Shown here one piece after another: positions 1-64,000 of a stretch of DNA of 64,000 bases; positions within the stretch are counted from its first letter, which is position 1, and each line of letters starts with the position of its first letter. The stretch covers positions 2,870 through 66,869 of the forward strand of contig JBMYSY010000019.1 of assembly GCA_049603795.1 (NCBI GenBank), read 5' to 3'. The notes under the pieces were generated by a model that searched no databases, was not told where the DNA came from, and saw nothing but the letters and a program-made list of their open reading frames with translations. The stretch is from Magnetovibrionaceae bacterium (lineage in GTDB: Bacteria > Pseudomonadota > Alphaproteobacteria > Rhodospirillales > JBMYSY01). The translations under genes and the position numbers were made by a program.

Positions 1-1
1 T

Positions 2-880
2 CCGGCGGGTGCCTTGCACAAAGACACCAATTTCAAGGTCATTTGTGCCGTACCGGGAACCGACAGCCAGCACATCGTAGCCGACCATCAATCGATCGAG
101 AGCCTGGGCCTTCAAAGAGTCTCGGTGAAAACAGGCAAGCTGGAGCTGAAGGCCCTGGAGGTCGAACGAACGGTCTTTGAAGCCCTGCAGAAAGCCAAGG
201 AAGAGGGCGAAACCATCTATTGGGGCAAGGACGATCCGCTTTCGGCACTCGCCAACCTGCAAAAAGACCTAGTTGATCTCAGGTCTGGCTTTATGGCGCT
301 GATTGACGAAACGCCCCCCGACATCGCGGGCAAATCGACTTTCGCCCAGCAACCCCTGCAATGGGCGGCGAAAGAGTATGTTCGTCGAACGGGCCGCCGG
401 CGATTTACCCGGATCCAGAAACAATCCGTTCGGGTCATTCAGGGACCGGAAGCGGCTGGAAAAGCACCGAGGCGGGCCTGTGCACCCGGAAACAATCACC
501 GCCTTGTCGTCTATCTTGATCCGGACCTGAAGATGGGTTGGGAGGTGGTCTCCACCCTGGACGCCAACAAGGCCCGTTTCAAAGAGCGGTGGCAGGAGAT
601 CGGCGGACGCCTTTTGTTCAGGCTGCACAAGGATGATGTGGTCGAGATGACAGAAGACCCGGAAGCGCCTGAACCTTCCCGTTGTCTTTACCGCACCGTT
701 TCCCTTTCCGAAGGGGACTTGGAATTCATCAAGCTCTCGGATGCCCGTGGGGTCCGGGAAGTCCCGAAAGGCGTGTCCGTCCGACTGTCGAGCCTGGGCG
801 CTTTGGCCGAGCGTGACCCCCTGCCGGTGGTGTTGGATATCACCGGGCGGTTCCGATGGCGCCCCCGCGGTCGCAACTGA
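2..880 (+). CDS. cas9: Cas9 C-terminal fragment (type II-C effector; 5' end lies outside the window)
   Basis: The frame is open to the window edge. Stop TGA 878-880 sits 13 nt before the cas1 ATG. It is followed directly by type II cas1-cas2 and a 36-bp-repeat array, with no csn2 or cas4. The visible C-terminal sequence is not diagnostic on its own, so the call rests on context. Confidence 0.7.
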   Translation, partial: PAGALHKDTNFKVICAVPGTDSQHIVADHQSIESLGLQRVSVKTGKLELKALEVERTVFEALQKAKEEGETIYWGKDDPLSALANLQKDLVDLRSGFMALIDETPPDIAGKSTFAQQPLQWAAKEYVRRTGRRRFTRIQKQSVRVIQGPEAAGKAPRRACAPGNNHRLVVYLDPDLKMGWEVVSTLDANKARFKERWQEIGGRLLFRLHKDDVVEMTEDPEAPEPSRCLYRTVSLSEGDLEFIKLSDARGVREVPKGVSVRLSSLGALAERDPLPVVLDITGRFRWRPRGRN

Positions 881-893
881 AGGGGGCGGGATC

Positions 894-1811
894 ATGTGGC
901 GTGTCGTGGACATCGCCGAGGCGGATCGGCATCTTCATTTGTCCCGGCAATCCCTCGTGGTTTCCGACAAGGGGCAGGAGTTGGGGCGCATCCCGGTCTC
1001 CGACATTCAGGCTGTTCTGGTGCATGGATTCGGTGCCAGCCTGTCGCTGAATGTCGCCGCTGCCCTGGCCGAGGCGGGAATCCCCCTGGTGCTTTGCGGG
1101 GCAAACCATCTGCCCGCCCTGCTCTGCCTGCCGGTCAGTGCCAACTTTGAACAGGCCGCGCGCACAAACGCCCAGGCCGAGGCGAGCCTGCCTTTGAAGA
1201 AGCGGCTTTGGCAGTCGCTTATCCGGGCAAAGATCACCGCCCAGGCCCGTTGCCTGGAGGAATCAGACTCCCAAGGCCACTCCAGCCTGATCAAGCTGGC
1301 GAAGAAGGTCCGTGCCGGAGACCCGGATAATCTGGAAGCCCAGGCGGCAAGGGCCTATTGGCCGCGTTTGATGGGGCCGGATTTTCGCCGGGACCAGGAT
1401 GCCGACGGCCTGAATGCCCATTTGAACTATGGCTATGCCGTTTTGCGTGCCGCCGTCGCCCGGGCAGTCGTCGGGGCGGGGCTTAGCCCCGCGCTGGGTC
1501 TTCACCACCGCGGACGATTGAATCCCTTCCAACTGGTGGACGACCTGATGGAGCCCTTCCGCCCCCTGGTTGACCTGCTGGTCTGGCGCAACCGGACAGA
1601 ATGGACGGGCCGATTGGCACCGGACGCCAAGCGCAGCCTGGCCGGTTGGATTACCGCCAGCTTGCCGACCGACCAGGGCGCTCAACCGCTGACCCGGGTC
1701 ATGAGCCAACTGGCGGTCGGATTGGCCCAGGTCTACATGGGGGAAGAAAAGCAGCTCTGGCTTCCCGATGACTGGGCCTTGCTTCGCCAGGAGGAACTGG
1801 ACCTTGGCTGA
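894..1811 (+). CDS. cas1: CRISPR-associated endonuclease Cas1 (type II)
   Basis: ATG at 894 follows a purine-rich stretch. The 305-aa product starts MWRVVDIAEADRHLHLSRQSLVV and contains NAHLNYGYAVLRA, both typical of Cas1. It lies between cas9 and cas2. Confidence 0.9.
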   Translation: MWRVVDIAEADRHLHLSRQSLVVSDKGQELGRIPVSDIQAVLVHGFGASLSLNVAAALAEAGIPLVLCGANHLPALLCLPVSANFEQAARTNAQAEASLPLKKRLWQSLIRAKITAQARCLEESDSQGHSSLIKLAKKVRAGDPDNLEAQAARAYWPRLMGPDFRRDQDADGLNAHLNYGYAVLRAAVARAVVGAGLSPALGLHHRGRLNPFQLVDDLMEPFRPLVDLLVWRNRTEWTGRLAPDAKRSLAGWITASLPTDQGAQPLTRVMSQLAVGLAQVYMGEEKQLWLPDDWALLRQEELDLG

Positions 1812-1935
1812 CCAAGATTGCGCCGCCAGGGGTGGCACCCCGGTCCCCGTCGATGCGCTCGTGCGCCGGATCATCCGAAAACGCTGCGGCGGCCCCTCCA
1901 CGCTCAACGATCCCCCTCGCTCAGGATACCGATCC

Positions 1936-2241
1936 ATGTGGCTGATCTGCGTCTTCGACCTGCCTGTCGGTAACCCCGACGAACGCCGCCGAGCCACACG
2001 TTTTCGCAAGGATTTGCTGGATGAAGGTTTTTCGATGAAGCAATGGTCGGTCTACCAGCGCTATTTCGAAACCCGCGACCAGGCCGAGGCCTGCGCTGAC
2101 CGAATCGGGCCCAAGACTCCGGCCATGGGGCTTGTTACACTCTACTTTATTACCGACAAACAGTTCGGCCGGGCGCGGAATTTCCAGGGTCCGAATCGGG
2201 CTGAGGACGACGAAAAACCCGACCAACTAGCCCTCTTTTAG
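1936..2241 (+). CDS. cas2: CRISPR-associated endoribonuclease Cas2 (type II)
   Basis: MWLICVFDLPV..RRRATRFRKDLLDEGFSMKQWSVYQRY matches the type II Cas2 pattern (FDLP..R..Y..FRK.L...GF...Q.SVY). The start may lie further upstream (in-frame GTG at 1861). Stop is TAG 2239-2241. Confidence 0.85.
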   Translation: MWLICVFDLPVGNPDERRRATRFRKDLLDEGFSMKQWSVYQRYFETRDQAEACADRIGPKTPAMGLVTLYFITDKQFGRARNFQGPNRAEDDEKPDQLALF

Positions 2242-2271
2242 GTCCGATTCATGCGGTATTTAACGGCAGAA

Positions 2272-2313
2272 AACCCGCCTAAACTCCTGAAATATAAGGA
2301 ATTTAGGCGGGTT
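2272..2313. terminator. Perfect 12-bp inverted repeat hairpin between the cas2 stop and the first CRISPR repeat
   Basis: AACCCGCCTAAA (2272-2283) and TTTAGGCGGGTT (2302-2313) flank an 18-nt AT-rich loop that holds an inner TCCT/AGGA pair. The hairpin ends 2 nt before repeat 1. It may insulate or terminate between the cas operon and the array. Confidence 0.5.
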
Positions 2314-2315
2314 GG

Positions 2316-3803
2316 ACTGTAGCACAGGCTGTTTTGGAGAGCAGCTACAGCGCGCGGGCCACACGGGTGGCACGGGCAAGCACTGTAGCACAGGCTGTTT
2401 TGGAGAGCAGCTACAGCATCTTCCGGTCTCGCTTTGATGGGCCCAAGACTGTAGCACAGGCTGTTTTGGAGAGCAGCTACAGCCGGTGGACCGACTGAAA
2501 GACCTGGACGAAAACTGTAGCACAGGCTGTTTTGGAGAGCAGCTACAGCAAGAGGGTTGAGCCCCCGCGTGCCGAGAAAACTGTAGCACAGGCTGTTTTG
2601 GAGAGCAGCTACAGCGCACGACCGCTTCCAACAACTCCGGGCGTCACTGTAGCACAGGCTGTTTTGGAGAGCAGCTACAGCGGGACCAGCCGGACCAGGT
2701 CTATTTCGTTTACTGTAGCACAGGCTGTTTTGGAGAGCAGCTACAGCGTCACCTCTGTCATGGTGTCAGCGGACACCACTGTAGCACAGGCTGTTTTGGA
2801 GAGCAGCTACAGCTGGACCTCCTCGATATAAAAGGCCTGGAAGACTGTAGCACAGGCTGTTTTGGAGAGCAGCTACAGCGCTGTCATCGCGGTATTCCTT
2901 GGTGGCACCACTGTAGCACAGGCTGTTTTGGAGAGCAGCTACAGCCGACGGCAACCGACGGTTCCCAGCTCGCGGACTGTAGCACAGGCTGTTTTGGAGA
3001 GCAGCTACAGCCTGGCCATGGAGGGCGAACACGACGACGAAACTGTAGCACAGGCTGTTTTGGAGAGCAGCTACAGCGCGCTTGCACCTTTGCTCCGGCA
3101 CTTCCGCACTGTAGCACAGGCTGTTTTGGAGAGCAGCTACAGCCAGGCCTGGTCGAGGCGTCGGTCGGTCTTGACTGTAGCACAGGCTGTTTTGGAGAGC
3201 AGCTACAGCGGGCGTGCCCCCTTCGGCGGATACGCCTGCACTGTAGCACAGGCTGTTTTGGAGAGCAGCTACAGCGGAACAACCGCTTCCAACAACTCCG
3301 GGCGGACTGTAGCACAGGCTGTTTTGGAGAGCAGCTACAGCCGGTGATTGACGAAATTCCGGCTGAAGATGACTGTAGCACAGGCTGTTTTGGAGAGCAG
3401 CTACAGCAGTTGCGAGCCTATATCGCTGAGTTGCAAGACTGTAGCACAGGCTGTTTTGGAGAGCAGCTACAGCGGCGGACCCTCGAACAGTTCCGGGCGG
3501 ATTACTGTAGCACAGGCTGTTTTGGAGAGCAGCTACAGCCTAAAGGGTGCGCCCTGTTCGCGGTCGAGCACTGTAGCACAGGCTGTTTTGGAGAGCAGCT
3601 ACAGCGTATCCGGCGCACCTGGGGCGTGACCCATGACTGTAGCACAGGCTGTTTTGGAGAGCAGCTACAGCAGTACGAGCCCACCGCGATTGGAGCGATC
3701 TACTGTAGCACAGGCTGTTTTGGAGAGCAGCTACAGCGGGAAGCAGTTCACCTGCTCTCAGGGTTACACTGTAGCACAGGCTGTTTTGGAGAGCAGCTAC
3801 TGC
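2316..3803. CRISPR. CRISPR array: 23 repeats of 36 nt and 22 spacers, all 30 nt (period 66)
   Basis: Plus-strand repeat is ACTGTAGCACAGGCTGTTTTGGAGAGCAGCTACAGC, starting at 2316, 2382 ... 3768. The last repeat is degenerate (A to T at 3801). The reverse complement GCTGTAGCTGCTCTCCAAAACAGCCTGTGCTACAGT resembles the Neisseria meningitidis II-C repeat as I recall it (GTTGTAGCT...GTGCTACAAT). crRNAs are therefore probably made from the minus strand. Confidence 0.97.
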
Positions 3804-3934
3804 CATGGCTTGACGTTGTCCGTCTGCTGTTCCGCTTGCCTGCTGTCGGTGTGATCTCGATTCCGGGTTCGTGAAACGTTCGGGCCCGCCCTTCGGATGA
3901 GCCGAGGGTGGGTTTCTGCTAGAAGAGTAAGGCT

Positions 3935-4006
3935 ATGAAAACGCTCTTCGCCCTTTTGTTTCTGTGGATGGTCGTTCAGTCCTTGTATTCCTATCTGTTC
4001 AACTGA
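3935..4006 (+). CDS. Possible 23-aa hydrophobic peptide (MKTLFALLFLWMVVQSLYSYLFN)
   Basis: ATG preceded by GTAAGG in an AT-rich segment just beyond the array. The ORF is very short and has no homology support. Confidence 0.2.
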   Translation: MKTLFALLFLWMVVQSLYSYLFN

Positions 4007-4199
4007 TCGGTTCCGCCGAAATCCGAACGTCGTTCGTTTTCTGGGTTTCCAGTAAAGCGCCGCAATCCGTTGTCTCGGCCTCTTGGCCGGTGACGGCTTC
4101 ACCGAGGGTCGACGGGGCCACAACACGACATCCCAGGTCGTGCGTCGGCCTGTTGTAGGACTTGGGGCTGCGCCGTCCAGGCGTCTCGGTCGAAGCCTA
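3999..4199 (-). pseudogene. Relic of a transposase/integrase-core (rve-like) C-terminus
   Basis: The minus frame reads ...SYNRPTHDLGCRVVAPSTLGEAV...*. This resembles the conserved YN..RPH..LG..(T)P..(F) end of IS3/IS481-type DDE transposases. It is bounded by an in-frame stop after about 65 codons, with no intact upstream part. Confidence 0.3.
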
Positions 4200-4298
4200 G
4201 TTTGTCGGACCCAGCTGGCACAAAGCCCTCCTAGAATTGATGAACAACGTCGGTGGATGATGCGGTATACTACGTAAACGTGTTAATATGCTAAGTGG

Positions 4299-4327
4299 CT
4301 CGACTAAAGGAAGAAGGCCGACTATAT
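4299..4327 (+). promoter_or_regulatory. Candidate sigma-70 promoter CTCGAC-N17-CTATAT
   Basis: The -35 element is CTCGAC (4299-4304). Exactly 17 nt later comes the -10 element CTATAT (4322-4327), close to the alphaproteobacterial CTTGAC-N17-CTATAT consensus. The predicted start near 4334 lies about 70 nt upstream of the anti-repeat. Confidence 0.35.
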
Positions 4328-4409
4328 GCTTAAAATCCTATTTCAGTTGTTCAAGCTAATCTTCTTACTCAGTCTACTTTGGTTGGCCTTCTGTCTCGCC
4401 ATCACTTAA
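4326..4409 (+). CDS. Possible 27-aa hydrophobic peptide (MLKILFQLFKLIFLLSLLWLAFCLAIT)
   Basis: ATG is preceded by AAGGAAGAAGG. AT-rich codons contrast with the GC-rich genome. The stop TAA 4407-4409 lies inside the diverged repeat copy. This competes with the promoter reading above, because the -10 element overlaps the ATG. Confidence 0.25.
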   Translation: MLKILFQLFKLIFLLSLLWLAFCLAIT

Positions 4410-4613
4410 GGCTGGGCTGAATTCGAGAGCAGCTCTAGCCTAAAGGGTGAGACGGCGCTGTGGGGCGTATCTTCGTGGGAATCTCTCGGAGAGGGAGTAG
4501 ACACTGCGACCGCACCGCGCCTGTCCGCTCGGGTGAAGTGCCAAAGGGAGGTGCGGTCCCGGCAATTCACCTGCCACCTTCAGCTTAGCAACTTCCCTTG
4601 CCCAAAGCAAGGG
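4404..4613 (+). ncRNA. Candidate tracrRNA (anti-repeat 4404-4439; 3' end uncertain)
   Basis: 4404-4439 matches the repeat at 25/36 positions. Hand pairing to a minus-strand crRNA repeat gives 28/36 pairs, including 3 G-U. It is followed by UAAAGGG (nexus-like), a 9-bp stem (4508-4516/4550-4558) and the hairpin CCCTTGC-CCAAA-GCAAGGG (4595-4613). Confidence 0.55.
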
Positions 4614-5090
4614 CGTGCATCGCCCTCTAAAACGTTAATAGGGCCGCCGCCGGATAAACGTCGCCAAATCCGCGAGTCCAATTGTAACGTCTTGCGCTTG
4701 CCCGGCTTATCAAAAGGTGCCTGGTTCAAGGGCTCTGGTTCGAGGGCTCGACAGCCGTGTCTTTGCCGTCCCGCCGGTGTTGGATCAAAAGACGACACGG
4801 GCCCGACCCAACCCTGCGCTTTGATGTTAGCCGGGTTACAGCGGTCGAGCAATCCAAAGGCCGGTCCGGACAATCAAGATGTCCTTGACGGCGGGATGTC
4901 TTTGGTGTCGGCAGGGATGCGCCAAGGCGGTGGGAAAGAGAAGGGGCGAGGTGGGGCCTCCCTGGGAACCCCACATCATACTCCGGTGGCCATTGGCACC
5001 GTGTCACGGCCGGGAGACTATCACCGCGTCACTCGTCCCTCAGACCCGATGGTAGCGCAAAGATGCCGCCTTGTCGAAAGGTCTGCCGCC

Positions 5091-6071
5091 CTAGCCCCGC
5101 TTCAAGTCAATCGTCGTCACTTCGCCCCGGCTGAAGAAGCGGTAGGGCAGGCCGGATGTGCCTGCACCCGGGCTGGTGTAGCCCTGCATGCCGCCCAACT
5201 GCCAAAGCCCTCTTGCCAGGTCCTTGTTGCGGGTCAGGTGGGTGACCAGAGGCCGCCCGCCCGGCAGGCAGATCTGGCCGCCGTGGGTATGGCCGCAGAG
5301 GTAGAGATGGTGGCCGGCCTCGGCTGCTTCCTGCGCCAGTTCGGGGGAATGGACCAGGGCGAGGCCAAAGCCTTCGACCGGGGGCTTCAATGCCGCATCG
5401 GCGTCCGTGCTGTAGAAACGGTTCACGTCGTCGGTGCCCGTGATGGAGAGCGCGCCGCCGCCCCTTCGCAGCACATGCCGTTCGTTACAGAGCAGGCGGA
5501 TGCCAAGCCGGGCCTCGAAGGCCTCCCCCATGCGGTGGTCGTCGTGATTGCCGAGCGTGGCAACCACACCGTCGCGGGCCTTCACGGCGTCCAGGATCTT
5601 TGCCATCGGTTCCATGATTTGTTCGAACGGGCCGTCGTCACCCATGCGGTAGTCCCCGGTCATGACGCAGAGATCGACTTCCCGGCCCTTGAGCTGTTCG
5701 GCCAGGCGGTCACCGAGGCCCGGCAGGGCATCGAGATGAAGATCGGTCAGGTGCAAGATGCGATACCCCTCGAAAGCCTCCGGCAGGACCGAAGAGGTGA
5801 TGGTCAGCTGGCGGTCCTGCAGATCCAGGGCATTGGCCCGACCGCGGTTGCCCAGGCCGACCATCTCGACACCTCTTCCGAAACAGGCCATGGCGCGGTG
5901 GAAAAGGTCATCCCTGCGGGGGAGCTTCGTCCGTTCCGGGGATTGATAGAGACCGGAGGCCTCCATCATCGCCCTTCTTTTTAACCACAAAAGTCTAAGG
6001 GCTTTTGTCTTTGCCGATGTCTGATATGGAAAGTGAGCTTCCGATGGTGCCTGTTCAAGGGGCAGGGACAT
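5091..6071 (-). CDS. Metallophosphoesterase (calcineurin-like, YaeI/YkuE type)
   Basis: Motifs present: LHLTDLHLD, TGDY, GNHD and GHTHGGQ. The long plus-strand ORF 4533-5984 is its antisense shadow. Confidence 0.85.
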   Translation of the reverse strand: MSLPLEQAPSEAHFPYQTSAKTKALRLLWLKRRAMMEASGLYQSPERTKLPRRDDLFHRAMACFGRGVEMVGLGNRGRANALDLQDRQLTITSSVLPEAFEGYRILHLTDLHLDALPGLGDRLAEQLKGREVDLCVMTGDYRMGDDGPFEQIMEPMAKILDAVKARDGVVATLGNHDDHRMGEAFEARLGIRLLCNERHVLRRGGGALSITGTDDVNRFYSTDADAALKPPVEGFGLALVHSPELAQEAAEAGHHLYLCGHTHGGQICLPGGRPLVTHLTRNKDLARGLWQLGGMQGYTSPGAGTSGLPYRFFSRGEVTTIDLKRG

Positions 6072-6320
6072 GGTGGCTTCTCCGGTCTATGGCCGGACAC
6101 CTCGTCCGGACCCTCGGGTGTACAAAGAGCAACCGACATGCCAGGGCCGTGGGGCGGAATTGGGGCCCTTTGAGGGTCATTTTGCAGCAAAACCGTCGCG
6201 TTTTGCGGATCGAGTCGCAACTTGCAGTCCCAGGCCCAGCAGAGAGGCGTTGGCCGCGAGAAAGCTCAAAGCACCGGAAAATCAGGGGAAACGTGGGCTG
6301 CATCACAGCCAATCGAATAT

Positions 6321-6336
6321 TGGCATGGCACTTGCG
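6321..6336 (+). promoter_or_regulatory. Sigma-54 promoter (P4): TGGCATG-GCAC-TTGCG
   Basis: Fits TGGCAC-N5-TTGCW with GG and GC correctly spaced. The -12 GC lies 45 nt upstream of the SD-preceded ATG at 6380. Confidence 0.6.
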
Positions 6337-6379
6337 GAGACGGTTGGCGAAGAGCGTTCCGTCAGCAATGGAGGAGATT

Positions 6380-6547
6380 ATGTTTCAGAAAGTTCAGCCC
6401 TACCGGTCGCAGCACCAATCCCAGGTCAGCCTGACCCAATCACTTCTGTCCTGTCTCGGGCGGGAAGAAGCCATTCGCGTCGCCCAGGAAAACCACTGGG
6501 GTGGCATCCTGGCCGAACTGCAAGACGTCAGCGATACCGAACACTGA
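6380..6547 (+). CDS. Small hypothetical protein (55 aa)
   Basis: GGAGGAG lies 3-5 nt upstream of ATG 6380, and there is an alternative in-frame ATG at 6368. The product is MFQKVQPYRSQHQSQVSLTQSLLSCLGREEAIRVAQENHWGGILAELQDVSDTEH. The upstream sigma-54 promoter supports the call. I recognise no family. Confidence 0.45.
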   Translation: MFQKVQPYRSQHQSQVSLTQSLLSCLGREEAIRVAQENHWGGILAELQDVSDTEH

Positions 6548-6580
6548 ACACTGAACGTCAGGACGATTGGATCGTCAGGA

Positions 6581-7747
6581 CTAAGGGAAGGTATAGATCT
6601 CCCGGATTTTGGAAATCCGGACCGCGCGGTTTGAGTTCCAATAAGGCCCTTCGGCGAAGCCGAAGTGATGCAGACCCACCACCCGGCCTTCCGCATTCAG
6701 TATCGGGGAACCCGATGATCCACCGTAGGTGTCACAGAGGTGGGAAAAGTCCGATCCTTCTGCGCGCCCATCGGCGACCGGCTCGACGACATTGCAGTCC
6801 TGCACCGAGACCAGCTTCGGATAGCCGGAAGGGTGCTGGATGATGATCAGGTCCTGGCCGCTTTGCGGATCAGTCCCCTCGATCGGTAAAACACCCCAGT
6901 CCTCCCCCGCCTTCCTGCCCGGTGCCGACCCGAGGCTTTGCGAGGCTTTCAATTCCAGAACCGCAAAATCATAAGGCCGGTTGCTCGCCTTTACGGATGC
7001 ACAGCGATATTGCTGGCCATTCTGCAAACGCCTTTCCGCATCATACTCATAGCCGAAAACCGCTACCGTGGTCCGGCAGATATCGGCCGTCGGGACACAA
7101 TGATGATTGGTCATCAGCAGATCGTTTGCGATCAGAAAGCCGGTGCAGTTGTGTGGCTTTCCGTCCTTTGTGAAGATCAACTTCGCCACCGAAGGTGACG
7201 CCTTGGAAATCACCGGATGATTCCGGTAGGCGCGGACGTGTTCCAGTTGGTAGGGCGGCGTGATCGATTCTGGGCGTGCGGCATCCTGCTGGAAAAGGAG
7301 CTGGTCGAGTGTAAATCGGACCTGCGGCGGCTCTACGGCGGTCAACCTGACTTGTACATAATCTCCGGGAATCATCAGGCTGGTATAGTCGGTTCTGTCG
7401 GAAAAATCGGTGCCGCTGACGGCTTCAACAAGTGAGCCCGCCGCGTCATAGAATGACAGAGTAAAGTCCGTCGTTTGAGCCGCGATGTCGGTGAAATAAA
7501 GCCGCACATATTCGGCTCCAGGTTGGTTCTGCTCGGTGATCCAGGTGTAATTCGGCCCAAATTTTGGTGGCGGGGATTCAGCCAGATCGACCTTCATCTT
7601 GAGATGAGCGGCCGTCCCGTCCGGATGGCTGTACAGTTCAAACGGATCCGCTTTAGCTGGTGCCACAGAAAGGGCAGCAAGGCAGATCAGCCCAAGACTC
7701 AGACCCTTGTCGCGTCGCAGATAGGATTTCCATAATCCGATAAACAT
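6581..7747 (-). CDS. Secreted trypsin-like serine protease (S1B, V8/Glu-endopeptidase-like)
   Basis: Signal peptide MFIGLWKSYLRRDKGLSLGLICLAALSVAPAKA. Triad contexts are TNHHC, DFAVLEL and GGSSGSPIL. Start chosen at the second ATG (GGAGAA upstream); the ORF extends to 7771. Confidence 0.85.
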   Translation of the reverse strand: MFIGLWKSYLRRDKGLSLGLICLAALSVAPAKADPFELYSHPDGTAAHLKMKVDLAESPPPKFGPNYTWITEQNQPGAEYVRLYFTDIAAQTTDFTLSFYDAAGSLVEAVSGTDFSDRTDYTSLMIPGDYVQVRLTAVEPPQVRFTLDQLLFQQDAARPESITPPYQLEHVRAYRNHPVISKASPSVAKLIFTKDGKPHNCTGFLIANDLLMTNHHCVPTADICRTTVAVFGYEYDAERRLQNGQQYRCASVKASNRPYDFAVLELKASQSLGSAPGRKAGEDWGVLPIEGTDPQSGQDLIIIQHPSGYPKLVSVQDCNVVEPVADGRAEGSDFSHLCDTYGGSSGSPILNAEGRVVGLHHFGFAEGPYWNSNRAVRISKIREIYTFP

Positions 7748-7803
7748 AGCTGATTTCTCCGGTACGGCCACAGGCGCTTTTCATGCGCCAGCGCCCTCAT
7801 AAC

Positions 7804-10071
7804 CTACCTTATTCGGGAAATGTATTCCTTGATGTCGCTGAGCTGGAATTGGACCGAGCCACGAGGCCCGAATTCATTTGTGTTGATCTTCGTTGTATTG
7901 GACTGTGTCAAAATATAGCAGTCAGAGTGTCGAATAAGTTTCGAGTGGTTTTTTCCACTTCGTTCCAAATAGAAGACAGTATACTTGAACGGTTCGTCTT
8001 TGATTTTGTGCATGCGCCGGACCCGGTCAAAGGCGATATGTTGGGGCTTCCCCCCAACCACACGGCATTGTATTTCCGGGACTTCCCAGTCCTCCAGTGT
8101 GCCAACCAAGGGTGCCGATCCGTCTCTCAGTTCCAAATAGTCCCGTTTGATGTCGATGGCGCGTGCCACGTTCAGGCGTCCGCTGTAGACGTCCTCGATC
8201 AAGTGATCAAAGACATCGGCTGTATACATCAACCTGTTCTTTAGGGTTCCGGCTTCCAATTTGCCGAGATTCGCCTCTAGTCCCGCTTCATAAGCCGCAT
8301 GGATCAAGGAGGCGGCAGCGGATACCTGGGGGGCGGCCATTGAGGTGCCGTTGGCGATCCCTGTGTAGTCGTGCCCAGCGAGGCTCAGCACGTTCTCGGC
8401 AACCGCAGCAATATCGAAGCCGGTACCATGATTGGAGCCTTGCCTGGAATCCCTCCGCCAAATTTCCGGGTGATCATGATTTGTGGTCAATCCAACAACC
8501 GAAATGATGTTTTGGGCTTTTTCACAGGCCGGGTTTTCCGGGCAGCCGGCTCCTCCAAACGGAACGCGACGATTATCATTTCCAGCCGATGTCACCAGGA
8601 GCTTCCGGGGAAGGTTCTCTTTGATGAACTCGACAAAATCATCGGTGAGTTCGGTCTTTTCCTCACCATCTTCAGAACCCAAATTTCTCCGGGGCACGTC
8701 GTAGCCCCAGCTCATGTTGATGACCCTGACATTCTTCCGCAAAACGCCGACGGCTATCGTATCCATAACGGCCTCGGCGGCGGCGGCATCCCTGAATGAA
8801 TCACGATTCAAATGTTTGAAGACGACCCTGCCATAGGGATTGAGGCCAACAATCGATTGCTGGTTCAGCATGCTCACCATCAAACCGGAAACATGCGTCC
8901 CGTGATGAAACCTGGTCAAAGGCAAAGGGGAAATGTCGCCGCAAGTGGGCGCTTTCGGCTGGTCCTCAGGCCCGGTGGCCGTCGGGCTGTCCATCAATTC
9001 GACCCGTCCGGCCAGTTCGCAGTGGTCGTCGTCAATCCAGTTGTCCAAGACGACGATCGGATTGTTGGCCTGCATCTCAGGCGGCAACTCAGGATGGATG
9101 GCAAACGGATGGGAGATGGCCTCAAGAAGGGGCTTCTGGTCTTGGTATCCGGGTTCAAGCTGGGCGCTCATTTTGATGTTACCGCCGCGGGGCAGCCCTA
9201 AAAGGTCCTGCTTTAAGGCCTGCAGGCCGATGAAAGCGGTATCGGCGGAAGCGATATAGGCGTTCCAGACCTCAGAAAACTGGTCAGTATCCCGGCTATA
9301 GATGCCTTTTTGCGCAGGAAACGGGGGCGAAGCAATCGGGATGTCCGCTCGCAGGCGGTAATAAGGCAACATCGGTTTGCTGGCGATTTCGGCCTCAAGG
9401 GCTTTTGGTTCCCAGGCATTCATATCCCTGACAACCGCGTCGCAGGGAGCGTCGAACAGCGGCTTACAATCAAAACTGTGCCGATCCAGGATGGTCCCCA
9501 GGCTTTCTCCCGCCGGTTTGGGTAAGCGCTTGAATTTCAGTGACTTGTTAATCTCCAGAGCGGGCACCACCAGGGTTTCCGCCGTGTCGATCCCGGGCCA
9601 GTAGGGATAGGATTTTTCAAATCCGCCGACATGGGATGTCACGTCGTCCAGCGTTTGGGATTTCACCCTTTTGCGCCTGCAGACGTCCGGGTTCAGATCG
9701 CAGAGAACGCTTTGAATACCTTTGTCGAAGAAGTCGCCGTAGAACAGACCCTGTTCGCGCATGATGGCTTCGATGGCGTCCTCGGTCAGTGCCCGGCCCT
9801 TCTCGATCTGGATCGTTTTCACCGGCAGTTTGCCGGTGTTGTAGAGCGACAGGTAAAGCCGCTCCATTCGCTGCGAGATCGGCTGGTCACTGAGCAGGTC
9901 CGTCCCCCAAAGCACGGTTTTGGGATGGACCGGATTCGGTTTTTCAGAGTTGGGTCCTCCAGGGGCCTCTTGAGCCCCGGCCTCGGGAACAACAGCGCCG
10001 ATGGGCAGCGCCATCATCACCAGCAAGGTGGTTAGCAAAAGCGAACGGGATCTGCCCTTGCTCAAAAACAT
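7804..10071 (-). CDS. Secreted subtilisin-like serine protease (S8) with a long N-terminal region and a C-terminal extra domain
   Basis: Catalytic contexts are VLDNWIDDDH, HGTHVSG and GTSMAAPQVS. Signal peptide MFLSKGRSRSLLLTTLLVMMALPIGAVVPEAGA begins at ATG 10071; the track ORF start at 10215 is rejected. Confidence 0.9.
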   Translation of the reverse strand: MFLSKGRSRSLLLTTLLVMMALPIGAVVPEAGAQEAPGGPNSEKPNPVHPKTVLWGTDLLSDQPISQRMERLYLSLYNTGKLPVKTIQIEKGRALTEDAIEAIMREQGLFYGDFFDKGIQSVLCDLNPDVCRRKRVKSQTLDDVTSHVGGFEKSYPYWPGIDTAETLVVPALEINKSLKFKRLPKPAGESLGTILDRHSFDCKPLFDAPCDAVVRDMNAWEPKALEAEIASKPMLPYYRLRADIPIASPPFPAQKGIYSRDTDQFSEVWNAYIASADTAFIGLQALKQDLLGLPRGGNIKMSAQLEPGYQDQKPLLEAISHPFAIHPELPPEMQANNPIVVLDNWIDDDHCELAGRVELMDSPTATGPEDQPKAPTCGDISPLPLTRFHHGTHVSGLMVSMLNQQSIVGLNPYGRVVFKHLNRDSFRDAAAAEAVMDTIAVGVLRKNVRVINMSWGYDVPRRNLGSEDGEEKTELTDDFVEFIKENLPRKLLVTSAGNDNRRVPFGGAGCPENPACEKAQNIISVVGLTTNHDHPEIWRRDSRQGSNHGTGFDIAAVAENVLSLAGHDYTGIANGTSMAAPQVSAAASLIHAAYEAGLEANLGKLEAGTLKNRLMYTADVFDHLIEDVYSGRLNVARAIDIKRDYLELRDGSAPLVGTLEDWEVPEIQCRVVGGKPQHIAFDRVRRMHKIKDEPFKYTVFYLERSGKNHSKLIRHSDCYILTQSNTTKINTNEFGPRGSVQFQLSDIKEYISRIR

Positions 10072-10186
10072 TGTGCGCAACCCTGAATAGCTGTTTACCA
10101 ATTTATTTCTCCAAAGATAGTATATTCTATATATGGCGACAAGAAGGCGAGTGCATTCAGTACGAAAGGTATGAAAGGAGTGGCCT

Positions 10187-11950
10187 ATGATGATCAGGGG
10201 GCTGGGTATTGGCATCTCTCGCCGGGTCTTTCTTCAGGGCGCGGCGGCTTTTTCCGCGACGGTGGGGCTTTCCGGCTGTTCGACGCTTTTCTGTTCCTCT
10301 GGACCACGATCGCCTGTCCGGCGATCCGGCATCGATGTGCATGCCCATGTTTTCAACGCGTCGGATTTGCCCGCCGGGTCGTTTTTCCAGCGCGTCATCC
10401 TGCATGATCACGAGGATACGTTTAAGCCGAAACCCGACGCGGCGGAGGAGGCGCTTCACGGCGAGCTGGCGCAGCTTATCGTCGATATCCTGACCCGTTT
10501 CGCCGTACTTGCGAAGGATGAATACAAAGCCATCACCCGGGGCGAACCGGCGGAGACTTCGGCCTCTATCCCCCTGACGGACAGGCAGGTTCTGCGGGAT
10601 GTTCTGTCGGGCCAACAAGGCGGTGGCCTGCCGCTTCCGCCCTTCCAGGACGACGGGACGGTCCCCGTCCTGCCTGGTGTCGGAGGGGGCCCGGAAAGCC
10701 TACCGGGCGGCAACCCGGGGGAAGCTGCTCCGGGTGGTCCCGCTTATCTGGAAACCCTGAAAGACCAACTTCGGCGGGAAGGGCTCTACACAAAAGGCCC
10801 GGAAGAGGCTTTTCTGGTCGATGATATCGTCGAGGCGCTGCTGAAAAGCGTCAGCAGCATCGGTCGGACGGTGCGCTGGGCCCTATTGCTGCTCCGAAGC
10901 AGGCGGCACATCGTTGATCAATTGGTCAAGAGCTATGGCGGTCCGGGCGGTATCGAACTGTTCACACCGGCCCTGGTGGATTTCAGCCATTGGCTGGATG
11001 AAGACGACGCCACACGTTCGCCCTTTGACGATCAGGTTCTGGTCATGGACGAGATCCAGCAGCTCCAAACCGGCCCTTCAATGTTGCACTGCTTTGCACC
11101 CTTTAATCCGCTGGCACAGTTCTTCGCGGAACCCAATGCTGAAACGCCACTGGACCTGGCGAAGCGCGCCGTCATGGAGCACGGGTTTATTGGTGTCAAA
11201 CTCTACCCGCCGATGGGCTTTTTCCCGATTAACAACAGCCAGTACCAGCCGACCTTACCGGAGCGTTTCGATAAGCCGGGGACGAGAGAGAAGATCGTCT
11301 CAGGTTTGGATAAGGCCCTGGAGGAGCTCTACACCTGGTGTATCGAAAATTCGGTGCCGGTCATGGCGCACGCCACCGACAGCAACGCGGCTTTCAAAGG
11401 AACGGGGGAGCGGGCCAATCCGGAATACTGGCTGGACGTTCTGGGCGATGCCCGGTTCAAGGACCTTCACCTCAACCTCGGGCATTTTGGCGATTTCGAA
11501 GAAGCTTTCGAAAAAGATCCTTCAAAGCCCTGGGAACATGTGATCGGCGGTGCCTTCAAGGGTGGTGCGAAATCGCTTTTCGCCGACATGAGCTACCTGA
11601 GCGAGATTTTGGGCTCCAACACCACCGAAAAGCATCTCGGGAAACTCAACAACGCCCTCAAGGCCTATATCGCGAACTATGATGAAAAAGCGGAAAGCCT
11701 GATGTACGGCAGCGATTGGGTCATGCTGGGACGGGAGCCGGAATATGAGAACTATATCGGCCGCTTCACCGATTTCCTGGTCGAGGCGGAAATCGATCAG
11801 GCCCGCCAACACAGGATCTTCAAGGGCAATGCCGTCCGCTTCCTCGGGCTTGCCGAAAATGGCGAGAACCGGAAACGCCTGGAAGACTACTATTATAAAC
11901 ACAGGGACACCCTGGATGCGGACAAGCTGCATACTTTTGATGACGCCTGA
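10187..11950 (+). CDS. Amidohydrolase-family (TIM-barrel metal hydrolase) Tat-exported lipoprotein
   Basis: Twin-arginine signal with lipobox: SRRVFLQGAAAFSATVGLSGC. GIDVHAHVF and the C-terminal GSDWVM...NAVRFLGL are typical of amidohydrolase_2. It is divergent from the S8 gene. Confidence 0.8.
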   Translation: MMIRGLGIGISRRVFLQGAAAFSATVGLSGCSTLFCSSGPRSPVRRSGIDVHAHVFNASDLPAGSFFQRVILHDHEDTFKPKPDAAEEALHGELAQLIVDILTRFAVLAKDEYKAITRGEPAETSASIPLTDRQVLRDVLSGQQGGGLPLPPFQDDGTVPVLPGVGGGPESLPGGNPGEAAPGGPAYLETLKDQLRREGLYTKGPEEAFLVDDIVEALLKSVSSIGRTVRWALLLLRSRRHIVDQLVKSYGGPGGIELFTPALVDFSHWLDEDDATRSPFDDQVLVMDEIQQLQTGPSMLHCFAPFNPLAQFFAEPNAETPLDLAKRAVMEHGFIGVKLYPPMGFFPINNSQYQPTLPERFDKPGTREKIVSGLDKALEELYTWCIENSVPVMAHATDSNAAFKGTGERANPEYWLDVLGDARFKDLHLNLGHFGDFEEAFEKDPSKPWEHVIGGAFKGGAKSLFADMSYLSEILGSNTTEKHLGKLNNALKAYIANYDEKAESLMYGSDWVMLGREPEYENYIGRFTDFLVEAEIDQARQHRIFKGNAVRFLGLAENGENRKRLEDYYYKHRDTLDADKLHTFDDA

Positions 11951-11977
11951 GGAAGGTTGAAGTCGGCTCAAGCGGAC

Positions 11978-12889
11978 TCAAGACGGCAGGGATTTCACGA
12001 TCCGCCGCAGCCATTGGTGCGCTGGATCGGCGGTAAAGCGTTCGTGCCAGATTTGACTGATGGTGAAGGGCGGCATTGTCAGTTCGTCCGGCAGTTCGAC
12101 CAGCACCAGATGGTCCGTCATCACCTCCCGGGCCAACAGCTCCGGTACCGTCATGACGAGATCTGTTGAGGACAGCACGGCGCTGACGGTCAGAAAATGG
12201 GTGACCCGAAGCGCGATCTGGCGCGAAAGGCCGTTGTTTTTCAGTAACGCGTCTATGCGCCCGCCGCCCTTTCCCGTGACGCTCAACAAGGCATGGGATG
12301 CGGCGGCAAACCCTTCCAGGGTCATGGCCTCTTCCGCCAGGGGATGGCCTTTTCGCATCAGGCAGACCGAGCGATCCTGGATCAGCGCCTGGGCCCTGAC
12401 GTTATCCAACTGCGGACCCTGGTCGATTACCCCGAAGCCGAGGTCGATATCGCCCGCGTTCAACTCGGCGATTGCCCGATCGGAAAGATGTTCCATCTCG
12501 ATCCGAATGCCCGGGGCCAGTTGGAAAACCCTCGCCAACACCTTCGGCAAGATCATCTGGGCGAGATAATCAGGGGCCATGATGCGGAAGCGGTCTTTCG
12601 CCGTTGCCGGGTCAAACACCACGGGCTGAAAGACCAGAGACAACCGGTCGATTGCGTCGCGCACCGGTTCGCGCAAGCCCTCGCCTCGGGGGGTCAGGAC
12701 CATGCCGCGCCCGGACCGCACCAATATCGGATCCTTCAGGACATGTTGCAGCCGCCCCAAGGCCCGGCTCATGGCCGGCTGGGAAAGGTTGACGCGCAGC
12801 GCAGCCCTGCTGACGCTCCCGGTTTCCAACAAGGCCTCAAGCGCCTTCAGCAGGTTCAGGTCGATGCCCGATAAATTACCATCACGCAT
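11978..12889 (-). CDS. LysR-family transcriptional regulator
   Basis: N-terminal HTH IDLNLLKALEALLETGSVSRAALRVNLSQPAMSRAL plus a LysR substrate-binding fold. It is divergent from the NmrA-like gene. The start could be 12907. Confidence 0.9.
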   Translation of the reverse strand: MRDGNLSGIDLNLLKALEALLETGSVSRAALRVNLSQPAMSRALGRLQHVLKDPILVRSGRGMVLTPRGEGLREPVRDAIDRLSLVFQPVVFDPATAKDRFRIMAPDYLAQMILPKVLARVFQLAPGIRIEMEHLSDRAIAELNAGDIDLGFGVIDQGPQLDNVRAQALIQDRSVCLMRKGHPLAEEAMTLEGFAAASHALLSVTGKGGGRIDALLKNNGLSRQIALRVTHFLTVSAVLSSTDLVMTVPELLAREVMTDHLVLVELPDELTMPPFTISQIWHERFTADPAHQWLRRIVKSLPS

Positions 12890-13005
12890 GAGTGATATAT
12901 AAACCATGCACTAAAGTAATTCATAGATCTCTCTTAGCTTTGGGTCATCAAGAGCCACCGCTGGATATCACTCACCCCGAAGACCCCGTTAAAGGAGACA
13001 CCATC

Positions 13006-13869
13006 ATGTTGGTCATCTCAGGCGTAACCGGAAACACCGGTTCCATTGTTGCCGACACCCTTCTCGCCCAGGGGCAGGCCGTCCGCGTCCTTGTCCGCTC
13101 CGCTGAAAAGGGGCTGCCTTGGAAGGCCAAGGGTGCAGAGGTCGCCATTGCTGACATTGATGATTTAGGCGCCGTAACAGCCGCCTTGGAAGGGGCCAGT
13201 GGGGCCTACTTCCTTCTGCCACCGGACCTGACCGACGAAGCCTTCATCGACAGGAGCCGTAAGCGTGCCGAGATCCTGGCCGAAGCGGCTAGATTAGCCC
13301 GACTGCCCCAGGCTGTCGTGCTGTCCTCGGTCGGTGCCCAGTACCAGGACCGGGTGGGGCCCATTGCGACCCTTTCCTACCTCGAAGATTTGTTCATCAA
13401 GGCGGGGATCCCCTTAAGCGCCGTTCGGCCCGGCTACTTCTTCGGCAACCTGAAGGAAATGCTGCCAACGGTCCTGGAAGCCGGGGTCTACCCCAGCATG
13501 GTCCTGCCTTTGGACTTCAAGATTGACATGGTGAGCGCGGAAGACATCGGCTTGGCCGTTGCCGAAGCCCTGGTCAATCCGACCTCTGAGCCGCATCGCG
13601 TGATTGAACTGAAAGGTGCTGCCCGCTATTCGGCAATTGACGTCGCCGCTGCCTTTTCAAAGGCCCTGGGGCGGGAAATCCTGCCGGTACCGGTCCAGCC
13701 GGAGACCTGGGTGGATCAGTTGACCCAGGCCGGTCTGCCCGGCCAGACGGCGGAAGCCATGGCCGAGATGCACGAAAACATCAACAATGGCCGGATCGAT
13801 TTTGTCGATCCGAATGCCCGGAAAGGAACCGTCAACCTGGACGATTTCGTCTCCCGCCTGGTTGCTTAG
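13006..13869 (+). CDS. NmrA-like / NAD(P)-binding (atypical SDR) protein
   Basis: AAAGGAGA RBS. MLVISGVTGNTGSIVADTLL is a Rossmann GxxGxxG-type N-terminus. Confidence 0.85.
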   Translation: MLVISGVTGNTGSIVADTLLAQGQAVRVLVRSAEKGLPWKAKGAEVAIADIDDLGAVTAALEGASGAYFLLPPDLTDEAFIDRSRKRAEILAEAARLARLPQAVVLSSVGAQYQDRVGPIATLSYLEDLFIKAGIPLSAVRPGYFFGNLKEMLPTVLEAGVYPSMVLPLDFKIDMVSAEDIGLAVAEALVNPTSEPHRVIELKGAARYSAIDVAAAFSKALGREILPVPVQPETWVDQLTQAGLPGQTAEAMAEMHENINNGRIDFVDPNARKGTVNLDDFVSRLVA

Positions 13870-13942
13870 AGCCTGATCGAAGAAAGCCGAATCAGTCTCC
13901 ATCAAGGTTTTAGAGGGCGATTCAAGAACGCCGGGAAGGGCT

Positions 13943-14842
13943 CTAGCAGGGAAAGAGGATTTCTTGCGGTTTGGGTGCCAGCTCGATCTCGACCGGCAGG
14001 TTTCCGACGATCTCTCCGTCGGCTTGAACGGGTTCCGACGGGTCTCCCTCGATGGTGATCCGGTTGCCGGGAATGATGGCCACATCCGCCATTTCGGGGA
14101 GCTTGCCGGCCAAAAGCGCGATCCCATGCTTCGCCACATGGTAGCGTCCGCCCTTCAGGAAAAGGCAGACATGGAAGCCGGGGGTCTCGAGTGAGGCCTC
14201 CGGTGCCATGATGTTAGGGCCGCCGTAATAGCGCATATTCGCGACGGTAACGGCTGCTGCCGAGAAGGGCTTGCCGTCAATGGTGACCCGATAGTCCGCT
14301 CGACGCCCCTGGACGAAACACTTGAAGCCGTTCCAGACGTAGGCCCGCTGACCGATCTTTTTCTTCAATGCGGAATTGGTCGCCGCGACCACATGGGCAT
14401 CGAAGCCGGCCCCGGCCATCATCAGAAACTGACGGCCATTGGCGAGACCGGGGTGGATCCGGCGCGCCGGCCCCCGGGTCATGATCCGGGCGATCACTGA
14501 AGGATCTTTGGGAATGCCGACTTCGAGCGCGAGCACGTTCGTCGTCCCGGCTGGTATGATGGCAAGCGGAGGGGCCTGATCGCCAAGGCCGTCTGCGACC
14601 TCGTTGATTGTGCCATCACCGCCAGCGGCGGCCACCAGATCAAAATCCCGGGCGGAAATCGCTGCGGCCATTTCCTGGGCACCATTCGGGCGGGTTGTCT
14701 CCCGGACTTCAACGGCGCACCCTTCGGCCTCCAGGGCATCGAGGATGGCCTTAAAACCGGTTGCCGAGCGGTTGCCGGCGACGGGATTGCGGATGATGGC
14801 AATTCGGCGACGAAAGGCGACTACGGGACTAATGATATTCAT
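13943..14842 (-). CDS. Diacylglycerol-kinase-family lipid kinase (YegS/BmrU-like)
   Basis: IAIIRNPVAGN and AAGGDGTINEV are DAGK catalytic-domain motifs. Start chosen at MNIISPV. Confidence 0.85.
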   Translation of the reverse strand: MNIISPVVAFRRRIAIIRNPVAGNRSATGFKAILDALEAEGCAVEVRETTRPNGAQEMAAAISARDFDLVAAAGGDGTINEVADGLGDQAPPLAIIPAGTTNVLALEVGIPKDPSVIARIMTRGPARRIHPGLANGRQFLMMAGAGFDAHVVAATNSALKKKIGQRAYVWNGFKCFVQGRRADYRVTIDGKPFSAAAVTVANMRYYGGPNIMAPEASLETPGFHVCLFLKGGRYHVAKHGIALLAGKLPEMADVAIIPGNRITIEGDPSEPVQADGEIVGNLPVEIELAPKPQEILFPC

Positions 14843-15006
14843 TGAGGCGACTTTGAACTTCTTCGGATGACATCCGATTCTCACCCGGCCTAAGACGGTA
14901 ACGGGCGAAAAATCCTTTGCGATCTTGACACTGTCCCGGTTCGGAACCTGTATCTCAGGCCAACGGCCCTGACAGTACGACCCATATTACAGAAAGATTA
15001 CAGTCC

Positions 15007-16011
15007 GTGAAACACGTGAAACGAGTCGCGATCATCCTGTTTCTCGTTGGCTTGGCCGGCGCAATCGCCCTGATCTTGTGGCAGGGGGCCGAAGCCGTTT
15101 TCGCCAGTCTTGCCGCCGGCGGTTTGGGGCTTTTCGGCATGATCCCTCTTTTCGTGCCGCCTTTGCTTGCGGCGGTTCTGGGATGGTGGCTGCTTTTTCC
15201 GGTCGACTGTCGTCCGGGTTTCGGTACGGCCTTCTATGCGGGCTGGCTTGGTCAGGCCATGAACAGCCTGTTGCCCGTGGCCCAGGTTGGCGGCGAAATC
15301 GTCAAGGCGCGGATTGTGGCGGGAAAGGGCCTGCCCGGCGCGATTGCCGGGGCCGCATCGGTGGTCGACAAAACCGCCCAGGCGATTGCACAAATGCTTT
15401 CAGCGCTGATCGGCATGGCGCTTTTGAGCGTCATCGCCAAGGCCCAGGGGCAGATGCTCTTGGCCATGGCTGCGGCCACCGTGATCATCTGCGCCCTGAT
15501 CTACGGGTTCTACCGGGTGCAGAAGGCGGGGTTGTTTCCACTGCTCGCGCGGATCATCAAGAAGCTGGCCGACCTGGCAGCAAAGGGCAAGACCAGCAAT
15601 CGCTTGGAAAGTCTGACAGGTGGGGCGCAAGCGATGGAAACCGCCATCCAGGAAATCTATGGTCGACGTCTGGCTTTTCTTCTGGCCTGCCTGCTTCGCC
15701 TCGCCAACCGACTACTGATGGCTGCGGAAATCTGGCTGGCGCTTTGGTTGATTGGGTATCCCGTGACGCTGGCAGAGGCGCTTTTGCTGGACAGCCTGAA
15801 CCAGACGGCCCGCTCTGCAGCCTTTTTCGTGCCCGGCGGCCTCGGCGTTCAGGAAGGCAGCTTTGTCCTGATCGGCCTCCTGATCGGCCTCCCGCCCTCT
15901 GCCGCCCTCGCCGCCTCGCTCGCAAGGCGGGGACGCGAGATCATCACCGGCGTACCGGTCCTGCTGGCCTGGAACTGGGCCGAACTGAAAACGCTGCTCG
16001 CTTCCCGGTAA
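15007..16011 (+). CDS. Integral membrane protein, UPF0104 / lysylphosphatidylglycerol-synthase TM-region-like
   Basis: GTG start. It has several TM helices and resembles the flippase-like domain family. It is divergent from the lipid kinase. Confidence 0.7.
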   Translation: MKHVKRVAIILFLVGLAGAIALILWQGAEAVFASLAAGGLGLFGMIPLFVPPLLAAVLGWWLLFPVDCRPGFGTAFYAGWLGQAMNSLLPVAQVGGEIVKARIVAGKGLPGAIAGAASVVDKTAQAIAQMLSALIGMALLSVIAKAQGQMLLAMAAATVIICALIYGFYRVQKAGLFPLLARIIKKLADLAAKGKTSNRLESLTGGAQAMETAIQEIYGRRLAFLLACLLRLANRLLMAAEIWLALWLIGYPVTLAEALLLDSLNQTARSAAFFVPGGLGVQEGSFVLIGLLIGLPPSAALAASLARRGREIITGVPVLLAWNWAELKTLLASR

Positions 16012-16386
16012 AAAAGACATCCAAGTACAAAAACGACTATTGTGTCGATCGAGAGCGGGCTTGGATCGTCTTGTCCCGAGGGGCAGTGATTGGAACCTAT
16101 CCGGATCGTGTCCCCGAAGGCGCTTGTCGATCTTAATCGAAAGAATAAGCCCTTGTGCGCGTGGATGGACTTTGAAACACTTGTGAAAACAGTTAGATGA
16201 ATGCAGAAAGCTGGAGTAGGTTTCGTCGCAATTGGGTCACTAAGACGAAAACCTCTCTAGGACCTAATTCCGGAAAAAGGCGACAATGTTGGGCAAAATC
16301 AACGCGTCGTTGGGACCTGCCGTGCAAAATGGTGCACAGGTGCCGAGCCCTTTTCTACCAATCGGTACAGGGCGGGTGAGCGCTTC

Positions 16387-18615
16387 ATGAGGCTGTTCAA
16401 TCCGGATCCGCGACTGCTCTGGGTTCGATATGCCTTGGCGATCGTGCTGATTTTCGCATTCGTGACACTCAGCCACGTTTCCATGAAATACGCGCTTGTC
16501 AAATCGGAAGCCTTCGCAGAAGCGATTGATCTCAGTGGCCGACAGCGGATGTTGAGCCAAAGAATCATGTTCTTTGCCTCGCAGTATAACCGGACCGATC
16601 CTCGCTATCAGGTATCGAGAGACCAGCTAAAGACCGCCATTGACGAGTTCGAGGCCGCCCATTTAAGGCTTACGGGCAAGGGGCGGGAAGAGCCCATGGT
16701 CGAACTGACAGACGAGCTTTCCCGGACCTATTTCGGGTCCGGCCGGACCGAAAATCTCCATGCCGATTCTCTTCAGTTCATCGCCTGGGCAAGGTTGGTC
16801 CTGGACAATGCCGATCAGGATGGCCAGGCCTTGCGACTTTTGACCCAGAGCGCTTCAGGCCCGCTTTTGGTCAAACTGAATGAGGCCGTCCAAGGCTATG
16901 AGCGCTTTGCCCATTCAATTGTCGAAGACGTCGAGGGCATTGCCAGTTTCGGCTATGCCCTTGCGATCCTCGTTTTGGGCCTGGTCATCCTGTTAATCTT
17001 CTACCCGGCCCATCGCCTGGTCGTTCGGTCGATTTCCAGCCTGGAAGACAGCGAGAAGAAGTTCAAAAGCATCATCGAGTCCTCACCGGATCCTTTGATC
17101 GTGGTTGATTCAAGCGGCACCATCCAGATGGTCAATGACCGCGTAGAGGAAGTGCTGGGTTACACCGCATCCGACCTGATTGACGGACCTGTTGAAGTTC
17201 TGCTGCCCCGCCAAATCCGCGAGCGCCACGTCCATTTGCGTGATAGCTTTTTTTTGGACCCCAAGGTTCGATCCATGGGGGAGGGGCAGTCCCTGGCAGC
17301 ACAGAAAAAAGACGGGAAAATCGTCCTCGTCGAAGTGAGCCTCAGTCCCATTTCCGTCAACGGCAGCTCCTGGGTCGCGGCCTCCATTCGGGATATCTCT
17401 GAGCGAAAGCGGATGGAGCAGGCTCTCGGCAAGGAAGTGTCCGAGCGCAAGAAGGCCATGGCTGACCTGGCACAGCGCGAAGCCGAACTTCGAACAGCCC
17501 TCGAAAACATGCCAAACGGCCTGATGATGCTCGATGCCGATCTGCGGGTGCAGATGGTGAACGAAAGATACAGTCGAATCTATCAAGAGCCCCCCGATGT
17601 TCATGCCATCGGGCGACCGATCGAGGATGTGATTCGCGACATCGCGGGCCGACATTTTGCGGACCCCGAGAAACGGGTCAAACAAAGTATGGAGGATATC
17701 CGCTCCCGGCGAGATTTTCGATCTTACCGGCATTTGAAGGATGGCCGCATCCTGTCGCACCAGCTGCGACCGATTGAGGATGGAGGCGTCGTCATCGTTA
17801 TCGAGGATATTACGGAACGCAAAAAGTCAGAACTTCAGTTGAAAGACGCCTATGGTGTGATCTCGGACAGCATCGTCTATGCGTCGCGGATCCAAAGCTC
17901 GATTCTCTCTGACATGTCAAAGCTGGAACCCGTTCTGGAGGACAGCTTCGTCTTATGGGAGCCCCGCGACATCGTGGGTGGCGACATCTATTGGTGTGAT
18001 TTCTGGGGCGACGGCATTCTTATCGTCCTTGCGGATTGCACCGGCCATGGCGTGCCGGGGGCCTTCCTCAGTCTGCTGGCGACAGGGGCCTTGGACAAGG
18101 CGCGTTCGGAAACGTTCGATGGCGATTTGCAGAGCCTGATCGCAAAATTCCACAGCATTCTGCAAAGAATGCTCTGCCAGGATCAGCCGGGCGGTCATTC
18201 CAGCGACGGTCTGGAACTGGGGGCCTGCTACATCGAGCCCAGCATGGAACGGCTCTATTTCGTAGGCGCTCGCTTTGATCTTTTTGTTGCTGATGGAGAA
18301 GATGTGACAGCCCTGCGCGGCAACAGGAACGGGCTGGGGCATCGGGGGCTGGATGCTCACCAATTTTTTGATGCTCACGAGGTACTCTTGACGGAGGGGC
18401 GGCGCTTTTATCTGTGTTCGGACGGCATAACCGACCAGATCGGCGGAGAGCGCCAGCGCGGATTTGGCAAAAAACGTCTGCTGAAGACCCTGCAATCGGT
18501 CCAGGGTCTGCCTATGAGCGACCAAAAGAACGCCATCCTTCAAGTCCTGATAGACTACCAGGGCGATCAGATGCGGCGCGACGATCTGTCGATGATCGGC
18601 TTTCAGGTTCGCTGA
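16387..18615 (+). CDS. Sensor protein: PilJ-type N-terminal domain, PAS domains and a PP2C/SpoIIE serine phosphatase
   Basis: LSGRQRMLSQRI (PilJ/NarX-like sensing helix), a TM segment, PAS signatures (SPDPLIVVD, MPNGLMMLD), and C-terminal GGDIYW...ADCTGHGVPGAF...RDDLSMIGF (SpoIIE). Confidence 0.85.
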   Translation: MRLFNPDPRLLWVRYALAIVLIFAFVTLSHVSMKYALVKSEAFAEAIDLSGRQRMLSQRIMFFASQYNRTDPRYQVSRDQLKTAIDEFEAAHLRLTGKGREEPMVELTDELSRTYFGSGRTENLHADSLQFIAWARLVLDNADQDGQALRLLTQSASGPLLVKLNEAVQGYERFAHSIVEDVEGIASFGYALAILVLGLVILLIFYPAHRLVVRSISSLEDSEKKFKSIIESSPDPLIVVDSSGTIQMVNDRVEEVLGYTASDLIDGPVEVLLPRQIRERHVHLRDSFFLDPKVRSMGEGQSLAAQKKDGKIVLVEVSLSPISVNGSSWVAASIRDISERKRMEQALGKEVSERKKAMADLAQREAELRTALENMPNGLMMLDADLRVQMVNERYSRIYQEPPDVHAIGRPIEDVIRDIAGRHFADPEKRVKQSMEDIRSRRDFRSYRHLKDGRILSHQLRPIEDGGVVIVIEDITERKKSELQLKDAYGVISDSIVYASRIQSSILSDMSKLEPVLEDSFVLWEPRDIVGGDIYWCDFWGDGILIVLADCTGHGVPGAFLSLLATGALDKARSETFDGDLQSLIAKFHSILQRMLCQDQPGGHSSDGLELGACYIEPSMERLYFVGARFDLFVADGEDVTALRGNRNGLGHRGLDAHQFFDAHEVLLTEGRRFYLCSDGITDQIGGERQRGFGKKRLLKTLQSVQGLPMSDQKNAILQVLIDYQGDQMRRDDLSMIGFQVR

Positions 18616-18714
18616 GGAACGGCGCTCGGCGGCCGAAGGGAATTGGGTGTTGATGAGCCGGCTTCGACGAACCGGGCGGGCGTTTAACGGTGAGGGGCGC
18701 AAGGGGGAAGCGCA

Positions 18715-20517
18715 ATGCTTGAGCGAAACATTGTTCTCGTGCTTTGCGGAGCCCTGGTCACGTCGGTCGTCTTCTTTGCTTTCGTCTTTGATGTCAGCAC
18801 AGAATACCGGAAAGCGGTTGCGGCCCGAGATGGCGAAGTGAGGCTGAACAGTTCCTATGCGCTGCAAGTCCAGAGATTGACGGACCTCTTGGGTTATGGG
18901 GGTGCGATCCACAATTTCAAAAACTACATCATCAGAAGAGAAGAACGATTTAGGATCACATCCGAAAAGCAGTTTAGGGAGGCCGCCGCAATCCTGGAAG
19001 AGTTGCGCGCCCAGGCACCTGTTGGCCAGCAGGTGATCTCCCACATCAATGATATTCAAGAAACGATACAGACCTATCTGTCCAAGATCCTGATAGCTTC
19101 GGACGGGGTGCGGAACAACCTGTCGATCGGGGAAGTCGATAGGATTGTCGCCGTCGATGATGCTTCTGCCCTGAAGGGGATCGAAAGCATCGCCCGTTTT
19201 TTCAAGTCCCAGACTGACCTGAAAACCAAGGAGACAGAAAATCTACTTTCCCATGTGGGATTGGAAATAGAACTCGGGTATTATTTGGTCATTATAGTCT
19301 GGTTCATTGCCATTTTGATCTCTTTTTTATTATATCGTCAAAACAATGCCGCTAAATTATTGGCAAGAGAGCGTGAAAAAGCCTTGGTAGGCGAGAGAAT
19401 TAAAACCGAATTTCTTGCCAATATGAGCCATGAGTTGCGTACGCCCATCAACGCCATAACTGGCCTGATGTCCTTGCTGCTTGATGAAAAACCCTCGGCC
19501 CGAGTCAGCCAGTATGCCGAAAAGGCCCGCAAATCTGCTTTGAAGTTGGGCACGCTGCTGGATGAGGTCCTCGACATCGCCCGGCTGCGGGCGGGCCGGA
19601 TCACCATCGAAGACGTCGGGTTCTCACCGAGTGAGATACTCGATAGCGCCTGCAGCGCCTTCCAGGCCGACCTTGAACTCAAGGGCGTCTCTTTGGCCAC
19701 ATCCCTTGATCCGGACTTGCCAGAATTGGTCTCAACAGACCCACAAAGGCTTCGGCAGATCTGGGTGAACCTGATCGGGAACGCGGTGAAGTTCACAGCC
19801 AAGGGGACCATCGACGTATCCCTCGGTTTTTCCGAAGTTTCCGACCGGGAGGGAAGCCTTATTCTTGCGGTTTCGGACACGGGTCCGGGCATTGCAGCCG
19901 ACCGGCTCGATATCATCTTTGATGACTTTGCCCAGGCCGACGGCTCAGCTTCGCGGCCCTTCGACGGGGCCGGTCTCGGGCTGGCCATCTGCAGAAGGTT
20001 GACCGAGGAACTGGGAGGTCGGCTTTCCGCTGATTCGGAACCGGAGAAAGGGTCGACGTTCTCGGTGGTGATCCCTTGTCAGGTTGAAAGGCGGCAGGAG
20101 CCCCGCCTTCCGGAGAGCCCCTCCGGTGATCCCGCTACTCTCGACAACAAGGTCTTGCTGATCGCAGAAGACAACAAGTTGCTGGCAAAGATCGCTTTCG
20201 CAAAGCTCAAAGGATTTTTTGGAGAGGTCATCGTCGTCCATACGGCTAAGGAAGCCCTTGAAACGGTTCACGACAAAGAAATTGATCTGGTCTTGATTAA
20301 TGCCGGATTGCGGGACGTCGACGGACTGGCCTTTACCCGGACGTTGCGCCAATCCGGCCGGGAGGGCGCGAACACAGCCGTCATTGGGATTTCAAACGAT
20401 ATTGTCGCCAGGCGTCCGGAGGACTGTTTGGCCGCGGGCATGAACGAGGTTATCCAGGAGCCGCTCGATCCGGCAGAGTTTTTGGCAAGAGCTCGGTCCG
20501 TGATCCAGCAGGCCTGA
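18715..20517 (+). CDS. Hybrid sensor histidine kinase / response regulator
   Basis: H-box MSHELRTPINAI, HATPase motifs (NAVKFT, DTGPGI, GAGLGLAICR), and a C-terminal receiver with DLVLINAGLRDVDG. Confidence 0.9.
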   Translation: MLERNIVLVLCGALVTSVVFFAFVFDVSTEYRKAVAARDGEVRLNSSYALQVQRLTDLLGYGGAIHNFKNYIIRREERFRITSEKQFREAAAILEELRAQAPVGQQVISHINDIQETIQTYLSKILIASDGVRNNLSIGEVDRIVAVDDASALKGIESIARFFKSQTDLKTKETENLLSHVGLEIELGYYLVIIVWFIAILISFLLYRQNNAAKLLAREREKALVGERIKTEFLANMSHELRTPINAITGLMSLLLDEKPSARVSQYAEKARKSALKLGTLLDEVLDIARLRAGRITIEDVGFSPSEILDSACSAFQADLELKGVSLATSLDPDLPELVSTDPQRLRQIWVNLIGNAVKFTAKGTIDVSLGFSEVSDREGSLILAVSDTGPGIAADRLDIIFDDFAQADGSASRPFDGAGLGLAICRRLTEELGGRLSADSEPEKGSTFSVVIPCQVERRQEPRLPESPSGDPATLDNKVLLIAEDNKLLAKIAFAKLKGFFGEVIVVHTAKEALETVHDKEIDLVLINAGLRDVDGLAFTRTLRQSGREGANTAVIGISNDIVARRPEDCLAAGMNEVIQEPLDPAEFLARARSVIQQA

Positions 20518-20637
20518 GGCTGAGCTGTCAGAAAGTTGAAATGGCTTTGATGCAATAAATAAGAGTATTCTTATTGACATTTTCCTTAATTTGAATGACG
20601 ATCTGGATGTGGGGGCTACAAGTGCGTCCAGTTCATT

Positions 20638-20665
20638 CCGCCTCCCCTTGGAAGGCGGTTTTTTT
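20638..20665 (+). terminator. Rho-independent terminator
   Basis: CCGCCT (20638-20643), a 9-nt loop, AGGCGG (20653-20658), then T7. It lies about 120 nt downstream of the histidine kinase stop. Confidence 0.6.
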
Positions 20666-20734
20666 ATGTCTTGTCTGAGGCGTATGCGAAGTTCTTCCCT
20701 TTCATAGTTTTGGCAGTAATACCGGTGTTGCTGG

Positions 20735-21060
20735 GTGCAACCTATGAAAAACCAGCCCCTGTTGATTCCCGAGAGCTCGCCGACACAGGAAATTCTTTTG
20801 TACCAGGACAAAAATACCTATTTACTCGAACAGCCGACGGATTTTATTTTCTGCAGCAAGGCCGGATCAAAAATTCGCCCACACTGCGAATTCAAACAAG
20901 TGCTCGTAGACGGACTATTATTTAGAGTTTTTTTGATCGACTATTATTGGGCGATGTAATGGCAATGCGAAACCGCCTTATTCGTCGCTTCTGCTCCTGG
21001 CTCGATCTTCCGGCGGATCGGGACTTGACCGTGAACCGTTGCCGGACCCTGGGCAAGTAA
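20735..21060 (+). pseudogene. Truncated, frameshifted paralog of the 3' half of gene 21214-21912
   Basis: PTQEILLYQDKNTYLLEQPTDFIFCSK..RPHCEFKQ aligns with PTQEILLLRDKDAYLLEKPNDFIFCSK..RPHCEFRQ. The T-run has 7 T here and 8 T in the intact copy, which shifts the frame. There is no N-terminal or signal-peptide part. Confidence 0.6.
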
Positions 21061-21106
21061 CGCCCAACTTCACCCACCCAAAACGTGAGAAAGAAAGGAT
21101 GTTCTG

Positions 21107-21226
21107 ATGTCAGAGCAAATGAACACGCGCGCCCTGCTCAGCCGTTCGATTGACTTCTTCATCCCAACAACACATGCTCTTAATTCAAGATTTAAGCGCG
21201 AGGTGGTTTCGTTATGCGATGCCTGA
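21107..21226 (+). pseudogene. Duplicated 5' end of gene 21959-23608, truncated after about 9 conserved codons
   Basis: The RBS region and ATGTCAGAGCAAATGAACAC are the same as at 21959. The sequence diverges after MSEQMNTRA and stops at 21224-21226. Confidence 0.55.
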
Positions 21227-21912
21227 TGATCATATTGAGCCTCGCAACCGGACTGCTGTCAGTCAGCCCGTCGGTCATGGCCGCCCGCGCAAACGAAGAT
21301 GAGTCACGCATTCAACAGTTCTTGATCGGTGATTATGCCCTGGACATTCCGATTGGCTATCTCACGCCGTTTCAAAGGGCGATGACCGAAAATTACGACG
21401 GACGTTTCGCCGTTCGACAACAGATTTCATTGCACATGCAGTATCCGGAAATTCTTCCTCCGACGCCGGAGATGTTGACCCAGTCACCGAAGATGCCGGA
21501 ACCAAAATATTACTTCAGGGTGCAAATTACTATTCGTCCAAACCAGATCGAAACTCACCCGGCATCTAAAATGAGGAAGCTGGAGGAACAGGGAGCTTGT
21601 CAGGCGGAAAACTTCATGGACGAATGCCCTCCGACACAAGAAATTCTATTGCTCCGCGACAAAGATGCCTATTTGCTAGAAAAACCGAACGATTTTATTT
21701 TTTGCAGCAAGCCCAAATCAACCTATCGACCTCATTGTGAATTCAGGCAAATAATTATAGAAAGCTTATTTTTTAGAGTTTTTTTTGATAGATTATTATT
21801 GAGCGATGTGTTGACAATGCGAAACCGCCTTGTTCGTCGCTTCTGCTCCTGGCTCGATCTTCCGGCGGATCGGGACTTGGTCGTGAATCGTTGCCGGACC
21901 CCGGGCAATTAA
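21214..21912 (+). CDS. Exported hypothetical protein (232 aa)
   Basis: Signal peptide MRCLMIILSLATGLLSVSPSVMAARA. The gene is low-GC and I recognise no family. Confidence 0.7.
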   Translation: MRCLMIILSLATGLLSVSPSVMAARANEDESRIQQFLIGDYALDIPIGYLTPFQRAMTENYDGRFAVRQQISLHMQYPEILPPTPEMLTQSPKMPEPKYYFRVQITIRPNQIETHPASKMRKLEEQGACQAENFMDECPPTQEILLLRDKDAYLLEKPNDFIFCSKPKSTYRPHCEFRQIIIESLFFRVFFDRLLLSDVLTMRNRLVRRFCSWLDLPADRDLVVNRCRTPGN

Positions 21913-21958
21913 CGCCCAAATTCACCCACCTAAAACTTGAGAATGAAAGGACGTTCTG

Positions 21959-23608
21959 ATGTCAGAGCAAATGAACACACGTGCGCGCCACGCAGATATC
22001 CTGGCGAAGGCCAAAGCCCACCTTGCTAATGGAAACCCAGGCGAATACTGGCGAACTCTGGAAGCCATCAGTCCGCGCTATGCCAGAACGGCAGGCAAAG
22101 TTTCGCGCAACGAAGGCTGGGAAGGCAAAGGAGCGAGAGAGCGTCTCCAAGATGCCTATGAGAAGAAACATGGACGTCGAATGACTGAGGCGGATATGAC
22201 AGGTATTGAGCTCAATATTGCTGAAGCAGATGCCGAAATCCGCACGATCCAATTAACTGAAACAGGTATGGCCAGTGTATCTTTGCAGCAGACGGATGAT
22301 TACCACCAGAATGCCTTTGAAGAAATCGGCCTCCCGCCGGACACCTACACTCTGCATAATGCGGTGAAGGTGCTGGGTACCGCCGCCGATGCGGTGCTGG
22401 ATACCGATGATCCGGACAATCCCGAACACCGTGCCCGGTTCGAAGAAGCCCTGGATGACCGGGATGTCGGATGGGTTGAGCACGGGAAAAATGTTTGGGA
22501 CGCCTTCTGGGATGGTCCAAGCTTCGGATTGGATGCCCTGGAGGGATATGCACATGACCTATTGCCGGAGGATACGGAACAGGTCGATGAGGCCCCAGAA
22601 GTCGGCACACGCGAAGAAGACGAAGGGCTCGATCGCCTTCAAAGCAATATAGACGGGGTTGCCCTGTCTGCCGAACATCAACTGGTTGAAGCCTTCACCG
22701 CCGATGATGGCCAGTCAGATGTTCTTTACAAGCGGACGGAAGACATCACCGAAGACGAGATCGAAGGTGTTATGAAGTCCGACACCTATTGGGAGTCCAA
22801 TAATCCCGATTATCTGGCATCCAAGGAAAAGGTGAAGGCCTTTTACGACCTGAATTACGGCACTGACCCGGTGGAACGGGACGCAACGGGACGGATGATC
22901 GATTCCGGGCCGAAGCGAAAAATTCCGACGGAAACCAGTCCCGCTAAAGCCGCCGATAGGAAACCTCTAAGCCAAGCGCTTGGTGATTTTGCCAAAAGTC
23001 TTTCCAAGGCCTTGGAAACGGCTACCCAGACCGATCAGGTGAAGACAGCACAGGAGGCCCTGAATATCCTGAACAACCGATCCCAAAAGAACGGAAACGA
23101 GTCTCCTCAGCCCATGCTGGCCGTTGACGGTCAGGCCGGTCCCAAGACACGGGCGGCTTTGAAGAACACGCTTGTCCAAAACAAGCCGTCGCATGTTCAG
23201 GACTCGGTCGCCCTTGCCAGCTTCAAACCGACCGTCCAAAAGGCTGCTCAATCTGGGACGGCGCACGCGTTGAATCAGGCCACGGGAAAGTCGTTCGGTG
23301 GGCTGTTTTCAAAACCCCAGGCCCAACAGCCGAATGCGACCACGCCCACAAAACCAAAGCTGGGTTCGGGTCCAACGACACTGGGACGGCGGGCCGAACA
23401 GTCCAACCCGCTTGGGCTTGGACTACAAATCGCCGTAAACTTTGCTGCCGAAGATCACGGTCTCTTCGCTTCAAAAGCCGTTGAACCGTTAAAAGAAGAC
23501 GGCATAGTCGGGCCGAAGACCGAAGCGGCCTTCGGAAAGGTCGCGAAGGAAATTGGCTCAGATGATATGCTGGACCGCATCGGCCAGGAGATGGGTCTTT
23601 TCGGCTGA
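21959..23608 (+). CDS. Hypothetical 549-aa protein with two peptidoglycan-binding (PG_binding_1-like) modules
   Basis: QEALNIL...VDGQAGPKTRAALKN and LQIAVNF...EDGIVGPKTEAAFGKV match the lQ.aLn...vDG.fGp.T..Al motif. The N-terminal half is acidic and unrecognised. No signal peptide is visible. Confidence 0.75.
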   Translation: MSEQMNTRARHADILAKAKAHLANGNPGEYWRTLEAISPRYARTAGKVSRNEGWEGKGARERLQDAYEKKHGRRMTEADMTGIELNIAEADAEIRTIQLTETGMASVSLQQTDDYHQNAFEEIGLPPDTYTLHNAVKVLGTAADAVLDTDDPDNPEHRARFEEALDDRDVGWVEHGKNVWDAFWDGPSFGLDALEGYAHDLLPEDTEQVDEAPEVGTREEDEGLDRLQSNIDGVALSAEHQLVEAFTADDGQSDVLYKRTEDITEDEIEGVMKSDTYWESNNPDYLASKEKVKAFYDLNYGTDPVERDATGRMIDSGPKRKIPTETSPAKAADRKPLSQALGDFAKSLSKALETATQTDQVKTAQEALNILNNRSQKNGNESPQPMLAVDGQAGPKTRAALKNTLVQNKPSHVQDSVALASFKPTVQKAAQSGTAHALNQATGKSFGGLFSKPQAQQPNATTPTKPKLGSGPTTLGRRAEQSNPLGLGLQIAVNFAAEDHGLFASKAVEPLKEDGIVGPKTEAAFGKVAKEIGSDDMLDRIGQEMGLFG

Positions 23609-23633
23609 TTCCTATCTGAATACCCAACTTCCG

Positions 23634-23677
23634 AAAACGGCACCCAGGGCTAGGCTCTCGGGTGCCGTTTTCGTTTT
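23634..23677 (+). terminator. Rho-independent terminator
   Basis: AAAACGGCACCC (23634-23645), a loop, GGGTGCCGTTTT (23660-23671), then CGTTTT. Confidence 0.8.
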
Positions 23678-23707
23678 GTGGTCAGTCTAGACGTCGTCAT
23701 TTCGGGT

Positions 23708-23763
23708 GAGCGGTTCGTCTCGAACAAGGGTCGAACGGAGCGGAGCAATCGAAAAAATGGCGG
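23708..23763. repeat. Direct repeat copy A (about 56 bp) ending in a tRNA-3'-end-like TGGCGG
   Basis: GAGCGGTTCGTCTCGAACAAGGGTCGAACGGAGCGGAGCAATCGAAAAAATGGCGG resembles copy B, 183 bp downstream. Confidence 0.7.
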
Positions 23764-23890
23764 CACCCCTCGGAGTCATCTTGAACCAGAGGCGTAAACA
23801 TTTCGACTTTGGAGAAATGGTGGAGTCGACCGAAGTTTGTTTAAACCCAACAGCCCTGAGCCGCGCCCATGCGAGCATCGACCCCTCGCA

Positions 23891-23940
23891 GAGCGGATCG
23901 TCTCAGACAAGGGGCGAGCGGAGCGGGGCAATCGAAAGAA

Positions 23941-23946
<6 letters not shown>
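23891..23946. repeat. Direct repeat copy B, abutting and overlapping the 3' end of tRNA-Ala
   Basis: GAGCGGATCGTCTCAGACAAGGGGCGAGCGGAGCGGGGCAATCGAAAGAATGGTGG. A third TGGTGGAGTCGA fragment sits at 23818-23829. Confidence 0.7.
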
Positions 23947-24016
<70 letters not shown>

Positions 24017-24147
24017 ATCGCTGCCGGTGGACGGGTTGTCGGTTGCCTGATTTCAGACGACCACCTGTTTGGGACAGGTAACACCGGCTGTTGTGTGGGG
24101 GCGGAAACTAGGGCGCGGGCGCGCTCCTGACAACCCCCTTTTTTTGA

Positions 24148-24507
24148 TTAGTTGTCCTTGTCGCCGTCGTCGTCGGATCCGGCATCGACGCCAATGTCGC
24201 CATCGTCCTCATCAAGGTCAGAGGTGTCCTCGATCAGATCATCCGAATCATCATCTTCGATCTCGACGTCATCGTCATCGTCGTTCTCGATCAGAAGATT
24301 TTCGTCCTCTTCTGCTGCCTCTTTCTTTTCTTCCGCAGGCTTCGGTGCCTTGTCGGCAACCGGCGCAGGACGACGGGACTTCAAGATCGTTTCGGGCCGG
24401 AACTCCGAACCGCATTTCGGGCAGATGATGGGGTTTCGACCTAGATCGTAAAACGGTGCGCCGCAGCTCTGGCAGTTGCGCTTCTGTCCCCATTCCGGTT
24501 TGGCCAC
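24148..24507 (-). CDS. FYDLN_acid (TIGR02300-type) zinc-ribbon protein with an acidic tail
   Basis: CQSCGAPFYDLGRNPIICPKCGSEF followed by a D/E-rich C-terminus. Confidence 0.85.
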   Translation of the reverse strand: MAKPEWGQKRNCQSCGAPFYDLGRNPIICPKCGSEFRPETILKSRRPAPVADKAPKPAEEKKEAAEEDENLLIENDDDDDVEIEDDDSDDLIEDTSDLDEDDGDIGVDAGSDDDGDKDN

Positions 24508-24719
24508 GGTTATCCTCCGACGTTCAAACGAGACGAATTATCCTGTTGTTCCGCACCGACCAGATGGACAAGAGCGGAACCAGAGGCACTTGCCATGGCG
24601 GGCGAGGCCTTGTCAAAAGCTATGTGGGCTTCCTGCCCAAAAAATCAAAAAACCATTGAGCCGGACCGCCGTTCGGTGTCAGTTCTGTCGGCCCCTTGAT
24701 CAACAGAGACGAGATCCGC

Positions 24720-26054
24720 ATGTCGACCACCAGCGCCCGTTCCGCCAAGGCCACCGCCCTGAAAGGCACCATCTGCGTGCCGGGGGATAAATCGATTTCC
24801 CACCGGGCCCTGATGTTCGGCGCGCTCAGCCTGGGCGAAACCCGGGTGACGGGTCTGCTAACCGGCGAAGACGTCCTGCGCACGGCGGAGGCCATGCGGG
24901 CACTGGGTGCCGAGGTCATCGCCCCGGAAGAGTCCGGCGGAGATTGGCTGATTGCGGGTCGCGGCATCGGTGGACTGGTGGAGCCGGCGGACGTGCTCGA
25001 TATGGGCAATTCCGGTACGGCGGCGCGTCTTCTCTTGGGGCTGTTGGCAACCCATCCTTTGACGGCGACCTTGACCGGCGATGCCTCGCTTCGGTCCCGG
25101 CCCATGCGGCGTGTGACGGATCCCCTTTCCGGGATCGGTGCCCGCTTCATGGGGCGCAGCGGCGGTCGGCTGCCCCTGACCATCTCCGGCACCGACCAGG
25201 GCCTGCCCGCGCTTCACGAGACCAAGATCGCCTCCGCCCAGGTGAAATCCGCCATCCTCCTGGCCGGGCTGAACCTTCCGGGCGAAACCACGGTGATCGA
25301 ACCGAAGCCCACACGCGATCATACGGAGCGCATGCTGGGCCATTTCGGTGCCGACGTGGAGACCGAGCTGCTGGACGATGGTCGTTTTCGCGCAACCCTT
25401 AAAGGTCAGCCGGAATTGGTCGGTGCCGATGTTCTGGTGCCGGGCGATATCTCATCCTCGGCCTTTCCGATTGTTGCGGCGCTGATTGTGCCGGGATCAG
25501 ACCTGCGGGTCGAGAACGTGGGCCTGAACGCGACCCGTGTCGGCCTGATCACCACACTCAAGGACATGGGGGCCGCCCTTGAGATTGAGAACGAGCGCAT
25601 CCAGGGTGGCGAGCCGGTGGGTGATATCCATGTCCGCCATTCCGCGCTGAAAGCCATTACGGTCCCGGCAGAACGCGCCCCCAGCATGATTGATGAATAC
25701 CCGGTCTTGAGCGTGGCGGCTGCCTTTGCCGATGGCGAGATGCGCTTCGAAGGCGTGGAAGAGTTGCGCGTCAAGGAAAGCGACCGCATCGCCATGATGA
25801 TCAATGGGCTGAAGGCCTGCGGCGTTCCCTGTGCCGACGGCCCGGACTGGATGACGGTTCAGGGTTCCGCCGGTGGTCCGGTGAAAGGTGGCGCGGAAGT
25901 CGCCGTCTCACTTGATCACCGCATCGCCATGTCATTCGCCGTGCTAGGCATGGCAGCGGAAGAGACGGTCGGCGTCGATGATGCGGAAGCCATCGGTACC
26001 AGCTTTCCGGGCTTCGCGGATTTGATGAATGGGATGGGTGCCGCGATTCGCTGA
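24720..26054 (+). CDS. aroA: 3-phosphoshikimate 1-carboxyvinyltransferase (EPSP synthase)
   Basis: [27 protein letters not shown] and KESDRI are hallmark motifs. Start chosen at [10 protein letters not shown]. Confidence 0.95.
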
Positions 26055-26191
26055 ATCCGCTTGTGAATTAACCCTTTGTGGGCGGATTCGTTATCGGCTA
26101 TTGTATCCGAATCGGTCTTGTCAAGCTGGATGTCATTCGGTAAGACGGGCCGCTTTTGATTCAAGGGGCGCGGCGCTTCGCGAGCTACAAC

Positions 26192-26422
26192 ATGTCTTTG
26201 GATGATTTAAAAAAAGAATATGATGACCTGCTGGCGATCAAGCCGGTCAAGGACGTGTGCCTATGGCGTTTGCCAAACACAGAAACAAAGATTGACAATG
26301 AGGCTCAGGCCAAGAGCTTTGAGAAATTGGCCCCAGCATACGTGAATCTGGTCACCGAAGCCGCCGAGGGTATTGCTCCTCTCGGAACCGTCCCATCGAC
26401 CTCGTCCAAAAAGGATGAATGA
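26192..26422 (+). CDS. Hypothetical small protein (76 aa; alternative TTG start at 26156)
   Basis: Low-GC ORF MSLDDLKKEYDDLLAIKPVKDV... inserted between aroA and cmk. I recognise no family. Confidence 0.5.
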   Translation: MSLDDLKKEYDDLLAIKPVKDVCLWRLPNTETKIDNEAQAKSFEKLAPAYVNLVTEAAEGIAPLGTVPSTSSKKDE

Positions 26423-26455
26423 CATTTCTGACGATCGTGGATTTTTGAGCATACA

Positions 26456-26980
26456 ATGTTCTCAGATAACGAAGAAAACCTTCAGCGCGCAAGAGATCGC
26501 GCGGCGACCATCAACTCGTTTTTCTTAAACTTTCATAGTGGTCTTCCGTCGGCGGTGAGAAGCGCGACTTACCTCTCCAAGGCAAAGTTGCTCATGGCCG
26601 TCATGAGTTATTACATCGATATTGATCGCCTTAAGGACTTTCATATGGGCGAGTCGGACCGGTTGGTAAACCGCTACAAGGTAGCCGCCTATACGGCGAA
26701 ATGGTTGGTAAAGCTGTCTCCAATCCAACTTGACGAGGACCGCGACCGGCAATGCCTACATCATCACATAACCCTGGTGATGAACGCGGCCTTTGCCTTA
26801 TGCGTGCTATGCCATTTCGCAAACATCAATCCGAACACGGTGGGCCACACCGTCGCAAAAGAATTGATGTACAATCTCCACTATCGTTTGCTCGAGGCGG
26901 ATCTCCTGGCACAGTATCTGAAGGTTCTGAGTGAGAGAAACCCCGGGCAGAATGATGCCTTTTCGGACTTGCAGGAATGA
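26456..26980 (+). CDS. Hypothetical helical protein (174 aa)
   Basis: Low-GC ORF whose stop overlaps the cmk start (ATGA at 26977-26980). I recognise no family. A weak R-x4-H string (RQCLHH) is present. Confidence 0.65.
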   Translation: MFSDNEENLQRARDRAATINSFFLNFHSGLPSAVRSATYLSKAKLLMAVMSYYIDIDRLKDFHMGESDRLVNRYKVAAYTAKWLVKLSPIQLDEDRDRQCLHHHITLVMNAAFALCVLCHFANINPNTVGHTVAKELMYNLHYRLLEADLLAQYLKVLSERNPGQNDAFSDLQE

Positions 26981-27615
26981 CGGTCATTGCCATTGACGGT
27001 CCGGCCGCTGCCGGAAAGGGGACGCTCGCCAAGCGACTGGCGGGCCATCTGGACTTTGCCCTTTTGGACACGGGCCTCCTCTATCGCGCGGTCGGTTGGA
27101 AGGTGTTGGAAGCCGGGGCTGATCCGGAAGATGAGGCGGCGGCGCTTTCGCAGGCAAAGGCGCTGACCGTCGAGGACCTGAAGAGCGATCAGTTGCGCCG
27201 GGATGAGACAGCCCAGGCCGCATCCAAGGTGGCCGTGATCCAGTCCGTCCGGGCAGAGCTGCTGGCCTTCCAGCGCGACTTCGCCACCAAGCCGCCGCTG
27301 GGCGCGAAGGGTGCCATTCTGGATGGGCGCGATATCGGTACCGTGGTCTGCCCGGATGCGGATGCCAAACTCTTTGTGACCGCCAGTGTCGAGGTTCGTT
27401 CCGCACGGCGGGTGAAAGAGTTGCGGGACCGGGGCGAAGAGGTTATAGAAGCGCGCGTTCTTCAGGATATGAAGGACAGGGACGAACGGGATCAATCCCG
27501 TGCGACCGCGCCTTTGAAGCCGGCGGAAGACGCCCATGTGATTGATACCAGTGACATGGACGCCGATCAGGCTCTCAAAGCGGCCCTGGCCGTCATCTCC
27601 CAAAAGATCGCTTGA
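26977..27615 (+). CDS. cmk: Cytidylate kinase
   Basis: MTVIAIDGPAAAGKGTLAKRLA P-loop and the classic position between aroA and rpsA. Confidence 0.95.
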   Translation: MTVIAIDGPAAAGKGTLAKRLAGHLDFALLDTGLLYRAVGWKVLEAGADPEDEAAALSQAKALTVEDLKSDQLRRDETAQAASKVAVIQSVRAELLAFQRDFATKPPLGAKGAILDGRDIGTVVCPDADAKLFVTASVEVRSARRVKELRDRGEEVIEARVLQDMKDRDERDQSRATAPLKPAEDAHVIDTSDMDADQALKAALAVISQKIA

Positions 27616-27745
27616 ACCGAGCCTTTCAAGAGCCCGAGCCGCAAGAAGCTCCGGGCCCTTAGGGCTTTTTGCTGTTGTTTTAAGACCACCGGAACCAACC
27701 GGTCGGCCAGAAACACGAATAGACGGAAAGGACGACCCTTTAATC

Positions 27746-29437
27746 ATGACTATGGAAAACTTTGCGGACCTTCTGGAAGAGTCCCTTGGCGAAAGCCGGC
27801 TGGATGGCCGCGTCGTCAAAGGCTCGATCGTGAAAATCGACAACGACGCGGTACTCATCGACGTCGGTCTGAAATCCGAAGGCCGTGTGCCCCTGAAAGA
27901 ATTTCTGTCCCCGGGCCAGGACAAGTCCGAAATCAACACCGGTGATTTCGTCGACATCTTCATCGAACGCTACGAAGACAAGGACGGTGTGATCCGTCTC
28001 AGCCGTGAAAAGGCGCGTCGTGAAGAAGCCTGGACCGAACTGGAGAAGGCCTTCGAGGCCAATGAACGCGTCAACGGCGTGATCTTCGGCCGCGTCAAGG
28101 GCGGCTTCATCGTCGACCTGTCGGGTGCCGTGGCCTTCTTGCCGGGCTCCCAGGTGGATATCCGGCCTGTGCGCGACATCCAGCCGCTGATGGGGACGCC
28201 GCAACCGTTCCAGATCCTGAAGATGGACCGGCTACGCAACAACATCGTTGTATCCCGCCGGGCGGTGCTCGAGGAAACCCGCGCCGAACAGCGGTCCGAG
28301 CTGATCGCGAACCTGTCCGAAGGCCAAGTGCTCGATGGTATCGTCAAGAACATCACCGACTACGGTGCCTTCGTCGATCTCGGCGGTGTGGACGGCCTCT
28401 TGCATGTCACCGACATCGCCTGGCGTCGCATCAACCACCCGTCGGAAGCGCTGCAGATCGGTCAGACCGTCAAGGTTCAGGTCATCCGCTTCAACTCGGA
28501 AACCCAGCGCATCAGCCTCGGCATGAAGCAGCTGGAAGCCGACCCCTGGGAAAGCGTGGCGGCCAAGTACCCGGTCAATGCCAAGCTGCAGGGCCGCGTC
28601 ACCAACATCACCGACTACGGCGCCTTCGTGGAGCTGGAGCCGGGCGTCGAAGGTCTGGTGCACGTCTCCGAAATGTCCTGGACCAAGAAGAACGTCCACC
28701 CGGGCAAGATCGTTTCCACCTCTCAGGAAGTGGAAGTCATGGTCCTGGATACCGATTCCGACAAGCGCCGGATCAGCCTGGGCCTCAAGCAGTGCCTGTC
28801 CAACCCCTGGGAAGACTTCATGGTCAACCAGCCGGTGGGCTCGACCATCGAAGGCGAGATCAAGAACATCACCGAATTCGGTCTGTTCATTGGCCTTCCG
28901 GGCGAAATCGACGGCATGGCTCACCTGAGCGACCTCAGCTGGTCCCAATCCGGCGAAGAAGCCCTGGCTTCCTTCACCAAGGGTGACATGGTCACGGCCA
29001 AGGTTCTCGACATCGATATTGCCAAGGAGCGTATCAGCCTCGGCATCAAGCAGCTGGACGAGGATCCGTTCGAAAATGCCGTGTCTTCCGGCGTCAAGAA
29101 GGGCGAAATCGTCACCTGCACCGTGGTCGGCACCAACGATGGTGGCGTCGAGGTCGAGCTGGCCGATGGCCTGACCGGCTTCATCCGCAAGGCCGAACTG
29201 AGCCGCGACCGCTCCGAGCAACGCCCGGACCGCTTCGCCGCCGGCGACAAGGTCGACGCCAAGGTGACCCAGGTGGACCGCCGCGACCGCAAGGTCTCGC
29301 TCTCGGTCAAGCAGCTGGAAGTGGCCGAAGAGAAGAAGGCCATGGAAGAATATGGCTCTTCCGATTCCGGCGCGACGCTCGGCGACATCTTGGGCGCTGC
29401 CATGAAGAAGAAAGACGAACAGGGCCAAGGCGACTAA
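27746..29437 (+). CDS. rpsA: 30S ribosomal protein S1
   Basis: Six S1 repeats (e.g. G.V..I.D.GAFVDLGG.DGLLH.S). Start chosen at MTMENFADLLEES. Confidence 0.95.
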   Translation: MTMENFADLLEESLGESRLDGRVVKGSIVKIDNDAVLIDVGLKSEGRVPLKEFLSPGQDKSEINTGDFVDIFIERYEDKDGVIRLSREKARREEAWTELEKAFEANERVNGVIFGRVKGGFIVDLSGAVAFLPGSQVDIRPVRDIQPLMGTPQPFQILKMDRLRNNIVVSRRAVLEETRAEQRSELIANLSEGQVLDGIVKNITDYGAFVDLGGVDGLLHVTDIAWRRINHPSEALQIGQTVKVQVIRFNSETQRISLGMKQLEADPWESVAAKYPVNAKLQGRVTNITDYGAFVELEPGVEGLVHVSEMSWTKKNVHPGKIVSTSQEVEVMVLDTDSDKRRISLGLKQCLSNPWEDFMVNQPVGSTIEGEIKNITEFGLFIGLPGEIDGMAHLSDLSWSQSGEEALASFTKGDMVTAKVLDIDIAKERISLGIKQLDEDPFENAVSSGVKKGEIVTCTVVGTNDGGVEVELADGLTGFIRKAELSRDRSEQRPDRFAAGDKVDAKVTQVDRRDRKVSLSVKQLEVAEEKKAMEEYGSSDSGATLGDILGAAMKKKDEQGQGD

Positions 29438-29474
29438 ACCTTTGTCTTTGAGTGATCCTTCACATTAGGATCAG

Positions 29475-29515
29475 GGGCCGGAGCGTCGACAGGCTGCTCC
29501 GGCCCTTTTCGTTTT
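29475..29515 (+). terminator. Rho-independent terminator after rpsA
   Basis: GGGCCGGAGC (29475-29484), an 11-nt loop, GCTCCGGCCC (29496-29505), then TTTTCGTTTT. Confidence 0.8.
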
Positions 29516-29589
29516 GAAGTTGAAGGAATAGGCCGCTGTCGTCTGACCTTTCCGCGCGGGAGATCGACTCCCTGCTCGACCGCCGCCGG

Positions 29590-30465
29590 TTGAAACGTCG
29601 CCTTGTCTTTTGGCGCGTGTTGACCCTGGGGGCCCTTTTGCTGGCCGGTCTTGCGTTTATCGGCCAGGTCCCGGAAGCGGCGATTTCGACCGGCGATCAG
29701 GTTGCCCGCATCCATGTGGAAGACGTGATCTTCCACGACCCCTATGCCCTCGACGTGATCAGCGAGATTGGCGAGGCCGAGGGGGTTAAGGCCCTGCTGG
29801 TCCATATCGACAGTCCCGGCGGGACTGTTGTGGGGGGGGAGACACTCTATAAGGCGCTCCGCGATGTGGCGGCGGACAAGCCCGTCGTTGCCCTGATGGG
29901 CGAACTGGCAACCAGTGCCGGTTACATGACCGCCATCGGCGCAGACCGGATTTATGCCCACGAAGGCACAATCACCGGTTCAATCGGGGTCATCATGCAG
30001 ACCGCCGACCTGACCGGTCTGTTGGACAAGCTCGGAATCAAGCCAGAGACCATCAAATCGGGCGAGTTGAAGGCCGTGCCGAACCCGCTTGAGCCGATGA
30101 CGGAGCGCGCGCGGACCGCCGTCGAAGCGACGGTGGTGGACTTCTTCGGCTACTTCAAAGGCCTCGTTCAGGACCGCCGGGGCTATGAAGCCTCCGAAAT
30201 CGAGCGCTTGGCCGATGGTCGGGTCTACACGGGTCGTCAGGCCCTGGAAAATCGGCTGATTGACGCCATCGGTGACGAGGGCGATGCGCTCGATTGGTTG
30301 GTTTCCGAGCAGGGCCTGGACGCTGAGATACCAGTGGTGGACTGGAACATTGTCGAGCCCGAGGACAGCCTGGAAGCGCTTCTTGGCGCTTTTTCGGGAA
30401 AAGCGCTTGTTTCAGAAATACTTACACTTGACGGTCTGATTTCGCTTTGGCACCCTGCCAGATAA
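29590..30465 (+). CDS. sppA: Signal peptide peptidase SppA (36K type)
   Basis: TM anchor followed by IDSPGGTV...SAGYM...GSIGV motifs. The conserved-looking N-terminus (DSLLDRRRLKRR) continues upstream of the TTG at 29590 as far as a CTG at 29536. No canonical start is visible there, so the start is uncertain. Confidence 0.85.
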   Translation: MKRRLVFWRVLTLGALLLAGLAFIGQVPEAAISTGDQVARIHVEDVIFHDPYALDVISEIGEAEGVKALLVHIDSPGGTVVGGETLYKALRDVAADKPVVALMGELATSAGYMTAIGADRIYAHEGTITGSIGVIMQTADLTGLLDKLGIKPETIKSGELKAVPNPLEPMTERARTAVEATVVDFFGYFKGLVQDRRGYEASEIERLADGRVYTGRQALENRLIDAIGDEGDALDWLVSEQGLDAEIPVVDWNIVEPEDSLEALLGAFSGKALVSEILTLDGLISLWHPAR

Positions 30466-30614
30466 CCGGCAAGGTCAGCGCAAGTGGCGGGGCCTGGTCG
30501 AGCAGAGGGACGAACGAGCGGCCCGTAAAGAACGGGCTGACTGAACGATAAACAGGGGTGGGTCTGCCAGAAGGGGGCCTTCGCCACAGCCGTTGAGCAG
30601 AGGGGCCTGCGGGC

Positions 30615-30899
30615 ATGACCAAGTCCGAACTCATTCAAAAAATTGCCGAATCTAATCCGCATCTTTATCAGCGCGATGTGGAAAGAATCGTGACGACGAT
30701 TTTTGACGAGATCACCAACACGCTGTCCCAGGGCGACCGGGTCGAACTGCGGGGCTTCGGTGCTTTCTCCGTCAAGGAACGCGGTGCTCGCGTGGGCCGC
30801 AACCCGCGCACCGGAGAGGCGGTGGATGTGGATGCGAAATACATCCCCTATTTCAAAACCGGCAAACAGCTGCGCGAAAAGCTGAACACGGACGGTTGA
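30615..30899 (+). CDS. ihfB: Integration host factor subunit beta
   Basis: [26 protein letters not shown]...[27 protein letters not shown]. Confidence 0.95.
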
Positions 30900-30961
30900 T
30901 TTCGAGGCCTCTCGGTGGAGAGGCCGTATTTGTGACATTCAGATAGAGTGAAGGGGCAGAC

Positions 30962-31375
30962 ATGGGCATCATCAGCTGGTTGATCGTGCTGATCTTGGGC
31001 GCTGTTGTTGCGGCACTGGGCGTGGCCAACCGGGGCGATGTGACCGTCAGTCTGGACCCTGTTCCTTTCCAGCTTGATCTGCCGATCGCCCTTGTGGTGG
31101 GCGGGGCGATCCTGCTGGGTTTCTTCTGGGGCTACTTCACGTCTTGGGTCGGTGGGGCAAAGTTCCGCCGCGCCGCCCGCATTCGGGCCCATACCATCGA
31201 GATCACGGAACGCGAGCTGAAAACCACCAAGGACCGCCTGACCCGTGCAAACCAGCGTGTCGCGGCCCTGGAAAAACAGCTCTCGGAGCAGGCGGGCGAC
31301 GCGTCAGCCTTGCCGAAACCGGGGCCGAAACCCGGTGCTACCCCGGCCCTGCCCAAGCCGACAAAAGCGGCGTGA
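30962..31375 (+). CDS. LapA-domain (DUF1049) inner-membrane protein
   Basis: Two TM helices then a coiled C-terminus. It sits in the conserved position after ihfB. Confidence 0.7.
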   Translation: MGIISWLIVLILGAVVAALGVANRGDVTVSLDPVPFQLDLPIALVVGGAILLGFFWGYFTSWVGGAKFRRAARIRAHTIEITERELKTTKDRLTRANQRVAALEKQLSEQAGDASALPKPGPKPGATPALPKPTKAA

Positions 31376-31512
31376 AGTAACGCCTGCCCTTCAGAAAATC
31401 CAGGATTTCCCTCTGCTGGATCGGCGCGAACGCCTCAGAAAATCTGCAGGTCGAATTTCGGACCACTCCCGTGACCCGGTTTTTGGCCTGAATAAGCCTC
31501 TAGCCAAGCCCC

Positions 31513-33030
31513 TCAGCGGGCCGTGACGGTGACGAGGGCGGCGTCATCGAGTGGGGGGGGCTTATCGGAGGTCATGCGCGCAACGGTCGCCTCGGCGGTT
31601 CCGCAGATGCGATAGGTCGTTGCCAGGGCGTCCACCTCTTCCGCCGTCTCCGCGAGACCGTCCGAGAAGATGAGCAACCGGTCGTCGGCCCGGAGATCGA
31701 TGGTGGCTTGCCGGAACGCCTCCGTCGTCGGAAGGCCGAGCAGTGGGCCGTCGGTGTCGATCCGCTGGGAGCTCTCACCTTTCAGGAGTAGCGGTGGCGG
31801 ATGGCCGGCGGAGGCAATGCTGAGGGGCCCGTTGTCCGCCAGGCCGAGGACCAACCCGCTGGCCAGGGTCTCAGAGAAAAGCGGGTCGCCCGACATGACG
31901 TCGGAGAGCGCGCCCAGCAGGTCGGCGGGGCCTGAGAGGCTGGCGTCCCGGGCAAGGCCGCTGAGGCAGCCGGAAAGGCCCTGGGCCAGGAAAGACGCGG
32001 TTTCGTCATGGCCCATGACGTCGATCAGGACGATGGCCTGCCAGCCCTTCAGAGCGAAATGACGCAGCAGATCGCCGCCGCCGATGCCGGCGGGCCGGAC
32101 GACGCCTTCGATCCCAAACCGGCCGATCTGTCCGGGCAGATGGGGTGCCATGGCCTCGTTAATTCGTCGATCGACGCGCATGCCATGGCTGCTGGTCAGT
32201 TGCCGTGACCGGTTGAGGACGCGGTCGAGCACGGCCAGCAGGCGGTCTTTGGTCACGGGTTTTTCCAGATAGTCATCGATCCCGAGGGGTGTCGCGGCGG
32301 CCCGGCTCTCGGCGTCCTGGCGCCCGGTGAGGAAGAGGAAGGGGAGGGTCGCGCCGTCTTCCCGCTCGGCCAGGGTCTTGCGCAGGCCAAAACCATCCAG
32401 CCCCGGCAGCGAAATGTCCGAGATGATGACGTCAGCAGTTCCGGGCGCTTTTCCGGGCGCTTTTCCGGGTTTGGCGGCCAGATAGCTCTCCGCGCTGTCG
32501 AAAACCTCGATCCGAAAACGCTCCCGGACAAAGAGCGAAACCAGGCGCTGAAAGGCCGGGTCGTCCTCGATCAGGTGGACCAGGGGGCGTCGGTCGGGCG
32601 GTGTCGGGCCTGTGAAGTGGAGCAGATGGTGGTTGAGGCCATCATCGGACAACAGCGCGCTTCGGTAAGACAAGCCCCCGGCGGACTGGCTGGCGAGAGC
32701 AAGTCCCATGCCCCCTTCCAACAGTTCGCCCCGGAGATCCCGGGTCCGGGCCACCTGCAAGGCGTTCTCGCTCTCTTCGAAGGCCCCGCCGTCGTCGGAG
32801 ATATCGAGAGCCCAGGTTTCGCCGGGCGTGAGCGTGACCACAAGGGCTGTCGCCTTTGGCTCTCCATGGCGGACGATGTTGGTGAAAATCTCGGAGGCGG
32901 CGAGCAGCAGACGACCGGCCTCCGTCTGGTCAAACCCGGCAGCGCTCAGGCGCGGGAGCAGACCGGCACGCAGGCGCGCCGGTCCCTCCAGGTTCGCATC
33001 GAATGTCTGCCGCCAAACCTCAGGCTGCAT
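31513..33030 (-). CDS. Fusion protein: RsbW-like anti-sigma Ser kinase (HATPase) domain, receiver domain and PP2C/SpoIIE phosphatase
   Basis: N-terminus is AASEIFTNIVRHG...LDISDDGGAF (HATPase_c_2-like). Middle is LIEDDPAF...DVIISDISLPGLDG...YLEKP (REC). C-terminus is GGDLL...LIDVMGHD...DDAALVTV (SpoIIE). Its start overlaps the glmM stop by 11 nt. Confidence 0.85.
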   Translation of the reverse strand: MQPEVWRQTFDANLEGPARLRAGLLPRLSAAGFDQTEAGRLLLAASEIFTNIVRHGEPKATALVVTLTPGETWALDISDDGGAFEESENALQVARTRDLRGELLEGGMGLALASQSAGGLSYRSALLSDDGLNHHLLHFTGPTPPDRRPLVHLIEDDPAFQRLVSLFVRERFRIEVFDSAESYLAAKPGKAPGKAPGTADVIISDISLPGLDGFGLRKTLAEREDGATLPFLFLTGRQDAESRAAATPLGIDDYLEKPVTKDRLLAVLDRVLNRSRQLTSSHGMRVDRRINEAMAPHLPGQIGRFGIEGVVRPAGIGGGDLLRHFALKGWQAIVLIDVMGHDETASFLAQGLSGCLSGLARDASLSGPADLLGALSDVMSGDPLFSETLASGLVLGLADNGPLSIASAGHPPPLLLKGESSQRIDTDGPLLGLPTTEAFRQATIDLRADDRLLIFSDGLAETAEEVDALATTYRICGTAEATVARMTSDKPPPLDDAALVTVTAR

Positions 33031-34387
33031 TCTCGAGTTCCTCTGCGATGCGCATGACGGCTTCGCGGATGGCAGTGGCGTCTTCGCCTTCGCCCAGGAT
33101 CCGGATCAGGGGCTCCGTACCCGAGGCACGCACAAGCAAGCGGCCTTTGTCTTCCAACTGCGCGGTCTCGCGGTCAATGGCGGACTTCACGGCTTGATCA
33201 TCCAGGATTGCCTTGTTCGCTGTTCGAACATTTTGCTGGCTTTGCGCGAAGGGTGTAAAGCGGGTGCAGATTTCACTCGCCGGGCGTTCGTCCACAACCA
33301 GGGCCGCCAGAACCTGCAACGCGGCCACAAGGCCGTCACCGGTCGTGGCCCCTTTCCCGATGATCACATGGCCGGAGGATTCTCCACCCAGCACGGCCCC
33401 GGTTTCGCGCATCATCCGGACGACATTGCGGTCCCCGACCGGCGCACGGTGCAGCACGATGTCCTGGTCCGACAGGTGCTTGTCGAGGGCCATGTTCGAC
33501 ATGACGCTGGCAACCGCACCGCCGCTGCTTAAGGTCCCGGCCTTTTTCATGCGGGCTGCCACCAGCGCGATGATCTGATCGCCGTCGATGACCTGGCCTT
33601 TCTCGTCACAGAGGATCAATCGGTCACCGTCGCCGTCGAAGGCGATGCCCAAGTCGGCTCCGGTGCGGATGACCTCCGCCCGCAGGGCCCGCGTATCGGT
33701 CGATCCGCAGTCCTGGTTGATGTTGAAGCCGTCCGGCTCGCAGCCGATGACGGAAATATCGGCACCCAGTTCGCTCAGGACCTGAGGGGCCACGCGATAG
33801 GTGGCACCATGGGCACAGTCGACGACCAGTCGCATGCCTTCGAGGGTCAGGTCTGTGGGAAAGCTGCGCTTGGCGGATTCGATGTAGCGCGCGACGGCAT
33901 CGTCCAGGCGTTTGGCACGGCCCAGTTCATCGGCCTCGACGCGAAGGGTCGTGAGATCGCCTTGGACCAGGGCTTCAATCTCGTCCTGTTCGGCATCCGA
34001 AATCTTGTAGCCGTCGGATCCGAACATCTTGATGCCGTTGTCGGTGTAGGGATTGTGCGAGGCCGTGATCATGATGCCGAAATCCGCCCTCAACGAGGTC
34101 GTCAGCATCGAGACCGCCGGGGTCGGCATGGGGCCCAGCAGAACCGGATCGACCCCACCGGAGACCAGACCCGCGGTCAGGGCGGATTCGATCATGTAGC
34201 CGGAAAGGCGGGTATCCTTGCCGATCACCACACGGTGACGAGTTTCGCCCTTGGCAGCCGGATTGCGCGGGGTGCGAGACCGGAGAACCTTGGCGATGGC
34301 TAGGCCCACTTTCAGGACCGTGCAGGGGGACATCGCGTCGGCGTTTGCCTTGGCGCGGATGCCGTCGGTGCCGAAGAGTTTCGTCAT
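33020..34387 (-). CDS. glmM: Phosphoglucosamine mutase
   Basis: MTKLFGTDGIRAKAN, the active-site TASHNP, and the GEQSGH-like GESSGH. Confidence 0.95.
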   Translation of the reverse strand: MTKLFGTDGIRAKANADAMSPCTVLKVGLAIAKVLRSRTPRNPAAKGETRHRVVIGKDTRLSGYMIESALTAGLVSGGVDPVLLGPMPTPAVSMLTTSLRADFGIMITASHNPYTDNGIKMFGSDGYKISDAEQDEIEALVQGDLTTLRVEADELGRAKRLDDAVARYIESAKRSFPTDLTLEGMRLVVDCAHGATYRVAPQVLSELGADISVIGCEPDGFNINQDCGSTDTRALRAEVIRTGADLGIAFDGDGDRLILCDEKGQVIDGDQIIALVAARMKKAGTLSSGGAVASVMSNMALDKHLSDQDIVLHRAPVGDRNVVRMMRETGAVLGGESSGHVIIGKGATTGDGLVAALQVLAALVVDERPASEICTRFTPFAQSQQNVRTANKAILDDQAVKSAIDRETAQLEDKGRLLVRASGTEPLIRILGEGEDATAIREAVMRIAEELENAA

Positions 34388-34518
34388 GCCGGAAAGTCCT
34401 CGTCGAAGATCATGTCGCCCTCGGCCCAGTTCCAATCGTCGAGGGAAAGATCATTGGCGAAGCCGTTGATCAGGGTTTCGGAGTTGACGTCTTCGATTTC
34501 GTTCCAGTTTTTGGCCAT
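34384..34518 (-). CDS. Small acidic protein (44 aa), translationally coupled to glmM
   Basis: AGGAGG lies 6 nt upstream of the ATG at 34518. The product is MAKNWNEIEDVNSETLINGFANDLSLDDWNWAEGDMIFDEDFPA. The stop overlaps the glmM ATG (ATGA). A sigma-54 promoter lies upstream. Confidence 0.5.
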   Translation of the reverse strand: MAKNWNEIEDVNSETLINGFANDLSLDDWNWAEGDMIFDEDFPA

Positions 34519-34555
34519 CGGGGCCTCCTGTCTCAAAAGGGTTTGAACGTTCAAG

Positions 34556-34572
34556 AGCAAGGGCGATGCCAA
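34556..34572 (-). promoter_or_regulatory. Sigma-54 promoter (P1): TTGGCATC-GCCC-TTGCT
   Basis: The minus strand reads CTTTGGCATCGCCCTTGCTCTTGAACGTTCAA. The -12 GC lies 39 nt upstream of ATG 34518. The promoter is divergent from the LuxO-like activator gene. A perfect 12-bp palindrome TTGAACGTTCAA (34543-34554) spans the predicted start. Confidence 0.65.
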
Positions 34573-34754
34573 AGGTCTAAGTTATTGAAAAATATATTTT
34601 GTTTTTCCAGCCGCCTGGTTTCTCCGGCTTGTTTTTTCGCATCCTGCGACGGCTCGTTTTCAAAATGCGGCGCAGCCCGGACCCCACCATCGGGAGAATT
34701 GCGGGGGTCAGGCCGAACCGCTACGGTTATCCCGAATCCAAAGGAGGTAGACCG

Positions 34755-36206
34755 ATGACGCCATCCGACCCGTTTCGCGTGCTGTTGATCGAAGACGATC
34801 TGTCCATGGCGCGGATCTGTCAGGGCTACCTGAAGGATACGGGCTACCGGGTCGATCATGCCGCCAACGGCAAGGATGCCTTGGAACTGATCGACAGCAA
34901 CCTGCCCCATGTGTTGCTGCTGGACCTGAAGCTGCCGGATATGGACGGCTTCGACATTCTGCGCCAGGTGAAGGAAAAGGGACTGCCGCTGGTCACCATC
35001 GTCGTCACCAGCCAGGCTTCCATGTCGACGGCGATCGAGGCGATGCAGCTGGGCGCTAAGGACTTTCTGGTAAAACCCTTCGCCAAAGAACGCTTGATCA
35101 CGACCCTGAAGAACGCCGAGGAACTGCAACATCTGGAACAGGTGGTGGAGACCTACCGTTCCGAGATTGATGTTCGACAGTACCACGGCTTCATCGGCTC
35201 CTCGCTGGCCATGCAGGCGGTTTACCGCATTGTCGGGGCTGCGGCGGGCAGCAAGGCTTCCGTCTTCATCACCGGCGAATCAGGCACAGGCAAAGAGGTC
35301 TGCGCGGAAGCCATTCACCGCCAGAGCGCGCGCGCCAAGAAGCCGTTCATCGCCATCAACTGCGGCGCCATTCCCCATGATCTGATGGAAAGTGAAATCT
35401 TCGGCCATGTGAAAGGGGCCTTCACCGGCGCGCACCAGGACCGCGAAGGGGCCGCCAAGCAGGCTGACGGCGGCACACTGTTTTTGGACGAAGTGGGCGA
35501 GATGGACATCTCGTTGCAGCCGAAACTGCTGCGGTTCCTGCAGACCGGGCGGTTCCAGAAGGTTGGCGGTGCGGGCGAGCAAGAGGTGGACGTGCGCATC
35601 GTCTGCGCCACAAATCGGGATCCTCTGGAGGAAATTCAGGCGGGCCGTTTTCGCGAAGACCTTTACTATCGCCTCCACGTCCTACCGATCCTGTTGCCGC
35701 CGCTCCGCGACCGGGAAGGGGATGTGGTGGAATTGGCGGAACACTTCCTCGGCGTCTATTCGAAGGAGGAGGGCAAGGCTTTCAAGTCCTTCTCGCCGGA
35801 GGCCCAGGCGATCCTGGCCGCCTACCCCTGGCCCGGCAATGTGCGCCAGATGCAGAACGTCATCCGCAACATCATCGTCCTGAACCAAGGGGATGTTGTG
35901 GAGGCCGACATGCTGCCGAGCCCGCTGGACAGTTTTTCGGCGGTAACGGCCATGGCGGCACTCCCACAGCCCCTGGCCCAGGCGGGAGCCGTCCCCGCCT
36001 CTCAGGGCGCACCTGCCGGAGCACCGGCACCGGTTGTCGATGATGGCGTGATTGTACCCCTGGCCCAGGTGGAACGGGAAACGATCGAGCGCGCCATCCG
36101 GCTTTCCGGCAACAACATCCCCCGCGCGGCCAAAAGCCTGGGGATCAGTCCGGCTACGATTTATCGCAAGAAGCAGGTCTGGGAAGTCCAGGGCGAAGAG
36201 CCCTGA
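34755..36206 (+). CDS. Sigma-54-dependent response regulator (bacterial enhancer-binding protein), LuxO-like
   Basis: AAGGAGG RBS. REC domain (VLLLDLKLPDMDG). AAA+ domain with GESGTGKEVCAEAIH, the GAFTGA sigma-54 contact loop and RFREDLYYRL. C-terminal Fis-type HTH. The overall string pattern is very close to Vibrio LuxO. Confidence 0.9.
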   Translation: MTPSDPFRVLLIEDDLSMARICQGYLKDTGYRVDHAANGKDALELIDSNLPHVLLLDLKLPDMDGFDILRQVKEKGLPLVTIVVTSQASMSTAIEAMQLGAKDFLVKPFAKERLITTLKNAEELQHLEQVVETYRSEIDVRQYHGFIGSSLAMQAVYRIVGAAAGSKASVFITGESGTGKEVCAEAIHRQSARAKKPFIAINCGAIPHDLMESEIFGHVKGAFTGAHQDREGAAKQADGGTLFLDEVGEMDISLQPKLLRFLQTGRFQKVGGAGEQEVDVRIVCATNRDPLEEIQAGRFREDLYYRLHVLPILLPPLRDREGDVVELAEHFLGVYSKEEGKAFKSFSPEAQAILAAYPWPGNVRQMQNVIRNIIVLNQGDVVEADMLPSPLDSFSAVTAMAALPQPLAQAGAVPASQGAPAGAPAPVVDDGVIVPLAQVERETIERAIRLSGNNIPRAAKSLGISPATIYRKKQVWEVQGEEP

Positions 36207-37712
36207 TCAGGTCCAAAGCCCCGGGATATCGATCTCCAACAACTGGCCCAAGGACCGGTCCGCAAGATCGGGCAGACCTTCGGCCAACATGCGGGCTGTC
36301 TCGGCATCGTCAAGGCGGTAAGAGGTCTCAACCGCACGCGCGGCCTGCAGCAACTGGGTGAGGCCATGGGCCCCGGAGCTGCTGCCCAGGGTGTGAACCT
36401 CCCGCTCGATCACGCTGTCATCACCGGCGGACAGGGCACGCTCGACCTCTTCGATCCGCTTACGGGTCTCCTCCACATAGAGCGCGACCAGTTCGGGCAA
36501 CATGTCGGGGTCTGTGTCGTCGCCCAGTTTTTTCAGGATCGCGACATCGACCAGGCCCGGTTCCGAAGCGTCTTGGGCTTCGTCATCGTCATCTGGCCGA
36601 TTGTCCGTCGGCTCGACATCCGGGGACGCAGCCGCCTGGAGGTCGCGGCCCAATAGGTTGTTCAGGGTGGCCAACAGAAAGTCGCGGTCGATGGGTTTGG
36701 GGACAAAAGCATCCATGCCCGCGGCCAGCAGCCTTTCCCGGTCGCCTTTCATCGCGAGCGCTGTTATCGCAACGATGGGGATAGCAGCCTTTTCCGGCGA
36801 AAGCTTTCGGATAGCACGGGTCGCCTGAATGCCGTCCATCTCGGGCATCTGGATGTCCATCAGCACAAGATCAAAGTCTCGGGCCTGGACGGCTTCGACA
36901 CCTTCGCGACCGTTGACCACACTTTCCGACAGGCAGCCCCACCTCGCGATAATGCCTTCGATAACGATCCGGTTGATGGCGTTGTCTTCGACGATCAGAA
37001 CCCGCGCGGGCGGCAAGGGGTCGTGTTCTGCCGAAGGTTCCGGGATCAAATCGGGTTGCGGGGGGCTCAACCGGATCAGGGGGACAAAAAAACGGGTGCG
37101 TCGTTCGTTCCGATCGAAGGATGCTTCCTCCAGGCCGCCGCCCATCATGGCCAAAAGGCGCTCGGCATTTTCCCTGGCAAACAGGAAGGGGAGACCGGGA
37201 TCCGCCTCGGCTGCTTCCTGTTTGAGGGTCAGGGTGAAGGTTATCCGCGCCTCTGAATCATCAACGTCGACGGAGAGGCTGAGCCTCGCGTTTTCTGTAC
37301 CGTGGGAAAGGTTGCGTGCGAGCGACAGCAACACCTGCCCCAATCGGCCCTGGTCCGCTTCGAACCAGACCGAGGCACTGTCGGCTGGCGGGCGAATATC
37401 CAGGCGGCAGGCTTTTTGTTTCAGGAAACGGCTCAAAAGGGTATCGACCGCTTCCAGCAGGTTCGACAGCTGCACGGGCTGGGGCTCCAGCGTCAATTCG
37501 CCGGTCATCAGACAGTGTAGGTCCTGTACTTCGTGGGTCAGGGCCGTCAAAAGCCCGGTGGCCTCCCGAGCACCGTCCAGAAGATCCTTTTGGGTCGGAT
37601 CGGAAACCATATCGGCGCAGGCGTTGATCCGACGCCGGAGCTCCGAGATCAGGGGGCTGAGCTCTGCGTTCATGGCCGCCAGATAGGCCAGATTGTCCGT
37701 TCCCTGTGTCAT
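36207..37712 (-). CDS. Soluble degenerate-HK / receiver / Hpt phosphorelay protein
   Basis: The DHp-like segment reads MNAELSPL where SHELRTPL is expected, so there is no phospho-His. The HATPase-like region lacks the DxGxG box. The REC domain is intact (DLVLMDIQMPEMDG) and so is the C-terminal Hpt (HTLGSSSGAHGL). No TM segment is present. Confidence 0.8.
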   Translation of the reverse strand: MTQGTDNLAYLAAMNAELSPLISELRRRINACADMVSDPTQKDLLDGAREATGLLTALTHEVQDLHCLMTGELTLEPQPVQLSNLLEAVDTLLSRFLKQKACRLDIRPPADSASVWFEADQGRLGQVLLSLARNLSHGTENARLSLSVDVDDSEARITFTLTLKQEAAEADPGLPFLFARENAERLLAMMGGGLEEASFDRNERRTRFFVPLIRLSPPQPDLIPEPSAEHDPLPPARVLIVEDNAINRIVIEGIIARWGCLSESVVNGREGVEAVQARDFDLVLMDIQMPEMDGIQATRAIRKLSPEKAAIPIVAITALAMKGDRERLLAAGMDAFVPKPIDRDFLLATLNNLLGRDLQAAASPDVEPTDNRPDDDDEAQDASEPGLVDVAILKKLGDDTDPDMLPELVALYVEETRKRIEEVERALSAGDDSVIEREVHTLGSSSGAHGLTQLLQAARAVETSYRLDDAETARMLAEGLPDLADRSLGQLLEIDIPGLWT

Positions 37713-37736
37713 CCGCTTATCGATCAGTCTTCCGTT

Positions 37737-38174
37737 TTAAGAGGCCAGGCCCAATCCTGCGATTGCCCGCTGCAGGCAACCCATCTGACCGGTTCTGGCA
37801 TCCAGTTCCAACGACAGTTTGCGCCCCAGATCGGGCAAGTCCAGAGGTTTGACGAAATAGGCGAAGCAACCAAGGCCGAGGGCGCGCTCGATATCCCCCA
37901 TGCAGGAGCGACCGGTCATCATGGCGACCGGTGTCTTTCGCAAATTGCGATCCTTTCGGATAAGCGAAAGAACATGCGGGCCGGAGAGGTCGGGCATCAT
38001 CCAATCCAACAGGATGGCAGAGGGAGCCTCGGCCCTGGCCTTGATCAGGCCCTCATTCCCGTCCTTTGCCGTAACCACGCTGTACTGGAAGCGTTTCGAG
38101 AGATGCAAACTGAGCTGCATGCGCAGACTGGCGTCGTCGTCGACCACCAGGATGGATTTTCGCATTTTGAACAT
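37737..38174 (-). CDS. Single-domain response regulator (CheY-like)
   Basis: ILVVDDD, ILLDWMMPDLSG and YFVKP receiver motifs. AAGGAG RBS. Confidence 0.85.
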   Translation of the reverse strand: MFKMRKSILVVDDDASLRMQLSLHLSKRFQYSVVTAKDGNEGLIKARAEAPSAILLDWMMPDLSGPHVLSLIRKDRNLRKTPVAMMTGRSCMGDIERALGLGCFAYFVKPLDLPDLGRKLSLELDARTGQMGCLQRAIAGLGLAS

Positions 38175-38209
38175 GAAAAGGCTCCTTTGCGGTTATTTGA
38201 CCGGGGAGG

Positions 38210-38225
38210 AGCAACAGGCATGCCA
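38210..38225 (-). promoter_or_regulatory. Sigma-54 promoter (P2): TGGCATG-CCTG-TTGCT
   Basis: The minus strand reads CCCTGGCATGCCTGTTGCTCC. The -12 GC lies 37 nt upstream of ATG 38174, the first gene of the REC/phosphorelay operon. Confidence 0.65.
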
Positions 38226-38371
38226 GGGGCGGATCACCCTCGGCTAAAGAAACACCGATCCCAGAGGCGGCTGAGCCGTCACCAAGGTTTCGCTTGAAGG
38301 CCAAGCGGGCTGTTGCCATCGTCTCTGACAGAAACGGCCTGCAACGCCGTCATGGGACAGGAGGATGAGTA

Positions 38372-39349
38372 GTGGAACGGGTTAGGCTTGGACGGACCGG
38401 TATACCGGTCTCTAAACTCTGTTTCGGGACAATGACATTCGGCGGGGCGGCGGACGCCGAAACCTCGGCAGAGATCTATGGTGCCTGCCGGGATGCCGGC
38501 GTGACCTTTTTCGATTGTGCCGACATGTACAACGGCGGCGAAGCGGAGCGAATTCTGGGTCGCTTGATCGCTCACGAGCGGGACGAGATCGTCCTCACCT
38601 CCAAATGCGTCATGCCGGTAACCAAAGACGTCGATCCGGCCAACCGCGGTGCCAACCGCCGCCATATCCTGAACGCCGTCGAAGCCTCCTTGAAACGGCT
38701 CGGCACCGACCGGTTGGACGTCTTGTTCATTCACCAGTGGGACCCGGAAACGCCGATGGAGCAAACCCTGCGCGCCGTTGATGATCTGGTGCGAAGCGGC
38801 AAGGTGGTCTATGCCGGTGTTTCCAACTGGGCGGCCTGGGCGATGGCCAAGGCCTTGGGGATTCAGGCGCGGGAAGGTTGGCAAGCCTTCGACATCATTC
38901 AGCCCATGTACAGCCTGTTGAAACGCCAGGTGGAGGTGGAGATTCTGCCTTTCGCGGCCTCGGAGGATTTAGCCGTGATCTGCTACAGTCCCGGTGCAGG
39001 GGGGCTGCTCAGTGGCAAGTACAGCGGCATCGATGCCGAGAAGGGCACTCGACTGGGTGATTCCGCGCATTATCGCCGCCGCTATTCCGTCGATTGGTAT
39101 TGGGACACCATTCAGAACTTCGGTGCCCTGGCCAAAGAATGGGGCCACCATCCCATGAGCCTCGCCATCGCCTGGGCCGGTGCACAGGAGGCCATAACCT
39201 GCCCGATCATCGGTGCCCGGAACATGGATCAGCTGAAGACGGGCCTGGCCGCAGCCGAGATCGCCTTGAGCCCTGACCAACGCGCCGAGATCACGGCCCT
39301 TTCCCAGACCCCGCCGCCCGCAACCGACCGCCTTGACGATGTGATCTAG
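38372..39349 (+). CDS. Aldo/keto reductase
   Basis: GTG start. LGRTGIPVSKLCFGTMTFG and FDCADMYNGGEAERILG are typical AKR N-terminal motifs. Confidence 0.9.
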   Translation: MERVRLGRTGIPVSKLCFGTMTFGGAADAETSAEIYGACRDAGVTFFDCADMYNGGEAERILGRLIAHERDEIVLTSKCVMPVTKDVDPANRGANRRHILNAVEASLKRLGTDRLDVLFIHQWDPETPMEQTLRAVDDLVRSGKVVYAGVSNWAAWAMAKALGIQAREGWQAFDIIQPMYSLLKRQVEVEILPFAASEDLAVICYSPGAGGLLSGKYSGIDAEKGTRLGDSAHYRRRYSVDWYWDTIQNFGALAKEWGHHPMSLAIAWAGAQEAITCPIIGARNMDQLKTGLAAAEIALSPDQRAEITALSQTPPPATDRLDDVI

Positions 39350-39371
39350 GATCCTTTTCGGGAACAATAAA

Positions 39372-40154
39372 ATGCTTAAACAGGTACCTGCCGCGCTGCT
39401 GCTTGTCGTCGGTTTTTTTGTGATGGCGGGTCCGGCATCGGCAGAGACCCTGACGATCTTTACGCACAATACCAAGGGACAGGCGGAGGTGCGCGACGGG
39501 CAGCTTCGCGGTCTCCCGCAAGCGGGTCTGCGCGCCGTCTATCTCGAGATCGTACGCGAAATCCTTGCCGATCTCGGCACCCCGGACATCCGCATCCGGG
39601 ATGTCCCTTTCAAGCGCGGCTATGAGTTTGCTGCCAATCGCGAAAACACCCTGCTCTTCAACATTGCGCGGACGGAAGAACGCGAGGCCCTGTTCAAATG
39701 GATCGGGCCCACCTGGCTGGTGCAGGATTTCATCTATGCTGCGGCGTCAAATACCGACCTGCCCGCCCGGATGGAAGAGGCGCTGGATCAGAAGATCTGT
39801 GTGGTCCGGGGGAATATCCATGACAGCTATTTTTCAAAACTGGCACCGCGCACCGTCAGCCGCGCGAACACCTACGAGACCTGCTTCAAGCGACTGCACG
39901 AAGGCCAGGCGGACTTGACGGTCATCGCCTCGGTGGACCTTGTCACAACCCTCGCCAAGGCCAACCTCTCGCCCGATCAGTTTGTGAATACCGGCATCAA
40001 GGTGAGCGAACACGGCGGCTACATAGCGGCTTCCCTCGACTTGGCGGACGACACCGTTGCCAGGTGGCAGGCCGCCCTCGACGCCATGAAAGCCGACGGG
40101 CGGCATGCGGAAATCGTCAGGACCTTCGCCCATCCGAGTATGAACTTGGAGTGA
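39372..40154 (+). CDS. Periplasmic substrate-binding-domain protein (SBP family 3-like)
   Basis: Signal peptide MLKQVPAALLLVVGFFVMAGPASA. The fold pattern resembles amino-acid-type binding proteins, and no transporter genes are adjacent. Confidence 0.7.
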   Translation: MLKQVPAALLLVVGFFVMAGPASAETLTIFTHNTKGQAEVRDGQLRGLPQAGLRAVYLEIVREILADLGTPDIRIRDVPFKRGYEFAANRENTLLFNIARTEEREALFKWIGPTWLVQDFIYAAASNTDLPARMEEALDQKICVVRGNIHDSYFSKLAPRTVSRANTYETCFKRLHEGQADLTVIASVDLVTTLAKANLSPDQFVNTGIKVSEHGGYIAASLDLADDTVARWQAALDAMKADGRHAEIVRTFAHPSMNLE

Positions 40155-40258
40155 AGCGCCTGATCCCTCATCTTTGCTGAGCAATCCCAATTGCAAAACG
40201 ATTACAGATGACTTACTTTAATCTTTCCGAAGTTCGGAATAATTAATGATGAGGCTGA

Positions 40259-40933
40259 ATGATGCCACTTGATAACGCGAAGGATATCGCGATAAGCCAG
40301 CCGATTTTGATCTCGGAAGCGGCAGCGGCGACTGGCCTCACTCCGCAAAAAATCAATCGACTAATCGATGACGAAATCCTGCCGCGGGCTGTCTCTGTTA
40401 AGGTCAAGAACCGGCGCGCGCTTCGAGTGTACGCCCTGCCGATGGTCAAATTCGGGGCCTCTGACGGGGTCAAGCTGAGCAAGCCAACCCGCCTAAAAGC
40501 AATGAATCTGATCGGTACCTATACCAAAGAGAACTGGCACAGCTTGCGCGATGAACCAGGCCTTGCCGCATCTTTGAAGTTTGAATCTGGCTGCGTCGTC
40601 GTCGCTCTTGGCCCAAAGATGACTGAAGCAATGGAGGGCCTGAACAGGTGGATTGAGGCGAAGCAGCGTGTCATTCAGGACCCGGACCTCCGAGGAGGGA
40701 TTCCCGTCATCCGCGGAACCAGAATTGGCGTTTACGAAGTCGCCCAGGCCCTGGATGCTGATGGCGAAGCTCTCGTTTTGGAGGATTTCCCAGCCTTGTC
40801 CCAAGAGGATCTGATAGCGGCGAAGCTGTTTGCCATCGCCCATCCGCAGAGGGGCCGCCCCCCGGCGCGCCCGGCGCGGCGGCAGCTGATATCGGAAACC
40901 GAAGTATACTTACCCCGCGCCGGAAGACTCTGA
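40259..40933 (+). CDS. DUF433-domain protein with an N-terminal HTH-like extension (putative antitoxin)
   Basis: C-terminal DLRGGIPVIRGTRIGVYEVAQAL...FPALSQEDLIAAKLFA is the DUF433 signature. The N-terminal ~130 aa contain ISEAAAATGLTPQKINRLIDDEIL. Confidence 0.75.
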   Translation: MMPLDNAKDIAISQPILISEAAAATGLTPQKINRLIDDEILPRAVSVKVKNRRALRVYALPMVKFGASDGVKLSKPTRLKAMNLIGTYTKENWHSLRDEPGLAASLKFESGCVVVALGPKMTEAMEGLNRWIEAKQRVIQDPDLRGGIPVIRGTRIGVYEVAQALDADGEALVLEDFPALSQEDLIAAKLFAIAHPQRGRPPARPARRQLISETEVYLPRAGRL

Positions 40934-40937
40934 ACTC

Positions 40938-41375
40938 TTGAGCACGAAGTTCCTGATAGACGAGTGCCTGCCTGTCTCTCTTTCGGCACTGGCGGTTGAT
41001 GCGGGCTATCCGGAAAGTGCTCATGTCGCCCATCGCGGCATGTGCGGCTGGCCCGACCACCGCTTAATGAGCCGCATCATCGAAGAGGATTGGACCCTGG
41101 TAACCCGAAACTCCAATGACTTCCGCCCGGTGAAAGGTAGCTCCAGCAAATCCCCCTGTTATGTCGGGCAACCCTTGCACGCCGGCCTCATTTGCTTGAA
41201 TCCACCTCCAGGTTCAGGGCGGACCGTCCTGCAAGATTATTTTGCGGCTGCCCTCAACCATATGGGGCCAGGGGGCAACCTGACGAACCAAATACTCGAG
41301 ATTGATCCAGCCGTTTCGGCAAACGAAAGGGTTATGATTCGGCTTTATGATTTTCCTCGAGATGAAGACACATAA
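40938..41375 (+). CDS. DUF5615 / Mut7-C-like PIN-domain protein (putative toxin)
   Basis: TTG start 4 nt after the upstream stop. KFLIDECLP...WPDHRLMSRIIEEDWTLVTRNSNDF matches the DUF5615 pattern. The region is low-GC. Confidence 0.7.
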   Translation: MSTKFLIDECLPVSLSALAVDAGYPESAHVAHRGMCGWPDHRLMSRIIEEDWTLVTRNSNDFRPVKGSSSKSPCYVGQPLHAGLICLNPPPGSGRTVLQDYFAAALNHMGPGGNLTNQILEIDPAVSANERVMIRLYDFPRDEDT

Positions 41376-41486
41376 ATCTGAAGAAATTCGCAGGCAGATA
41401 GGAGACGGCCTAAGCCTCCTTGATCCGACCCCGACCCATCGCAATATGTTGTCGATGGTTCAAATTTCACCGGGGCTTCCTTGCTG

Positions 41487-42029
41487 ATGAAAATCCTCGC
41501 CTTCGCCGCCAGCAATTCGAAACAGTCGATCAACAAGGCCCTTGTCCGCCATGCGGCCGATGTCTTCACCTCTGAAATCCTCTCCGATGCCACAGTGGAC
41601 CAGTTGGACCTGAACGATTTCGAGATGCCGCTCTACAGCATTGACCGCGAAAACGAAGGCGGCATTCCGGACCTGGCAAAAGCCTTCTATGGGGCCATTG
41701 GGGAAGCGGATGCCCTGATCATTTCGTTCGCCGAACACAATGGGACCTATACGGCAGCCTTCAAGAACCTGTTTGACTGGATGTCGCGGATCGACCGGAA
41801 CCTCTATCAGGGTAAACCGCTTTTGGCGCTTGCCACCTCCCCCGGCAAGGGCGGGGCCGGAAATGTCCTGAACGTGGCCACGAGCGCCGCCCCGCATTTC
41901 GGCACCGAAGTTGTCGCAAGCCTGTCGGTCCCATCGTTCTATGAGGTCTTTGATACCGAAAGCGGGACGCTCACTGATCCTGCACTGGCGGCAGCCCTTC
42001 GGCAGGCACTCTCCGCTCTCTGCAAGTAG
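41487..42029 (+). CDS. NADPH-dependent FMN reductase family protein
   Basis: MKILAFAASNSKQSINKAL...EHNGTYTAAFKN is typical of this family. Confidence 0.85.
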   Translation: MKILAFAASNSKQSINKALVRHAADVFTSEILSDATVDQLDLNDFEMPLYSIDRENEGGIPDLAKAFYGAIGEADALIISFAEHNGTYTAAFKNLFDWMSRIDRNLYQGKPLLALATSPGKGGAGNVLNVATSAAPHFGTEVVASLSVPSFYEVFDTESGTLTDPALAAALRQALSALCK

Positions 42030-42063
42030 GTGATCGGCCATTGCCGGATCGCGGGTCTTAGGC

Positions 42064-43545
42064 TCAGGTCCCGCAGAAGGTCTGCTTCACCTCTTCTTCC
42101 GGGTTCGGTGCGAGGGCGTACTTCGCCCCTTGCCGCTGATCGTCAAAGGGCTTTTCCAGAACCGCCAAGAGGTCATATAGGGGAGCATAGTCCGCATGAT
42201 CCTCGGCGGCCCGGATCACCTCTTCGACGCGATGGTTCCGTGCAATGACGGCGGGATTGGCCGCTTTTAGCCGGTCCTCGGCCTGATCGATGGTTTCGTT
42301 GTCTTCTGTGATCCTGATCCGCCAACGCGCAACCCATTCCGAAACTGTCTTCGGGTCTGCAAACTGCTGTGCAAAAGGGCTGACCCCACTGGTCTCTGCG
42401 ATGGCTTGGGGGAGGGATCGGAAGGTATTCGTAAAATCGGCCTCGCCGGCGGCCATGAGCTCCAGCAGTTCAAGGCCGAGGCCGAGCGCATCATCCGCGC
42501 CGTCCCTCAATCCCAGTTTGGCCGCAAAAGCCCGGCGCAGGTTGTTCGAGAAGGTCTCGGGCAAGGCGTCCACAACCTCCTGAGCCATGGCGACCGCCGT
42601 CTTCAGGTCTTCGTCGATGAAGGGCAGCAGACAGTAGGCCAATTGCCCCAGATTCCACTGCAGAATCCCGGGCTGGTTCATGAAGGCATAGCGCCCCCCC
42701 TGGTCGATGGAGCTGAACACCTTGTCCGGGTGGTAGGTGTCCAGGAAGGCGCAGGGGCCGTAGTCGATCGTCTGGCCGCTGATCGAGGTGTTGTCGGTGT
42801 TCATGACCCCGTGAATGAAACCGACGGAAATCCATTTTGCCACCAGGGCGGCCTGGCGCTCCATCACCCTGCGCAACAACCCAAGGGCCGGCAGCGGCTC
42901 GGCTTTCAGGTCCGGGTCGTGACGGTCAATGGCGAAGTCGATCAGGAGCTTAAGGGCCTCCAGGTCTTCCCGCGCGGCGAAGTACTCGAAAGTCCCGATG
43001 CGCAGATGGCTTTTGGCCACGCGGGTCAAGACGGCACCCGGTTTCAGGTCCTCCCGATAGACCGCTTCGCCGGTCGTCACGGCGGCCAGGGCCAGGGTCG
43101 TCGGGATGCCCAGGGCCTTCATGTGAGCGCTCAGGATGAATTCCCGCAACACAGGCCCGAGCGCCGCCCGGCCATCCCCGCCACGGGAATAGGGCGTGCG
43201 GCCTGCACCCTTCAGATGGATGTCCTGGCGGATACCATCCTTATCGATGATCTCGCCCAACAGAATGGCCCGTCCATCCCCCAGTTGCGGGACGAAATGC
43301 CCGAACTGATGACCGGCATAGGCCATGGCGAGCGGCTCAGCCCCCGGGGGCAGACAGTTGCCGGCAAAAATTTCGGCGGCCTCCGGCGTGCCGAGCGCCT
43401 GCGGTTCGAGCCCGAGCGAGAGGGCCAAGGCGTCATTGACGATTACCGGCCCTGGTGCCTTTACCGCTGTTGGTTCGAGGCGCGCATAAAACCGCTCCGG
43501 CAGTCGGGCGTAACTGTTGTCAAAACCGAAATTGATCTGTTCCAT
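42064..43545 (-). CDS. selO: Protein adenylyltransferase SelO (YdiU)
   Basis: FDNSYARLPERFY, AYAGHQFG, GDGRA and HGVMNTDN motifs. Confidence 0.9.
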   Translation of the reverse strand: MEQINFGFDNSYARLPERFYARLEPTAVKAPGPVIVNDALALSLGLEPQALGTPEAAEIFAGNCLPPGAEPLAMAYAGHQFGHFVPQLGDGRAILLGEIIDKDGIRQDIHLKGAGRTPYSRGGDGRAALGPVLREFILSAHMKALGIPTTLALAAVTTGEAVYREDLKPGAVLTRVAKSHLRIGTFEYFAAREDLEALKLLIDFAIDRHDPDLKAEPLPALGLLRRVMERQAALVAKWISVGFIHGVMNTDNTSISGQTIDYGPCAFLDTYHPDKVFSSIDQGGRYAFMNQPGILQWNLGQLAYCLLPFIDEDLKTAVAMAQEVVDALPETFSNNLRRAFAAKLGLRDGADDALGLGLELLELMAAGEADFTNTFRSLPQAIAETSGVSPFAQQFADPKTVSEWVARWRIRITEDNETIDQAEDRLKAANPAVIARNHRVEEVIRAAEDHADYAPLYDLLAVLEKPFDDQRQGAKYALAPNPEEEVKQTFCGT

Positions 43546-43628
43546 CCAAGGAATGTAGGCATGCCGAGGTGAGAAGTCAGCCGCGATTTGGGTCCTCTCT
43601 GGCCCTCAATCAATCCCCACCAGGGCCA

Positions 43629-43841
43629 TCAATGGCGGCTTTCCAAGGTCCCGCCTGTAAGGCAATCCGAGGCTTTATTGTGATCGGAAGCCTGTGCCCT
43701 GGCGTTTTCGACAAATCCTTCCCAAGACGACGATAGGCGTTCTGCCAAGGCTTCCGGTGCGGGCTGAAAGGCCATCCATCCGAACAGGAGAGCCAGAAGT
43801 GCAAAGGGGAGCGCCTGGGGCGGTTTAAAAAAGGTGATCAT
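43629..43841 (-). CDS. Possible small membrane/exported protein (70 aa)
   Basis: Hydrophobic N-terminus ALPFALLALLFGWMAF. It lies between the XRE gene and selO on the same strand. There is no further support. Confidence 0.35.
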   Translation of the reverse strand: MITFFKPPQALPFALLALLFGWMAFQPAPEALAERLSSSWEGFVENARAQASDHNKASDCLTGGTLESRH

Positions 43842-43850
43842 TTTTCCGGC

Positions 43851-44441
43851 TCATACCATTTCGTCAAAGCGATAGACTTTCAGGCTTTCCGCCATCCCGG
43901 CAGCTTCGGCGGATAGGGAATGGCACTGGGACAGGGCAAATACCCCGCTTGTCGTATGCAGGGGCGTGATGGTGATCTGGCTGTATTGTTCGCCTTTCAG
44001 GCGATGCTTTGATTTCGTGATCAAATCCAGCCGGCTGACGTCGTCGCTGTAGATGCCGTGGCGGGCAAGCGGCAACATGTATTCTTCATAATAGTCACGA
44101 CCGTAATACTGCCACATGAAATTCCCCTTCATTTCCTGTGGCGATGATCCGAAATGCTCGGCCTGGCTCTTTGAAACGTCGACGATCCGGGCACCGGGAA
44201 GAACGATCGAGGCCCGCCCCGGTGACGCCCGCACGATGCGCAGCGCCGTCTCGAGAGCACTGTCCTGGCCGGTATACATCAGGTCCCGAAGCCGCTTCTG
44301 CATGGCAATCGAGGGCGTATCCACACCGCGTTCCCAGCGCGAGATGGTGGTCTGGTCAACCTGAAGAAAGTACGCAAGCGCATCCTGCTTCAAGCCCTGT
44401 TGTTGTCGGTAGGACCGGATCAGAACAGGCCAGCCAGCCAT
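43851..44441 (-). CDS. XRE-family HTH transcriptional regulator with a C-terminal sensor-like domain
   Basis: LIRSYRQQQGLKQDALAYFLQVDQTTISRWERG is an HTH_XRE motif. Start chosen at MAGWPV (44441). The upstream part of the 412-aa track ORF overlaps the opposite-strand gene and is rejected. Confidence 0.8.
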   Translation of the reverse strand: MAGWPVLIRSYRQQQGLKQDALAYFLQVDQTTISRWERGVDTPSIAMQKRLRDLMYTGQDSALETALRIVRASPGRASIVLPGARIVDVSKSQAEHFGSSPQEMKGNFMWQYYGRDYYEEYMLPLARHGIYSDDVSRLDLITKSKHRLKGEQYSQITITPLHTTSGVFALSQCHSLSAEAAGMAESLKVYRFDEMV

Positions 44442-44663
44442 TTTCGAGCCTCTCCAAAAGCGTTTCGATTTCTCAACCGTGCGTACTTTTTCACAGCTTC
44501 CCCATGGACGCAAATGGATGAACTCGGCAGGCCGGAAAGCCCACCTGAAAACACCTAAAGCATCTCTTGAAGGGCCAGGATGCAGGTTTTTAAAATTACA
44601 CCCAATCACCTGACAAAAAATAAAATAATATCTAGTGTCGCACCGATAGGAGGCTGAGGAATT

Positions 44664-45122
44664 ATGAATTCTAACCGATGGATAAAAGTATTTAGTGCTA
44701 TTTTTATAAGCTTGTTTTTGCACGCTTGCTCGGAGGATGTGAACTACACACCGCCTGAGGGAAGTACGGAGATGGCTATTACACATTATTCCTACGACAA
44801 AATCACCATCGATGGTGAGAAGTTCGACATGGATCTGATTATTTCGCCAAGTGGAGACGTTTCGAGCTGGGCCTTCGACCGTGTCACCCACCGGATCACA
44901 CCGGTCGATTTCCAAGACCTGGTCACCGAAGAGGTCAAGACCATCATCATCGGCACCGGTTACAACGGAGACGGCTATCTTGATGCGGAGGCGAAGGCCT
45001 TGACGAAAGAACTGCAGGGAAAGGGCGTTGCGGTCCATATCCTGCCGACCAGCAAGGCGGTGAACCTGTTCAACGCCACACCCAAGCAAGGATTACTGAC
45101 CTTGCTTCATATCCGTTACTGA
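44664..45122 (+). CDS. Mth938-like (DUF498) domain lipoprotein
   Basis: AGGAGG RBS, lipobox LFLHAC, and ITIDGEKFDMDLII...TIIIGTGYNG...VHILPT. Confidence 0.7.
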   Translation: MNSNRWIKVFSAIFISLFLHACSEDVNYTPPEGSTEMAITHYSYDKITIDGEKFDMDLIISPSGDVSSWAFDRVTHRITPVDFQDLVTEEVKTIIIGTGYNGDGYLDAEAKALTKELQGKGVAVHILPTSKAVNLFNATPKQGLLTLLHIRY

Positions 45123-45231
45123 TCCCGTAGGTATCATTGCCCCAGGTATTATCGCCCAAGGAATTCCAAACAGGCTTTCTGCTGGCCGAAACCCTTGATC
45201 ATCGCGGATGCTGGTCTAAAACTCACCGCAC

Positions 45232-46191
45232 ATGGTCGAGATTTTCGTCACGATTGGTCCTGTCTTCCTGCTGATTGCGGTCGGGTACGCCAGTGTGCGG
45301 TCCGGCCTCTTTCCGGCGACCGGCATCGCCGGGCTGATCACCTTCGTGAATACCTTCGCCGTGCCCTGCCTGCTGTTCCAGGCCATGCTGCATGTGGATT
45401 TCGAATCCGCCTTTGATCCGGGATATCTCGCATCCTTTTATATCGGTGCGGTGGTGGTCTATGCCGCAGGGGCGTTGATTTCCCGGCGGCTGTTCAAGCG
45501 CCGTCCAGGCGAGGCCTCGGTGATCGCCTTTGCAGGCTACTTCACAAACACCGTCCTCGTCGGCCTGCCGATCATCGACCGGGCCTTTGGCGAGGGTGCT
45601 CTGCCGCTGGCCTACGCGATCATCGGGTTCCATGCCCCGCTTTTGATGAGCCTGGGCACGGTCCTGTCCGAATGGTCGCGGCGCGATGGCGAACCCCTTG
45701 GCAGGGCCTTCGTGAAAATCACCAAACGGATCCTGGCCAACCCGCTTTTGATCGGCATTGCGCTTGGCGCGGCGGCCAATCTTTCCGGCCTCGGTGTTCC
45801 GGCGGTCATCAACGACGCAACCGAGATGCTGGCCATCGCCGTCCTGCCGACCGCCCTGTTCGGGCTCGGCGGGGCCCTGAACGAATACAAACTCCGCGAA
45901 AGCTGGGCCGAGGCCCTGGTGGCCTCGGTGCTGAAGCTGGTGATCCATCCGCTCTGTGCGCTTGTCCTGGCCGTCTTCGTCTTCCAGCTGCCCCAGGAAC
46001 TCGCCCGCGTCGCGGTCCTGATGGCGGCCATGCCGGCGGGACTCAACGTCTACGTCTTTGCCTTCCACTACCAGCGCTGTACGGATGTGGCGGCGAACAC
46101 GGTCCTGATCTCGACCATTCTGTCCGCACTGAGCGTCTCAGCCTGGCTGATGGTTCTGGACCTCATCAGCCTGTCTTCGATCAGGCTCTAG
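45232..46191 (+). CDS. AEC (auxin efflux carrier) family transporter
   Basis: About ten TM segments. The N-terminus IFVTIGPVFLLIAVGY is typical of the family. Confidence 0.9.
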   Translation: MVEIFVTIGPVFLLIAVGYASVRSGLFPATGIAGLITFVNTFAVPCLLFQAMLHVDFESAFDPGYLASFYIGAVVVYAAGALISRRLFKRRPGEASVIAFAGYFTNTVLVGLPIIDRAFGEGALPLAYAIIGFHAPLLMSLGTVLSEWSRRDGEPLGRAFVKITKRILANPLLIGIALGAAANLSGLGVPAVINDATEMLAIAVLPTALFGLGGALNEYKLRESWAEALVASVLKLVIHPLCALVLAVFVFQLPQELARVAVLMAAMPAGLNVYVFAFHYQRCTDVAANTVLISTILSALSVSAWLMVLDLISLSSIRL

Positions 46192-46246
46192 GGAGGATGC
46201 CTGGAACCTCCCGGAATGCCTCGGGAAAGCGTGACTTGGTGCCCGA

Positions 46247-46627
46247 TTATTGATCCTTAAAGCGGGTCAAAGCTTTGACCGCGCTGGAGAGTTTGCCTTT
46301 TGAATTGGATTGGCACCAGTTGGCCACCCATTCTCTCGCCTGGTTGAGCGTCATGTTGCCCAGGAGACTAAATCTGCCGTTCCGCACAGCGGCGTTGTAG
46401 GCGGTCAGGTAGCCATCGATCCAACTGAAGGCGGCCAGGGTTTCCTTTGGCCCGTCAAAATCCTCTTCGCCTGTCAGAACCGCCTTGGAATAGGCATCGA
46501 GATAGGCGGTGCAGGTGGTCTTACCGTGCACCAGATAGGCCCCCGCCTGGTCTTTTGCCCCCGCCGGGGTGCAGATGCCGAACGTGATCATCACCATGGC
46601 GGCGAAAAAGAACTGTTTCATTGGCAA
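46247..46627 (-). CDS. Periplasmic hypothetical protein (126 aa)
   Basis: Signal peptide MPMKQFFFAAMVMITFGICTPAGA. I recognise no confident family. Confidence 0.65.
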   Translation of the reverse strand: MPMKQFFFAAMVMITFGICTPAGAKDQAGAYLVHGKTTCTAYLDAYSKAVLTGEEDFDGPKETLAAFSWIDGYLTAYNAAVRNGRFSLLGNMTLNQAREWVANWCQSNSKGKLSSAVKALTRFKDQ

Positions 46628-46849
46628 AATCCTCCTGCCCCGCAGCCTATTGCCGATCCGGACCGGCTTGCAAGCCGAGGATTCCGTTGCCGGGGGATTT
46701 TGGTGCCACTGCTCTAAACACCTCCTCGCCCGGTCGGCCTGCGAGGTTGGGTTTCACCACAGAGAGACCGTGTTCTTCCTGCCGTAACCTCGCAAGCGGG
46801 GTGGCCAGGGGGATGGGCAGGTGGGATGGCCTGGGGGATGGCGCTGGGA

Positions 46850-47557
46850 TCAGAGGCCCTGGCCCAAGAACGTACTGCCCCGGATCCATCGCTGAAGTTT
46901 CCGCGCCAAGCCCGGCAGGAATCGGTTCAAGCGATCACACTCCCGACAGAGTTCATCGACGAGCCTCGGGTCCTTGCGGTCGTTGAAGACAGCCCCCGTG
47001 ATCGCCACCCCGGCGTCCGCGCAGATCCCGGCGGCTTCCAGCATTTCGCCTTCGCTGACGCCGCCCGAAGGCACCACCAGCACGGCACTGGAGCAGGCAC
47101 GGGCCACCAGGGCGGGGGGGACGTTGCCCCGGTTCTTGGAAAGCAAGGGCGAGCAGTCGATGATCACGGCGTCAAACGCCTGTTCCAGAGCCGTGATAAA
47201 GGCCTTGATCAGGCCCGGCTCGCGGAAGCTGACGTGCTCGGCCGACAGGGGGGCGGTCAGCAGGTGAACACCGCTGGTCCCCAAGGCCACGGCCTTCTCC
47301 GCAATCGTCTCGTCATCCGCCGTCCAATCGAACCGCGGCAGCGCCAGACGGGCCCCCAGGGCGGGTTGGGCGAGGTTGAGCTCGACCAGCAAGGTTCGCT
47401 TGCCCGACTCGGCGACCCGGCGGGCCAGGGCATAGGCCAGTGTCGAGCTACCGCCCCGGGGCTTCGGAGTCAGCAGCGCGACAGAGCGCTGACCGGTCCC
47501 GAAGGTGGCCGACGAAATCGCCTCGACCTCGGCATAACGAATGGGAAGCGGGATCAT
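46850..47557 (-). CDS. BY-kinase/MinD-like P-loop protein with a degenerate Walker A
   Basis: The layout matches CpsD/EpsG-type ATPases (VIIDCSPLL Walker A', AVLVVPSG Walker B region). The Walker A reads PRGGSSTLA, with no Lys, and there is no C-terminal Tyr cluster. Confidence 0.75.
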   Translation of the reverse strand: MIPLPIRYAEVEAISSATFGTGQRSVALLTPKPRGGSSTLAYALARRVAESGKRTLLVELNLAQPALGARLALPRFDWTADDETIAEKAVALGTSGVHLLTAPLSAEHVSFREPGLIKAFITALEQAFDAVIIDCSPLLSKNRGNVPPALVARACSSAVLVVPSGGVSEGEMLEAAGICADAGVAITGAVFNDRKDPRLVDELCRECDRLNRFLPGLARKLQRWIRGSTFLGQGL

Positions 47558-47569
47558 GAGAAATCCTCC

Positions 47570-49732
47570 TTAACCGCCGAAGCTTGTGGCGAGACGCACG
47601 AGGGAGAGGACGGAAACCGCATCCCGAAGTGCCGCCGAAAGAATGGAATACGGGCTTTGGCCCTCGTTCGGGACGTAGACCGTATCCCCCGCCCGGATCA
47701 CCGGCAGGTCTTCGAAGGCACCGGTCTTCGCGAAGTGCACGAGGTCGAAGCTGCGGGCTCGGGATTCGTCACCGGCTGCATTCACCACCACAATCCGTTC
47801 CTGGTAGGCGCTGCGGGTCGGGCCACCGGCCTCGGCCAGCAGGTCCAGGATGGTCATGCTGTCATCGAATTTGTATCGGCCGGGCCGGGCGACTTCGCCC
47901 AGGACGCGGACGGTGAGTTCCTTCGGCTTGTCCAGCCAGTCACGCTGACGGGTCGGGATGAAGATCACATCTTCGGGCTTCACCTCGGGCAGCAGGGATT
48001 CGTCACCGGTTTCGAAGTAGAGCGAAAGGTTGAGCTTCGTCACCTCCATGGTATCGCCACCCCGGTGGGAAATCCGGATGTTGCGCAGATCAGCCGTACC
48101 GGTCGGTCCGTCGGCGGCAGCCAGAATGTCGAGGAAATTCAGATCACTGTTGAAGGCGAAACGGCCCGGCGCACCCACGGCACCCATGATGTAGATCGAC
48201 CGGTCAGACGCTTGGCGGACCCACTGGGATTTGTTGTTGTTCGGGTCCTTCGGCAGTTCCGGCACGACCACCGTGTCTCCGGCGGCAATCACCGGCACGT
48301 CCGTCCCGGCACCACCGGTTTCCAGGTAGGCCTTGAAATCGAACAGGGCGGGCGTCGCGCTGTCGTCATCGCCTTTCAGCACCTGGATGTGCGCCGTATC
48401 GGCGGCGGCCATCGGGCCACCGGCATGGGCCATCAGATCCAGCAGGTTCATTTCGTCGGACCATTCGTAGCGACCGGGACGGTTCACCGCACCCATGATC
48501 CGAACGGCACGGTTCGGGGCCACCTTCAGCCAGGACTTTTCGTTCATGTCGGTCTTTTCGGGGACGAGGACGGCATCACCCGGTTCGATCTGCGGCAGAG
48601 GCAGATCGTTGGTGCCTTCGGTATAGCCCTGCAGATCAAAGGGCTGGACCGCACCATCGGCCTTCAGGATCCGGATCTGGCGGGTTTCAGCAAAGCGGGT
48701 CGGACCTCCGGCGTTGGCCAGAATATCGAAGAATTCGGCACCTTCCTTTGTCTCGTAGGCACCGGGCTTGAACACCTCGCCCATGACATAGACCACACGG
48801 GCACCGACCTTCACCTGTTCGGTCGCCTGGGGCACGAAGATCGTGTCGCCGGCAGCCAGCGGGGGCAGATTGTCCGCCAGGCCGGTGTCCAGATATTCGC
48901 GCATGTTGAACGGATGCGGCTCCCCTTCGGAGATCACGCGGATCTGTTCGATCCCGGCGTAACGAGTCACACCACCGGCGCGCATCAGGAAATCGATGAC
49001 CGTGCCCTCGCCCTTCCAGGCGAAAACGCCGGGGCGGTGGACCTCACCGAAAACCGTGATGGCGGAACCATCCTCTGCCGCGTCGCCGGCAGCTGTCAGT
49101 GTCCGCGCATCGAATTCCACCTGCACATTGCCGGTAAGCGGCGAAGCGGGCACAAAGACGGTATCGAGGGCCTGAAGCTTCGGCACGTCGGCGTCATTTC
49201 CGGTGTCCAGGTAGTGTTTGAAGTCGAAGGTCGTCACCTGGCCACCACGGCGGACTTGCAAACGGTCGAGCTGCGCGCCCTGAGCCAAGCCACCGGCGGC
49301 GTTCAACGCCATCTGCACGGTGGCACCGACGGGCAGGTCCACCGGCCCCGGCGTATTGACATAGCCCAGCACGTTGACCGGCAGGCGGCGTTCCTTGAGC
49401 GCCACCTGAAGCCGATCAAGATCCCGATAGACGTCCGAGAGCGCCGCCTCTATGGCGATGCGGGCTTCCGGGATGGATTTACCGGCGAGCGCCACGGTGC
49501 CCACTTCCGGGATCATCACCGTGCCGTCACGATCAATCGCGAAAGGTTCTTCGAAGGCGGCCTCACCCGGCAGGGCGATGATCAGGATATCGCCGATACC
49601 AAGCGTGACCGTTTCCGCCTTCACCGACGTCGACAGGGCGACCACGGCAAAGATCATCGTCACCAGGAAGGCGGCCAGAGAAAAGAAATAACCGGCCGTC
49701 ATCAGAAGGCCAAAGGGGCTTTGCGGTTTCAT
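47570..49732 (-). CDS. Polysaccharide export protein (Wza-like) with about seven SLBB-type repeats
   Basis: Start chosen at MKPQSPF (49732). It has an N-terminal TM/signal segment and reiterated modules, each ending in a GD.(I/V).VP motif. Confidence 0.85.
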   Translation of the reverse strand: MKPQSPFGLLMTAGYFFSLAAFLVTMIFAVVALSTSVKAETVTLGIGDILIIALPGEAAFEEPFAIDRDGTVMIPEVGTVALAGKSIPEARIAIEAALSDVYRDLDRLQVALKERRLPVNVLGYVNTPGPVDLPVGATVQMALNAAGGLAQGAQLDRLQVRRGGQVTTFDFKHYLDTGNDADVPKLQALDTVFVPASPLTGNVQVEFDARTLTAAGDAAEDGSAITVFGEVHRPGVFAWKGEGTVIDFLMRAGGVTRYAGIEQIRVISEGEPHPFNMREYLDTGLADNLPPLAAGDTIFVPQATEQVKVGARVVYVMGEVFKPGAYETKEGAEFFDILANAGGPTRFAETRQIRILKADGAVQPFDLQGYTEGTNDLPLPQIEPGDAVLVPEKTDMNEKSWLKVAPNRAVRIMGAVNRPGRYEWSDEMNLLDLMAHAGGPMAAADTAHIQVLKGDDDSATPALFDFKAYLETGGAGTDVPVIAAGDTVVVPELPKDPNNNKSQWVRQASDRSIYIMGAVGAPGRFAFNSDLNFLDILAAADGPTGTADLRNIRISHRGGDTMEVTKLNLSLYFETGDESLLPEVKPEDVIFIPTRQRDWLDKPKELTVRVLGEVARPGRYKFDDSMTILDLLAEAGGPTRSAYQERIVVVNAAGDESRARSFDLVHFAKTGAFEDLPVIRAGDTVYVPNEGQSPYSILSAALRDAVSVLSLVRLATSFGG

Positions 49733-50151
49733 GTGCAGTCCTCCTGCACCGGGGTTTGGGAAACGGGGAAAATACCCAGGGTGGGTTGCACGTCCTGCCA
49801 GCGCGCATCCAGGCCCTGCATCATGTGAAGAGCCAGGCGGATGTCCTGGGCCGCCGGGCCTTCCAGGCCACCGGCATGCGCCCGGGCGGCGCGGTCCCAC
49901 TGACGGTTCGCAGCATGGAGTGCCGCCGGGTAGACCAGGCCGACCCCTTCGTCGGTCAGGCGCTGCAGGGCAGCCTTGATGCAGGTCAGGCGATCACTGT
50001 TCCGCCGCACGGTCGACGTTCTGTGGAACACGTCCGGTTCCATCACCGGGGTCTGCTCCGCCCAGCCACCACCTTCGTAGACAGGCCAGGGCGCGCAGGC
50101 CGAGGCACCGGCCATCAGGCCGAGGGCCAGAAAAGCTCCGAGCCGGTTCAT
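49729..50151 (-). CDS. Hypothetical lipoprotein (140 aa)
   Basis: Lipobox LMAGASAC. ATGA overlaps link it to both neighbours. Confidence 0.65.
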   Translation of the reverse strand: MNRLGAFLALGLMAGASACAPWPVYEGGGWAEQTPVMEPDVFHRTSTVRRNSDRLTCIKAALQRLTDEGVGLVYPAALHAANRQWDRAARAHAGGLEGPAAQDIRLALHMMQGLDARWQDVQPTLGIFPVSQTPVQEDCT

Positions 50152-50450
50152 GCCGCCACCTCTTGGGCCTGGACCGGAATGGAACGATCCAGCCGCACCA
50201 TCTTGATCAGGTCCAGCGGTTGACCGGAAACGTCGGCGAGGATGATGCCGCGTTTTTTCGGGGCCAGACGCTTGAACAGAAAAACGATCCCCCCAAGGCC
50301 TGAAGAGTCCATGAAACGGGTCAGCGAAAAGTCCAGGACGACGGTGCCCTCGCCGCTCTGCGACAGATCGTCAAAGCGCTGACGAATGCCGTCGATGGCG
50401 GCGGCATCGAAGTTTTCGGGCAGAATGAAGCGGGTTTCGGTGTTCGACAT
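50148..50450 (-). CDS. STAS-domain anti-sigma-factor antagonist (SpoIIAA/RsbV-like)
   Basis: VVLDFSLTRFMDSSGLGGIVFLFKRL carries the conserved phosphorylatable DSSG context. GAGGAGG RBS. Confidence 0.85.
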   Translation of the reverse strand: MSNTETRFILPENFDAAAIDGIRQRFDDLSQSGEGTVVLDFSLTRFMDSSGLGGIVFLFKRLAPKKRGIILADVSGQPLDLIKMVRLDRSIPVQAQEVAA

Positions 50451-50495
50451 TTGAGCCTCCTCATGGGCTAGCGTTCAGGTGTTGCCCGAGGGGAG

Positions 50496-50511
50496 TGCAG
50501 CCGGCGTGCCA
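50496..50511 (-). promoter_or_regulatory. Sigma-54 promoter (P3): TGGCACG-CCGG-CTGCA
   Basis: The minus strand reads CCCTGGCACGCCGGCTGCAC. The -12 GC lies 47 nt upstream of the STAS ATG (50450). A perfect IHF consensus AATCAATAATTTA lies on the minus strand at 50528-50540. Confidence 0.65.
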
Positions 50512-50587
50512 GGGGAATATCCAACCTTAAATTATTGATTTTGTTATATTTCCAAATTCCCTCTGATCGAAGGAAACTGGAAAGTTT

Positions 50588-50624
50588 CGAAAAATGCGAA
50601 ACCCCGCCGCAATTTGCGACGGGG
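50588..50624 (-). terminator. Rho-independent terminator after the priming sugar transferase gene
   Basis: The minus strand reads CCCCGTCGCAAATTGCGGCGGGG (one mismatch in the stem) followed by TTTCGCATTTTTCG. Confidence 0.6.
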
Positions 50625-50651
50625 CCTCAGGGTGGTAATGAAAAATCGGAC

Positions 50652-51323
50652 CTACTGGCCCCGTGCACCAAAGACCACGCCGACGGTCTTCCAGATGACC
50701 AGGACGTCCATGGTGATCCAGGCCCGGAAAGAACCCAGTGCTGCGGCGTAGGAATGGTCATAGGCGACCTTGGATCGCACATCCTCGATCGAGGCATCGT
50801 ATCCCTGGAACACCTGGGCCAGGCCCGTGATGCCCGGACGAAGACCGCCCGTGCGTTCCGCATAAAAGGGAATCGCCTGTTCCAGCTTGTCGTAGAAGCC
50901 GGGGCGTTCGGGGCGCGGGCCAACCAGGGACATTTCGCCGCGTAACACATTGATCAATTGCGGAATTTCATCCAGCCGGGTCTTCCGAAGGAAGCGCCCG
51001 ACGCGGGTTACGCGGGGATCCGTCTTGGTGGCCCAGACAGCGCCGGAGGCGGCTTCGGCGTCCGTTGTCATGGAGCGGAATTTGATCATTTCAAACAGCT
51101 CGGTGACCTGCGCCTTGGCCTGGCCGACGCGCAATTGGCGGAACAGCACAGGACCCTTGCTGTCCAACTTGATCGCCAGTGCGATCAGCGGCAACAGGGG
51201 GGCTGCGAGGGTAAGCCCGACGAGGGCACCGACGATATCGACAGCGCGTTTTGCCCCGGCCACGGCCGCCGGTACATGGTCCTGCGGCTCAAGGGCAGTG
51301 GTTTGAAGGGTAGCGGTCATCAT
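50652..51323 (-). CDS. Undecaprenyl-phosphate sugar phosphotransferase (ExoY/WbaP C-terminal type priming transferase)
   Basis: KRAVDIV, QLRVG, KFRSM, DEIPQLINVLRGEMSLVGPRPERP. Confidence 0.9.
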   Translation of the reverse strand: MMTATLQTTALEPQDHVPAAVAGAKRAVDIVGALVGLTLAAPLLPLIALAIKLDSKGPVLFRQLRVGQAKAQVTELFEMIKFRSMTTDAEAASGAVWATKTDPRVTRVGRFLRKTRLDEIPQLINVLRGEMSLVGPRPERPGFYDKLEQAIPFYAERTGGLRPGITGLAQVFQGYDASIEDVRSKVAYDHSYAAALGSFRAWITMDVLVIWKTVGVVFGARGQ

Positions 51324-51349
51324 GGATCAACTCCTTGTCAAATATATGT

Positions 51350-52543
51350 TTATTGGCTCGCGCGAAGGGGCTGCGTCGAAGCCTGGCTCGCCCGAACCCA
51401 GGGAGTCCGGTAGCCACCCGCCAAAAAGCGCATCAAGCCGATCAGTCCGGCCGTATGACCGGCGATCAGATAGGCCAGGGCCGCACTGATCCGCTTGAGG
51501 CGCTTTGGCAGGGGGAGCTTTGCATGGCCCATGCCAGCCAAGGCCAGCCCGAGGAGACCGATTGCGGTCATCACGGCAAACGGCATGCTCTCGACGGAAA
51601 GCCAAGCGGAACCCAGGCCGCCGATGAGCAACAGGGGGGCCATGACGGCCCGAAGCGCCTTGCCGGAAAGAAAGCAGAAGGCGACCCCGACTTGGCGCGA
51701 GATAAGCAGGCCGGGGAGACGCAACACCTGTTGCAGGTTGCCTGCGGCGATACGCTGTCGGCGGCGGAAGTCCATGGACCGGGTCGCCGTTTCCCGCTCG
51801 GCGCACCGGATCCCGGTGTCGTAGATCGCGCGGTAGCCTTTGGCGACGATACCCATCGGCAGGATGAAATCGTCGTTGATGGTATCCGCCGCCAGCGGTT
51901 CAACAAGGGCGGTCCGCACGGCGTAGAAGGCCCCATGGACACCCAGAGGTGCGCCGAGAGCGGCTTCCCCTTGCTTCACCGCCGTCTGATAGCGCCAGTA
52001 GGCGGCTTCGCCTTCATCCATCGGACGGTCGAGAGCATAGCCCCCGGCGACGACACCCACCTCGGCCTTGTTAAACCAGGCCATGGATCGGCGAAGGGCA
52101 TCCGGCTCCAGCGAGGCCGAGATATCGCTGAAGGCCAGGATATCGCTCTCGACCAGGCCGAGGGCCTGGTTCAAACAGGCAACCTTGCCTCGGTTTTCGG
52201 CGTTGTCGACGACAGTGAGCTCGAACCCTTTCGTCTTGAGCAATCCCGCCTTCCTGCGTGCAAGGGCAACCGTTTTGTCCGTGCAGCCATCCGAGACGAC
52301 CAGAATGCGGAGCTTGCCGGCCGGGTAATCGAGCTTGGCAAGATTCTCCAGCTTCTGCCCGATGAAGGCCTCTTCCTGGTATGCCGGCATCACCACGGTA
52401 ACTGCAGGCAGATCGGCTTCGGCGACCACAGGGGGCCTCTGTGCAACGGCTCTCCGGCGGGCGGCCTTGAGGATCAGCGGATAGCCCGCGTGGTGGAAGG
52501 CGGCGAGGCCCAGGCTCGTCAGGGTTACGGTTTCAAGCAACAT
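51350..52543 (-). CDS. Family 2 glycosyltransferase with C-terminal TM segments
   Basis: VTVVMPAYQEE, VVSDGCTDKT and FSDISA (DxD-like), with a membrane-spanning C-terminus. Confidence 0.85.
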   Translation of the reverse strand: MLLETVTLTSLGLAAFHHAGYPLILKAARRRAVAQRPPVVAEADLPAVTVVMPAYQEEAFIGQKLENLAKLDYPAGKLRILVVSDGCTDKTVALARRKAGLLKTKGFELTVVDNAENRGKVACLNQALGLVESDILAFSDISASLEPDALRRSMAWFNKAEVGVVAGGYALDRPMDEGEAAYWRYQTAVKQGEAALGAPLGVHGAFYAVRTALVEPLAADTINDDFILPMGIVAKGYRAIYDTGIRCAERETATRSMDFRRRQRIAAGNLQQVLRLPGLLISRQVGVAFCFLSGKALRAVMAPLLLIGGLGSAWLSVESMPFAVMTAIGLLGLALAGMGHAKLPLPKRLKRISAALAYLIAGHTAGLIGLMRFLAGGYRTPWVRASQASTQPLRASQ

Positions 52544-52555
52544 GATCCGTCCTCC

Positions 52556-53656
52556 TCAGGCCGCGTAGAGCGCGTTGTAGGCCTCAGCCGTCTGATCCAG
52601 GTTGCCGTCGCGCAGCACGAAGTTGCGCGGCGAGACACCGGCGGGCTGACGAACAGCCGCTTCGAGTGCCTCGGCCAGACCGTTCACGTTCCCTGCTTCA
52701 ACAAGGAAACCTGTCTCGGGGCAGATGGCTTCAGAAGTCCCCCCCACATCAAAGGCCACCGCCGGCACGCCACAGGCCTGCGCTTCGAGCGGGCTGAGCG
52801 GCATGCCTTCCTTTCGGGACGGCAGGCAAAAGAGATCGAGCGCCTGATAAAAGGTCCGCATATCATCGACGCGGCCCAGGAAGCTGACGCGGCTCTCCAC
52901 ACCGAGCGCCCTGGCCAGTTGACGAAGGCTGTGGCCTTGAGACCCGTCGCCGGCGACGGCCAAGCCAAAGTAGTCGGGCAGGAAAGGCAGGGCAGAGATC
53001 ATTTGATCGACCCCCTTGACCTTCTCCAGGCGGGCGGCACAGCCGATCAGCGTTCCGAGCTGCGGCAGGCCCAGTTCGGCCCGCGCGGACCGCTTGTCGC
53101 CCGGGTGAAAATGGCGGCAATCGATCCCGTTCAGCACGACCTTCGCAGGATCCCGTTGAAGCGCCGCCCGATAGGCTTGCGCGACGAATAGGGCATCGGC
53201 CACCACGGTGGGGCGAACCACCTTGACCAAGAGGCTTTGCAGGGATCGGCGGCGCTTGTCTTCCAGGTGCCAGGCATCATGCTCGGTATGGACCAAGCGG
53301 CAGCCGCTTAGGCGCGCGGCGATCCCGCCATAGAGCAGCGGGCCGACGTGGTGGGTGTGGACCACATCGCAACCCATCGTGCGCAGCATCCTGGCCAACT
53401 CCAGGGCCAATTGTGGTCTCATCCCCGGTTCCTTGTTCAGGAAGTATAGATGCTCGGAGGCGCGGGAAAGGCGCGGCCACTTGGCTATGGTCTCTGCGGC
53501 CCGGCCTTCCAGGCTGATGACGGAAACCCGGTCAGCCCGCGTCCGGCTCAGCAGTTCCAGAACCAGGGTTTCGATGCCTCCGGGCTTCAGGTGTTGGACA
53601 ACATGAACCACGTGGCGAGGGCAGACGGCGTTCTTTTTAAGCAGCCTTGCGATCAT
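52556..53656 (-). CDS. Family 4 (GT-B) glycosyltransferase
   Basis: LKPGGIETLVLEL at the N-terminus and PSRKEGMPLSPLEAQACGVPAVA (EX7E region). Confidence 0.85.
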   Translation of the reverse strand: MIARLLKKNAVCPRHVVHVVQHLKPGGIETLVLELLSRTRADRVSVISLEGRAAETIAKWPRLSRASEHLYFLNKEPGMRPQLALELARMLRTMGCDVVHTHHVGPLLYGGIAARLSGCRLVHTEHDAWHLEDKRRRSLQSLLVKVVRPTVVADALFVAQAYRAALQRDPAKVVLNGIDCRHFHPGDKRSARAELGLPQLGTLIGCAARLEKVKGVDQMISALPFLPDYFGLAVAGDGSQGHSLRQLARALGVESRVSFLGRVDDMRTFYQALDLFCLPSRKEGMPLSPLEAQACGVPAVAFDVGGTSEAICPETGFLVEAGNVNGLAEALEAAVRQPAGVSPRNFVLRDGNLDQTAEAYNALYAA

Positions 53657-55172
53657 CTTCTTCCTCCTCTTCTTCTTCCGTGTCGGGCCAGGCCAAGGCT
53701 TCCGGGTCGAGCCCGGTGCCGTCCGGCAGGAAGGCCTCGTCGGCCAAAACCGGAATGCGGGCGATTACGGGGATCCCAAGAAGCTCGGTCAGCTTGTCGC
53801 GACGCCGAATGCGGGTATCCAGCAACTCGGCGGCCAACCCCAAACCGCAACCGAAAGCCAGGCCGCCGACCAGGCCCGCAATGATGAAAATCGGCAGCGG
53901 CAGGTTGCTGGGGGCGAGCGGCTTGAACGGCGGGTCGATCAGCTTGACCCGCTCCTGTTCTTCCGCGCGACCGAGCGAACCGGTCACACGTGCCAACTGA
54001 TGGCGCTCGGCCAGGTCCTCATAGATTTTGCGCTTCACCTGGATTTCGCGGGTCAGCTCGTTCAGGCGCCTTTCGTGGTTGCCGAAGGCGGCCACCTGCT
54101 GGTCGAGCTCGGCGACCTCGCGGGTCAACTGGGCGGTCTCCTCGGCGAGTGCCAGAACCCGGTTCTCTGCGTCCTGCAACGATTGCAGTTGCGATACGAG
54201 CAAAGGCTGCGTGGTCTCATCAACCGAGAGCCGGGCCGTGGTCGCCATGTTCCAGAGCCGCTCGAGATCGGCCTTGTCCAGGTCTTCGGCAGCGGTCATC
54301 AGGCGGCCGCGTTCCTCCTCCAGGCTGCGCAGCTTGCGCAAGGCGGCCTGAACGCTGGAATGGCGGTCCGTGTATCGGGAGCGCAGAACAGCGAGCTCGC
54401 TCATCACATCGACGATGGCTTCCTCGATCCGGCCCACAACCGGATTGGTCTGGCTGAGACGGGCTTTCAGGGCATCCTGTTCGGCGCGCGCGCCTTCCAA
54501 CTCACTCCGACGGTCGCTCAGGCGCTGACGCAGTTGGGCCAGGCGGGCGACGTTGCCCGCATGCAGTTCGGGCAGGGCCTCTGCGTTTTCGTTCTTGTAT
54601 CGGGCGAGTGTCGTCTCTGCGGTCTCCAGATCCTTGCGCCGCGCCTCCAGTTCACTGCCCAGGAACCGTTCGGAACTGGCGATCGAAGAACGCTGTGGCG
54701 CGATGATGCGCTCGACAAAACGAACGCTGACCCGCTTCAAGACCTCGTCCATGCCGTCCGGTTTGCGGGCGCGGTAGCGGATTTCCACCAACTCTTCGCC
54801 CACGAGGCGCGCCGACAACGACCGGGACAATTCGCCGATCACCCGCTGAGCCTCGGCCTCCGGGGTCTCGTCACTGATCATCTCCAGGCTGAAGGCGACT
54901 TCGGCCAGGATGTGACGGCTATGCAGCAGCGCGTTCAGGGCCTCCATTCGGGATTCGAGGTTGGTGGCGACGGTCAGGTCTTCGAGAAAGGGGTTCTGCT
55001 TCGCCGGTTCCTGAATCAGGATGGTGGTAAAGGTCTCGTAGGTTTTCGGCGATAATAGCCCGCCGGCCAGCCCGACAAAGGGCATCAAGACGACCGGGAT
55101 GGCGATCATGTAGCGCCGACGCCAGGCACCCGACAGCAACGCCAGGCCGTTGAGCATCAGCTTGCTACGCAC
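53637..55172 (-). CDS. Polysaccharide chain-length determinant (Wzz/GumC/EpsF-like)
   Basis: N-terminal TM segment, a long coiled-coil periplasmic region and a second TM segment (LPIFIIAGLVGGLAFGCGLGLA). It lacks a kinase domain. Confidence 0.8.
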   Translation of the reverse strand: MRSKLMLNGLALLSGAWRRRYMIAIPVVLMPFVGLAGGLLSPKTYETFTTILIQEPAKQNPFLEDLTVATNLESRMEALNALLHSRHILAEVAFSLEMISDETPEAEAQRVIGELSRSLSARLVGEELVEIRYRARKPDGMDEVLKRVSVRFVERIIAPQRSSIASSERFLGSELEARRKDLETAETTLARYKNENAEALPELHAGNVARLAQLRQRLSDRRSELEGARAEQDALKARLSQTNPVVGRIEEAIVDVMSELAVLRSRYTDRHSSVQAALRKLRSLEEERGRLMTAAEDLDKADLERLWNMATTARLSVDETTQPLLVSQLQSLQDAENRVLALAEETAQLTREVAELDQQVAAFGNHERRLNELTREIQVKRKIYEDLAERHQLARVTGSLGRAEEQERVKLIDPPFKPLAPSNLPLPIFIIAGLVGGLAFGCGLGLAAELLDTRIRRRDKLTELLGIPVIARIPVLADEAFLPDGTGLDPEALAWPDTEEEEEEEDDRKAA

Positions 55173-55749
55173 GGTTCTGTCCTCCGATCTGAGGTTCGGC
55201 GCTCAACAGAACCGTTCCGGGTGTGCCCGCAGCATCGAAGCGAACGATGACGCGGCGACCTGTCGCCTGCAGCCAGGCCTTGAGCTTGTTCGCCCGACGG
55301 ATGCCGTTGAAGGCGGCGTCCGGATCGCTTTGAGCACCATCCGGCGCGGCGGTCAGGTAAACCGGAGCCTCCTCGGCTCTGTCCATCGACAACAGCCAGA
55401 CCAGGGCCGCCTCTCGGGCCACATCCTGGCCTTGGCTGAAGTCGATACGAATGCCGGAGGCGGCGGAATGAACGGAGGTGGCCGAGTTGAGGGCGGGCTC
55501 GGCCACCTCCTCACCCCTGGCCCGGGCAAGCAGCATGTCGACCGAGATAGGGCCGGTGGGGGCTGCTGCTGCCCGAGCCGAGGGGTTGGGGGATTCGGAA
55601 TCGGAACCATCATCATCAAGCGCCGCATCAAGCGCGAGGTTGAGTGGGATCGAGACAAGCCCCACCGGCACGCAGGCCGCGGTGCCCGCACCGATCAGGC
55701 TGATCAGTGTTAAGGTTCTTACCGTTTGAAAAAGGGCTGCGTATCGCAT
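55165..55749 (-). CDS. Hypothetical lipoprotein (194 aa)
   Basis: Lipobox-like LIGAGTAAC. It overlaps the downstream Wzz-like start. Confidence 0.6.
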   Translation of the reverse strand: MRYAALFQTVRTLTLISLIGAGTAACVPVGLVSIPLNLALDAALDDDGSDSESPNPSARAAAAPTGPISVDMLLARARGEEVAEPALNSATSVHSAASGIRIDFSQGQDVAREAALVWLLSMDRAEEAPVYLTAAPDGAQSDPDAAFNGIRRANKLKAWLQATGRRVIVRFDAAGTPGTVLLSAEPQIGGQNRA

Positions 55750-55779
55750 TTTGAAACTCCAAGGGCTGATTTACCCCTG

Positions 55780-58131
55780 TCAGTTCAAACGGCGTGCCAG
55801 ACCTTGGGCCGCGAAGTCCGCGATCCTCCTTCGCAATTCATCCAATTTCTGATTACTCAGGCCCCGGGCCTCCTCCCAGTGTCCCGGAATGTGACCGGCA
55901 AGGTCCGCCAATAGCCGCGCTGCGCGGGCATCTTTTGCCGCCTTGCGCTCCAGCCAGAGGAGCCATCGCAGGTCCAGAATACCGTCGATCAGGGCCATCA
56001 GGCCGGCATCAAGATCCGGCTGAAAAGCGCAGATTTCAGCCATTGGCGGCAGGTATTGGAGGTCCGCTTCCCGGCCATCGGTGGGATCAAAAGGATCGGC
56101 TGAGGGCATCCTCGCGTGCCACTGCAGATAGCCTTGCGCGCCCGACCGCCAAAGATAAAATCCCGCCGCCAGACGGGGCCGAGCCATGTTGTAGAGCCAG
56201 ACCTGAGCCCCCGTTTCCTTCGTCAATTCGATGTCGGAAACATCCGCCCCGAAGCCCGCATTGATCAGGCCAAGGTCGAGGCCAGCGAGCAATCTGCCGT
56301 CCCGGGGGCGGTTCAAATGGCCCGCGAGGCGAGGTTTCTTTGCATTCTGCGAAATCGAATTGCGAATTGCATCTGCCAGAGGTGCCGGATCATGGCGCGA
56401 GCCCGCATTGCCCGGTTCATCCGCGATGGACCAATAAGGGCTTTGCAGGCCGCGATCCGCCGCCGCCTTCTCCACCTGGCGCAGGATATCCACCACGCCA
56501 CCGATCCCAAGCCGCGCCTTGATGCGCTTCGGGTTGGCGTAGTCCAGCACATGATCGAAGCGCGAGAGTCGGCCCAGAGCCGTAACATAGGCTTCAACGC
56601 CCACCACATCCGGGTTTGGCAGAGGGGGGGCAACCGCAGTCAAACCCAAGCGCTCCAGGACGTCGAGATCACAAGCCGCCTGCATCTCCCCCAGATCAGG
56701 GTGATCCGCCCGATCCGTCAGGTGCGGTGCCAAGTGCGGTGCCAGGTCCAGGTAGACACCGATGGCCTGAGCGGGCCGTGGCAGAGCAAGATCGAGCACG
56801 CGGACGGAGAAGGCCCGTTCCCGACCCTGGCCATCCGAGATCAAGCCCCGATAGCGTCCGGGCGGCGTTCCCTGGGGCACAGAAACCAGAAGGCTCACCG
56901 GCCGGTCGCGCAGGGGCACCCGGTCCAACCAGGTCTCGTCGGCGCGCAGGTGGCTTGCCGCCTGTATCAAGCGTCGGCCCTGTGGCGGCGTCCGGGTCAG
57001 ACGCCATTGCCCCGTCCGGACGACGACCGGCAGCCGCCGGCCCTCCCGCCCTGGTGCTTCCACCAAAGGCTTACGGCCTTCCCCCAATTTCAAGGCGGTT
57101 CGGATTTCGCCGGAACCGCCGGGGACAAGATCAATGTGTAAACGCTCTGTGGCCAGGGCTGCCGGAGCCTGCTCGATCACCCAGCCCTCCCGCCGCCAGG
57201 CCCGTCGATCCTTCCGGGCCTCGACAGCCGCCCCGGCACCTGAACCCAGGGGATGGGCCAGCAGACCGGCGATGAAGGTGGCAGCATTGGAATCTCCGGC
57301 GAAATCGAGGGTAATCCCTCCCCCGTCGCTGATGGCCTCGACAACCAGCGGTGCGTCGCCCGGCCGTTCCAAGGACGGCCAGGCCGAGCCCCGGTCCGAA
57401 GGCTCCAGGTCGCGACCGGCCAGGTAGATGTCTCTCGTCCAGGTTTCCAGATCCCGCCTTTCCAGGAGCCGCACCTCGCCATTGACCTTGATGCGGCGCT
57501 CTTTCGGATAGGTCCGGGTCTGCCAGGCACCACGATCGCCGATCCATAACAACAACCGCCATTGGCCTTCGGGCAAAGGCAGGACAAGCCGCTCGACACC
57601 CCCCAGCCCATCGCGCAACAAGGGATCGTCGAGACTGCGGAGGATCGGCTTCGGACGCCCTGAAACAATGATCGGATCATTTTCGTCCGCGCGATTGAAG
57701 CCCGGCGCGCGAGCGCTGCGCCCTCCGCCCAGGTCCCAGGCATGGACCGGTGCCGATGGTCCTCTTGGGAGGCGGGGGTAGGTCTCGGTCTCATCGACGG
57801 CGATCTCTCCCCTCGCGGCAAAGACCTCGATGAAGCGGATATCGGATGGCTCGAGCCGATGGCCGTTTGATCGATGCAGATCGTCCAGAGCCAGTCGCAG
57901 GCGGAAAGGGCCGGGTGCGACCTCGCGTTCCACGTTGGCGCGGCTGGCATAGTTTTCCGAGCTTCCATCCTCGATGCGCAAGACCACCAGGGCTCCTTCG
58001 GGCCCCGCGATCCCCCGCACCGTGAAGACATGACCCGTCAGGTCACTGGTCGCATCAAAACGCCTTTCCCAGGCCTCAGCGGACGAACCCGCCAGAAGCA
58101 CGGCCACCAGGATCAAAGTGCGGAGAGCCAT
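55780..58131 (-). CDS. Exported 783-aa hypothetical protein in the EPS cluster (possibly polysaccharide-active)
   Basis: Signal peptide MALRTLILVAVLLAGSSAEA. I recognise no confident family, and any glycoside-hydrolase assignment would be a guess. Confidence 0.7.
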   Translation of the reverse strand: MALRTLILVAVLLAGSSAEAWERRFDATSDLTGHVFTVRGIAGPEGALVVLRIEDGSSENYASRANVEREVAPGPFRLRLALDDLHRSNGHRLEPSDIRFIEVFAARGEIAVDETETYPRLPRGPSAPVHAWDLGGGRSARAPGFNRADENDPIIVSGRPKPILRSLDDPLLRDGLGGVERLVLPLPEGQWRLLLWIGDRGAWQTRTYPKERRIKVNGEVRLLERRDLETWTRDIYLAGRDLEPSDRGSAWPSLERPGDAPLVVEAISDGGGITLDFAGDSNAATFIAGLLAHPLGSGAGAAVEARKDRRAWRREGWVIEQAPAALATERLHIDLVPGGSGEIRTALKLGEGRKPLVEAPGREGRRLPVVVRTGQWRLTRTPPQGRRLIQAASHLRADETWLDRVPLRDRPVSLLVSVPQGTPPGRYRGLISDGQGRERAFSVRVLDLALPRPAQAIGVYLDLAPHLAPHLTDRADHPDLGEMQAACDLDVLERLGLTAVAPPLPNPDVVGVEAYVTALGRLSRFDHVLDYANPKRIKARLGIGGVVDILRQVEKAAADRGLQSPYWSIADEPGNAGSRHDPAPLADAIRNSISQNAKKPRLAGHLNRPRDGRLLAGLDLGLINAGFGADVSDIELTKETGAQVWLYNMARPRLAAGFYLWRSGAQGYLQWHARMPSADPFDPTDGREADLQYLPPMAEICAFQPDLDAGLMALIDGILDLRWLLWLERKAAKDARAARLLADLAGHIPGHWEEARGLSNQKLDELRRRIADFAAQGLARRLN

Positions 58132-59243
58132 TCAGAAAGCTCCTCTGCCCGGGCATCCCAGGTCTCGCTTGCCATGGCCAACCGGCGCTTACCCAGGACC
58201 TCGACCGGCTCGAAGCAGGCTTTGATCAAAGCGTCAGTCCAATCCTCCGCTCGGTCCGCCACCGTCACCAACTCTCTGTAGCCTTCGAGTGCCGGAAAAT
58301 CGGTTGTCACGATGGGTCTGCCGAGGCTCAGATATTCCCTGAGCTTCAAGGGGTTGCAGGCACGGATCTGCGCCGTATCGCGGAACGGGATCAAAGACGC
58401 GGTCCAGTGGGCGGCATAGGCCGGCAGCTCATGATGCGCACGGGGGCCCAGTAGCTTGATGTTCGCGACAGCCTTCAGCTTGGAGAGATCGCAGCGCTCC
58501 TCGCCGATCAGCACAAAAGTCCAGTTCGGTAGTCGCTTGGCGGTCTCGCGGATCAGATCCTGGTCCAGCCAGTCGGACAGACTGCCATAGAACCCGGCGA
58601 CCGGGCCTTGCGGAAGATCAAGCGGTCGAAGACCCGGTGCCCCCAGAAAGCCCTCGTCAATGCCGTGCGGCAGCACCCGGGTCTTGCAGGGGTCAAACTT
58701 CGCGGCGATCAGCGGACTGGCCGCGATGATCAGGTCGGCCTTGTCGGCCAGTCTTCGTTCCTGTTCCTCCACGGCGGCATGGTCAACGCCCGAGAGGGCA
58801 CCGAAATCGTCGCCGGCATAATAGACAACCGCCCGCTCGCCTAAGTGACCGAGGGCATCAACCGCGCTCGGCAGCGAGGTCCAGAGGATCGGTCGTTGGA
58901 GATCGGCAGCGCCTGCCGCACCGCCGACCCGACGGCCCAGCAAGTGCCCATTGGCCCAACCGGCCACCGGGTTGCCCGGCCAGGGAATGCAGAGCGGCTC
59001 CACGACGGGAAATGGGGCGGATGTCCGCTTGGACGAGACCTTGGGTGCCTGGCGACGACCCATTACGGCCCGGGCCTTGTTCCAGACGCGACGGGCATCC
59101 TTGGCATCCAGGCGAGGACGGCGCAGGCCGATGGAATTCACCCAGACCACACGGCGGTCAACGCTCAGGCGGCGGACCAGGTGCTGCGTACTGGAGGGAT
59201 GTGCGCCCCAGTCCTCACCGAAGACGATCATGTCGCTGGTCAT
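58113..59243 (-). CDS. Glycosyltransferase (GT-B, TuaH-like)
   Basis: The N-terminus FGEDWGAHPSSTQHL is typical of this GT1/GT4-related group. Confidence 0.75.
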   Translation of the reverse strand: MTSDMIVFGEDWGAHPSSTQHLVRRLSVDRRVVWVNSIGLRRPRLDAKDARRVWNKARAVMGRRQAPKVSSKRTSAPFPVVEPLCIPWPGNPVAGWANGHLLGRRVGGAAGAADLQRPILWTSLPSAVDALGHLGERAVVYYAGDDFGALSGVDHAAVEEQERRLADKADLIIAASPLIAAKFDPCKTRVLPHGIDEGFLGAPGLRPLDLPQGPVAGFYGSLSDWLDQDLIRETAKRLPNWTFVLIGEERCDLSKLKAVANIKLLGPRAHHELPAYAAHWTASLIPFRDTAQIRACNPLKLREYLSLGRPIVTTDFPALEGYRELVTVADRAEDWTDALIKACFEPVEVLGKRRLAMASETWDARAEELSEWLSAL

Positions 59244-59971
59244 GCCGCGATCTCCTTGATTCCAGGGGTGAGCGTTCGGATCACCCGGGCCGGGACGCCG
59301 CCCGCCAGGACCCCCGGCGGCAGGTCACGGCTGACCACACTTCCGGCCGCCACGATGGTCCCTTTTCCGATGGTGACCCCGGCGGAAACGGTGACTCCCG
59401 TCCCCAGCCAGACATCCCGCTCCAGCTTGATCTCGCCGATCTGGTCTTCGGTATCCGGCAGACCCTTGGCGCGATCCCGGGCGTCAATCGGGTGACCGGG
59501 ATAACCCGCCAGAAAGGCGCGGCCCGCGATACGAACATTGTCTTCCAGAACGACGCGGGTGCCGACGGCGATGGTGGTTTGCCAACCGATCCCGACGTTA
59601 TCGCCGACGACCAGTTCCGGTGTCTCCCGCCCGGCCCAGCGGCCCGTGATGGTGGTCGCCGCGGACAAGCGGCAGTCCGAACCGAAACTGATCCGCACCG
59701 GACCACCCACGTAGGGCAGACCGCCATAGAGGTTGAGGCGCGGGGCCTTGCCTTGAAGCCGGCTTTTGAACATCGGAGTGTAATAGAAAACCCGAGTGCC
59801 CCAGGCCGTTACGTTCTGAATGGCGCGATGTAGAGACCAGAGCCCGCTGTGGATCCCTGGGATCACCGGCACCTCGAAGGTGCACCAGGCGCCGTGAGCC
59901 CGGAGCACCAGCCGGGCCAAGGGGCTTTCGCCTGCCTTGATCCGGCGTTTAAGGGTGTTCAGCCTGCTCAT
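59240..59971 (-). CDS. Hexapeptide-repeat acyl/acetyltransferase (WcaF-like)
   Basis: Left-handed beta-helix repeats (VGDNVGIGWQTTI, VVLEDNVRIAG, ERDVWLGTGVTVSAGVTIGKGTIVAAGSVV). Confidence 0.85.
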   Translation of the reverse strand: MSRLNTLKRRIKAGESPLARLVLRAHGAWCTFEVPVIPGIHSGLWSLHRAIQNVTAWGTRVFYYTPMFKSRLQGKAPRLNLYGGLPYVGGPVRISFGSDCRLSAATTITGRWAGRETPELVVGDNVGIGWQTTIAVGTRVVLEDNVRIAGRAFLAGYPGHPIDARDRAKGLPDTEDQIGEIKLERDVWLGTGVTVSAGVTIGKGTIVAAGSVVSRDLPPGVLAGGVPARVIRTLTPGIKEIAA

Positions 59972-61803
59972 TCCACCGTCACCGATTTCGCGAGGTTGCG
60001 CGGCTGGTCCACGTCGGTGCCCTTGGCCAGGGCGACGTGATAGGCCAGCAATTGCAGCGGCACGACGAAAGCCAGCGGAGCCAGGACGTCGTGACAGTCC
60101 GGCACGATCAGGATGTCGTCGGCGACGTCACCGGCCGCTTCGGCACCGGTCTGGTCCGTCACCAGCATCACCTTGCCGCCGCGCGCCTTGACCTCTTCCA
60201 TGTTGGAAACAGTCTTGGCGAAGAGCTCATCATGCGGTGCGATGACAACCACCGGCATCTCGTCGTCAATCAGCGCGAGCGGCCCGTGCTTCAACTCTCC
60301 GGCGGCATAGCCTTCGGCATGGATGTAGGTGATCTCTTTCAGCTTGAGGGCACCTTCCATGGCGATCGGATAGGCCGTGCCGCGCCCGATGAAGAGTGCG
60401 CTCGCGGCCTTGGTGAACTTGGATGCGGCGCTCTGGATGGCCTGATCGTCGGCGAGCATTTCCTCGAGCTTGGTGGGCAGCATGGCGAGCGACTTGATCA
60501 GCTCGATCTCGTCTTTCTCGCTCAGTGTGCCCCGTTCGCGCCCGGCCTGGATGGCCAGCGAGGCAAGAACAGCCAGTTGCGTCGTGAAGGCCTTGGTGGA
60601 GGCCACGCCGATTTCCGGTCCTGCTTCCGTCTGGACAAAACCATCAGCTTCGCGGGCCATGGAACTGGAAGGCACGTTGACGCAGGCCAGGGTCGGGCGA
60701 CCCTTTTCCTTGACGTAGCGAAGCGCTGCCAGCGTGTCCGCCGTCTCCCCCGATTGAGAGATAAACATCGCCGCCGACTTGTCACCGATCAAGGGATGGC
60801 GGTAGCGGTATTCAGAAGCGATGTCCACGTCGCAGGGCAGACCTGCCAATTGTTCGAACCAATACTTGGCCACGTCACCGGCGAAAGAAGAGGTGCCGCA
60901 GGCGATGATCGCAAGACGGTCGATATCGGCGAAGTTCATCGGCAGGCTCGTGGCCCGCAATTCCCCATCCGCCTGGTCGATCAGACCGGCGACGGTGCGA
61001 CGGATCGCCGCAGGCTGTTCGTGGATTTCCTTCATCATGAAGTGCCGGAAACCACCCTTGTCGACACTGGCACCGTTCGCATTCGACCGGCGGCGCGGTC
61101 GGGCGCGAAGCTTGCCATGTTCATCGCGGATCTCGTTCCAACCAGCTTCCAGGATCACCCGGTCGCCCTCTTCCAGATAGGTTACCTGATCGGTAACGTC
61201 GGCGAGCGCCAGGGCATCCGAGGCGATGAAGGTGGCATCCGGTCGATGACCGAGAACCAGGGGGCTGCCTTTGCGAGCGGCATACATGCGGCCTTCTTCC
61301 CCAGCCACAAGAATGCCGAGGGCAAAGGAGCCGTCCAGGCGCTCGATCGTGCGCTCGATGGCCTCATCGGTATCCAGGCCGACAGCGCGGTAGGACGCGA
61401 TCAGGTGGGGAATGACTTCCGAATCCGTCTCGCTGGTGAAGACATGGCCATCGGCCATCAGCTCAGAGCGCAGGCTCGCGTAGTTTTCGATGATGCCGTT
61501 GTGGACGACGGCAACGCCGGGATTGTCTTCGGCATCAACATGGGGATGGGCATTGCCGGTCACCGGCGCGCCGTGAGTGGCCCAGCGGGTATGGGCAATA
61601 CCGGCACGCCCCGCGACGGGCTGGTTCTGGAGAACGCTTTCGAGAGCGGCCAGCTTCCCCTTGGCCCGGCGGCGCTCGATCGGGCCTTCGCCCATCAGGG
61701 CAACCCCCGATGAATCATAGCCCCGGTATTCCAGGCGCTGCAGGCCGCCGATCAGATGGTCCAGCACGTTATGGCCATTCACGGCCCCGACGATGCCACA
61801 CAT
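59968..61803 (-). CDS. glmS: Glutamine--fructose-6-phosphate aminotransferase
   Basis: MCGIVGAV N-terminal nucleophile, two SIS domains, and C-terminal PRNLAKSVTVE. Confidence 0.95.
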   Translation of the reverse strand: MCGIVGAVNGHNVLDHLIGGLQRLEYRGYDSSGVALMGEGPIERRRAKGKLAALESVLQNQPVAGRAGIAHTRWATHGAPVTGNAHPHVDAEDNPGVAVVHNGIIENYASLRSELMADGHVFTSETDSEVIPHLIASYRAVGLDTDEAIERTIERLDGSFALGILVAGEEGRMYAARKGSPLVLGHRPDATFIASDALALADVTDQVTYLEEGDRVILEAGWNEIRDEHGKLRARPRRRSNANGASVDKGGFRHFMMKEIHEQPAAIRRTVAGLIDQADGELRATSLPMNFADIDRLAIIACGTSSFAGDVAKYWFEQLAGLPCDVDIASEYRYRHPLIGDKSAAMFISQSGETADTLAALRYVKEKGRPTLACVNVPSSSMAREADGFVQTEAGPEIGVASTKAFTTQLAVLASLAIQAGRERGTLSEKDEIELIKSLAMLPTKLEEMLADDQAIQSAASKFTKAASALFIGRGTAYPIAMEGALKLKEITYIHAEGYAAGELKHGPLALIDDEMPVVVIAPHDELFAKTVSNMEEVKARGGKVMLVTDQTGAEAAGDVADDILIVPDCHDVLAPLAFVVPLQLLAYHVALAKGTDVDQPRNLAKSVTVE

Positions 61804-61888
61804 GAGAAAACTCCTTTGACTGGTTCAATCCGTTTGAAACTGTTGACCGGAAGTGCAGGAGATGGGCCAGAATGCTATTCAAGTAAAA

Positions 61889-63364
61889 TCAATGACTTGA
61901 ATGACTTTGATCCGCGATTTGATTTGCGAAACGCAAACGCTTTTCGCGTTCTGAGAGGGCATAGCGCGTCACCGCCACGGTAAGCGCCAATTGGATGTAG
62001 ACCGGCCAGGTGAAACCCATGGTCAGGAAAGTCCCTGAGACCATAAAGCCCGCGAGCCCCGACTGGACCGCCTGGGCGAGGGCGTAGGCCTCTGGTTCAT
62101 AGGCCCCCTCGCCCGACTGGTCCGGTTGCAGCAGGAAAACGGATTGGCAGGCGGAACGAATGGTCAGGCCGATCATGGTCAGGAAACAACCGAGGCCCAG
62201 AAAACCCGTCTCAGCCATGACACCGAACCAGGTGGAATGGACCGCGTGGTTCTTTCCGTCCCAGAAACTTGAATAGGACCAGTAGTTGGAAAGGAAGTTG
62301 TTCAGGCCGACACCGGTCAGCGGGTGGGCCAGGGCCATGTTGAAGGCTGCACCCCAGGCATGGATGCGCCCCATTGCGGATTCATCGATGCCCTCTTCAT
62401 GGGCTCCGCCGGACGCGCGGTCGGAAACGCCGGCCAACACGAAGAGTACGGACAAGGCCGCAAGACCGACGCTGATCAACAGCGCCTTGTTTTTGACCCG
62501 CCGCCAGGCATAGACGCCCATGACAGCGGTGATCCCGAGCAACCCGCCCCGGCTTTGCGTTGCCACGATGGCGGCCACAAAGGCGATGAAGGCCAAGAGC
62601 CCGAGCAGCCTGGACCAACGGCCTATGCCCTTGGTCAGCATCAGCGCCAAGGCGAAACTCGCCGGAAACAGCAACACCAGGGACAAATCATTGGGATCGC
62701 CCAGCATGGAGCCGATATCCCGGCCGATCGTCACCCGCGTCCCCTCCACCAGGCCAATGCCCAGGGCTTTGTTTTGCAGGGTTACGGCAGCGACCAGCAG
62801 GCCGGATCCGATCATGACGCGGCTGGTCAGGTGAAAGGCCTTCAGCGAGCAGGACAGCCAGACAATGGCCAGGACCATGATGGCGATCTTGACGTAGGTG
62901 CCGGACCAACTGCCGAGAGCATCGCCCCGGTTTGTGGCCAGGAAAACACCGACGGTGGTGATGATGAAAAAGACCCCGAAGGCCGTCAGTTCCCGGCTCC
63001 AATAGACCTTCAATTTGCCACTCGCCAAGTTCCAGACGAGCGAAGCCAAGGTGCCGAGTGCCAGCAACTGCGGTATGCGGAGCGGGTAGAGCTGAGGGAA
63101 AACCTCGTGCAGCCGGAAGAAGGAAAAGACCACGAAGGCCAATACCATCCAGAAGGGTTTTACCAGGGCCATGACGATCGCGACCGGTGCCAGCCCCAGC
63201 GCGACCAGGACGACCGGATGACCGACCTTGGCCAGGGCCACGCCGAGCACCAGGGTTGCAATGACGGCCAGGATGGCCTGGCCGAGCCGACCGTTCGCCA
63301 GTTCGGAAACCGGCACAAAGACGTCGCTCAACCGAAGACGGGGAAGCGTGATCCGGCTCAACAT
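61889..63364 (-). CDS. O-antigen ligase / Wzy-like polymerase family membrane protein
   Basis: At least ten TM segments, with the periplasmic loop motif SRGGLLG...H..W typical of the family. Confidence 0.85.
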   Translation of the reverse strand: MLSRITLPRLRLSDVFVPVSELANGRLGQAILAVIATLVLGVALAKVGHPVVLVALGLAPVAIVMALVKPFWMVLAFVVFSFFRLHEVFPQLYPLRIPQLLALGTLASLVWNLASGKLKVYWSRELTAFGVFFIITTVGVFLATNRGDALGSWSGTYVKIAIMVLAIVWLSCSLKAFHLTSRVMIGSGLLVAAVTLQNKALGIGLVEGTRVTIGRDIGSMLGDPNDLSLVLLFPASFALALMLTKGIGRWSRLLGLLAFIAFVAAIVATQSRGGLLGITAVMGVYAWRRVKNKALLISVGLAALSVLFVLAGVSDRASGGAHEEGIDESAMGRIHAWGAAFNMALAHPLTGVGLNNFLSNYWSYSSFWDGKNHAVHSTWFGVMAETGFLGLGCFLTMIGLTIRSACQSVFLLQPDQSGEGAYEPEAYALAQAVQSGLAGFMVSGTFLTMGFTWPVYIQLALTVAVTRYALSEREKRLRFANQIADQSHSSH

Positions 63365-63372
63365 GGCGAACC

Positions 63373-63999
63373 TCAGACCGGCATCCAGACGACGCCGACC
63401 GCACCTGCGCCCATCAGGCCCATGCGAACGAAATCATAGGGGAGGCTGTGTGCCCGCTGGGCCCAGACGACCGTGGTGATCAGCCGGAGAGAGAGGGCAA
63501 GGCCGGTGGCCACAATCGCCCCCCAGGCACCGAAACCCGGGATCAGGGTCAGGTAACCCACCAGGGCCACGGCCGCCGCCCCGCCATCAACGATCATCAG
63601 GCGTCTGGACGAATCGCCTGTCAGGCACCCGAGGTTCAACAAGGTCGTCGTGGCGTGCAGGGCAGCCAGCAAAGCCAGCCAGGGCACGTATTGGGCTGCA
63701 CCGTGGTAAACGTCCGGCGTGATCAGTTTCAGGACAACGGGTCCGGCCAAGGCAACACCACAGGCAGCCAAGCAGGCGACACCGACGCCGAACAGGGCCA
63801 TGCGGGCGGCGCGCTTTTCGCCGTTCTCGGCTTTCAGCACCTGGAATCGCTTGGGCAGCCAATACATGTCGAAGGGCTGAATGGCGATGGCGGTCATCAG
63901 GCCGAATTTAGCAGCAAGCGCGTAGTCGGCCATTTGGGCCGCGCCGACACTTCCCGCCAGGATCCAGCGGTCCAGGCTGCCCAAAACAAAGCCCGCCAG
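63373..63999 (-). CDS. Wzx-type polysaccharide flippase, C-terminal half (5' end outside the window)
   Basis: The frame is open to the window edge. It is polytopic, with the YALAAKF...P motif region of the polysaccharide-biosynthesis (MOP) family. Confidence 0.75.
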   Translation of the reverse strand: MAGFVLGSLDRWILAGSVGAAQMADYALAAKFGLMTAIAIQPFDMYWLPKRFQVLKAENGEKRAARMALFGVGVACLAACGVALAGPVVLKLITPDVYHGAAQYVPWLALLAALHATTTLLNLGCLTGDSSRRLMIVDGGAAAVALVGYLTLIPGFGAWGAIVATGLALSLRLITTVVWAQRAHSLPYDFVRMGLMGAGAVGVVWMPV

Positions 64000-64000
64000 A

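Follow-up and report, generated by a model that had tools for sequence, protein, structure and literature searches.

A solitary repeat-like sequence lying beyond a type II-C CRISPR array, and followed in register by the first 10 nt of one of the spacers of that array, raises the question whether it is a tracrRNA gene, some other Cas9-associated RNA gene or a stray piece of the array itself. The element is found in a 64,000-nt stretch of DNA (referred to as the window) from a Magnetovibrionaceae metagenome-assembled genome. A preliminary description of the window had called it a tracr locus and had offered three explanations for the shared 10 nt, namely descent or recombination from a repeat-spacer unit, capture of the spacer from a related tracr-bearing element, and a self-occluded or regulatory crRNA.

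The type II-C locus and its tracrRNA

The window starts within cas9 (Table 1), and the region to its left has been recovered from a second assembly, the Logan assembly of run SRR27204692 (L001), which is from the same organism and probably the same sample. L001 is 100% identical to the window over the non-array parts, the array being collapsed in it, and reaches 2.8 kb further left, with its position 2843 corresponding to window position 1. It encodes a complete cas9 at 300-3722 (1140 aa), for which Cas9 Pfam domains are present in the gene calls. The order cas9-cas1-cas2 without a fourth adaptation gene, an array of 36-nt repeats and a tracrRNA together give the make-up of a type II-C system. 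The next most similar protein to this Cas9 is 48% identical in a homology search of 5.8 billion proteins, and the closest relatives of Cas1 among 185,579 species genomes are 63-65% identical. When Cas1, Cas2 and the neighbouring phosphoesterase were looked up for exact matches, a single contig was obtained, from the same sample. No Rfam match was obtained in window positions 1-12000 at E <= 1.

Table 1. Features of the CRISPR-Cas locus and of the region beyond its array (window coordinates)
Feature	Position	Strand	Remarks
cas9, 3' end	1..880	+	ORF open at window start; gene start left of window
cas1, 305 aa	894..1811	+	PF01867 on the identical L001 protein
cas2, 101 aa	1936..2241	+	PF09827
cas2-proximal array flank	2242..2315		Presumed leader (acquisition) side
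Type II-C CRISPR array	2316..3803	-	crRNA sense, GCTGTAGCTGCTCTCCAAAACAGCCTGTGCTACAGT; 23 repeats of 36 nt, 22 spacers of 30 nt
Repeat 19	3504..3539	-	Perfect copy
Spacer 19	3540..3569	-	Plus-strand start CTAAAGGGTG
Terminal repeat (cas-distal, old end)	3768..3803	-	One mismatch
Hydrophobic ORF, 23 aa, hypothetical	3935..4006	+	MKTLFALLFLWMVVQSLYSYLFN; AT-rich pocket
Hydrophobic ORF, 27 aa, hypothetical	4326..4409	+	MLKILFQLFKLIFLLSLLWLAFCLAIT; AT-rich pocket; stop codon within stray repeat
Solitary degenerate repeat (earlier 'tracr locus')	4404..4439		25/36 against repeat; 3' half kept, 5' half diverged
14-bp hairpin, stray repeat and first 6 nt of flank	4405..4445	+	-18.6 kcal/mol, z = -2.5
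Core block homologous to 3515-3549 (repeat-19 3' part and 10 nt of spacer 19)	4415..4449		30/35 identical
10 nt identical to spacer 19 start	4440..4449		CTAAAGGGTG

The array has a period of 66, all its spacers being exactly 30 nt, and its repeat reads ACTGTAGCACAGGCTGTTTTGGAGAGCAGCTACAGC on the plus strand; the last repeat is the sole copy with a mismatch. Of 51 arrays in related loci, 48 have a perfect copy of the repeat next to cas2 and 26 a degenerate one at the distal end. In Neisseria the leader end receives new spacers, and crRNAs initiate at promoters embedded in the repeats (PMC12477760). The window repeat is similar to the Neisseria repeat quoted there, and its end in the crRNA sense, TGCTACAGT, resembles the repeat-embedded extended -10 promoter of Neisseria type II-C systems (TGCTACAAT). 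On this resemblance crRNAs may initiate within each spacer here as well, from a repeat-embedded promoter.

The true tracrRNA is encoded immediately upstream of cas9 on the minus strand of L001, 2.6 kb left of the window, and was missed from the window alone because of this position. It reads GCTGTTTTGGAGAGCAGCTACAGT / AAGGTGAATCCGAAAGGGTTCACC…GGGGCGCTCACGGGCGCCCCTTTTT, the fuller string past the anti-repeat being GCTGTTTTGGAGAGCAGCTACAGT / AAGGTGAATCCGAAAGGGTTCACCAGAAAGATTGAGGGGCGCTCACGGGCGCCCCTTTTT, and is made up of a 24-nt anti-repeat, a 9-bp nexus hairpin, a linker and a GC-rich hairpin with a U tract. The anti-repeat matches the repeat at 23 of 24 positions and adds a terminal G:U pair, and the terminator consists of GGGGCGC…GCGCCCC followed by TTTTT. 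In three related loci (L002, L004 and L005) a tracrRNA of the same architecture occupies the same position, on the opposite strand upstream of cas9; the anti-repeats are conserved, and the hairpins differ in sequence with their pairing kept. Apart from the identical L001 region described below, none of L001, L002, L004 and L005 has a counterpart of the element beyond the array.

The array is read in the minus-strand sense, because this is the sense complementary to the terminator-bearing tracrRNA of L001. The 10 nt shared with the element (3540-3549) therefore constitute the PAM-proximal seed of crRNA-19, which reads …CACCCUUUAG beside the repeat, as had been proposed earlier.

The element itself is not a tracrRNA gene but a stray repeat, and its earlier label was wrong. 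It resembles tracrRNAs of the Neisseria type II-C kind (Chylinski et al. 2013, PMC3737331) in that part of it, identical to the 3' part of the repeat at 20 of 25 positions, could pair with the repeat of the crRNA and precedes a UAA(A)GG-type motif. It differs from a canonical type II-C tracrRNA in its 5 mismatches in 25 nt, and it has neither the conserved position relative to cas9 nor 3' hairpins that end in an intrinsic terminator, with a terminator-like site and a U tract both absent. The region downstream of the element shares no significant similarity with the body of the true tracrRNA (p = 0.12).

The suggestion that the tracrRNA nexus occludes the seed of crRNA-19 does not hold for the working tracrRNA. 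When the 22 crRNAs were folded with it, the expected 24-bp duplex was obtained at -82 to -90 kcal/mol, and crRNA-19 gave a typical value of -85.5 kcal/mol with zero spacer pairing; the nexus therefore does not pair with its seed. In these folding models occlusion would apply solely if the stray element were transcribed from the plus strand.

Variation of the tracrRNA site has been observed in other related loci. An Azospirillum MAG (L015) has two tracrRNA-like copies on the minus strand upstream of cas9 (6153-6170 and 6590-6607, 437 nt apart), with identical anti-repeat cores and slightly different nexus hairpins. The anti-repeat of L003 (about 6400-6455, minus strand) is interrupted by an insertion of about 31 nt (TTGGAGAGCAGC[…]CTACAGTAAGG). 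In three Thalassospira loci (L006, L007 and L010) the tracrRNA site of other relatives, located on the opposite strand ahead of cas9 (about 5580-6115, minus), is taken up by a second array that uses the same repeat.

A sequence resembling a repeat-spacer junction outside the array

The element at 4404-4439 is the most repeat-like 36-mer outside the array on both strands of the window, among about 128,000 positions. It scores 25 against a next best of 22 and a background mean of 9.1 (sd 2.6), a similarity beyond chance. It lies 600 bp past the cas-distal end of the array, its start being 636 nt from that of the last repeat, and shows no regular spacing with the neighbouring repeats. As it is the distal repeats that decay in related arrays, the element is placed beyond the old end of the array, in agreement with the Neisseria work mentioned above. 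No second degenerate repeat was detected on either side of it, including at a distance of about 66 nt (p = 0.6-0.74). A search for leader-like sequence upstream of the element gave only a non-collinear 14/17 match (p = 0.045), which was rejected. The whole segment 3804-5090 (1287 nt) is present at 100% identity in L001, a second assembly, if probably of the same sample, and an assembly artefact has been rejected as the source of the element for this reason.

Array positions 3525-3549 (GAGAGCAGCTACAGCCTAAAGGGTG) and element positions 4425-4449 (GAGAGCAGCTCTAGCCTAAAGGGTG) differ at two bases only (AC vs CT), and when split at the junction they read GAGAGCAGCTACAGC / CTAAAGGGTG and GAGAGCAGCTCTAGC / CTAAAGGGTG, respectively. 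The identity past the repeat, between 3540-3549 and 4440-4449, is exact to the base as first described, and ends at base 11 (C vs A). The homology is centred on the junction, with 30/35 positions identical over the core block as against 5/11 in the remaining 5' part of the repeat; it ends abruptly, and the flanks are unrelated. The remainder of spacer 19 has no counterpart beside the element (p = 0.79).

The chance that any of the 22 spacers would start with the same 10 nt is 1.7-2.1e-5, the range spanning the base composition of the window, that of the spacers and a uniform one, and the preliminary figure of about 2e-5 is thereby confirmed. The next-best spacer has 2 nt in common with the flank of the element, and on its opposite side the best match is again 2 nt. 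As an empirical null, the sequences flanking anti-repeats or repeat-like elements in 22 related type II-C loci were compared with the 403 spacers of these loci, and the longest shared start was 5 nt. Recurrence of spacer 10-mers anywhere in the 64-kb window is common (134 found); the unusual feature is the register alone, in that the 10 nt immediately follow a repeat-like sequence and keep their orientation.

These figures bear upon pure coincidence, in which a decayed stray repeat precedes by luck the same 10 nt with which one of 22 unrelated spacers begins. The abundance of shared 10-mers, the recurrence of TAAAGGGTGC near 11096, the end of the similarity at base 10 and the selection of the finding after a reading of the whole window are all in its favour. 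The register-specific probability, the far shorter matches of the other spacers both here and in the related loci, and the centring of the homology block on the junction make it unlikely.

The differences between the element and the repeat are clustered multi-base changes (GT>TA, CACA>GCTG, TT>AA and AC>CT). Changes affect 11 of 36 positions in the repeat part and none of the 13 bases spanning the junction, a distribution with a probability of about 0.03 under uniform decay, so that either non-neutral changes, such as those forming a hairpin, or a mosaic block are indicated. Two further resemblances have been noted in the flank. The segment TAAAGGGTGA is similar to TAAGGTGA, with which the true nexus begins (p of about 0.002, post hoc). 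The sequence following the 10 nt resembles spacer S20 (CGGCGC-TGTGGGGCGT), likewise post hoc, with p = 0.023 for S20 alone and p = 0.59 when all 44 spacer and strand comparisons are counted.

Origin of the shared junction

The explanation that we favour, with about even confidence, is common descent of a short patch, the element being a single copy of the repeat-19/spacer-19 junction that has since decayed. A patch of about 35-46 nt, taking in the 3' part of the repeat and 10 nt from the start of spacer 19, would have been copied in one direction or the other between the array and the site by illegitimate recombination, template switching or a rearrangement of the array end, the copy stopping 10 nt into the spacer. 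Later clustered changes would then have turned the quasi-palindromic repeat into a longer hairpin. We infer such a copying event, its mechanism and the lack of a present function. The two junctions would be identical because of shared descent, from which the exact register, the common orientation, the abrupt end of the identity and the centring of the homology on the junction all follow without extra assumptions. Descent or recombination from a repeat-spacer unit is retained from the three options offered earlier, and the tracr nature that had been attached to the locus is dropped.

The position of the element, past the end at which related type II-C arrays decay, appears to fit a relic, as does a parallel case in Zavarzinia aquatilis (L060). 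In that locus a detached repeat-like unit (13108-13143, 28/36) lies 369 nt past the array, and its flank shares no start with any of the L060 spacers. The true tracrRNA is elsewhere, guide targets are absent from 67 kb, and no terminator-like site follows the element. The resemblance of the flank to S20 is at most a weak hint in the same direction. The element is like the degenerate terminal repeats of 26 of the 51 related arrays in lying past the cas-distal end, and unlike them in being detached by 600 bp rather than by one spacer. Terminal repeats in relatives lose their distal half; the element instead keeps the half abutting the spacer, which is consistent with a junction fragment.

Several observations speak against a simple relic. 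Spacer 19 would have to persist for as long as its copy. The hairpin is more stable than its shuffles and better on the plus strand, which could reflect selection on an RNA. The 13 unchanged junction bases contrast with the changes in the repeat part, and the resemblance of the flank to the nexus is left unexplained by a pure relic.

The half retained is also the wrong one for an ordinary terminal repeat, and this weighs on a different origin, in which an older part of the array has left the element as its final remnant, the former spacer having come from the protospacer of spacer 19, with the same PAM and a diverged target. Repeated sampling of a single site by spacers 5, 15 and 18 and the location past the old array end would agree with it. 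A decayed neighbouring repeat is absent at about 66 nt on either side, and a spacer decayed like the repeat (31% changed) should not retain 10 of 10 bases; we regard this origin as very unlikely.

Spacers 5 (2616-2645), 15 (3276-3305) and 18 (3474-3503) represent one target site in diverged variants, with similarity lost abruptly; spacers 5 and 15 have 23 nt in common with the register shifted by 1 nt, and the shift of spacer 18 is 3 nt. Most of the differences among the three recur with a period of three bases, suggesting that the target codes for protein. A search of IMG/VR with the core common to spacers 5 and 15, meant to reveal the PAM, gave no match.

Such sampling also lends some weight to a capture of spacer 19 by Cas1-Cas2/Cas9 from beside a homologous repeat- or tracr-like element in a foreign replicon or related strain, the remaining protospacer differing from the resident copy. 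A type II-C tracrRNA nexus begins with a sequence similar to the shared 10 nt. In the crRNA sense the stray repeat starts with GCTAGAGC and the array repeat with GCTGTAGC, a difference at positions 4-5, where the N4G-type PAMs of Neisseria-like Cas9s would have their onset (N4GATT is quoted in PMC12477760). The exact register would demand a PAM within the repeat-like sequence, and such a role of GCTAGAGC is conjectural here. No protospacer of spacer 19 was found in GenBank phages (blastn with the whole array), PLSDB plasmids, IMG/VR (distal 20 nt) or JGI metagenomes (central 22 nt), and neither IMG/VR nor the metagenomes contain the junction pattern GAGAGCAGCTNNAGCCTAAAGGGTG. In view of this, capture is distinctly improbable. 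A full spacer 19 protospacer in an unrelated phage, the result that the preliminary description had named as evidence against its reading, is likewise missing from these collections.

The repeat core was also compared with IMG/VR. Twenty matches were obtained, all of them chance-like except one (L097), which is uninformative: a repeat at the start of a contig (28-63 of UViG_2887752426_000004), 32/36 identical to the window repeat and adjoining an IS630-like transposase gene.

The hairpin, small ORFs and a possible regulatory role

The repeat and the start of its flank form a hairpin on the plus strand (Table 1), and the differences of the element from the repeat improve its pairing. The minus-strand hairpin is weaker (-13.1 kcal/mol, z = -1.5), and the array junction, with z = -0.6, does not adopt this fold. 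The hairpin imitates the repeat:anti-repeat duplex over its initial 10 bp, a nexus-like UAAAGGGUGA comes after it, and the segment 4404-4580 as a whole is structured (z = -3.0). Copies of the hairpin arms were not found elsewhere in the window.

These features could belong to a working Cas9-associated RNA gene, either a second tracr-like RNA, a scaRNA- or crRNA-like guide, or a single-guide-like hairpin. The 10 nt would then tie the element to crRNA-19 through a longer duplex, through a seed in common, or because Cas9:crRNA-19 binds the locus without cleaving it. A plus-strand transcript would pair with the crRNA repeats over 25 nt with 5 mismatches, and its best predicted partner is crRNA-19, at -112 kcal/mol, ahead of the remaining 21 (-92 to -104 kcal/mol) by about 8-10 kcal/mol. 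Standalone repeat-like RNAs, scaRNA and tracr-L are known (PMC10120712, PMC13431127), and a duplicated tracr is present in L015. A consensus scan for sigma-70-type signals, in what is an alphaproteobacterial host, gave no plus-strand promoter-like site and no terminator adjoining the element, nor does a U tract follow it. Equivalents are absent from relatives. Seed-anchored targets were absent from 67 kb under either guide reading, the cas9/tracr promoter region included; a 10-nt seed match was given by spacer 19 alone, a site flanked by a repeat. CRISPR spacers are normally transient, so a fixed partnership between an element and one spacer is unexpected. A working RNA is accordingly a doubtful reading, which we hold to be distinctly unlikely.

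Repeat-derived regulators are nevertheless known in type II systems, and a function of the element is therefore possible. Examples are scaRNA in Francisella (type II-B) and Neisseria meningitidis (type II-C) (PMC13431127) and tracr-L in Streptococcus pyogenes (as summarised in PMC10120712). These are repeat-derived RNAs beside the type II array, some of them single-guide-like, with partial matches of about 11 nt (PMC13431127, PMC10120712). Unlike scaRNA and tracr-L, the element is known from sequence alone, and its sole seed match is a spacer in the array; an endogenous PAM-flanked seed target of the scaRNA type (10 nt or more) is absent from 67 kb.

In the survey of Shmakov et al. 2023 (PMC10120712), about 6% of type II loci contained repeat-like elements, there mini-arrays, apart from tracrRNA, and many unconserved ones were judged to be degraded repeats without function. 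The element is like the standalone repeat units of that survey in being single, partly degraded, near the array and without a recognisable second repeat. It is unlike them in that 10 nt from the start of a spacer still found in the array follow it in register, a feature that the parts of the survey drawn on here do not describe.

The 1.29-kb stretch beyond the array has no called genes and contains two small hydrophobic ORFs, whose 23-aa and 27-aa products might, by their appearance, be membrane peptides or type I toxins. Neither ORF has a family or homologue in Pfam or in related loci, and the stretch itself is likewise without a counterpart in the related loci. In CreTA of type I-B systems, as summarised in PMC10120712, a crRNA-like antitoxin guards a small toxin. 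The present locus is similar in that a degenerate repeat adjoins small ORFs resembling membrane-toxin candidates. It differs in being of type II and in that the spacer-like segment near the 27-aa ORF, upstream of it at 4304-4313, matches at only 8 of 10 nt (7 contiguous). A segment directly 5' of the start of this ORF (4299-4313, CTCGACTAAAGG) resembles the junction CTAGCCTAAAGG at 10 of 12 positions, probably by chance.

A more specific proposal, which we consider very improbable indeed, is that the element is a Cas9-associated regulatory RNA residing in the 3' end of a small hydrophobic-peptide gene, spacer 19 having been retained because the 10-nt seed of the element is also that of crRNA-19 or pairs with it. 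Equally remote is the corresponding mode of action, in which Cas9 would control the element or the toxin-like ORF without cleavage, the hairpin mimicking the crRNA:tracrRNA duplex.

The locus is an ordinary type II-C system, the element being a stray fragment of an array junction and most likely a relic. Its annotation is corrected accordingly, with the tracrRNA upstream of cas9 and a stray repeat downstream of the array. The element offers a clean example of a repeat-spacer junction fragment that outlasts outside an array, and bears on the way in which arrays shed and scatter their pieces. If the element were instead expressed and bound by Cas9, it would be a new type II-C regulatory RNA tied to one spacer and to a candidate small toxin, and on the regulatory reading it would be a type II-C analogue of the tracr-L, scaRNA or CreTA circuits.

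Follow-up and report, generated by a model that had tools for sequence, protein, structure and literature searches.

The locus studied here is an alphaproteobacterial version of the "symbiosis polysaccharide" (syp) system of Vibrio fischeri, with its genes rearranged. It lies in a window of 64,000 nt (the whole stretch of DNA analysed) from the genome of an uncultured Magnetovibrionaceae bacterium (MAG), and this window very probably holds a syp/scv-type exopolysaccharide system in split form, with a sigma-54 enhancer-binding response regulator (bEBP), tandem upstream activating sites (UAS) and five sigma-54 promoters (Table 1). The circuit is real, but its kind has already been described: the matching known system is syp/scv of V. 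fischeri and V. parahaemolyticus. The original prediction took the architecture for an undescribed one, which is wrong, and held that LuxO-type activators drive only sRNAs, which overlooks SypG, a LuxO paralogue. In V. fischeri, SypG switches on four syp promoters of the sigma-54 type, and SypE both adds and removes the phosphate at S56 of SypA (PMC3843225, PMC4517449; the role of S56 is taken from PMC4517449). Related syp-like loci have already been reported from 28 genera, two of which, Elstera and Terasakiella, belong to the Rhodospirillales (PMC8941931). The analysis computed homology, the conservation of domains and key residues, promoter and UAS statistics, and how far promoters and gene linkage are conserved among relatives.

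Table 1. Genes and predicted regulatory sites of the window.
Feature	Position	Strand	Evidence or remark
Metallophosphoesterase, predicted regulon member	5091-6071	-	Pfam Metallophos
P5, predicted sigma-54 promoter CTGGCATGTCGGTTGCTC of the metallophosphoesterase gene	6127-6144	-	17.3 bits, intergenic
Candidate tandem UAS common to divergent P4/P5: TCGCGTTTTGCGG (6196-6208), TCGCAACTTGCAG (6215-6227)	6196-6227		19 bp apart
P4, predicted sigma-54 promoter TTGGCATGGCACTTGCGG	6320-6337	+	14.8 bits, intergenic
55-aa ORF headed by P4	6380-6547	+	SD GGAGGAG
PAS-PP2C phosphatase	16387-18615	+	Pfam PAS-SpoIIE
Hybrid kinase HisKA-HATPase-REC, without Hpt	18715-20517	+	Pfam
SypE-like protein: RsbW-type serine kinase, REC, PP2C phosphatase	31513-33030	-	Pfam HATPase_c_2, REC, SpoIIE
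glmM (phosphoglucosamine mutase)	33020-34387	-	TIGR01455, 553 bits (cut-off 447)
Putative 44-aa acidic ORF, first in P1 operon	34384-34518	-	
P1, predicted sigma-54 promoter TTGGCATCGCCCTTGCTC of small ORF-glmM-sypE operon	34555-34572	-	15.4 bits, intergenic
Candidate tandem UAS for P1: TCGCATCCTGCGA (34637-34649), TTTCAAAATGCGG (34658-34670)	34637-34670		21 bp apart
SypG/LuxO-family sigma-54 enhancer-binding response regulator (bEBP)	34755-36206	+	Pfam REC, Sigma54_activat, HTH_8; AAA+, Fis-type HTH
SypF-like relay protein, cytoplasmic: kinase-dead DHp/CA remnant, REC, Hpt	36207-37712	-	Pfam finds REC and Hpt only
Single-domain CheY-like receiver	37737-38174	-	Pfam REC
Perfect palindrome TCGCAAATTGCGA inside the REC gene	37938-37950		Best UAS-matrix score in window, 20.1 bits
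P2, predicted sigma-54 promoter CTGGCATGCCTGTTGCTC of REC and SypF-like operon	38209-38226	-	17.3 bits, intergenic
SypD-like ATPase	46850-47557	-	Pfam AAA_31
SypC-like Wza/SLBB exporter	47570-49900	-	Pfam Poly_export, SLBB
Putative 140-aa lipoprotein at SypB position	49729-50151	-	
SypA-like STAS protein	50148-50450	-	Pfam STAS
P3, predicted sigma-54 promoter CTGGCACGCCGGCTGCAC of sypA-lipoprotein-sypC-sypD operon	50495-50512	-	15.6 bits, intergenic
P3 upstream region: exact IHF-consensus match (50528-50540); candidate tandem UAS TCGAAAAATGCGA (50587-50599), CCGCAATTTGCGA (50607-50619)	50528-50619		UAS 20 bp apart
Polysaccharide biosynthesis genes	50652-64000	-	Pfam; transcribed from 64000 downward
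Candidate weak sigma-54 promoter before glmS CTGGCCCATCTCCTGCAC	61853-61870	-	11.5 bits
Exact IHF-consensus match adjoining the candidate glmS promoter	61887-61899		

The syp-like parts of the window are SypA, SypC, SypD, SypE, SypF-like and SypG-like proteins and SypL-R-type biosynthesis genes, and unlike in V. fischeri the locus is split. When compared directly by BLASTP with the syp locus of A. fischeri (L010), the window gave matches for SypA (37% identity), SypC (53% over 697 aa), SypD (33% over 236 aa), SypE (31% over 455 aa, both proteins being of 505 aa), SypF (28%, residues 244-756) and SypG (49.5%). The STAS, Wza-like, BY-kinase-like, RsbW-like-kinase/REC/PP2C and degenerate-kinase/REC/Hpt proteins that had been called from the sequence were all recovered by Pfam; the SypE-like protein is not, as previously considered, the only PP2C candidate, the PAS-SpoIIE phosphatase being another. 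No SypB homologue is present, and the 140-aa lipoprotein at its position has no similarity to the OmpA-like SypB.

The biosynthesis block is the counterpart of SypL-R in syp, with glmS in addition. From position 64000 it encodes an unassigned ORF, Wzy_C, GlmS, a hexapeptide acetyltransferase, GT1, unknown proteins of 783 and 194 aa, Wzz, GT4, GT2 and Bac_transf. Many SypE-containing loci, as well as the P0061/P0179 contig, carry homologues with 33-68% identity in this same order. The order GT1-Wzz-GT4-GT2-Bac_transf-SypA-x-SypC-SypD likewise recurs in many SypE-containing loci and in the contig of P0061, a bEBP with 62% identity to that of the window. In the P0061 contig, a 124-aa ORF takes the place of the lipoprotein, and the block continues into sypE-glmM-small ORF on the opposite strand, divergent from the bEBP gene.

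Regarding the regulatory sites, tandem 13-bp palindromes of the type TCGCA-N3-TGCGA, spaced 19-21 bp apart, precede four of the five promoters at a distance of 60-120 bp; at P1 they lie between the promoter and the divergent bEBP gene, 73 and 94 bp from the -24 GG. The window has no more than three such pairs (0.22 expected), all of which precede these promoters, and none of 200 shuffles reached three. The motif was first spotted by eye in the same regions, a circularity which is lessened, not fully removed, by a later unbiased ranking of all 1024 palindromes of the 5-N3-5 form, where TCGCA-N3-TGCGA came first (p = 4.4e-6; about 4.5e-3 after Bonferroni correction). The geometry matches that of the V. 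fischeri syp enhancers, measured in L010 (a pair of sites of 13-15 bp, spaced by about 20 bp and lying 60-120 bp from -24), and each half-site of the motif departs by one or two bases from the published motifs of SypG (TTCTCANNNTGMDWN) and LuxO (TTGCAWWWTGCAA) (PMC10162802). It could be argued that these palindromes are terminator stems or sites of another regulator and that the bEBP binds elsewhere. The distal P3 palindrome does have a competing explanation, since it forms the apex of a strong, terminator-like hairpin of 15 bp with a T tract behind it (dG -25.9 kcal/mol, z -4); single sites with at most one mismatch are not enriched window-wide (5 vs 3.6), and even the binding of SypG to its enhancers has never been demonstrated biochemically (PMC10162802). 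However, a terminator is not expected between divergent genes, where the P1 and P4/P5 pairs are found, and the fixed spacing, the confinement of the pairs to these promoters, the first rank of the motif, its closeness to the genetically defined SypG and LuxO sites and the equivalents in related loci make this explanation unlikely. Most sypA homologues have an upstream sigma-54 site with T[TC][GT]CA-N3-TG[CA][AG]A palindromes, and the same combination precedes glmM-sypE (L086, L087) and a metallophosphoesterase operon (L088).

P2 shares the highest promoter score in the window, with 37 nt from the -12 C to the ATG, and the UAS scan of the window found no pair upstream of it. Its only strong UAS site is the perfect palindrome about 270 bp downstream, inside the REC gene, which was not part of the training set of the UAS matrix.

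Concerning the P3 operon (47 nt from the -12 C to the ATG), a site of at least 13 bits occurs within 350 bp upstream of the sypA homologue in 16 of the 24 SypE-containing loci scanned. S49 of the STAS protein, in a DSSG motif, is aligned with SypA S56. In the SypE-like protein, N51 and D205 are aligned with SypE N52 and D192, and the PP2C aspartates are invariant in the family alignment. The SypE-like and STAS proteins could also form a classical partner switch that frees an alternative sigma factor, in the style of RsbV/RsbW, rather than gating the polysaccharide directly. The RsbW-type N-terminal domain (HATPase_c_2) and the match of the STAS protein to anti-sigma-factor-antagonist models (TIGR00377) are in line with this, and even V. 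fischeri offers no known SypA target (PMC4517449). Nevertheless, the TIGR00377 score stays below its cut-off (34.9 vs 53.45), neither the window nor the related loci examined contain a linked sigma factor gene, and the STAS gene opens the export operon in nearly all loci, so such a switch is improbable.

In the P1 operon (39 nt from the -12 C to the ATG), the glmM start overlaps the stop of the small ORF (ATGA), which has no counterpart in L086 and L087 and a 32-aa ORF at its place in the P0061 contig. The glmM product has 55-58% identity to those adjacent to sypE in L086 and L087, and equivalent promoters precede glmM-sypE in L087 (17.2 bits) and L086. P5 is 58 nt (-12 C) from the ATG at 6071. 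The homologues of its metallophosphoesterase (51-59% identity) are apparently in the contigs with bEBP homologues; the one in L088 is preceded by a 19.1-bit sigma-54 site and is the first gene of a flippase/acetyltransferase operon adjacent to the bEBP gene.

As had been anticipated, the bEBP is the only one in the window and carries a GAFTGA loop (residues 221-226). A protein from a Magnetovibrionaceae MAG matches it with 100% identity. Its likeness to LuxO was also confirmed, LuxO being both the best NCBIfam model (600 bits, followed by NtrC with 421) and the best solved-structure match (5EP0). Sequence alone does not place it any closer to SypG than to LuxO, and its assignment as a syp regulator depends on genomic context and shared sites. 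It might then be a true LuxO orthologue of a quorum-sensing relay, targeting an sRNA such as the P4 transcript, with the other promoters served by activators encoded elsewhere. Many relatives with 57-64% identity are labelled LuxO, some fused to an Hpt domain, P4 heads nothing but a 55-aa ORF without a Pfam match, and P2 lacks the upstream pair. Against this, the score misses the 800-bit equivalog cut-off for LuxO, the window gave no match to Qrr or any other Rfam family, P1, P3 and P4/P5 have the same type of tandem palindrome, and the nearest relatives whose context is known (P0061, P0063 and a partial gene in L086; 62-63% identity) adjoin glmM-sypE and sypC/sypD. A LuxO orthologue of this kind is thus quite unlikely, and a SypG-like regulator is preferred.

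The four promoter sites originally proposed are all present, and a fifth, P5, had been overlooked. P1, P2 and P3 fit TGGCAY-N5-YTGCW, while the P4 core (6321-6336, plus strand; TGGCATGGCACTTGCG) ends in G, not W, and therefore fits only a looser pattern. The strict pattern has four matches in the whole window (34556-34571, 38210-38225, 50496-50511 and 6128-6143, all on the minus strand), against 0.24 expected. The original prediction had called for a window-wide scan with a position weight matrix (PWM). The matrix used was an approximation to the published consensus, and it recovered PsypA and PsypI when checked on Aliivibrio fischeri. Among the six top-scoring sites (14.8 bits or more), five are intergenic, with intergenic DNA making up 12.6% of the window (binomial p ~2e-4). 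Each of the five has the same orientation as the gene behind it, as had been described for P1 to P4, with 37-58 nt between the -12 C and an SD-preceded ATG. That these matches arose by chance in GC-rich DNA and the operons use ordinary promoters is highly improbable, for although about two chance hits had been conceded for the 8-nt core, the one other, equally good site (51520-51537, minus strand) is intragenic and at 9 bits the observed sites equal the expected ones (22 vs 22.6), at 15 bits or more there are five against 0.44, none of 100 dinucleotide-preserving shuffles reached four strict matches, the location, orientation and distance of the top sites are right, and sigma-54 sites also occur at orthologous positions in other genomes. 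No rpoN gene lies in the window. From the site statistics, the common tandem element and the conservation of promoters together with this element in related loci, it seems that one LuxO/SypG-type bEBP serves the STAS-export, kinase/REC/PP2C and REC/Hpt units, as originally suggested.

With respect to the relay, the SypF-like protein has Ala in place of the H-box His and lacks the G1 and G2 boxes; its REC Asp and Hpt His (HTLGSS) are conserved. To complement a sypF deletion, the Hpt domain of SypF is sufficient by itself (PMC12369376). The CheY-like receiver has homologues with 34-42% identity in the SypE-containing loci L018 and L022. The PAS-PP2C phosphatase and the hybrid kinase, the top BLAST match of SypF in the window, are inferred to be candidate relay inputs; the PWM scan found no sigma-54 site near them. 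Besides the split, the local peculiarities of the locus are the kinase-dead SypF-like protein, the lack of SypB, the metallophosphoesterase added to the predicted regulon and the glmM-sypE operon divergent from the bEBP gene, which is kept in relatives.

In all its biochemical steps, the following mechanism is modelled on V. fischeri. One or more hybrid sensor kinases, possibly the one encoded here, would pass phosphoryl groups to the Hpt of the SypF-like protein and from there to the receivers of the SypG-like bEBP and the SypE-like protein, and the CheY-like receiver may be a phosphate sink. The phosphorylated bEBP would bind the tandem sites and activate the sigma-54 holoenzyme at the five promoters: P3 for export, P1 for amino-sugar precursor and the SypA kinase/phosphatase, P2 for feedback on the relay, P5 for the metallophosphoesterase and P4 for the 55-aa ORF. 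After transcription, the state of the SypE-like receiver would set the serine kinase or the PP2C phosphatase mode, and the resulting phosphorylation of S49 in the SypA-like protein could gate polysaccharide production.

A scan of the GTDB species genomes with the family alignment of the kinase/REC/PP2C protein returned the syp locus of Aliivibrio fischeri (locus L010), and the closest named relatives of this protein are Vibrionaceae proteins. Photobacterium and a metagenomic contig carry genes for STAS, OmpA, Wza/SLBB, ATPase, three-domain, Hpt hybrid kinase and glycosyltransferase proteins in this order; in Photobacterium the locus continues with flippase and Wzy_C genes, and a sigma-54 enhancer-binding protein (bEBP) is encoded on the metagenomic contig too. 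This order, from the STAS gene to the glycosyltransferases, is that of the syp (symbiosis polysaccharide) locus. The original prediction took the architecture for one not previously described; the wiring is that published for V. fischeri syp, where phospho-SypG activates the four sigma-54 syp promoters and SypE phosphorylates and dephosphorylates the STAS protein SypA, below transcription (PMC3843225, PMC4517449). For the window, we infer all mechanistic steps of the circuit by homology. The gene map was curated with Pfam, and every domain call of the prediction was borne out by Pfam and NCBIfam.

Features of the syp-type locus and its surroundings (sigma-54 sites: the six best matrix sites, at least 14.8 bits; UAS, upstream enhancer site)
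Feature	Position	Strand	Description
Metallophosphoesterase gene	5091-6071	-	behind P5
55-aa ORF	6380-6547		behind P4
PilJ-like/PAS/SpoIIE (PP2C) phosphatase, then HisKA-HATPase-REC hybrid kinase without Hpt	16387-20517 (phosphatase 16387-18615)	+	
SypE-like protein	31513-33030	-	HATPase_c_2 (RsbW-type) + REC + SpoIIE/PP2C; 31% identity to SypE, 455 aa; both 505 aa
glmM	33020-34387	-	above equivalog cut-off
44-aa ORF	34384-34518		behind P1
bEBP	34755-36206	+	REC + sigma-54 AAA+ + Fis-type HTH (HTH_8); GAFTGA at residues 221-226
SypF-like protein	36207-37712	-	REC + Hpt after about 230 residues without Pfam match; 28% identity to SypF, 522 aa
Lone REC	37737-38174	-	Pfam
Intervening genes	38372-46627		aldo-keto reductase, solute-binding-like protein, DUF433, FMN reductase, SelO, HTH protein, DUF498, Mem_trans transporter
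SypD-like MinD/BY-kinase-like ATPase	46850-47557	-	33% identity to SypD, 236 aa (BLASTP)
SypC-like Poly_export/multi-SLBB exporter	47570-49900	-	53% identity to SypC, 697 aa (BLASTP)
SypA-like STAS protein	50148-50450	-	Pfam STAS; 37% identity to SypA over 81 aa; first gene of export operon
Polysaccharide genes, upstream of STAS gene	50652-64000	-	ascending: Bac_transf, GT2, GT4, Wzz, two unknowns, GT1, hexapeptide acetyltransferase, GlmS, Wzy_C
Sigma-54 site P2	38209-38226	-	before REC and sypF-like genes
Sigma-54 site P5	6127-6144	-	17.3 bits
Sigma-54 site	51520-51537	-	15.9 bits
Sigma-54 site P3	50495-50512	-	before export operon
Sigma-54 site P1	34555-34572	-	before small ORF-glmM-sypE
Sigma-54 site P4	6320-6337	+	before 55-aa ORF
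UAS pair of P4/P5	starts 6196/6215		
UAS pair of P1	starts 34637/34658		
UAS pair of P3	starts 50587/50607		

The sypC- and sypD-like genes are contiguous with the STAS gene. In the alignment, SypA S56, whose role is documented (PMC4517449), lies opposite S49 of the window protein, in a DSSG motif. BLASTP of A. fischeri SypB, the OmpA-like protein encoded between sypA and sypC in syp, gave no match in the window, and the slot of SypB is taken by a 140-aa putative lipoprotein without Pfam family. Regarding the SypE-like protein, N52 and D192 of SypE align with its N51 and D205, and the PP2C aspartates are invariant in 18 family members; this predicted kinase/phosphatase thus appears to keep its catalytic and phospho-acceptor residues. 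It had been described as the only RsbW-like kinase/PP2C candidate of the window, which fails for the PP2C part, given that 16387-18615 also encodes a PAS-SpoIIE phosphatase. The RsbV/RsbW/RsbU and SpoIIAA/AB/E systems of Bacillus likewise combine a STAS protein, phosphorylatable at a serine, with RsbW-type kinase and PP2C phosphatase domains, whereas in the window a single protein joins kinase, phosphatase and receiver, and in the Vibrio model the output is the production of polysaccharide. There is no sigma factor gene among the annotated window genes or in the related loci examined.

In the alignment of the SypF-like protein with SypF residues 244-756, alanine takes the place of the H-box histidine, both G boxes (G1 and G2) have been lost and the N-terminal sensor is absent, while the receiver aspartate and the Hpt histidine (HTLGSS) are retained, so that its earlier description as a degenerate HK/REC/Hpt protein was correct. 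In V. fischeri, a sypF deletion is complemented by the Hpt domain of SypF alone (PMC12369376), which makes a kinase-dead relay plausible. The hybrid kinase encoded downstream of the 16387-18615 phosphatase is a candidate phosphodonor of this Hpt relay; the matrix scan found no sigma-54 site near 16387-20517.

SypL-R-type genes (Wzy_C, acetyltransferase, glycosyltransferases, Wzz and Bac_transf) are present according to Pfam. Their homologues, compared with related loci, since A. fischeri SypL-R lie outside the fetched locus, share 33-68% identity and the gene order is kept. The 783-aa and 194-aa proteins of this cluster (55165-58131, -) have no Pfam or NCBIfam family and no homologue in the fetched SypE-containing loci. 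Between regulators and export operon lie about 8.5 kb of unrelated genes, which look like an insertion or rearrangement because both parts adjoin in the closest syntenic contig (P0061). Elsewhere, the window carries cas1 (741-1811), cas2 (1768-2241) and a CRISPR array (2316-3800) of about 22 units with a period of about 66 and the repeat CTGTAGCACAGGCTGTTTTGGAGAGCAGCTACAGC. Translated throughout, the array gives a spurious ORF in which CSTGCFGEQLQ recurs. The only RNA gene from Rfam and ARAGORN is tRNA-Ala (GGC) at 23941-24016 (-).

The bEBP is the only one in the window, as originally claimed. It matches a protein annotated in a Magnetovibrionaceae MAG at 100% identity, and a Logan assembly contig contains this stretch as well. 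It shares 49.5% identity with A. fischeri SypG over 495 aa (BLASTP) and 45-57% with the bEBPs of other SypE-containing loci. In NCBIfam it scores 600.1 bits against the LuxO model (NF041946), not reaching the equivalog cut-off of 800, and 421 against NtrC, and its best solved-structure match is LuxO (5EP0). Judged by sequence, it is a member of the LuxO/SypG clade, about as close to LuxO as to SypG, and it is named here as the syp regulator because of its conserved context and the shared sites, not because of sequence alone. Some relatives of about 610 aa (P0103, P0107, P0114 and others; about 60% identity) have a C-terminal Hpt fused to a LuxO/SypG-type activator.

A LuxO-LuxU-Qrr circuit, as in Vibrionaceae, has in common with the window these closest NCBIfam and PDB matches, a regulator presumably fed by an Hpt, and the 5-N3-5 geometry of the enhancers, TTGCA-N3-TGCAA versus TCGCA-N3-TGCGA. 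On the other hand, the window bEBP falls below the equivalog cut-off, its predicted targets are protein-coding operons, and its Hpt is part of the SypF-like protein, whereas LuxU is free-standing. Moreover, neither Qrr nor another sRNA family was found in the window with Rfam at the gathering threshold, nor over 5900-6700 around P4/P5 at E up to 5, and a Qrr-like sRNA behind P4 was rejected. A PEP-CTERM/exosortase EPS regulon (PrsK-PrsR), which likewise places a sigma-54 response regulator over an EPS locus and was considered for matches to TIGR03027 and TIGR02915, was discarded: the export protein (169.6 bits, cut-off 180) and the bEBP (377 bits against the PrsR model TIGR02915, cut-off 502.6) both stay below the cut-offs, and the window showed neither exosortase nor PEP-CTERM genes.

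We now turn to the promoters that the bEBP is predicted to serve. The strict -24/-12 pattern TGGCAY-N5-YTGCW has four matches in the window versus 0.24 expected, and none of 100 shuffles reaches four. Three of them are P1-P3, as predicted; P4 (6321-6336, +) exists as a site with a looser core, its last base being G, and does not fit the strict pattern. The fourth match (6128-6143, -), overlooked in the original prediction, is P5. An approximate 18-nt matrix, based on the published consensus, recovered the known sypA and sypI promoters of the A. fischeri syp locus at 19.0 and 15.6 bits, and found five window sites of at least 15 bits versus 0.44 expected from shuffles. Intergenic DNA makes up 12.6% of the window, yet it holds 5/6 of the best sites (binomial p about 2e-4). 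All five intergenic sites are oriented toward the adjoining gene, with the -12 C 37-58 nt ahead of an ATG preceded by a Shine-Dalgarno sequence. As to the objection, raised beforehand, that equally good sites might be just as dense within genes, the matrix scan does not bear it out: it gave one genic versus five intergenic sites, a density difference of about 35-fold.

The genic site at 51520-51537 lies within the GT2 gene, 199 nt ahead of Bac_transf, with no UAS nearby. Two weaker sites are found at 55783-55800 (-; 12.9 bits, GA at -12), before the 194-aa and Wzz genes, and at 61853-61870 (-; 11.5 bits), before glmS, with an IHF match and a weak UAS-like site. These three sites of the biosynthesis cluster could be internal promoters, unproven, like those of V. 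fischeri sypI/M/P, or chance matches. The IHF consensus WATCAANNNNTTR has only two exact matches in the window (50528-50540 and 61887-61899), both directly upstream of sigma-54-like sites, one at P3 and the other at the weak glmS candidate. The window also has a gene of the HU/IHF family, which follows rpsA at 30615-30899.

Concerning P5, it shares the UAS at 6196-6227 with P4, and homologues of its metallophosphoesterase (51-59% identity) are found on contigs that apparently match those with bEBP homologues. The metallophosphoesterase gene borders the syp-type cluster on the P0179 contig, which also carries P0061. In locus L088 it is preceded by a sigma-54 site (19.1 bits), a perfect palindrome (TCTCAAAATGAGA) and an ORF of 51 aa, and is the first gene of a flippase/acetyltransferase operon next to the bEBP gene. 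P5 is supported because this linkage to syp-type clusters and bEBP genes recurs. Small ORFs of 51 aa (L088, 4430-4760), 44 aa and 55 aa stand directly behind sigma-54 promoters; two of the three precede the first enzyme gene of an operon, and the 51- and 44-aa products are strongly acidic. Inspection of the translations revealed no apparent similarity among them, and the coding status of the 44-aa ORF is uncertain because it is not conserved in loci L086 or L087.

Upstream of P1, P3 and the divergent P4/P5 there are pairs of 13-bp near-palindromes of the TCGCA-N3-TGCGA type, 19-21 bp apart, with centres 60-120 bp from the -24 GG. They are the only tandem pairs in the window (three versus 0.22 expected; 0/200 shuffles reach three). 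Since the motif was first spotted by eye in these same regions, all 1024 palindromes of 5-N3-5 form were tested, and TCGCA-N3-TGCGA ranked first in enrichment over the 585 bp lying upstream of the promoters (5/27 window-wide matches; p = 4.4e-6, about 4.5e-3 corrected). Single sites with at most one mismatch show no window-wide excess (5 versus 3.6), so the significance is limited to the tandem-pair and location-restricted tests. In A. fischeri, two syp-enhancer copies spaced about 20 bp lie 68-97 bp upstream of PsypA and PsypI, as measured in L010. The motif published for SypG is TTCTCANNNTGMDWN and that for LuxO TTGCAWWWTGCAA (PMC10162802), and the window half-site is one or two bases off each of them. 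Several sigma-54 promoters with tandem enhancers are thus found in silico, as in syp: five strong sites, and tandem pairs at three intergenic regions.

The search for a UAS pair upstream of P2 found none. The top enhancer-matrix score of the window belongs to the perfect palindrome TCGCAAATTGCGA (37938-37950), within the REC gene about 270 bp downstream of P2 and not upstream of any promoter. Furthermore, the distal P3 palindrome forms the tip of a 15-bp hairpin with a T tract behind it (50597-50629, -; dG -25.9 kcal/mol, z -4), a structure that resembles a terminator for the Bac_transf operon ahead of it; therefore, one sequence may act as terminator and enhancer alike.

A sypA homologue lies on the fetched strand in 24 of the SypE-containing loci. 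In 16 of these 24, the 350 bp upstream of it include a sigma-54 site scoring at least 13 bits (chance about 0.007 per stretch, from shuffles), and most of these loci have T[TC][GT]CA-N3-TG[CA][AG]A palindromes farther upstream. The order GT1-Wzz-GT4-GT2-Bac_transf-SypA-x-SypC-SypD is that of the window and the common one outside V. fischeri. In the nearest bEBP relatives (62-63% identity), the bEBP gene likewise diverges from (small ORF)-glmM-sypE, so this unit is conserved. On the P0061 contig it directly adjoins sypA-D and the biosynthesis genes; L087 has a glmM-sypE-STAS operon, and in L086 the glmM-sypE unit is flanked by sypD/sypC and a partial bEBP gene. Both loci have a sigma-54 site before glmM (ATGGCACGTTCCTTGCTC in L087, TTGGCCCCGCATTTGCTC in L086) and palindromes upstream of it (TCGCATTTTGAGA in L087; TCTCAAAATGCGA and, 22 bp on, TCTCAAAACGAAT in L086). 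Sigma-54 sites also precede REC/kinase genes in the loci L018, L009 and L088, which makes P2 credible despite its absent UAS pair.

The window resembles V. fischeri syp in its LuxO/SypG-clade bEBP, several sigma-54 promoters with two tandem palindromic enhancers each about 70-100 bp upstream, the SypA phospho-serine, a SypE RsbW-REC-PP2C protein of equal length, the export proteins SypC and SypD, a putative SypF-type relay with an Hpt, genes for glycosyltransferases, Wzz, Wzy and acetyltransferase, and regulators themselves under (here predicted) sigma-54 control. Unlike V. fischeri, the host is an alphaproteobacterium, the locus lies in three or four places (5-6.5, 31.5-38.2 and 46.8-64 kb), the genes are arranged in permuted order (L...R before A-D), and SypE is encoded with glmM in its own operon. 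Moreover, the SypF-like protein lacks sensor, transmembrane part, catalytic histidine and G-boxes, there is an extra CheY-like REC, the OmpA-like SypB is missing, glmS, glmM and the metallophosphoesterase gene are included, and the enhancer half-site is TCGCA versus TTCTCA. Syp-like (scv) loci under a sigma-54 regulator have been reported in 148 species of 28 genera, including the Rhodospirillales Elstera and Terasakiella, and Magnetovibrionaceae is not among the taxa reported (PMC8941931); Aquabacter is another genus for which a syp locus is mentioned (PMC11059613). Since such loci are catalogued in 28 genera, that of the window is of an already known kind. A Terasakiella bEBP (P0149) is 58% identical to that of the window. 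The scv locus of V. parahaemolyticus has no SypE, SypF and SypM orthologues (PMC8941931), whereas the window has SypE-like, SypF-like and hexapeptide-acetyltransferase genes.

The split locus, the promoter for each regulatory unit, the glmM-sypE operon, the kinase-dead SypF-like protein and the absence of SypB are local features, to which glmS in the cluster and, as predicted regulon members, the metallophosphoesterase and the 55-aa ORF can be added. A non-exhaustive search of the syp/scv literature found no discussion of them. Taken jointly, they may describe a distinct alphaproteobacterial Syp variant, a reading that we put slightly below an even chance. In such a variant, SypF could now be a kinase-less REC-Hpt hub fed by orphan kinases alone, and a sigma-54 promoter for each regulatory unit could give nested positive feedback. 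The activator specificity could have moved to TCGCA-N3-TGCGA, between the LuxO and SypG sites, and the regulon could have widened to glmM (amino-sugar precursor; perhaps also glmS), the metallophosphoesterase and the 55-aa product.

The main value of these results is corrective, as a seemingly novel sigma-54/partner-switching/polysaccharide circuit turns out to be the Syp biofilm system, already well studied, in a marine alphaproteobacterium not yet in culture, and the comparative information added by the window is modest. The half-site series TTGCA, TCGCA and TCTCA across loci could help explain the separation of LuxO and SypG targets, and the intermediate TCGCA-N3-TGCGA sites, if true, could show how LuxO/SypG paralogues stay insulated. 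Besides, glmM and the metallophosphoesterase recur as accessory members within one clade. The catalytic half of SypF would be dispensable in nature, in parallel with V. fischeri genetics, and the Syp logic, in which a SypG-type activator uses tandem enhancers, SypE targets SypA and an Hpt serves as relay, would be kept far beyond Vibrionaceae.

Follow-up and report, generated by a model that had tools for sequence, protein, structure and literature searches.

A probable sigma-54-dependent promoter of a SypG-type regulon upstream of glmM in a syp/scv-like exopolysaccharide locus of a marine alphaproteobacterium

The 236-bp spacer that separates a LuxO/SypG-family activator gene from a short operon containing glmM is probably a sigma-54-dependent promoter, belonging to the regulon of that divergently encoded enhancer-binding protein and situated in a syp/scv-like exopolysaccharide locus. 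It lies in a 64-kb stretch of DNA from a marine alphaproteobacterium (the window, by which we mean the whole of the DNA analysed), and it has the look of a genuine enhancer-dependent promoter, one of about five in the biofilm-polysaccharide cluster. The operon behind it comprises a 44-codon ORF, glmM, and a sypE-like gene. This reading replaces a LuxO/qrr framing, in which the spacer was likened to the place of qrr1 in Vibrio, with that of a SypG-type polysaccharide regulon, and it does not overturn current understanding. It also removes an apparent oddity, in that glmM and glmS would serve a Syp-like biofilm polysaccharide system as precursor-supply genes specific to its regulon.

Read on the minus strand, the spacer runs from the activator ATG (34755) to the ATG of the 44-codon ORF (34518). 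The elements listed in the earlier note are each found where it had placed them, and its claim that an enhancer-type set (an upstream activator site or UAS, an IHF-like bend site, and a -24/-12 element) stands divergent from the activator gene is borne out by the sequence. The -24/-12 element TGGCAT-CGCCC-TTGCT (TGGCATCGCCCTTGCT; minus strand, 34571-34556) carries the GG at -24 (34570/34569) and the GC at -12 (34558/34557) with the exact spacing of TGGCAC-N5-TTGCW. The strict pattern TGGCAY-N5-TTGCW occurs three times in the 64-kb window against 0.15 expected, a number that none of 100 shuffles reproduced, and all three matches are intergenic and upstream of same-strand ORFs. Transcription is predicted from the consensus spacing to start near 34545. 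A cognate enhancer-binding protein is offered by the divergent gene (Sigma54_activat, E = 4e-69, with the motif GHVKGAFTGA), and tandem boxes lie upstream of the promoter; rpoN is not encoded within the window.

The proximal box, the predicted activator site, is the palindrome TCGCA-GGA-TGCGA (TCGCAGGATGCGA; 34649-34637 in the minus reading), centred at about -98. A distal, weaker and half-conserved box, CCGCATTTTGAAA (34670-34658 in the minus reading; centre about -119), which was absent from the earlier list, is centred 21 bp, or two helical turns, farther upstream. Closer to the promoter, the IHF-like core TTTCAATAACTTA (minus strand, 34590-34578) begins 19 nt before TGGCA and, as had been proposed, differs from the consensus WATCAANNNNTTR by one mismatch. 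It abuts the A/T tract AAAATATATTTT (34600-34589), which is itself a 12-bp palindrome and the sole AT-rich patch in surroundings of 60% GC. By itself, an IHF-like core of this quality is not rare, with 27 one-mismatch matches in the window against 20 expected. Perfect cores are found at the STAS promoter of the window (AATCAATAATTTA) and at the orthologous STAS promoter of a Nisaea locus, L049 (AATCAATTAGTTA), both 29 nt before TGGCA (0.16 expected); the core at the glmM promoter has TCAATAAYTTA in common with AATCAATAATTTA and lies 10 bp nearer to TGGCA (19 versus 29 nt), a distance of one helical turn that keeps it in phase with them. The window also encodes ihfB, at 30615-30899. Two observations were counted against the promoter reading: the UAS centre at ~-98 and the IHF core at ~-39 are nearer to the promoter than their counterparts in many textbook examples, and the central triplet of the proximal box is GGA, not A/T as at Vibrio sites.

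A perfect palindrome said to lie over the predicted start is indeed present (TTGAACGTTCAA; 34554-34543, spanning about -9 to +3) and has no second copy in the window, but it finds neither statistical nor comparative support: it is one of 24 perfect 12-bp palindromes in the window (P about 0.06 for one in the 236-bp spacer) and does not occur in the orthologous spacers of loci L085 and L016 (see below) or at the paralogous promoters. It could be an operator or a product of chance.

The glmM gene (33020..34387, minus strand) encodes a phosphoglucosamine mutase (TIGR01455, 554 bits against a cutoff of 448) and has its own GAGGA 9 nt before the ATG. It is overlapped by 11 nt by the sypE-like gene (31513..33030, minus strand), whose 505-aa product combines an RsbW-type kinase domain (HATPase_c_2), a REC domain, and a PP2C phosphatase domain. 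The best homologs of this GlmM are 59% identical; the source organism has no close relative in the collections searched, its activator likewise reaching at best 61% identity. Two seemingly closest GlmM matches (P0003 and P0004) were set aside as chimeric assemblies with internal duplications and not close relatives. The canonical position of glmM is after ftsH-folP, and neither folP nor ftsH is present in the window. Among themselves and in comparison with folP-linked ones, the syp-linked GlmM copies share 52-58% identity; two folP-linked copies, in contrast, share 85%. This pattern would fit fast-evolving accessory copies.

Among GlmM proteins encoded beside the same neighbour, the closest (P0006, 58% identity) comes from a metagenomic relative, L085, in which a luxO/sypG-like gene is again divergent. 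The 242-bp spacer of this locus contains the box TCTCAAAATGCGA, an A/T patch, and, 97 nt downstream of the box, the sigma-54 promoter TGGCCCCGCATTTGCT; glmM follows ~26 nt after the promoter and is succeeded by a sypE-like gene that overlaps it by 11 nt, as in the window. Thalassospira (L016) likewise has, within a syp-like cluster, a glmM-sypE pair behind a weaker sigma-54-like motif, CGGCAAGCAACTTGCA. A metagenome scan with the SypE-like protein gave generic REC-domain matches only. Because the glmM-sypE arrangement recurs in L085 and Thalassospira, and because glmS is placed alike, we infer that glmM stands behind a sigma-54 promoter to supply precursor for an amino-sugar polysaccharide. 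Of the view that a housekeeping gene behind such a promoter is unusual, the part about the promoter holds, but the oddity fades in the light of the similar placement of glmS, the recurrence of the gene pair, and the divergence of these GlmM copies.

The ORF that heads the operon (34384..34518, minus strand; MAKNWNEIEDVNSETLINGFANDLSLDDWNWAEGDMIFDEDFPA) specifies 44 aa with a net charge of -11 and three Trp residues, and is recorded by NCBI as a hypothetical protein. A Shine-Dalgarno sequence, AGGAGG (34529-34524, minus strand), precedes its ATG by 5 nt, in a predicted leader of about 27 nt. Its TGA (34386-34384) and the glmM ATG (34387-34385) form an ATGA overlap, the two being read in different frames; the acidic ORF with its stop over the glmM start is thus as the earlier note had it, but it is not fused to glmM. 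ATGA overlaps are typical of coupled genes, and through this one the ORF is probably translationally coupled to glmM, resembling in its strong Shine-Dalgarno sequence, short length, and stop over the next start the coupled upstream small ORFs of other bacterial operons. Its translation appears reasonably likely because the coding statistics and the Shine-Dalgarno spacing both favour it: in its own frame the ORF reaches a codon log-likelihood of 0.62 per codon, compared with -0.91 and -0.24 when the other two frames are read, GC3 is 0.77, and the codon score exceeds that of 98% of true-gene chunks and of every small ORF of the window (243 in all).

Against this stands the reading, which we regard as rather unlikely though worth keeping in view, that the ORF is a chance or non-functional frame within a lineage-specific insertion in the 5' leader, with the promoter and the operon as described above and glmM relying on its own GAGGA. 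In favour of it, homologs are missing wherever they were sought. A word-indexed search of 5.8 billion proteins returned only the ORF itself, and exhaustive phmmer against 1.84 billion representatives added only a repeat protein (P0122), the common motif LDSWSWAED of which was judged to be due to chance. Conservation in relatives, to which the earlier note had looked, was not borne out by tblastn in 80 activator loci; a metagenome scan with the 62-aa extended frame gave no match, blastn and tblastn found no paralog in the window, and a survey of acidic Trp-containing small ORFs across all loci gave one unrelated match only. Neither Pfam nor NCBIfam has a family for it, and the AlphaFold single-sequence model is a single helix of low confidence (pLDDT 60). 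The ORF is absent from both orthologous operons (L085 and L016), whose leaders are short and ORF-less, and this absence, with the want of a homolog, puts its relevance in doubt. The non-functional reading, however, leaves aside the codon statistics that separate this frame from the two negative ones, the consensus AGGAGG with its 5-nt spacer and ATG start, and the ATGA overlap.

Readings of the leader as a regulatory RNA were rejected. No terminator was found on the minus strand between the promoter and glmM, the leader fold is not significant (z = -0.63), and no Qrr or any other Rfam family was matched, either locally at E up to 10 or at the gathering score in the window and 11 homologous loci; this disposes of a riboswitch or an attenuator, and an attenuation leader is further contradicted by the overlap of the ORF stop with the glmM start. 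Nor is the ORF a classical leader peptide, because it is accompanied by no attenuator or terminator and contains no run of regulatory codons. There is an outside chance that the 44-aa protein is a small regulator of a new kind, restricted to this lineage and possibly of de novo origin, which is synthesised solely upon firing of the SypG-like activator and acts on its operon partners; it could, for example, target GlmM, gating hexosamine flux, or the SypE-like kinase/phosphatase, biasing the SypA partner switch. As an orphan, the mini-protein offers a small, testable lead for small-protein biology.

By its gene content, the window is a syp/scv-like exopolysaccharide locus. Its structural genes encode a Wza-like exporter (SLBB/Poly_export), a priming transferase (Bac_transf), glycosyltransferases of the GT2 and GT4 types, Wzz, Wzy_C, and a hexapeptide acetyltransferase, as well as GlmS in full; a SypC-like gene is counted with the SypA-, SypE-, and SypF-like ones. 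A SypG-like sigma-54 response regulator lies inside the cluster, and the SypA/SypE partner-switch pair is represented by a STAS protein (E = 1e-12) and by the union of HATPase_c_2, Response_reg, and SpoIIE in the 505-aa protein, which matches the SypE architecture and the logic of the partner switch (PMC4517449). Known syp/scv loci are sigma-54/SypG-dependent and consist of several operons, with scv in V. parahaemolyticus and homologs in two Rhodospirillales genera (PMC8941931); a glmS gene within a syp-like cluster is on record for Enterovibrio coralii (PMC5801674). In V. fischeri, as far as the original studies are relayed by later papers, the syp promoters are SypG-dependent sigma-54 promoters with a syp enhancer (Yip 2005 and Ray 2013, via PMC10162802, PMC4517449, and PMC5801674). 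The window has in common with the V. fischeri locus a LuxO-paralogous REC-AAA+-HTH activator inside the polysaccharide genes, several sigma-54 operons, each headed by an enhancer 13-15 bp long that has the form xxxCA-N3-TGxxx, and the complement of SypA (STAS), SypE (kinase-REC-phosphatase), a SypF-like relay, Wza-like exporter, glycosyltransferases, Wzz, Wzy, acetyltransferase, and priming sugar transferase. It differs in that sypE has been split off to form, with glmM, an operon of its own that runs away from the activator gene, and in having its own glmS and glmM, prominent IHF-like sites, and the orphan 44-aa ORF at the head of an operon.

The layout of UAS, IHF-like site, and sigma-54 element at the glmM promoter is seen again before the STAS gene and glmS. 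The STAS unit (50148..50619, minus strand) has boxes TCGCAAATTGCGG (50619-50607) and TCGCATTTTTCGA (50599-50587), the IHF core AATCAATAATTTA (50540-50528), the sigma-54 element TGGCACGCCGGCTGCA (50511-50496), and the SypA-like STAS gene (50450-50148). The glmS unit (59968..61936, minus strand) has the palindrome TTGCGTTTCGCAA (61936-61924), an IHF core that is perfect on the plus strand (61902-61890), the sigma-54-like element TGGCCCATCTCCTGCA (61869-61854), and glmS itself (61803-59968). Two further units depart from the full layout. The metallophosphoesterase unit (5091..6227, minus strand) has boxes CTGCAAGTTGCGA (6227-6215) and CCGCAAAACGCGA (6208-6196), 19 bp apart, before a strict sigma-54 match (6143-6128) and the gene (6071-5091), with no IHF-like site recognised at its promoter. 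A single-domain REC gene (37737-38174; unit 37737..38225, minus strand) follows a strict sigma-54 promoter, TGGCATGCCTGTTGCT (38225-38210), at which no box was recognised; homologs of this gene lie behind sigma-54 promoters in locus L031 and in Thalassospira L016. Thus, boxes accompany the sigma-54 units at 6143, 34571, 50511, and 61869, and at the first three of these they are in tandem, 19-21 bp apart.

The coupling of box and promoter extends beyond the window. Counted over 80 homologous activator loci together with L085 and the window, the motif [TC][TC]GCA-N3-TGC[GA][AG] is found at -50 to -200 of 9 of the 31 strict sigma-54 promoters against 0.22 expected, an enrichment of ~40-fold, and the genes behind the sigma-54 promoters of those loci encode REC and STAS proteins, sugar transferases, and epimerases. 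It is therefore very improbable that the motifs are coincidental and that transcription of glmM comes from a sigma-70 promoter of alphaproteobacterial type that escaped recognition. Such a promoter would suit GlmM as an enzyme that is, as a rule, essential and constitutively made. No sigma-70-like site was detected in 33900-35000, which speaks for sigma-54, although the scan used the E. coli consensus, which captures alphaproteobacterial sigma-70 promoters poorly. Coincidence, however, would have to account for the excess both of the sigma-54 pattern in the window and of boxes at such promoters, for the sigma-54 layout at four other genes of the window (at 38225 without a box and at 6143 without an IHF-like site), and for the equivalent promoter in L085.

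The activator gene (34755..36206, plus strand) encodes a sigma-54 activator of the LuxO/SypG family with REC, AAA+, and Fis-type HTH domains. Its best NCBIfam model is LuxO (NF041946), with 600 bits, under the cutoff of 800 for a LuxO equivalog. Over REC and AAA+, the protein shares 54% identity with LuxO of Photobacterium angustum (5EP0); its homologs, spread over many alpha- and gammaproteobacteria, show 52-61% identity. Immediately beyond it lies the gene for a 501-aa SypF-like REC-HPt phosphorelay protein (36207..37712, minus strand), the N-terminal half of which has no HisKA or HATPase match in Pfam. An Enterovibrio homolog (57% identity) follows sypE- and sypF-like genes, and in Enterovibrio, Grimontia, and Psychromonas the activator homologs come after genes like those for the 505-aa and 501-aa proteins of the window, in the order sypE-sypF-sypG-like. 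Because it is found in a syp/scv-like polysaccharide locus near SypE-, SypF-, and SypA-like genes, the activator is, by context, a SypG-like member of the family.

In general form, the boxes match the known UAS sequences of LuxO and SypG (PMC10162802, PMC10328515). LuxO and SypG are paralogs with ~48% identity and overlapping UAS specificities, TTGCAWWWTGCAA and TTCTCANNNTGMDWN, the latter being the V. fischeri SE motif as given in the same source (PMC10162802). Relative to the LuxO UAS TTGCAWWWTGCAA, the proximal box TCGCAGGATGCGA keeps xxGCA-N3-TGCxx, with differences at two flank positions and a centre that is not A/T; sites found by ChIP-seq in V. cholerae resemble the box of the spacer (PMC10162802, PMC10328515), one of them being ttgcaaatcgcga (PMC10328515). 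Set against the V. fischeri TTCTCANNNTGMDWN, the boxes of the window have the symmetric form TCGCA-N3-TGCGA, L085 has TCTCAAAATGCGA, and a Grimontia locus (L035) has TTCTCATTTTGATGA, so the window enhancer looks like a motif related to the V. fischeri SE with lineage variation.

We consider it scarcely credible that the activator is instead a quorum-sensing LuxO and that the promoter yields a Qrr-like or dual-function RNA, to which the ORF and glmM are incidental. The two arrangements do resemble one another, with an activator of the same family whose best NCBIfam match is LuxO, a palindromic 5-N3-5 UAS in two copies, and a divergent sigma-54 promoter as in luxO-qrr1 (PMC10328515). The analogy with qrr1 nevertheless fails because no Rfam family is matched in the region, in the window, or in 11 homologous loci and the predicted transcript runs into three coding genes: in contrast to the Vibrio system, there is no Qrr and no terminator behind the promoter, from which an mRNA encoding three proteins is predicted, no small HPt gene of the LuxU type follows the activator, and the LuxO score lies below its cutoff. 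With the insignificant fold of the leader and the syp-like gene context added to these, the Vibrio LuxO/qrr1 frame of the earlier note is not supported. Still less plausible, and practically dismissible, is the notion that the mini-ORF is a RiPP precursor: although its small size, an N-terminal part that is acidic and leader-like, and a C-terminal part rich in Trp, with a WNW motif likened to the darobactin core (WNWSKSF), could suggest one, the window nowhere encodes a radical-SAM protein with the CxxxCxxC motif, no precursor family was matched, and the genes to which the ORF is coupled are glmM and sypE, not maturation or export genes.

For the SypG-type regulon, the following course of events may be proposed. 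The activator, phosphorylated via the adjacent SypF-like REC-HPt relay, would bind the tandem boxes, strongly at ~-98 and more weakly at ~-119. The A/T tract and the IHF-like site (about -40 to -55) would bend the DNA such that the activator oligomer could contact the sigma-54 holoenzyme at TGGCAT-N5-TTGCT, whereupon ATP hydrolysis would open the promoter and permit synthesis, from near 34545, of an mRNA for the 44-aa acidic protein, GlmM, and the SypE-like kinase/phosphatase. GlmM, together with the GlmS of the same locus, whose promoter layout is alike, would raise the supply of the UDP-GlcNAc precursor upon induction of the polysaccharide, and the SypE-like protein would then tune the SypA-like STAS protein. 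If so, the enhancer grammar of the LuxO/SypG family, with its tandem 5-N3-5 boxes, phased IHF site, and -24/-12 element, would extend from Vibrionaceae to marine Rhodospirillales-type alphaproteobacteria, and TCGCA-N3-TGCGA could serve as a motif for predicting SypG-type regulons in MAGs.

A parallel may be drawn with the control of glmY and glmZ by GlrR (QseF), sigma-54, and IHF in enterobacteria (PMC3045617), in which sigma-54, activator sites, and IHF are likewise brought to bear on the hexosamine (GlmS) supply for the envelope. There, control is indirect, being exerted by small RNAs on the glmS mRNA (PMC3045617), whereas in the window glmM and glmS lie directly behind predicted sigma-54 promoters, and the activator is of another subfamily than GlrR.

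The polysaccharide cluster carries, in addition to glmM, a full-length glmS gene (GATase and two SIS domains; N-terminus MCGIVG) that, together with its own promoter unit, occupies window positions 59968-61936. This unit combines the palindrome TTGCGTTTCGCAA with an IHF core and the sigma-54-like element TGGCCCATCTCCTGCA. Thus, judging from these sequence elements, glmS and glmM are both carried by the locus under what is apparently the same control. The presence of ihfB, encoding the IHF beta subunit (30615-30899), indicates that the genome has IHF; this gene belongs to the conserved housekeeping block aroA-rpsA-sppA-ihfB, and its position about 600 bp past the end of the glmM-sypE operon is probably coincidental.

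Two other loci with activator homologs, L063 (2086-2240) and L079 (652-839), each have a divergent pair of strict sigma-54 promoters sharing one central box, TCGCATTTTGCGA and TTGCAAAATGCAA, respectively. We interpret these pairs, which belong to gammaproteobacterial homologs of the system in the window, as bidirectional enhancer units. In the window itself, a second 5-N3-5 palindrome AACCGCTACGGTT at 34716-34728, about 30 bp upstream of the activator start codon, is a possible operator or promoter element of the activator gene itself. The metagenomic "GlmM" entries of L081 (1546-3321; 591 aa) and L082 (1067-2755; 562 aa), which look closest because their bit scores are inflated, were rejected as closest relatives, being assembly chimeras with internally duplicated segments.

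Strict sigma-54 promoters also precede two further genes in the window. One, at 5091-6227 and 28 kb from the cluster, codes for a calcineurin-like metallophosphoesterase and has two tandem boxes in addition to the promoter, making it a possible extra member of the regulon that lacks a counterpart in the V. fischeri syp locus. The other, at 37737-38225, codes for a single-domain response regulator and has the promoter TGGCATGCCTGTTGCT; homologous receiver-domain genes lie behind sigma-54 promoters in L031 and the Thalassospira locus L016. No LuxO/SypG-type box is recognisable upstream of the window gene; a strict box TCGCAAATTGCGA lies within its coding region, at 37938-37950. Another strict box TTGCATTCTGCGA, at 56340-56352, is found inside an ORF of 783 aa (55780-58131) that has no Pfam family, and no sigma-54 element was found near this box.

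The protein in the SypF position (36207-37712) has REC and HPt domains, with no HisKA/HATPase match in Pfam over its N-terminal 230 aa. Possibly it is a hybrid kinase that has degenerated or been truncated, a state in which it would resemble the SypF of V. diabolicus, for which such degeneration or truncation has been reported (PMC5801674).

The window also contains cas1 (741-1811), which matches Pfam Cas_Cas1 with E = 2e-29. A CRISPR array lies about 1.2 kb downstream of it, at 3042-3800; here the 36-nt repeat ACTGTAGCACAGGCTGTTTTGGAGAGCAGCTACAG occurs about 11 times, and the spacers are about 30 nt long. These repeats give rise to spurious repetitive ORFs at 3344-3874.
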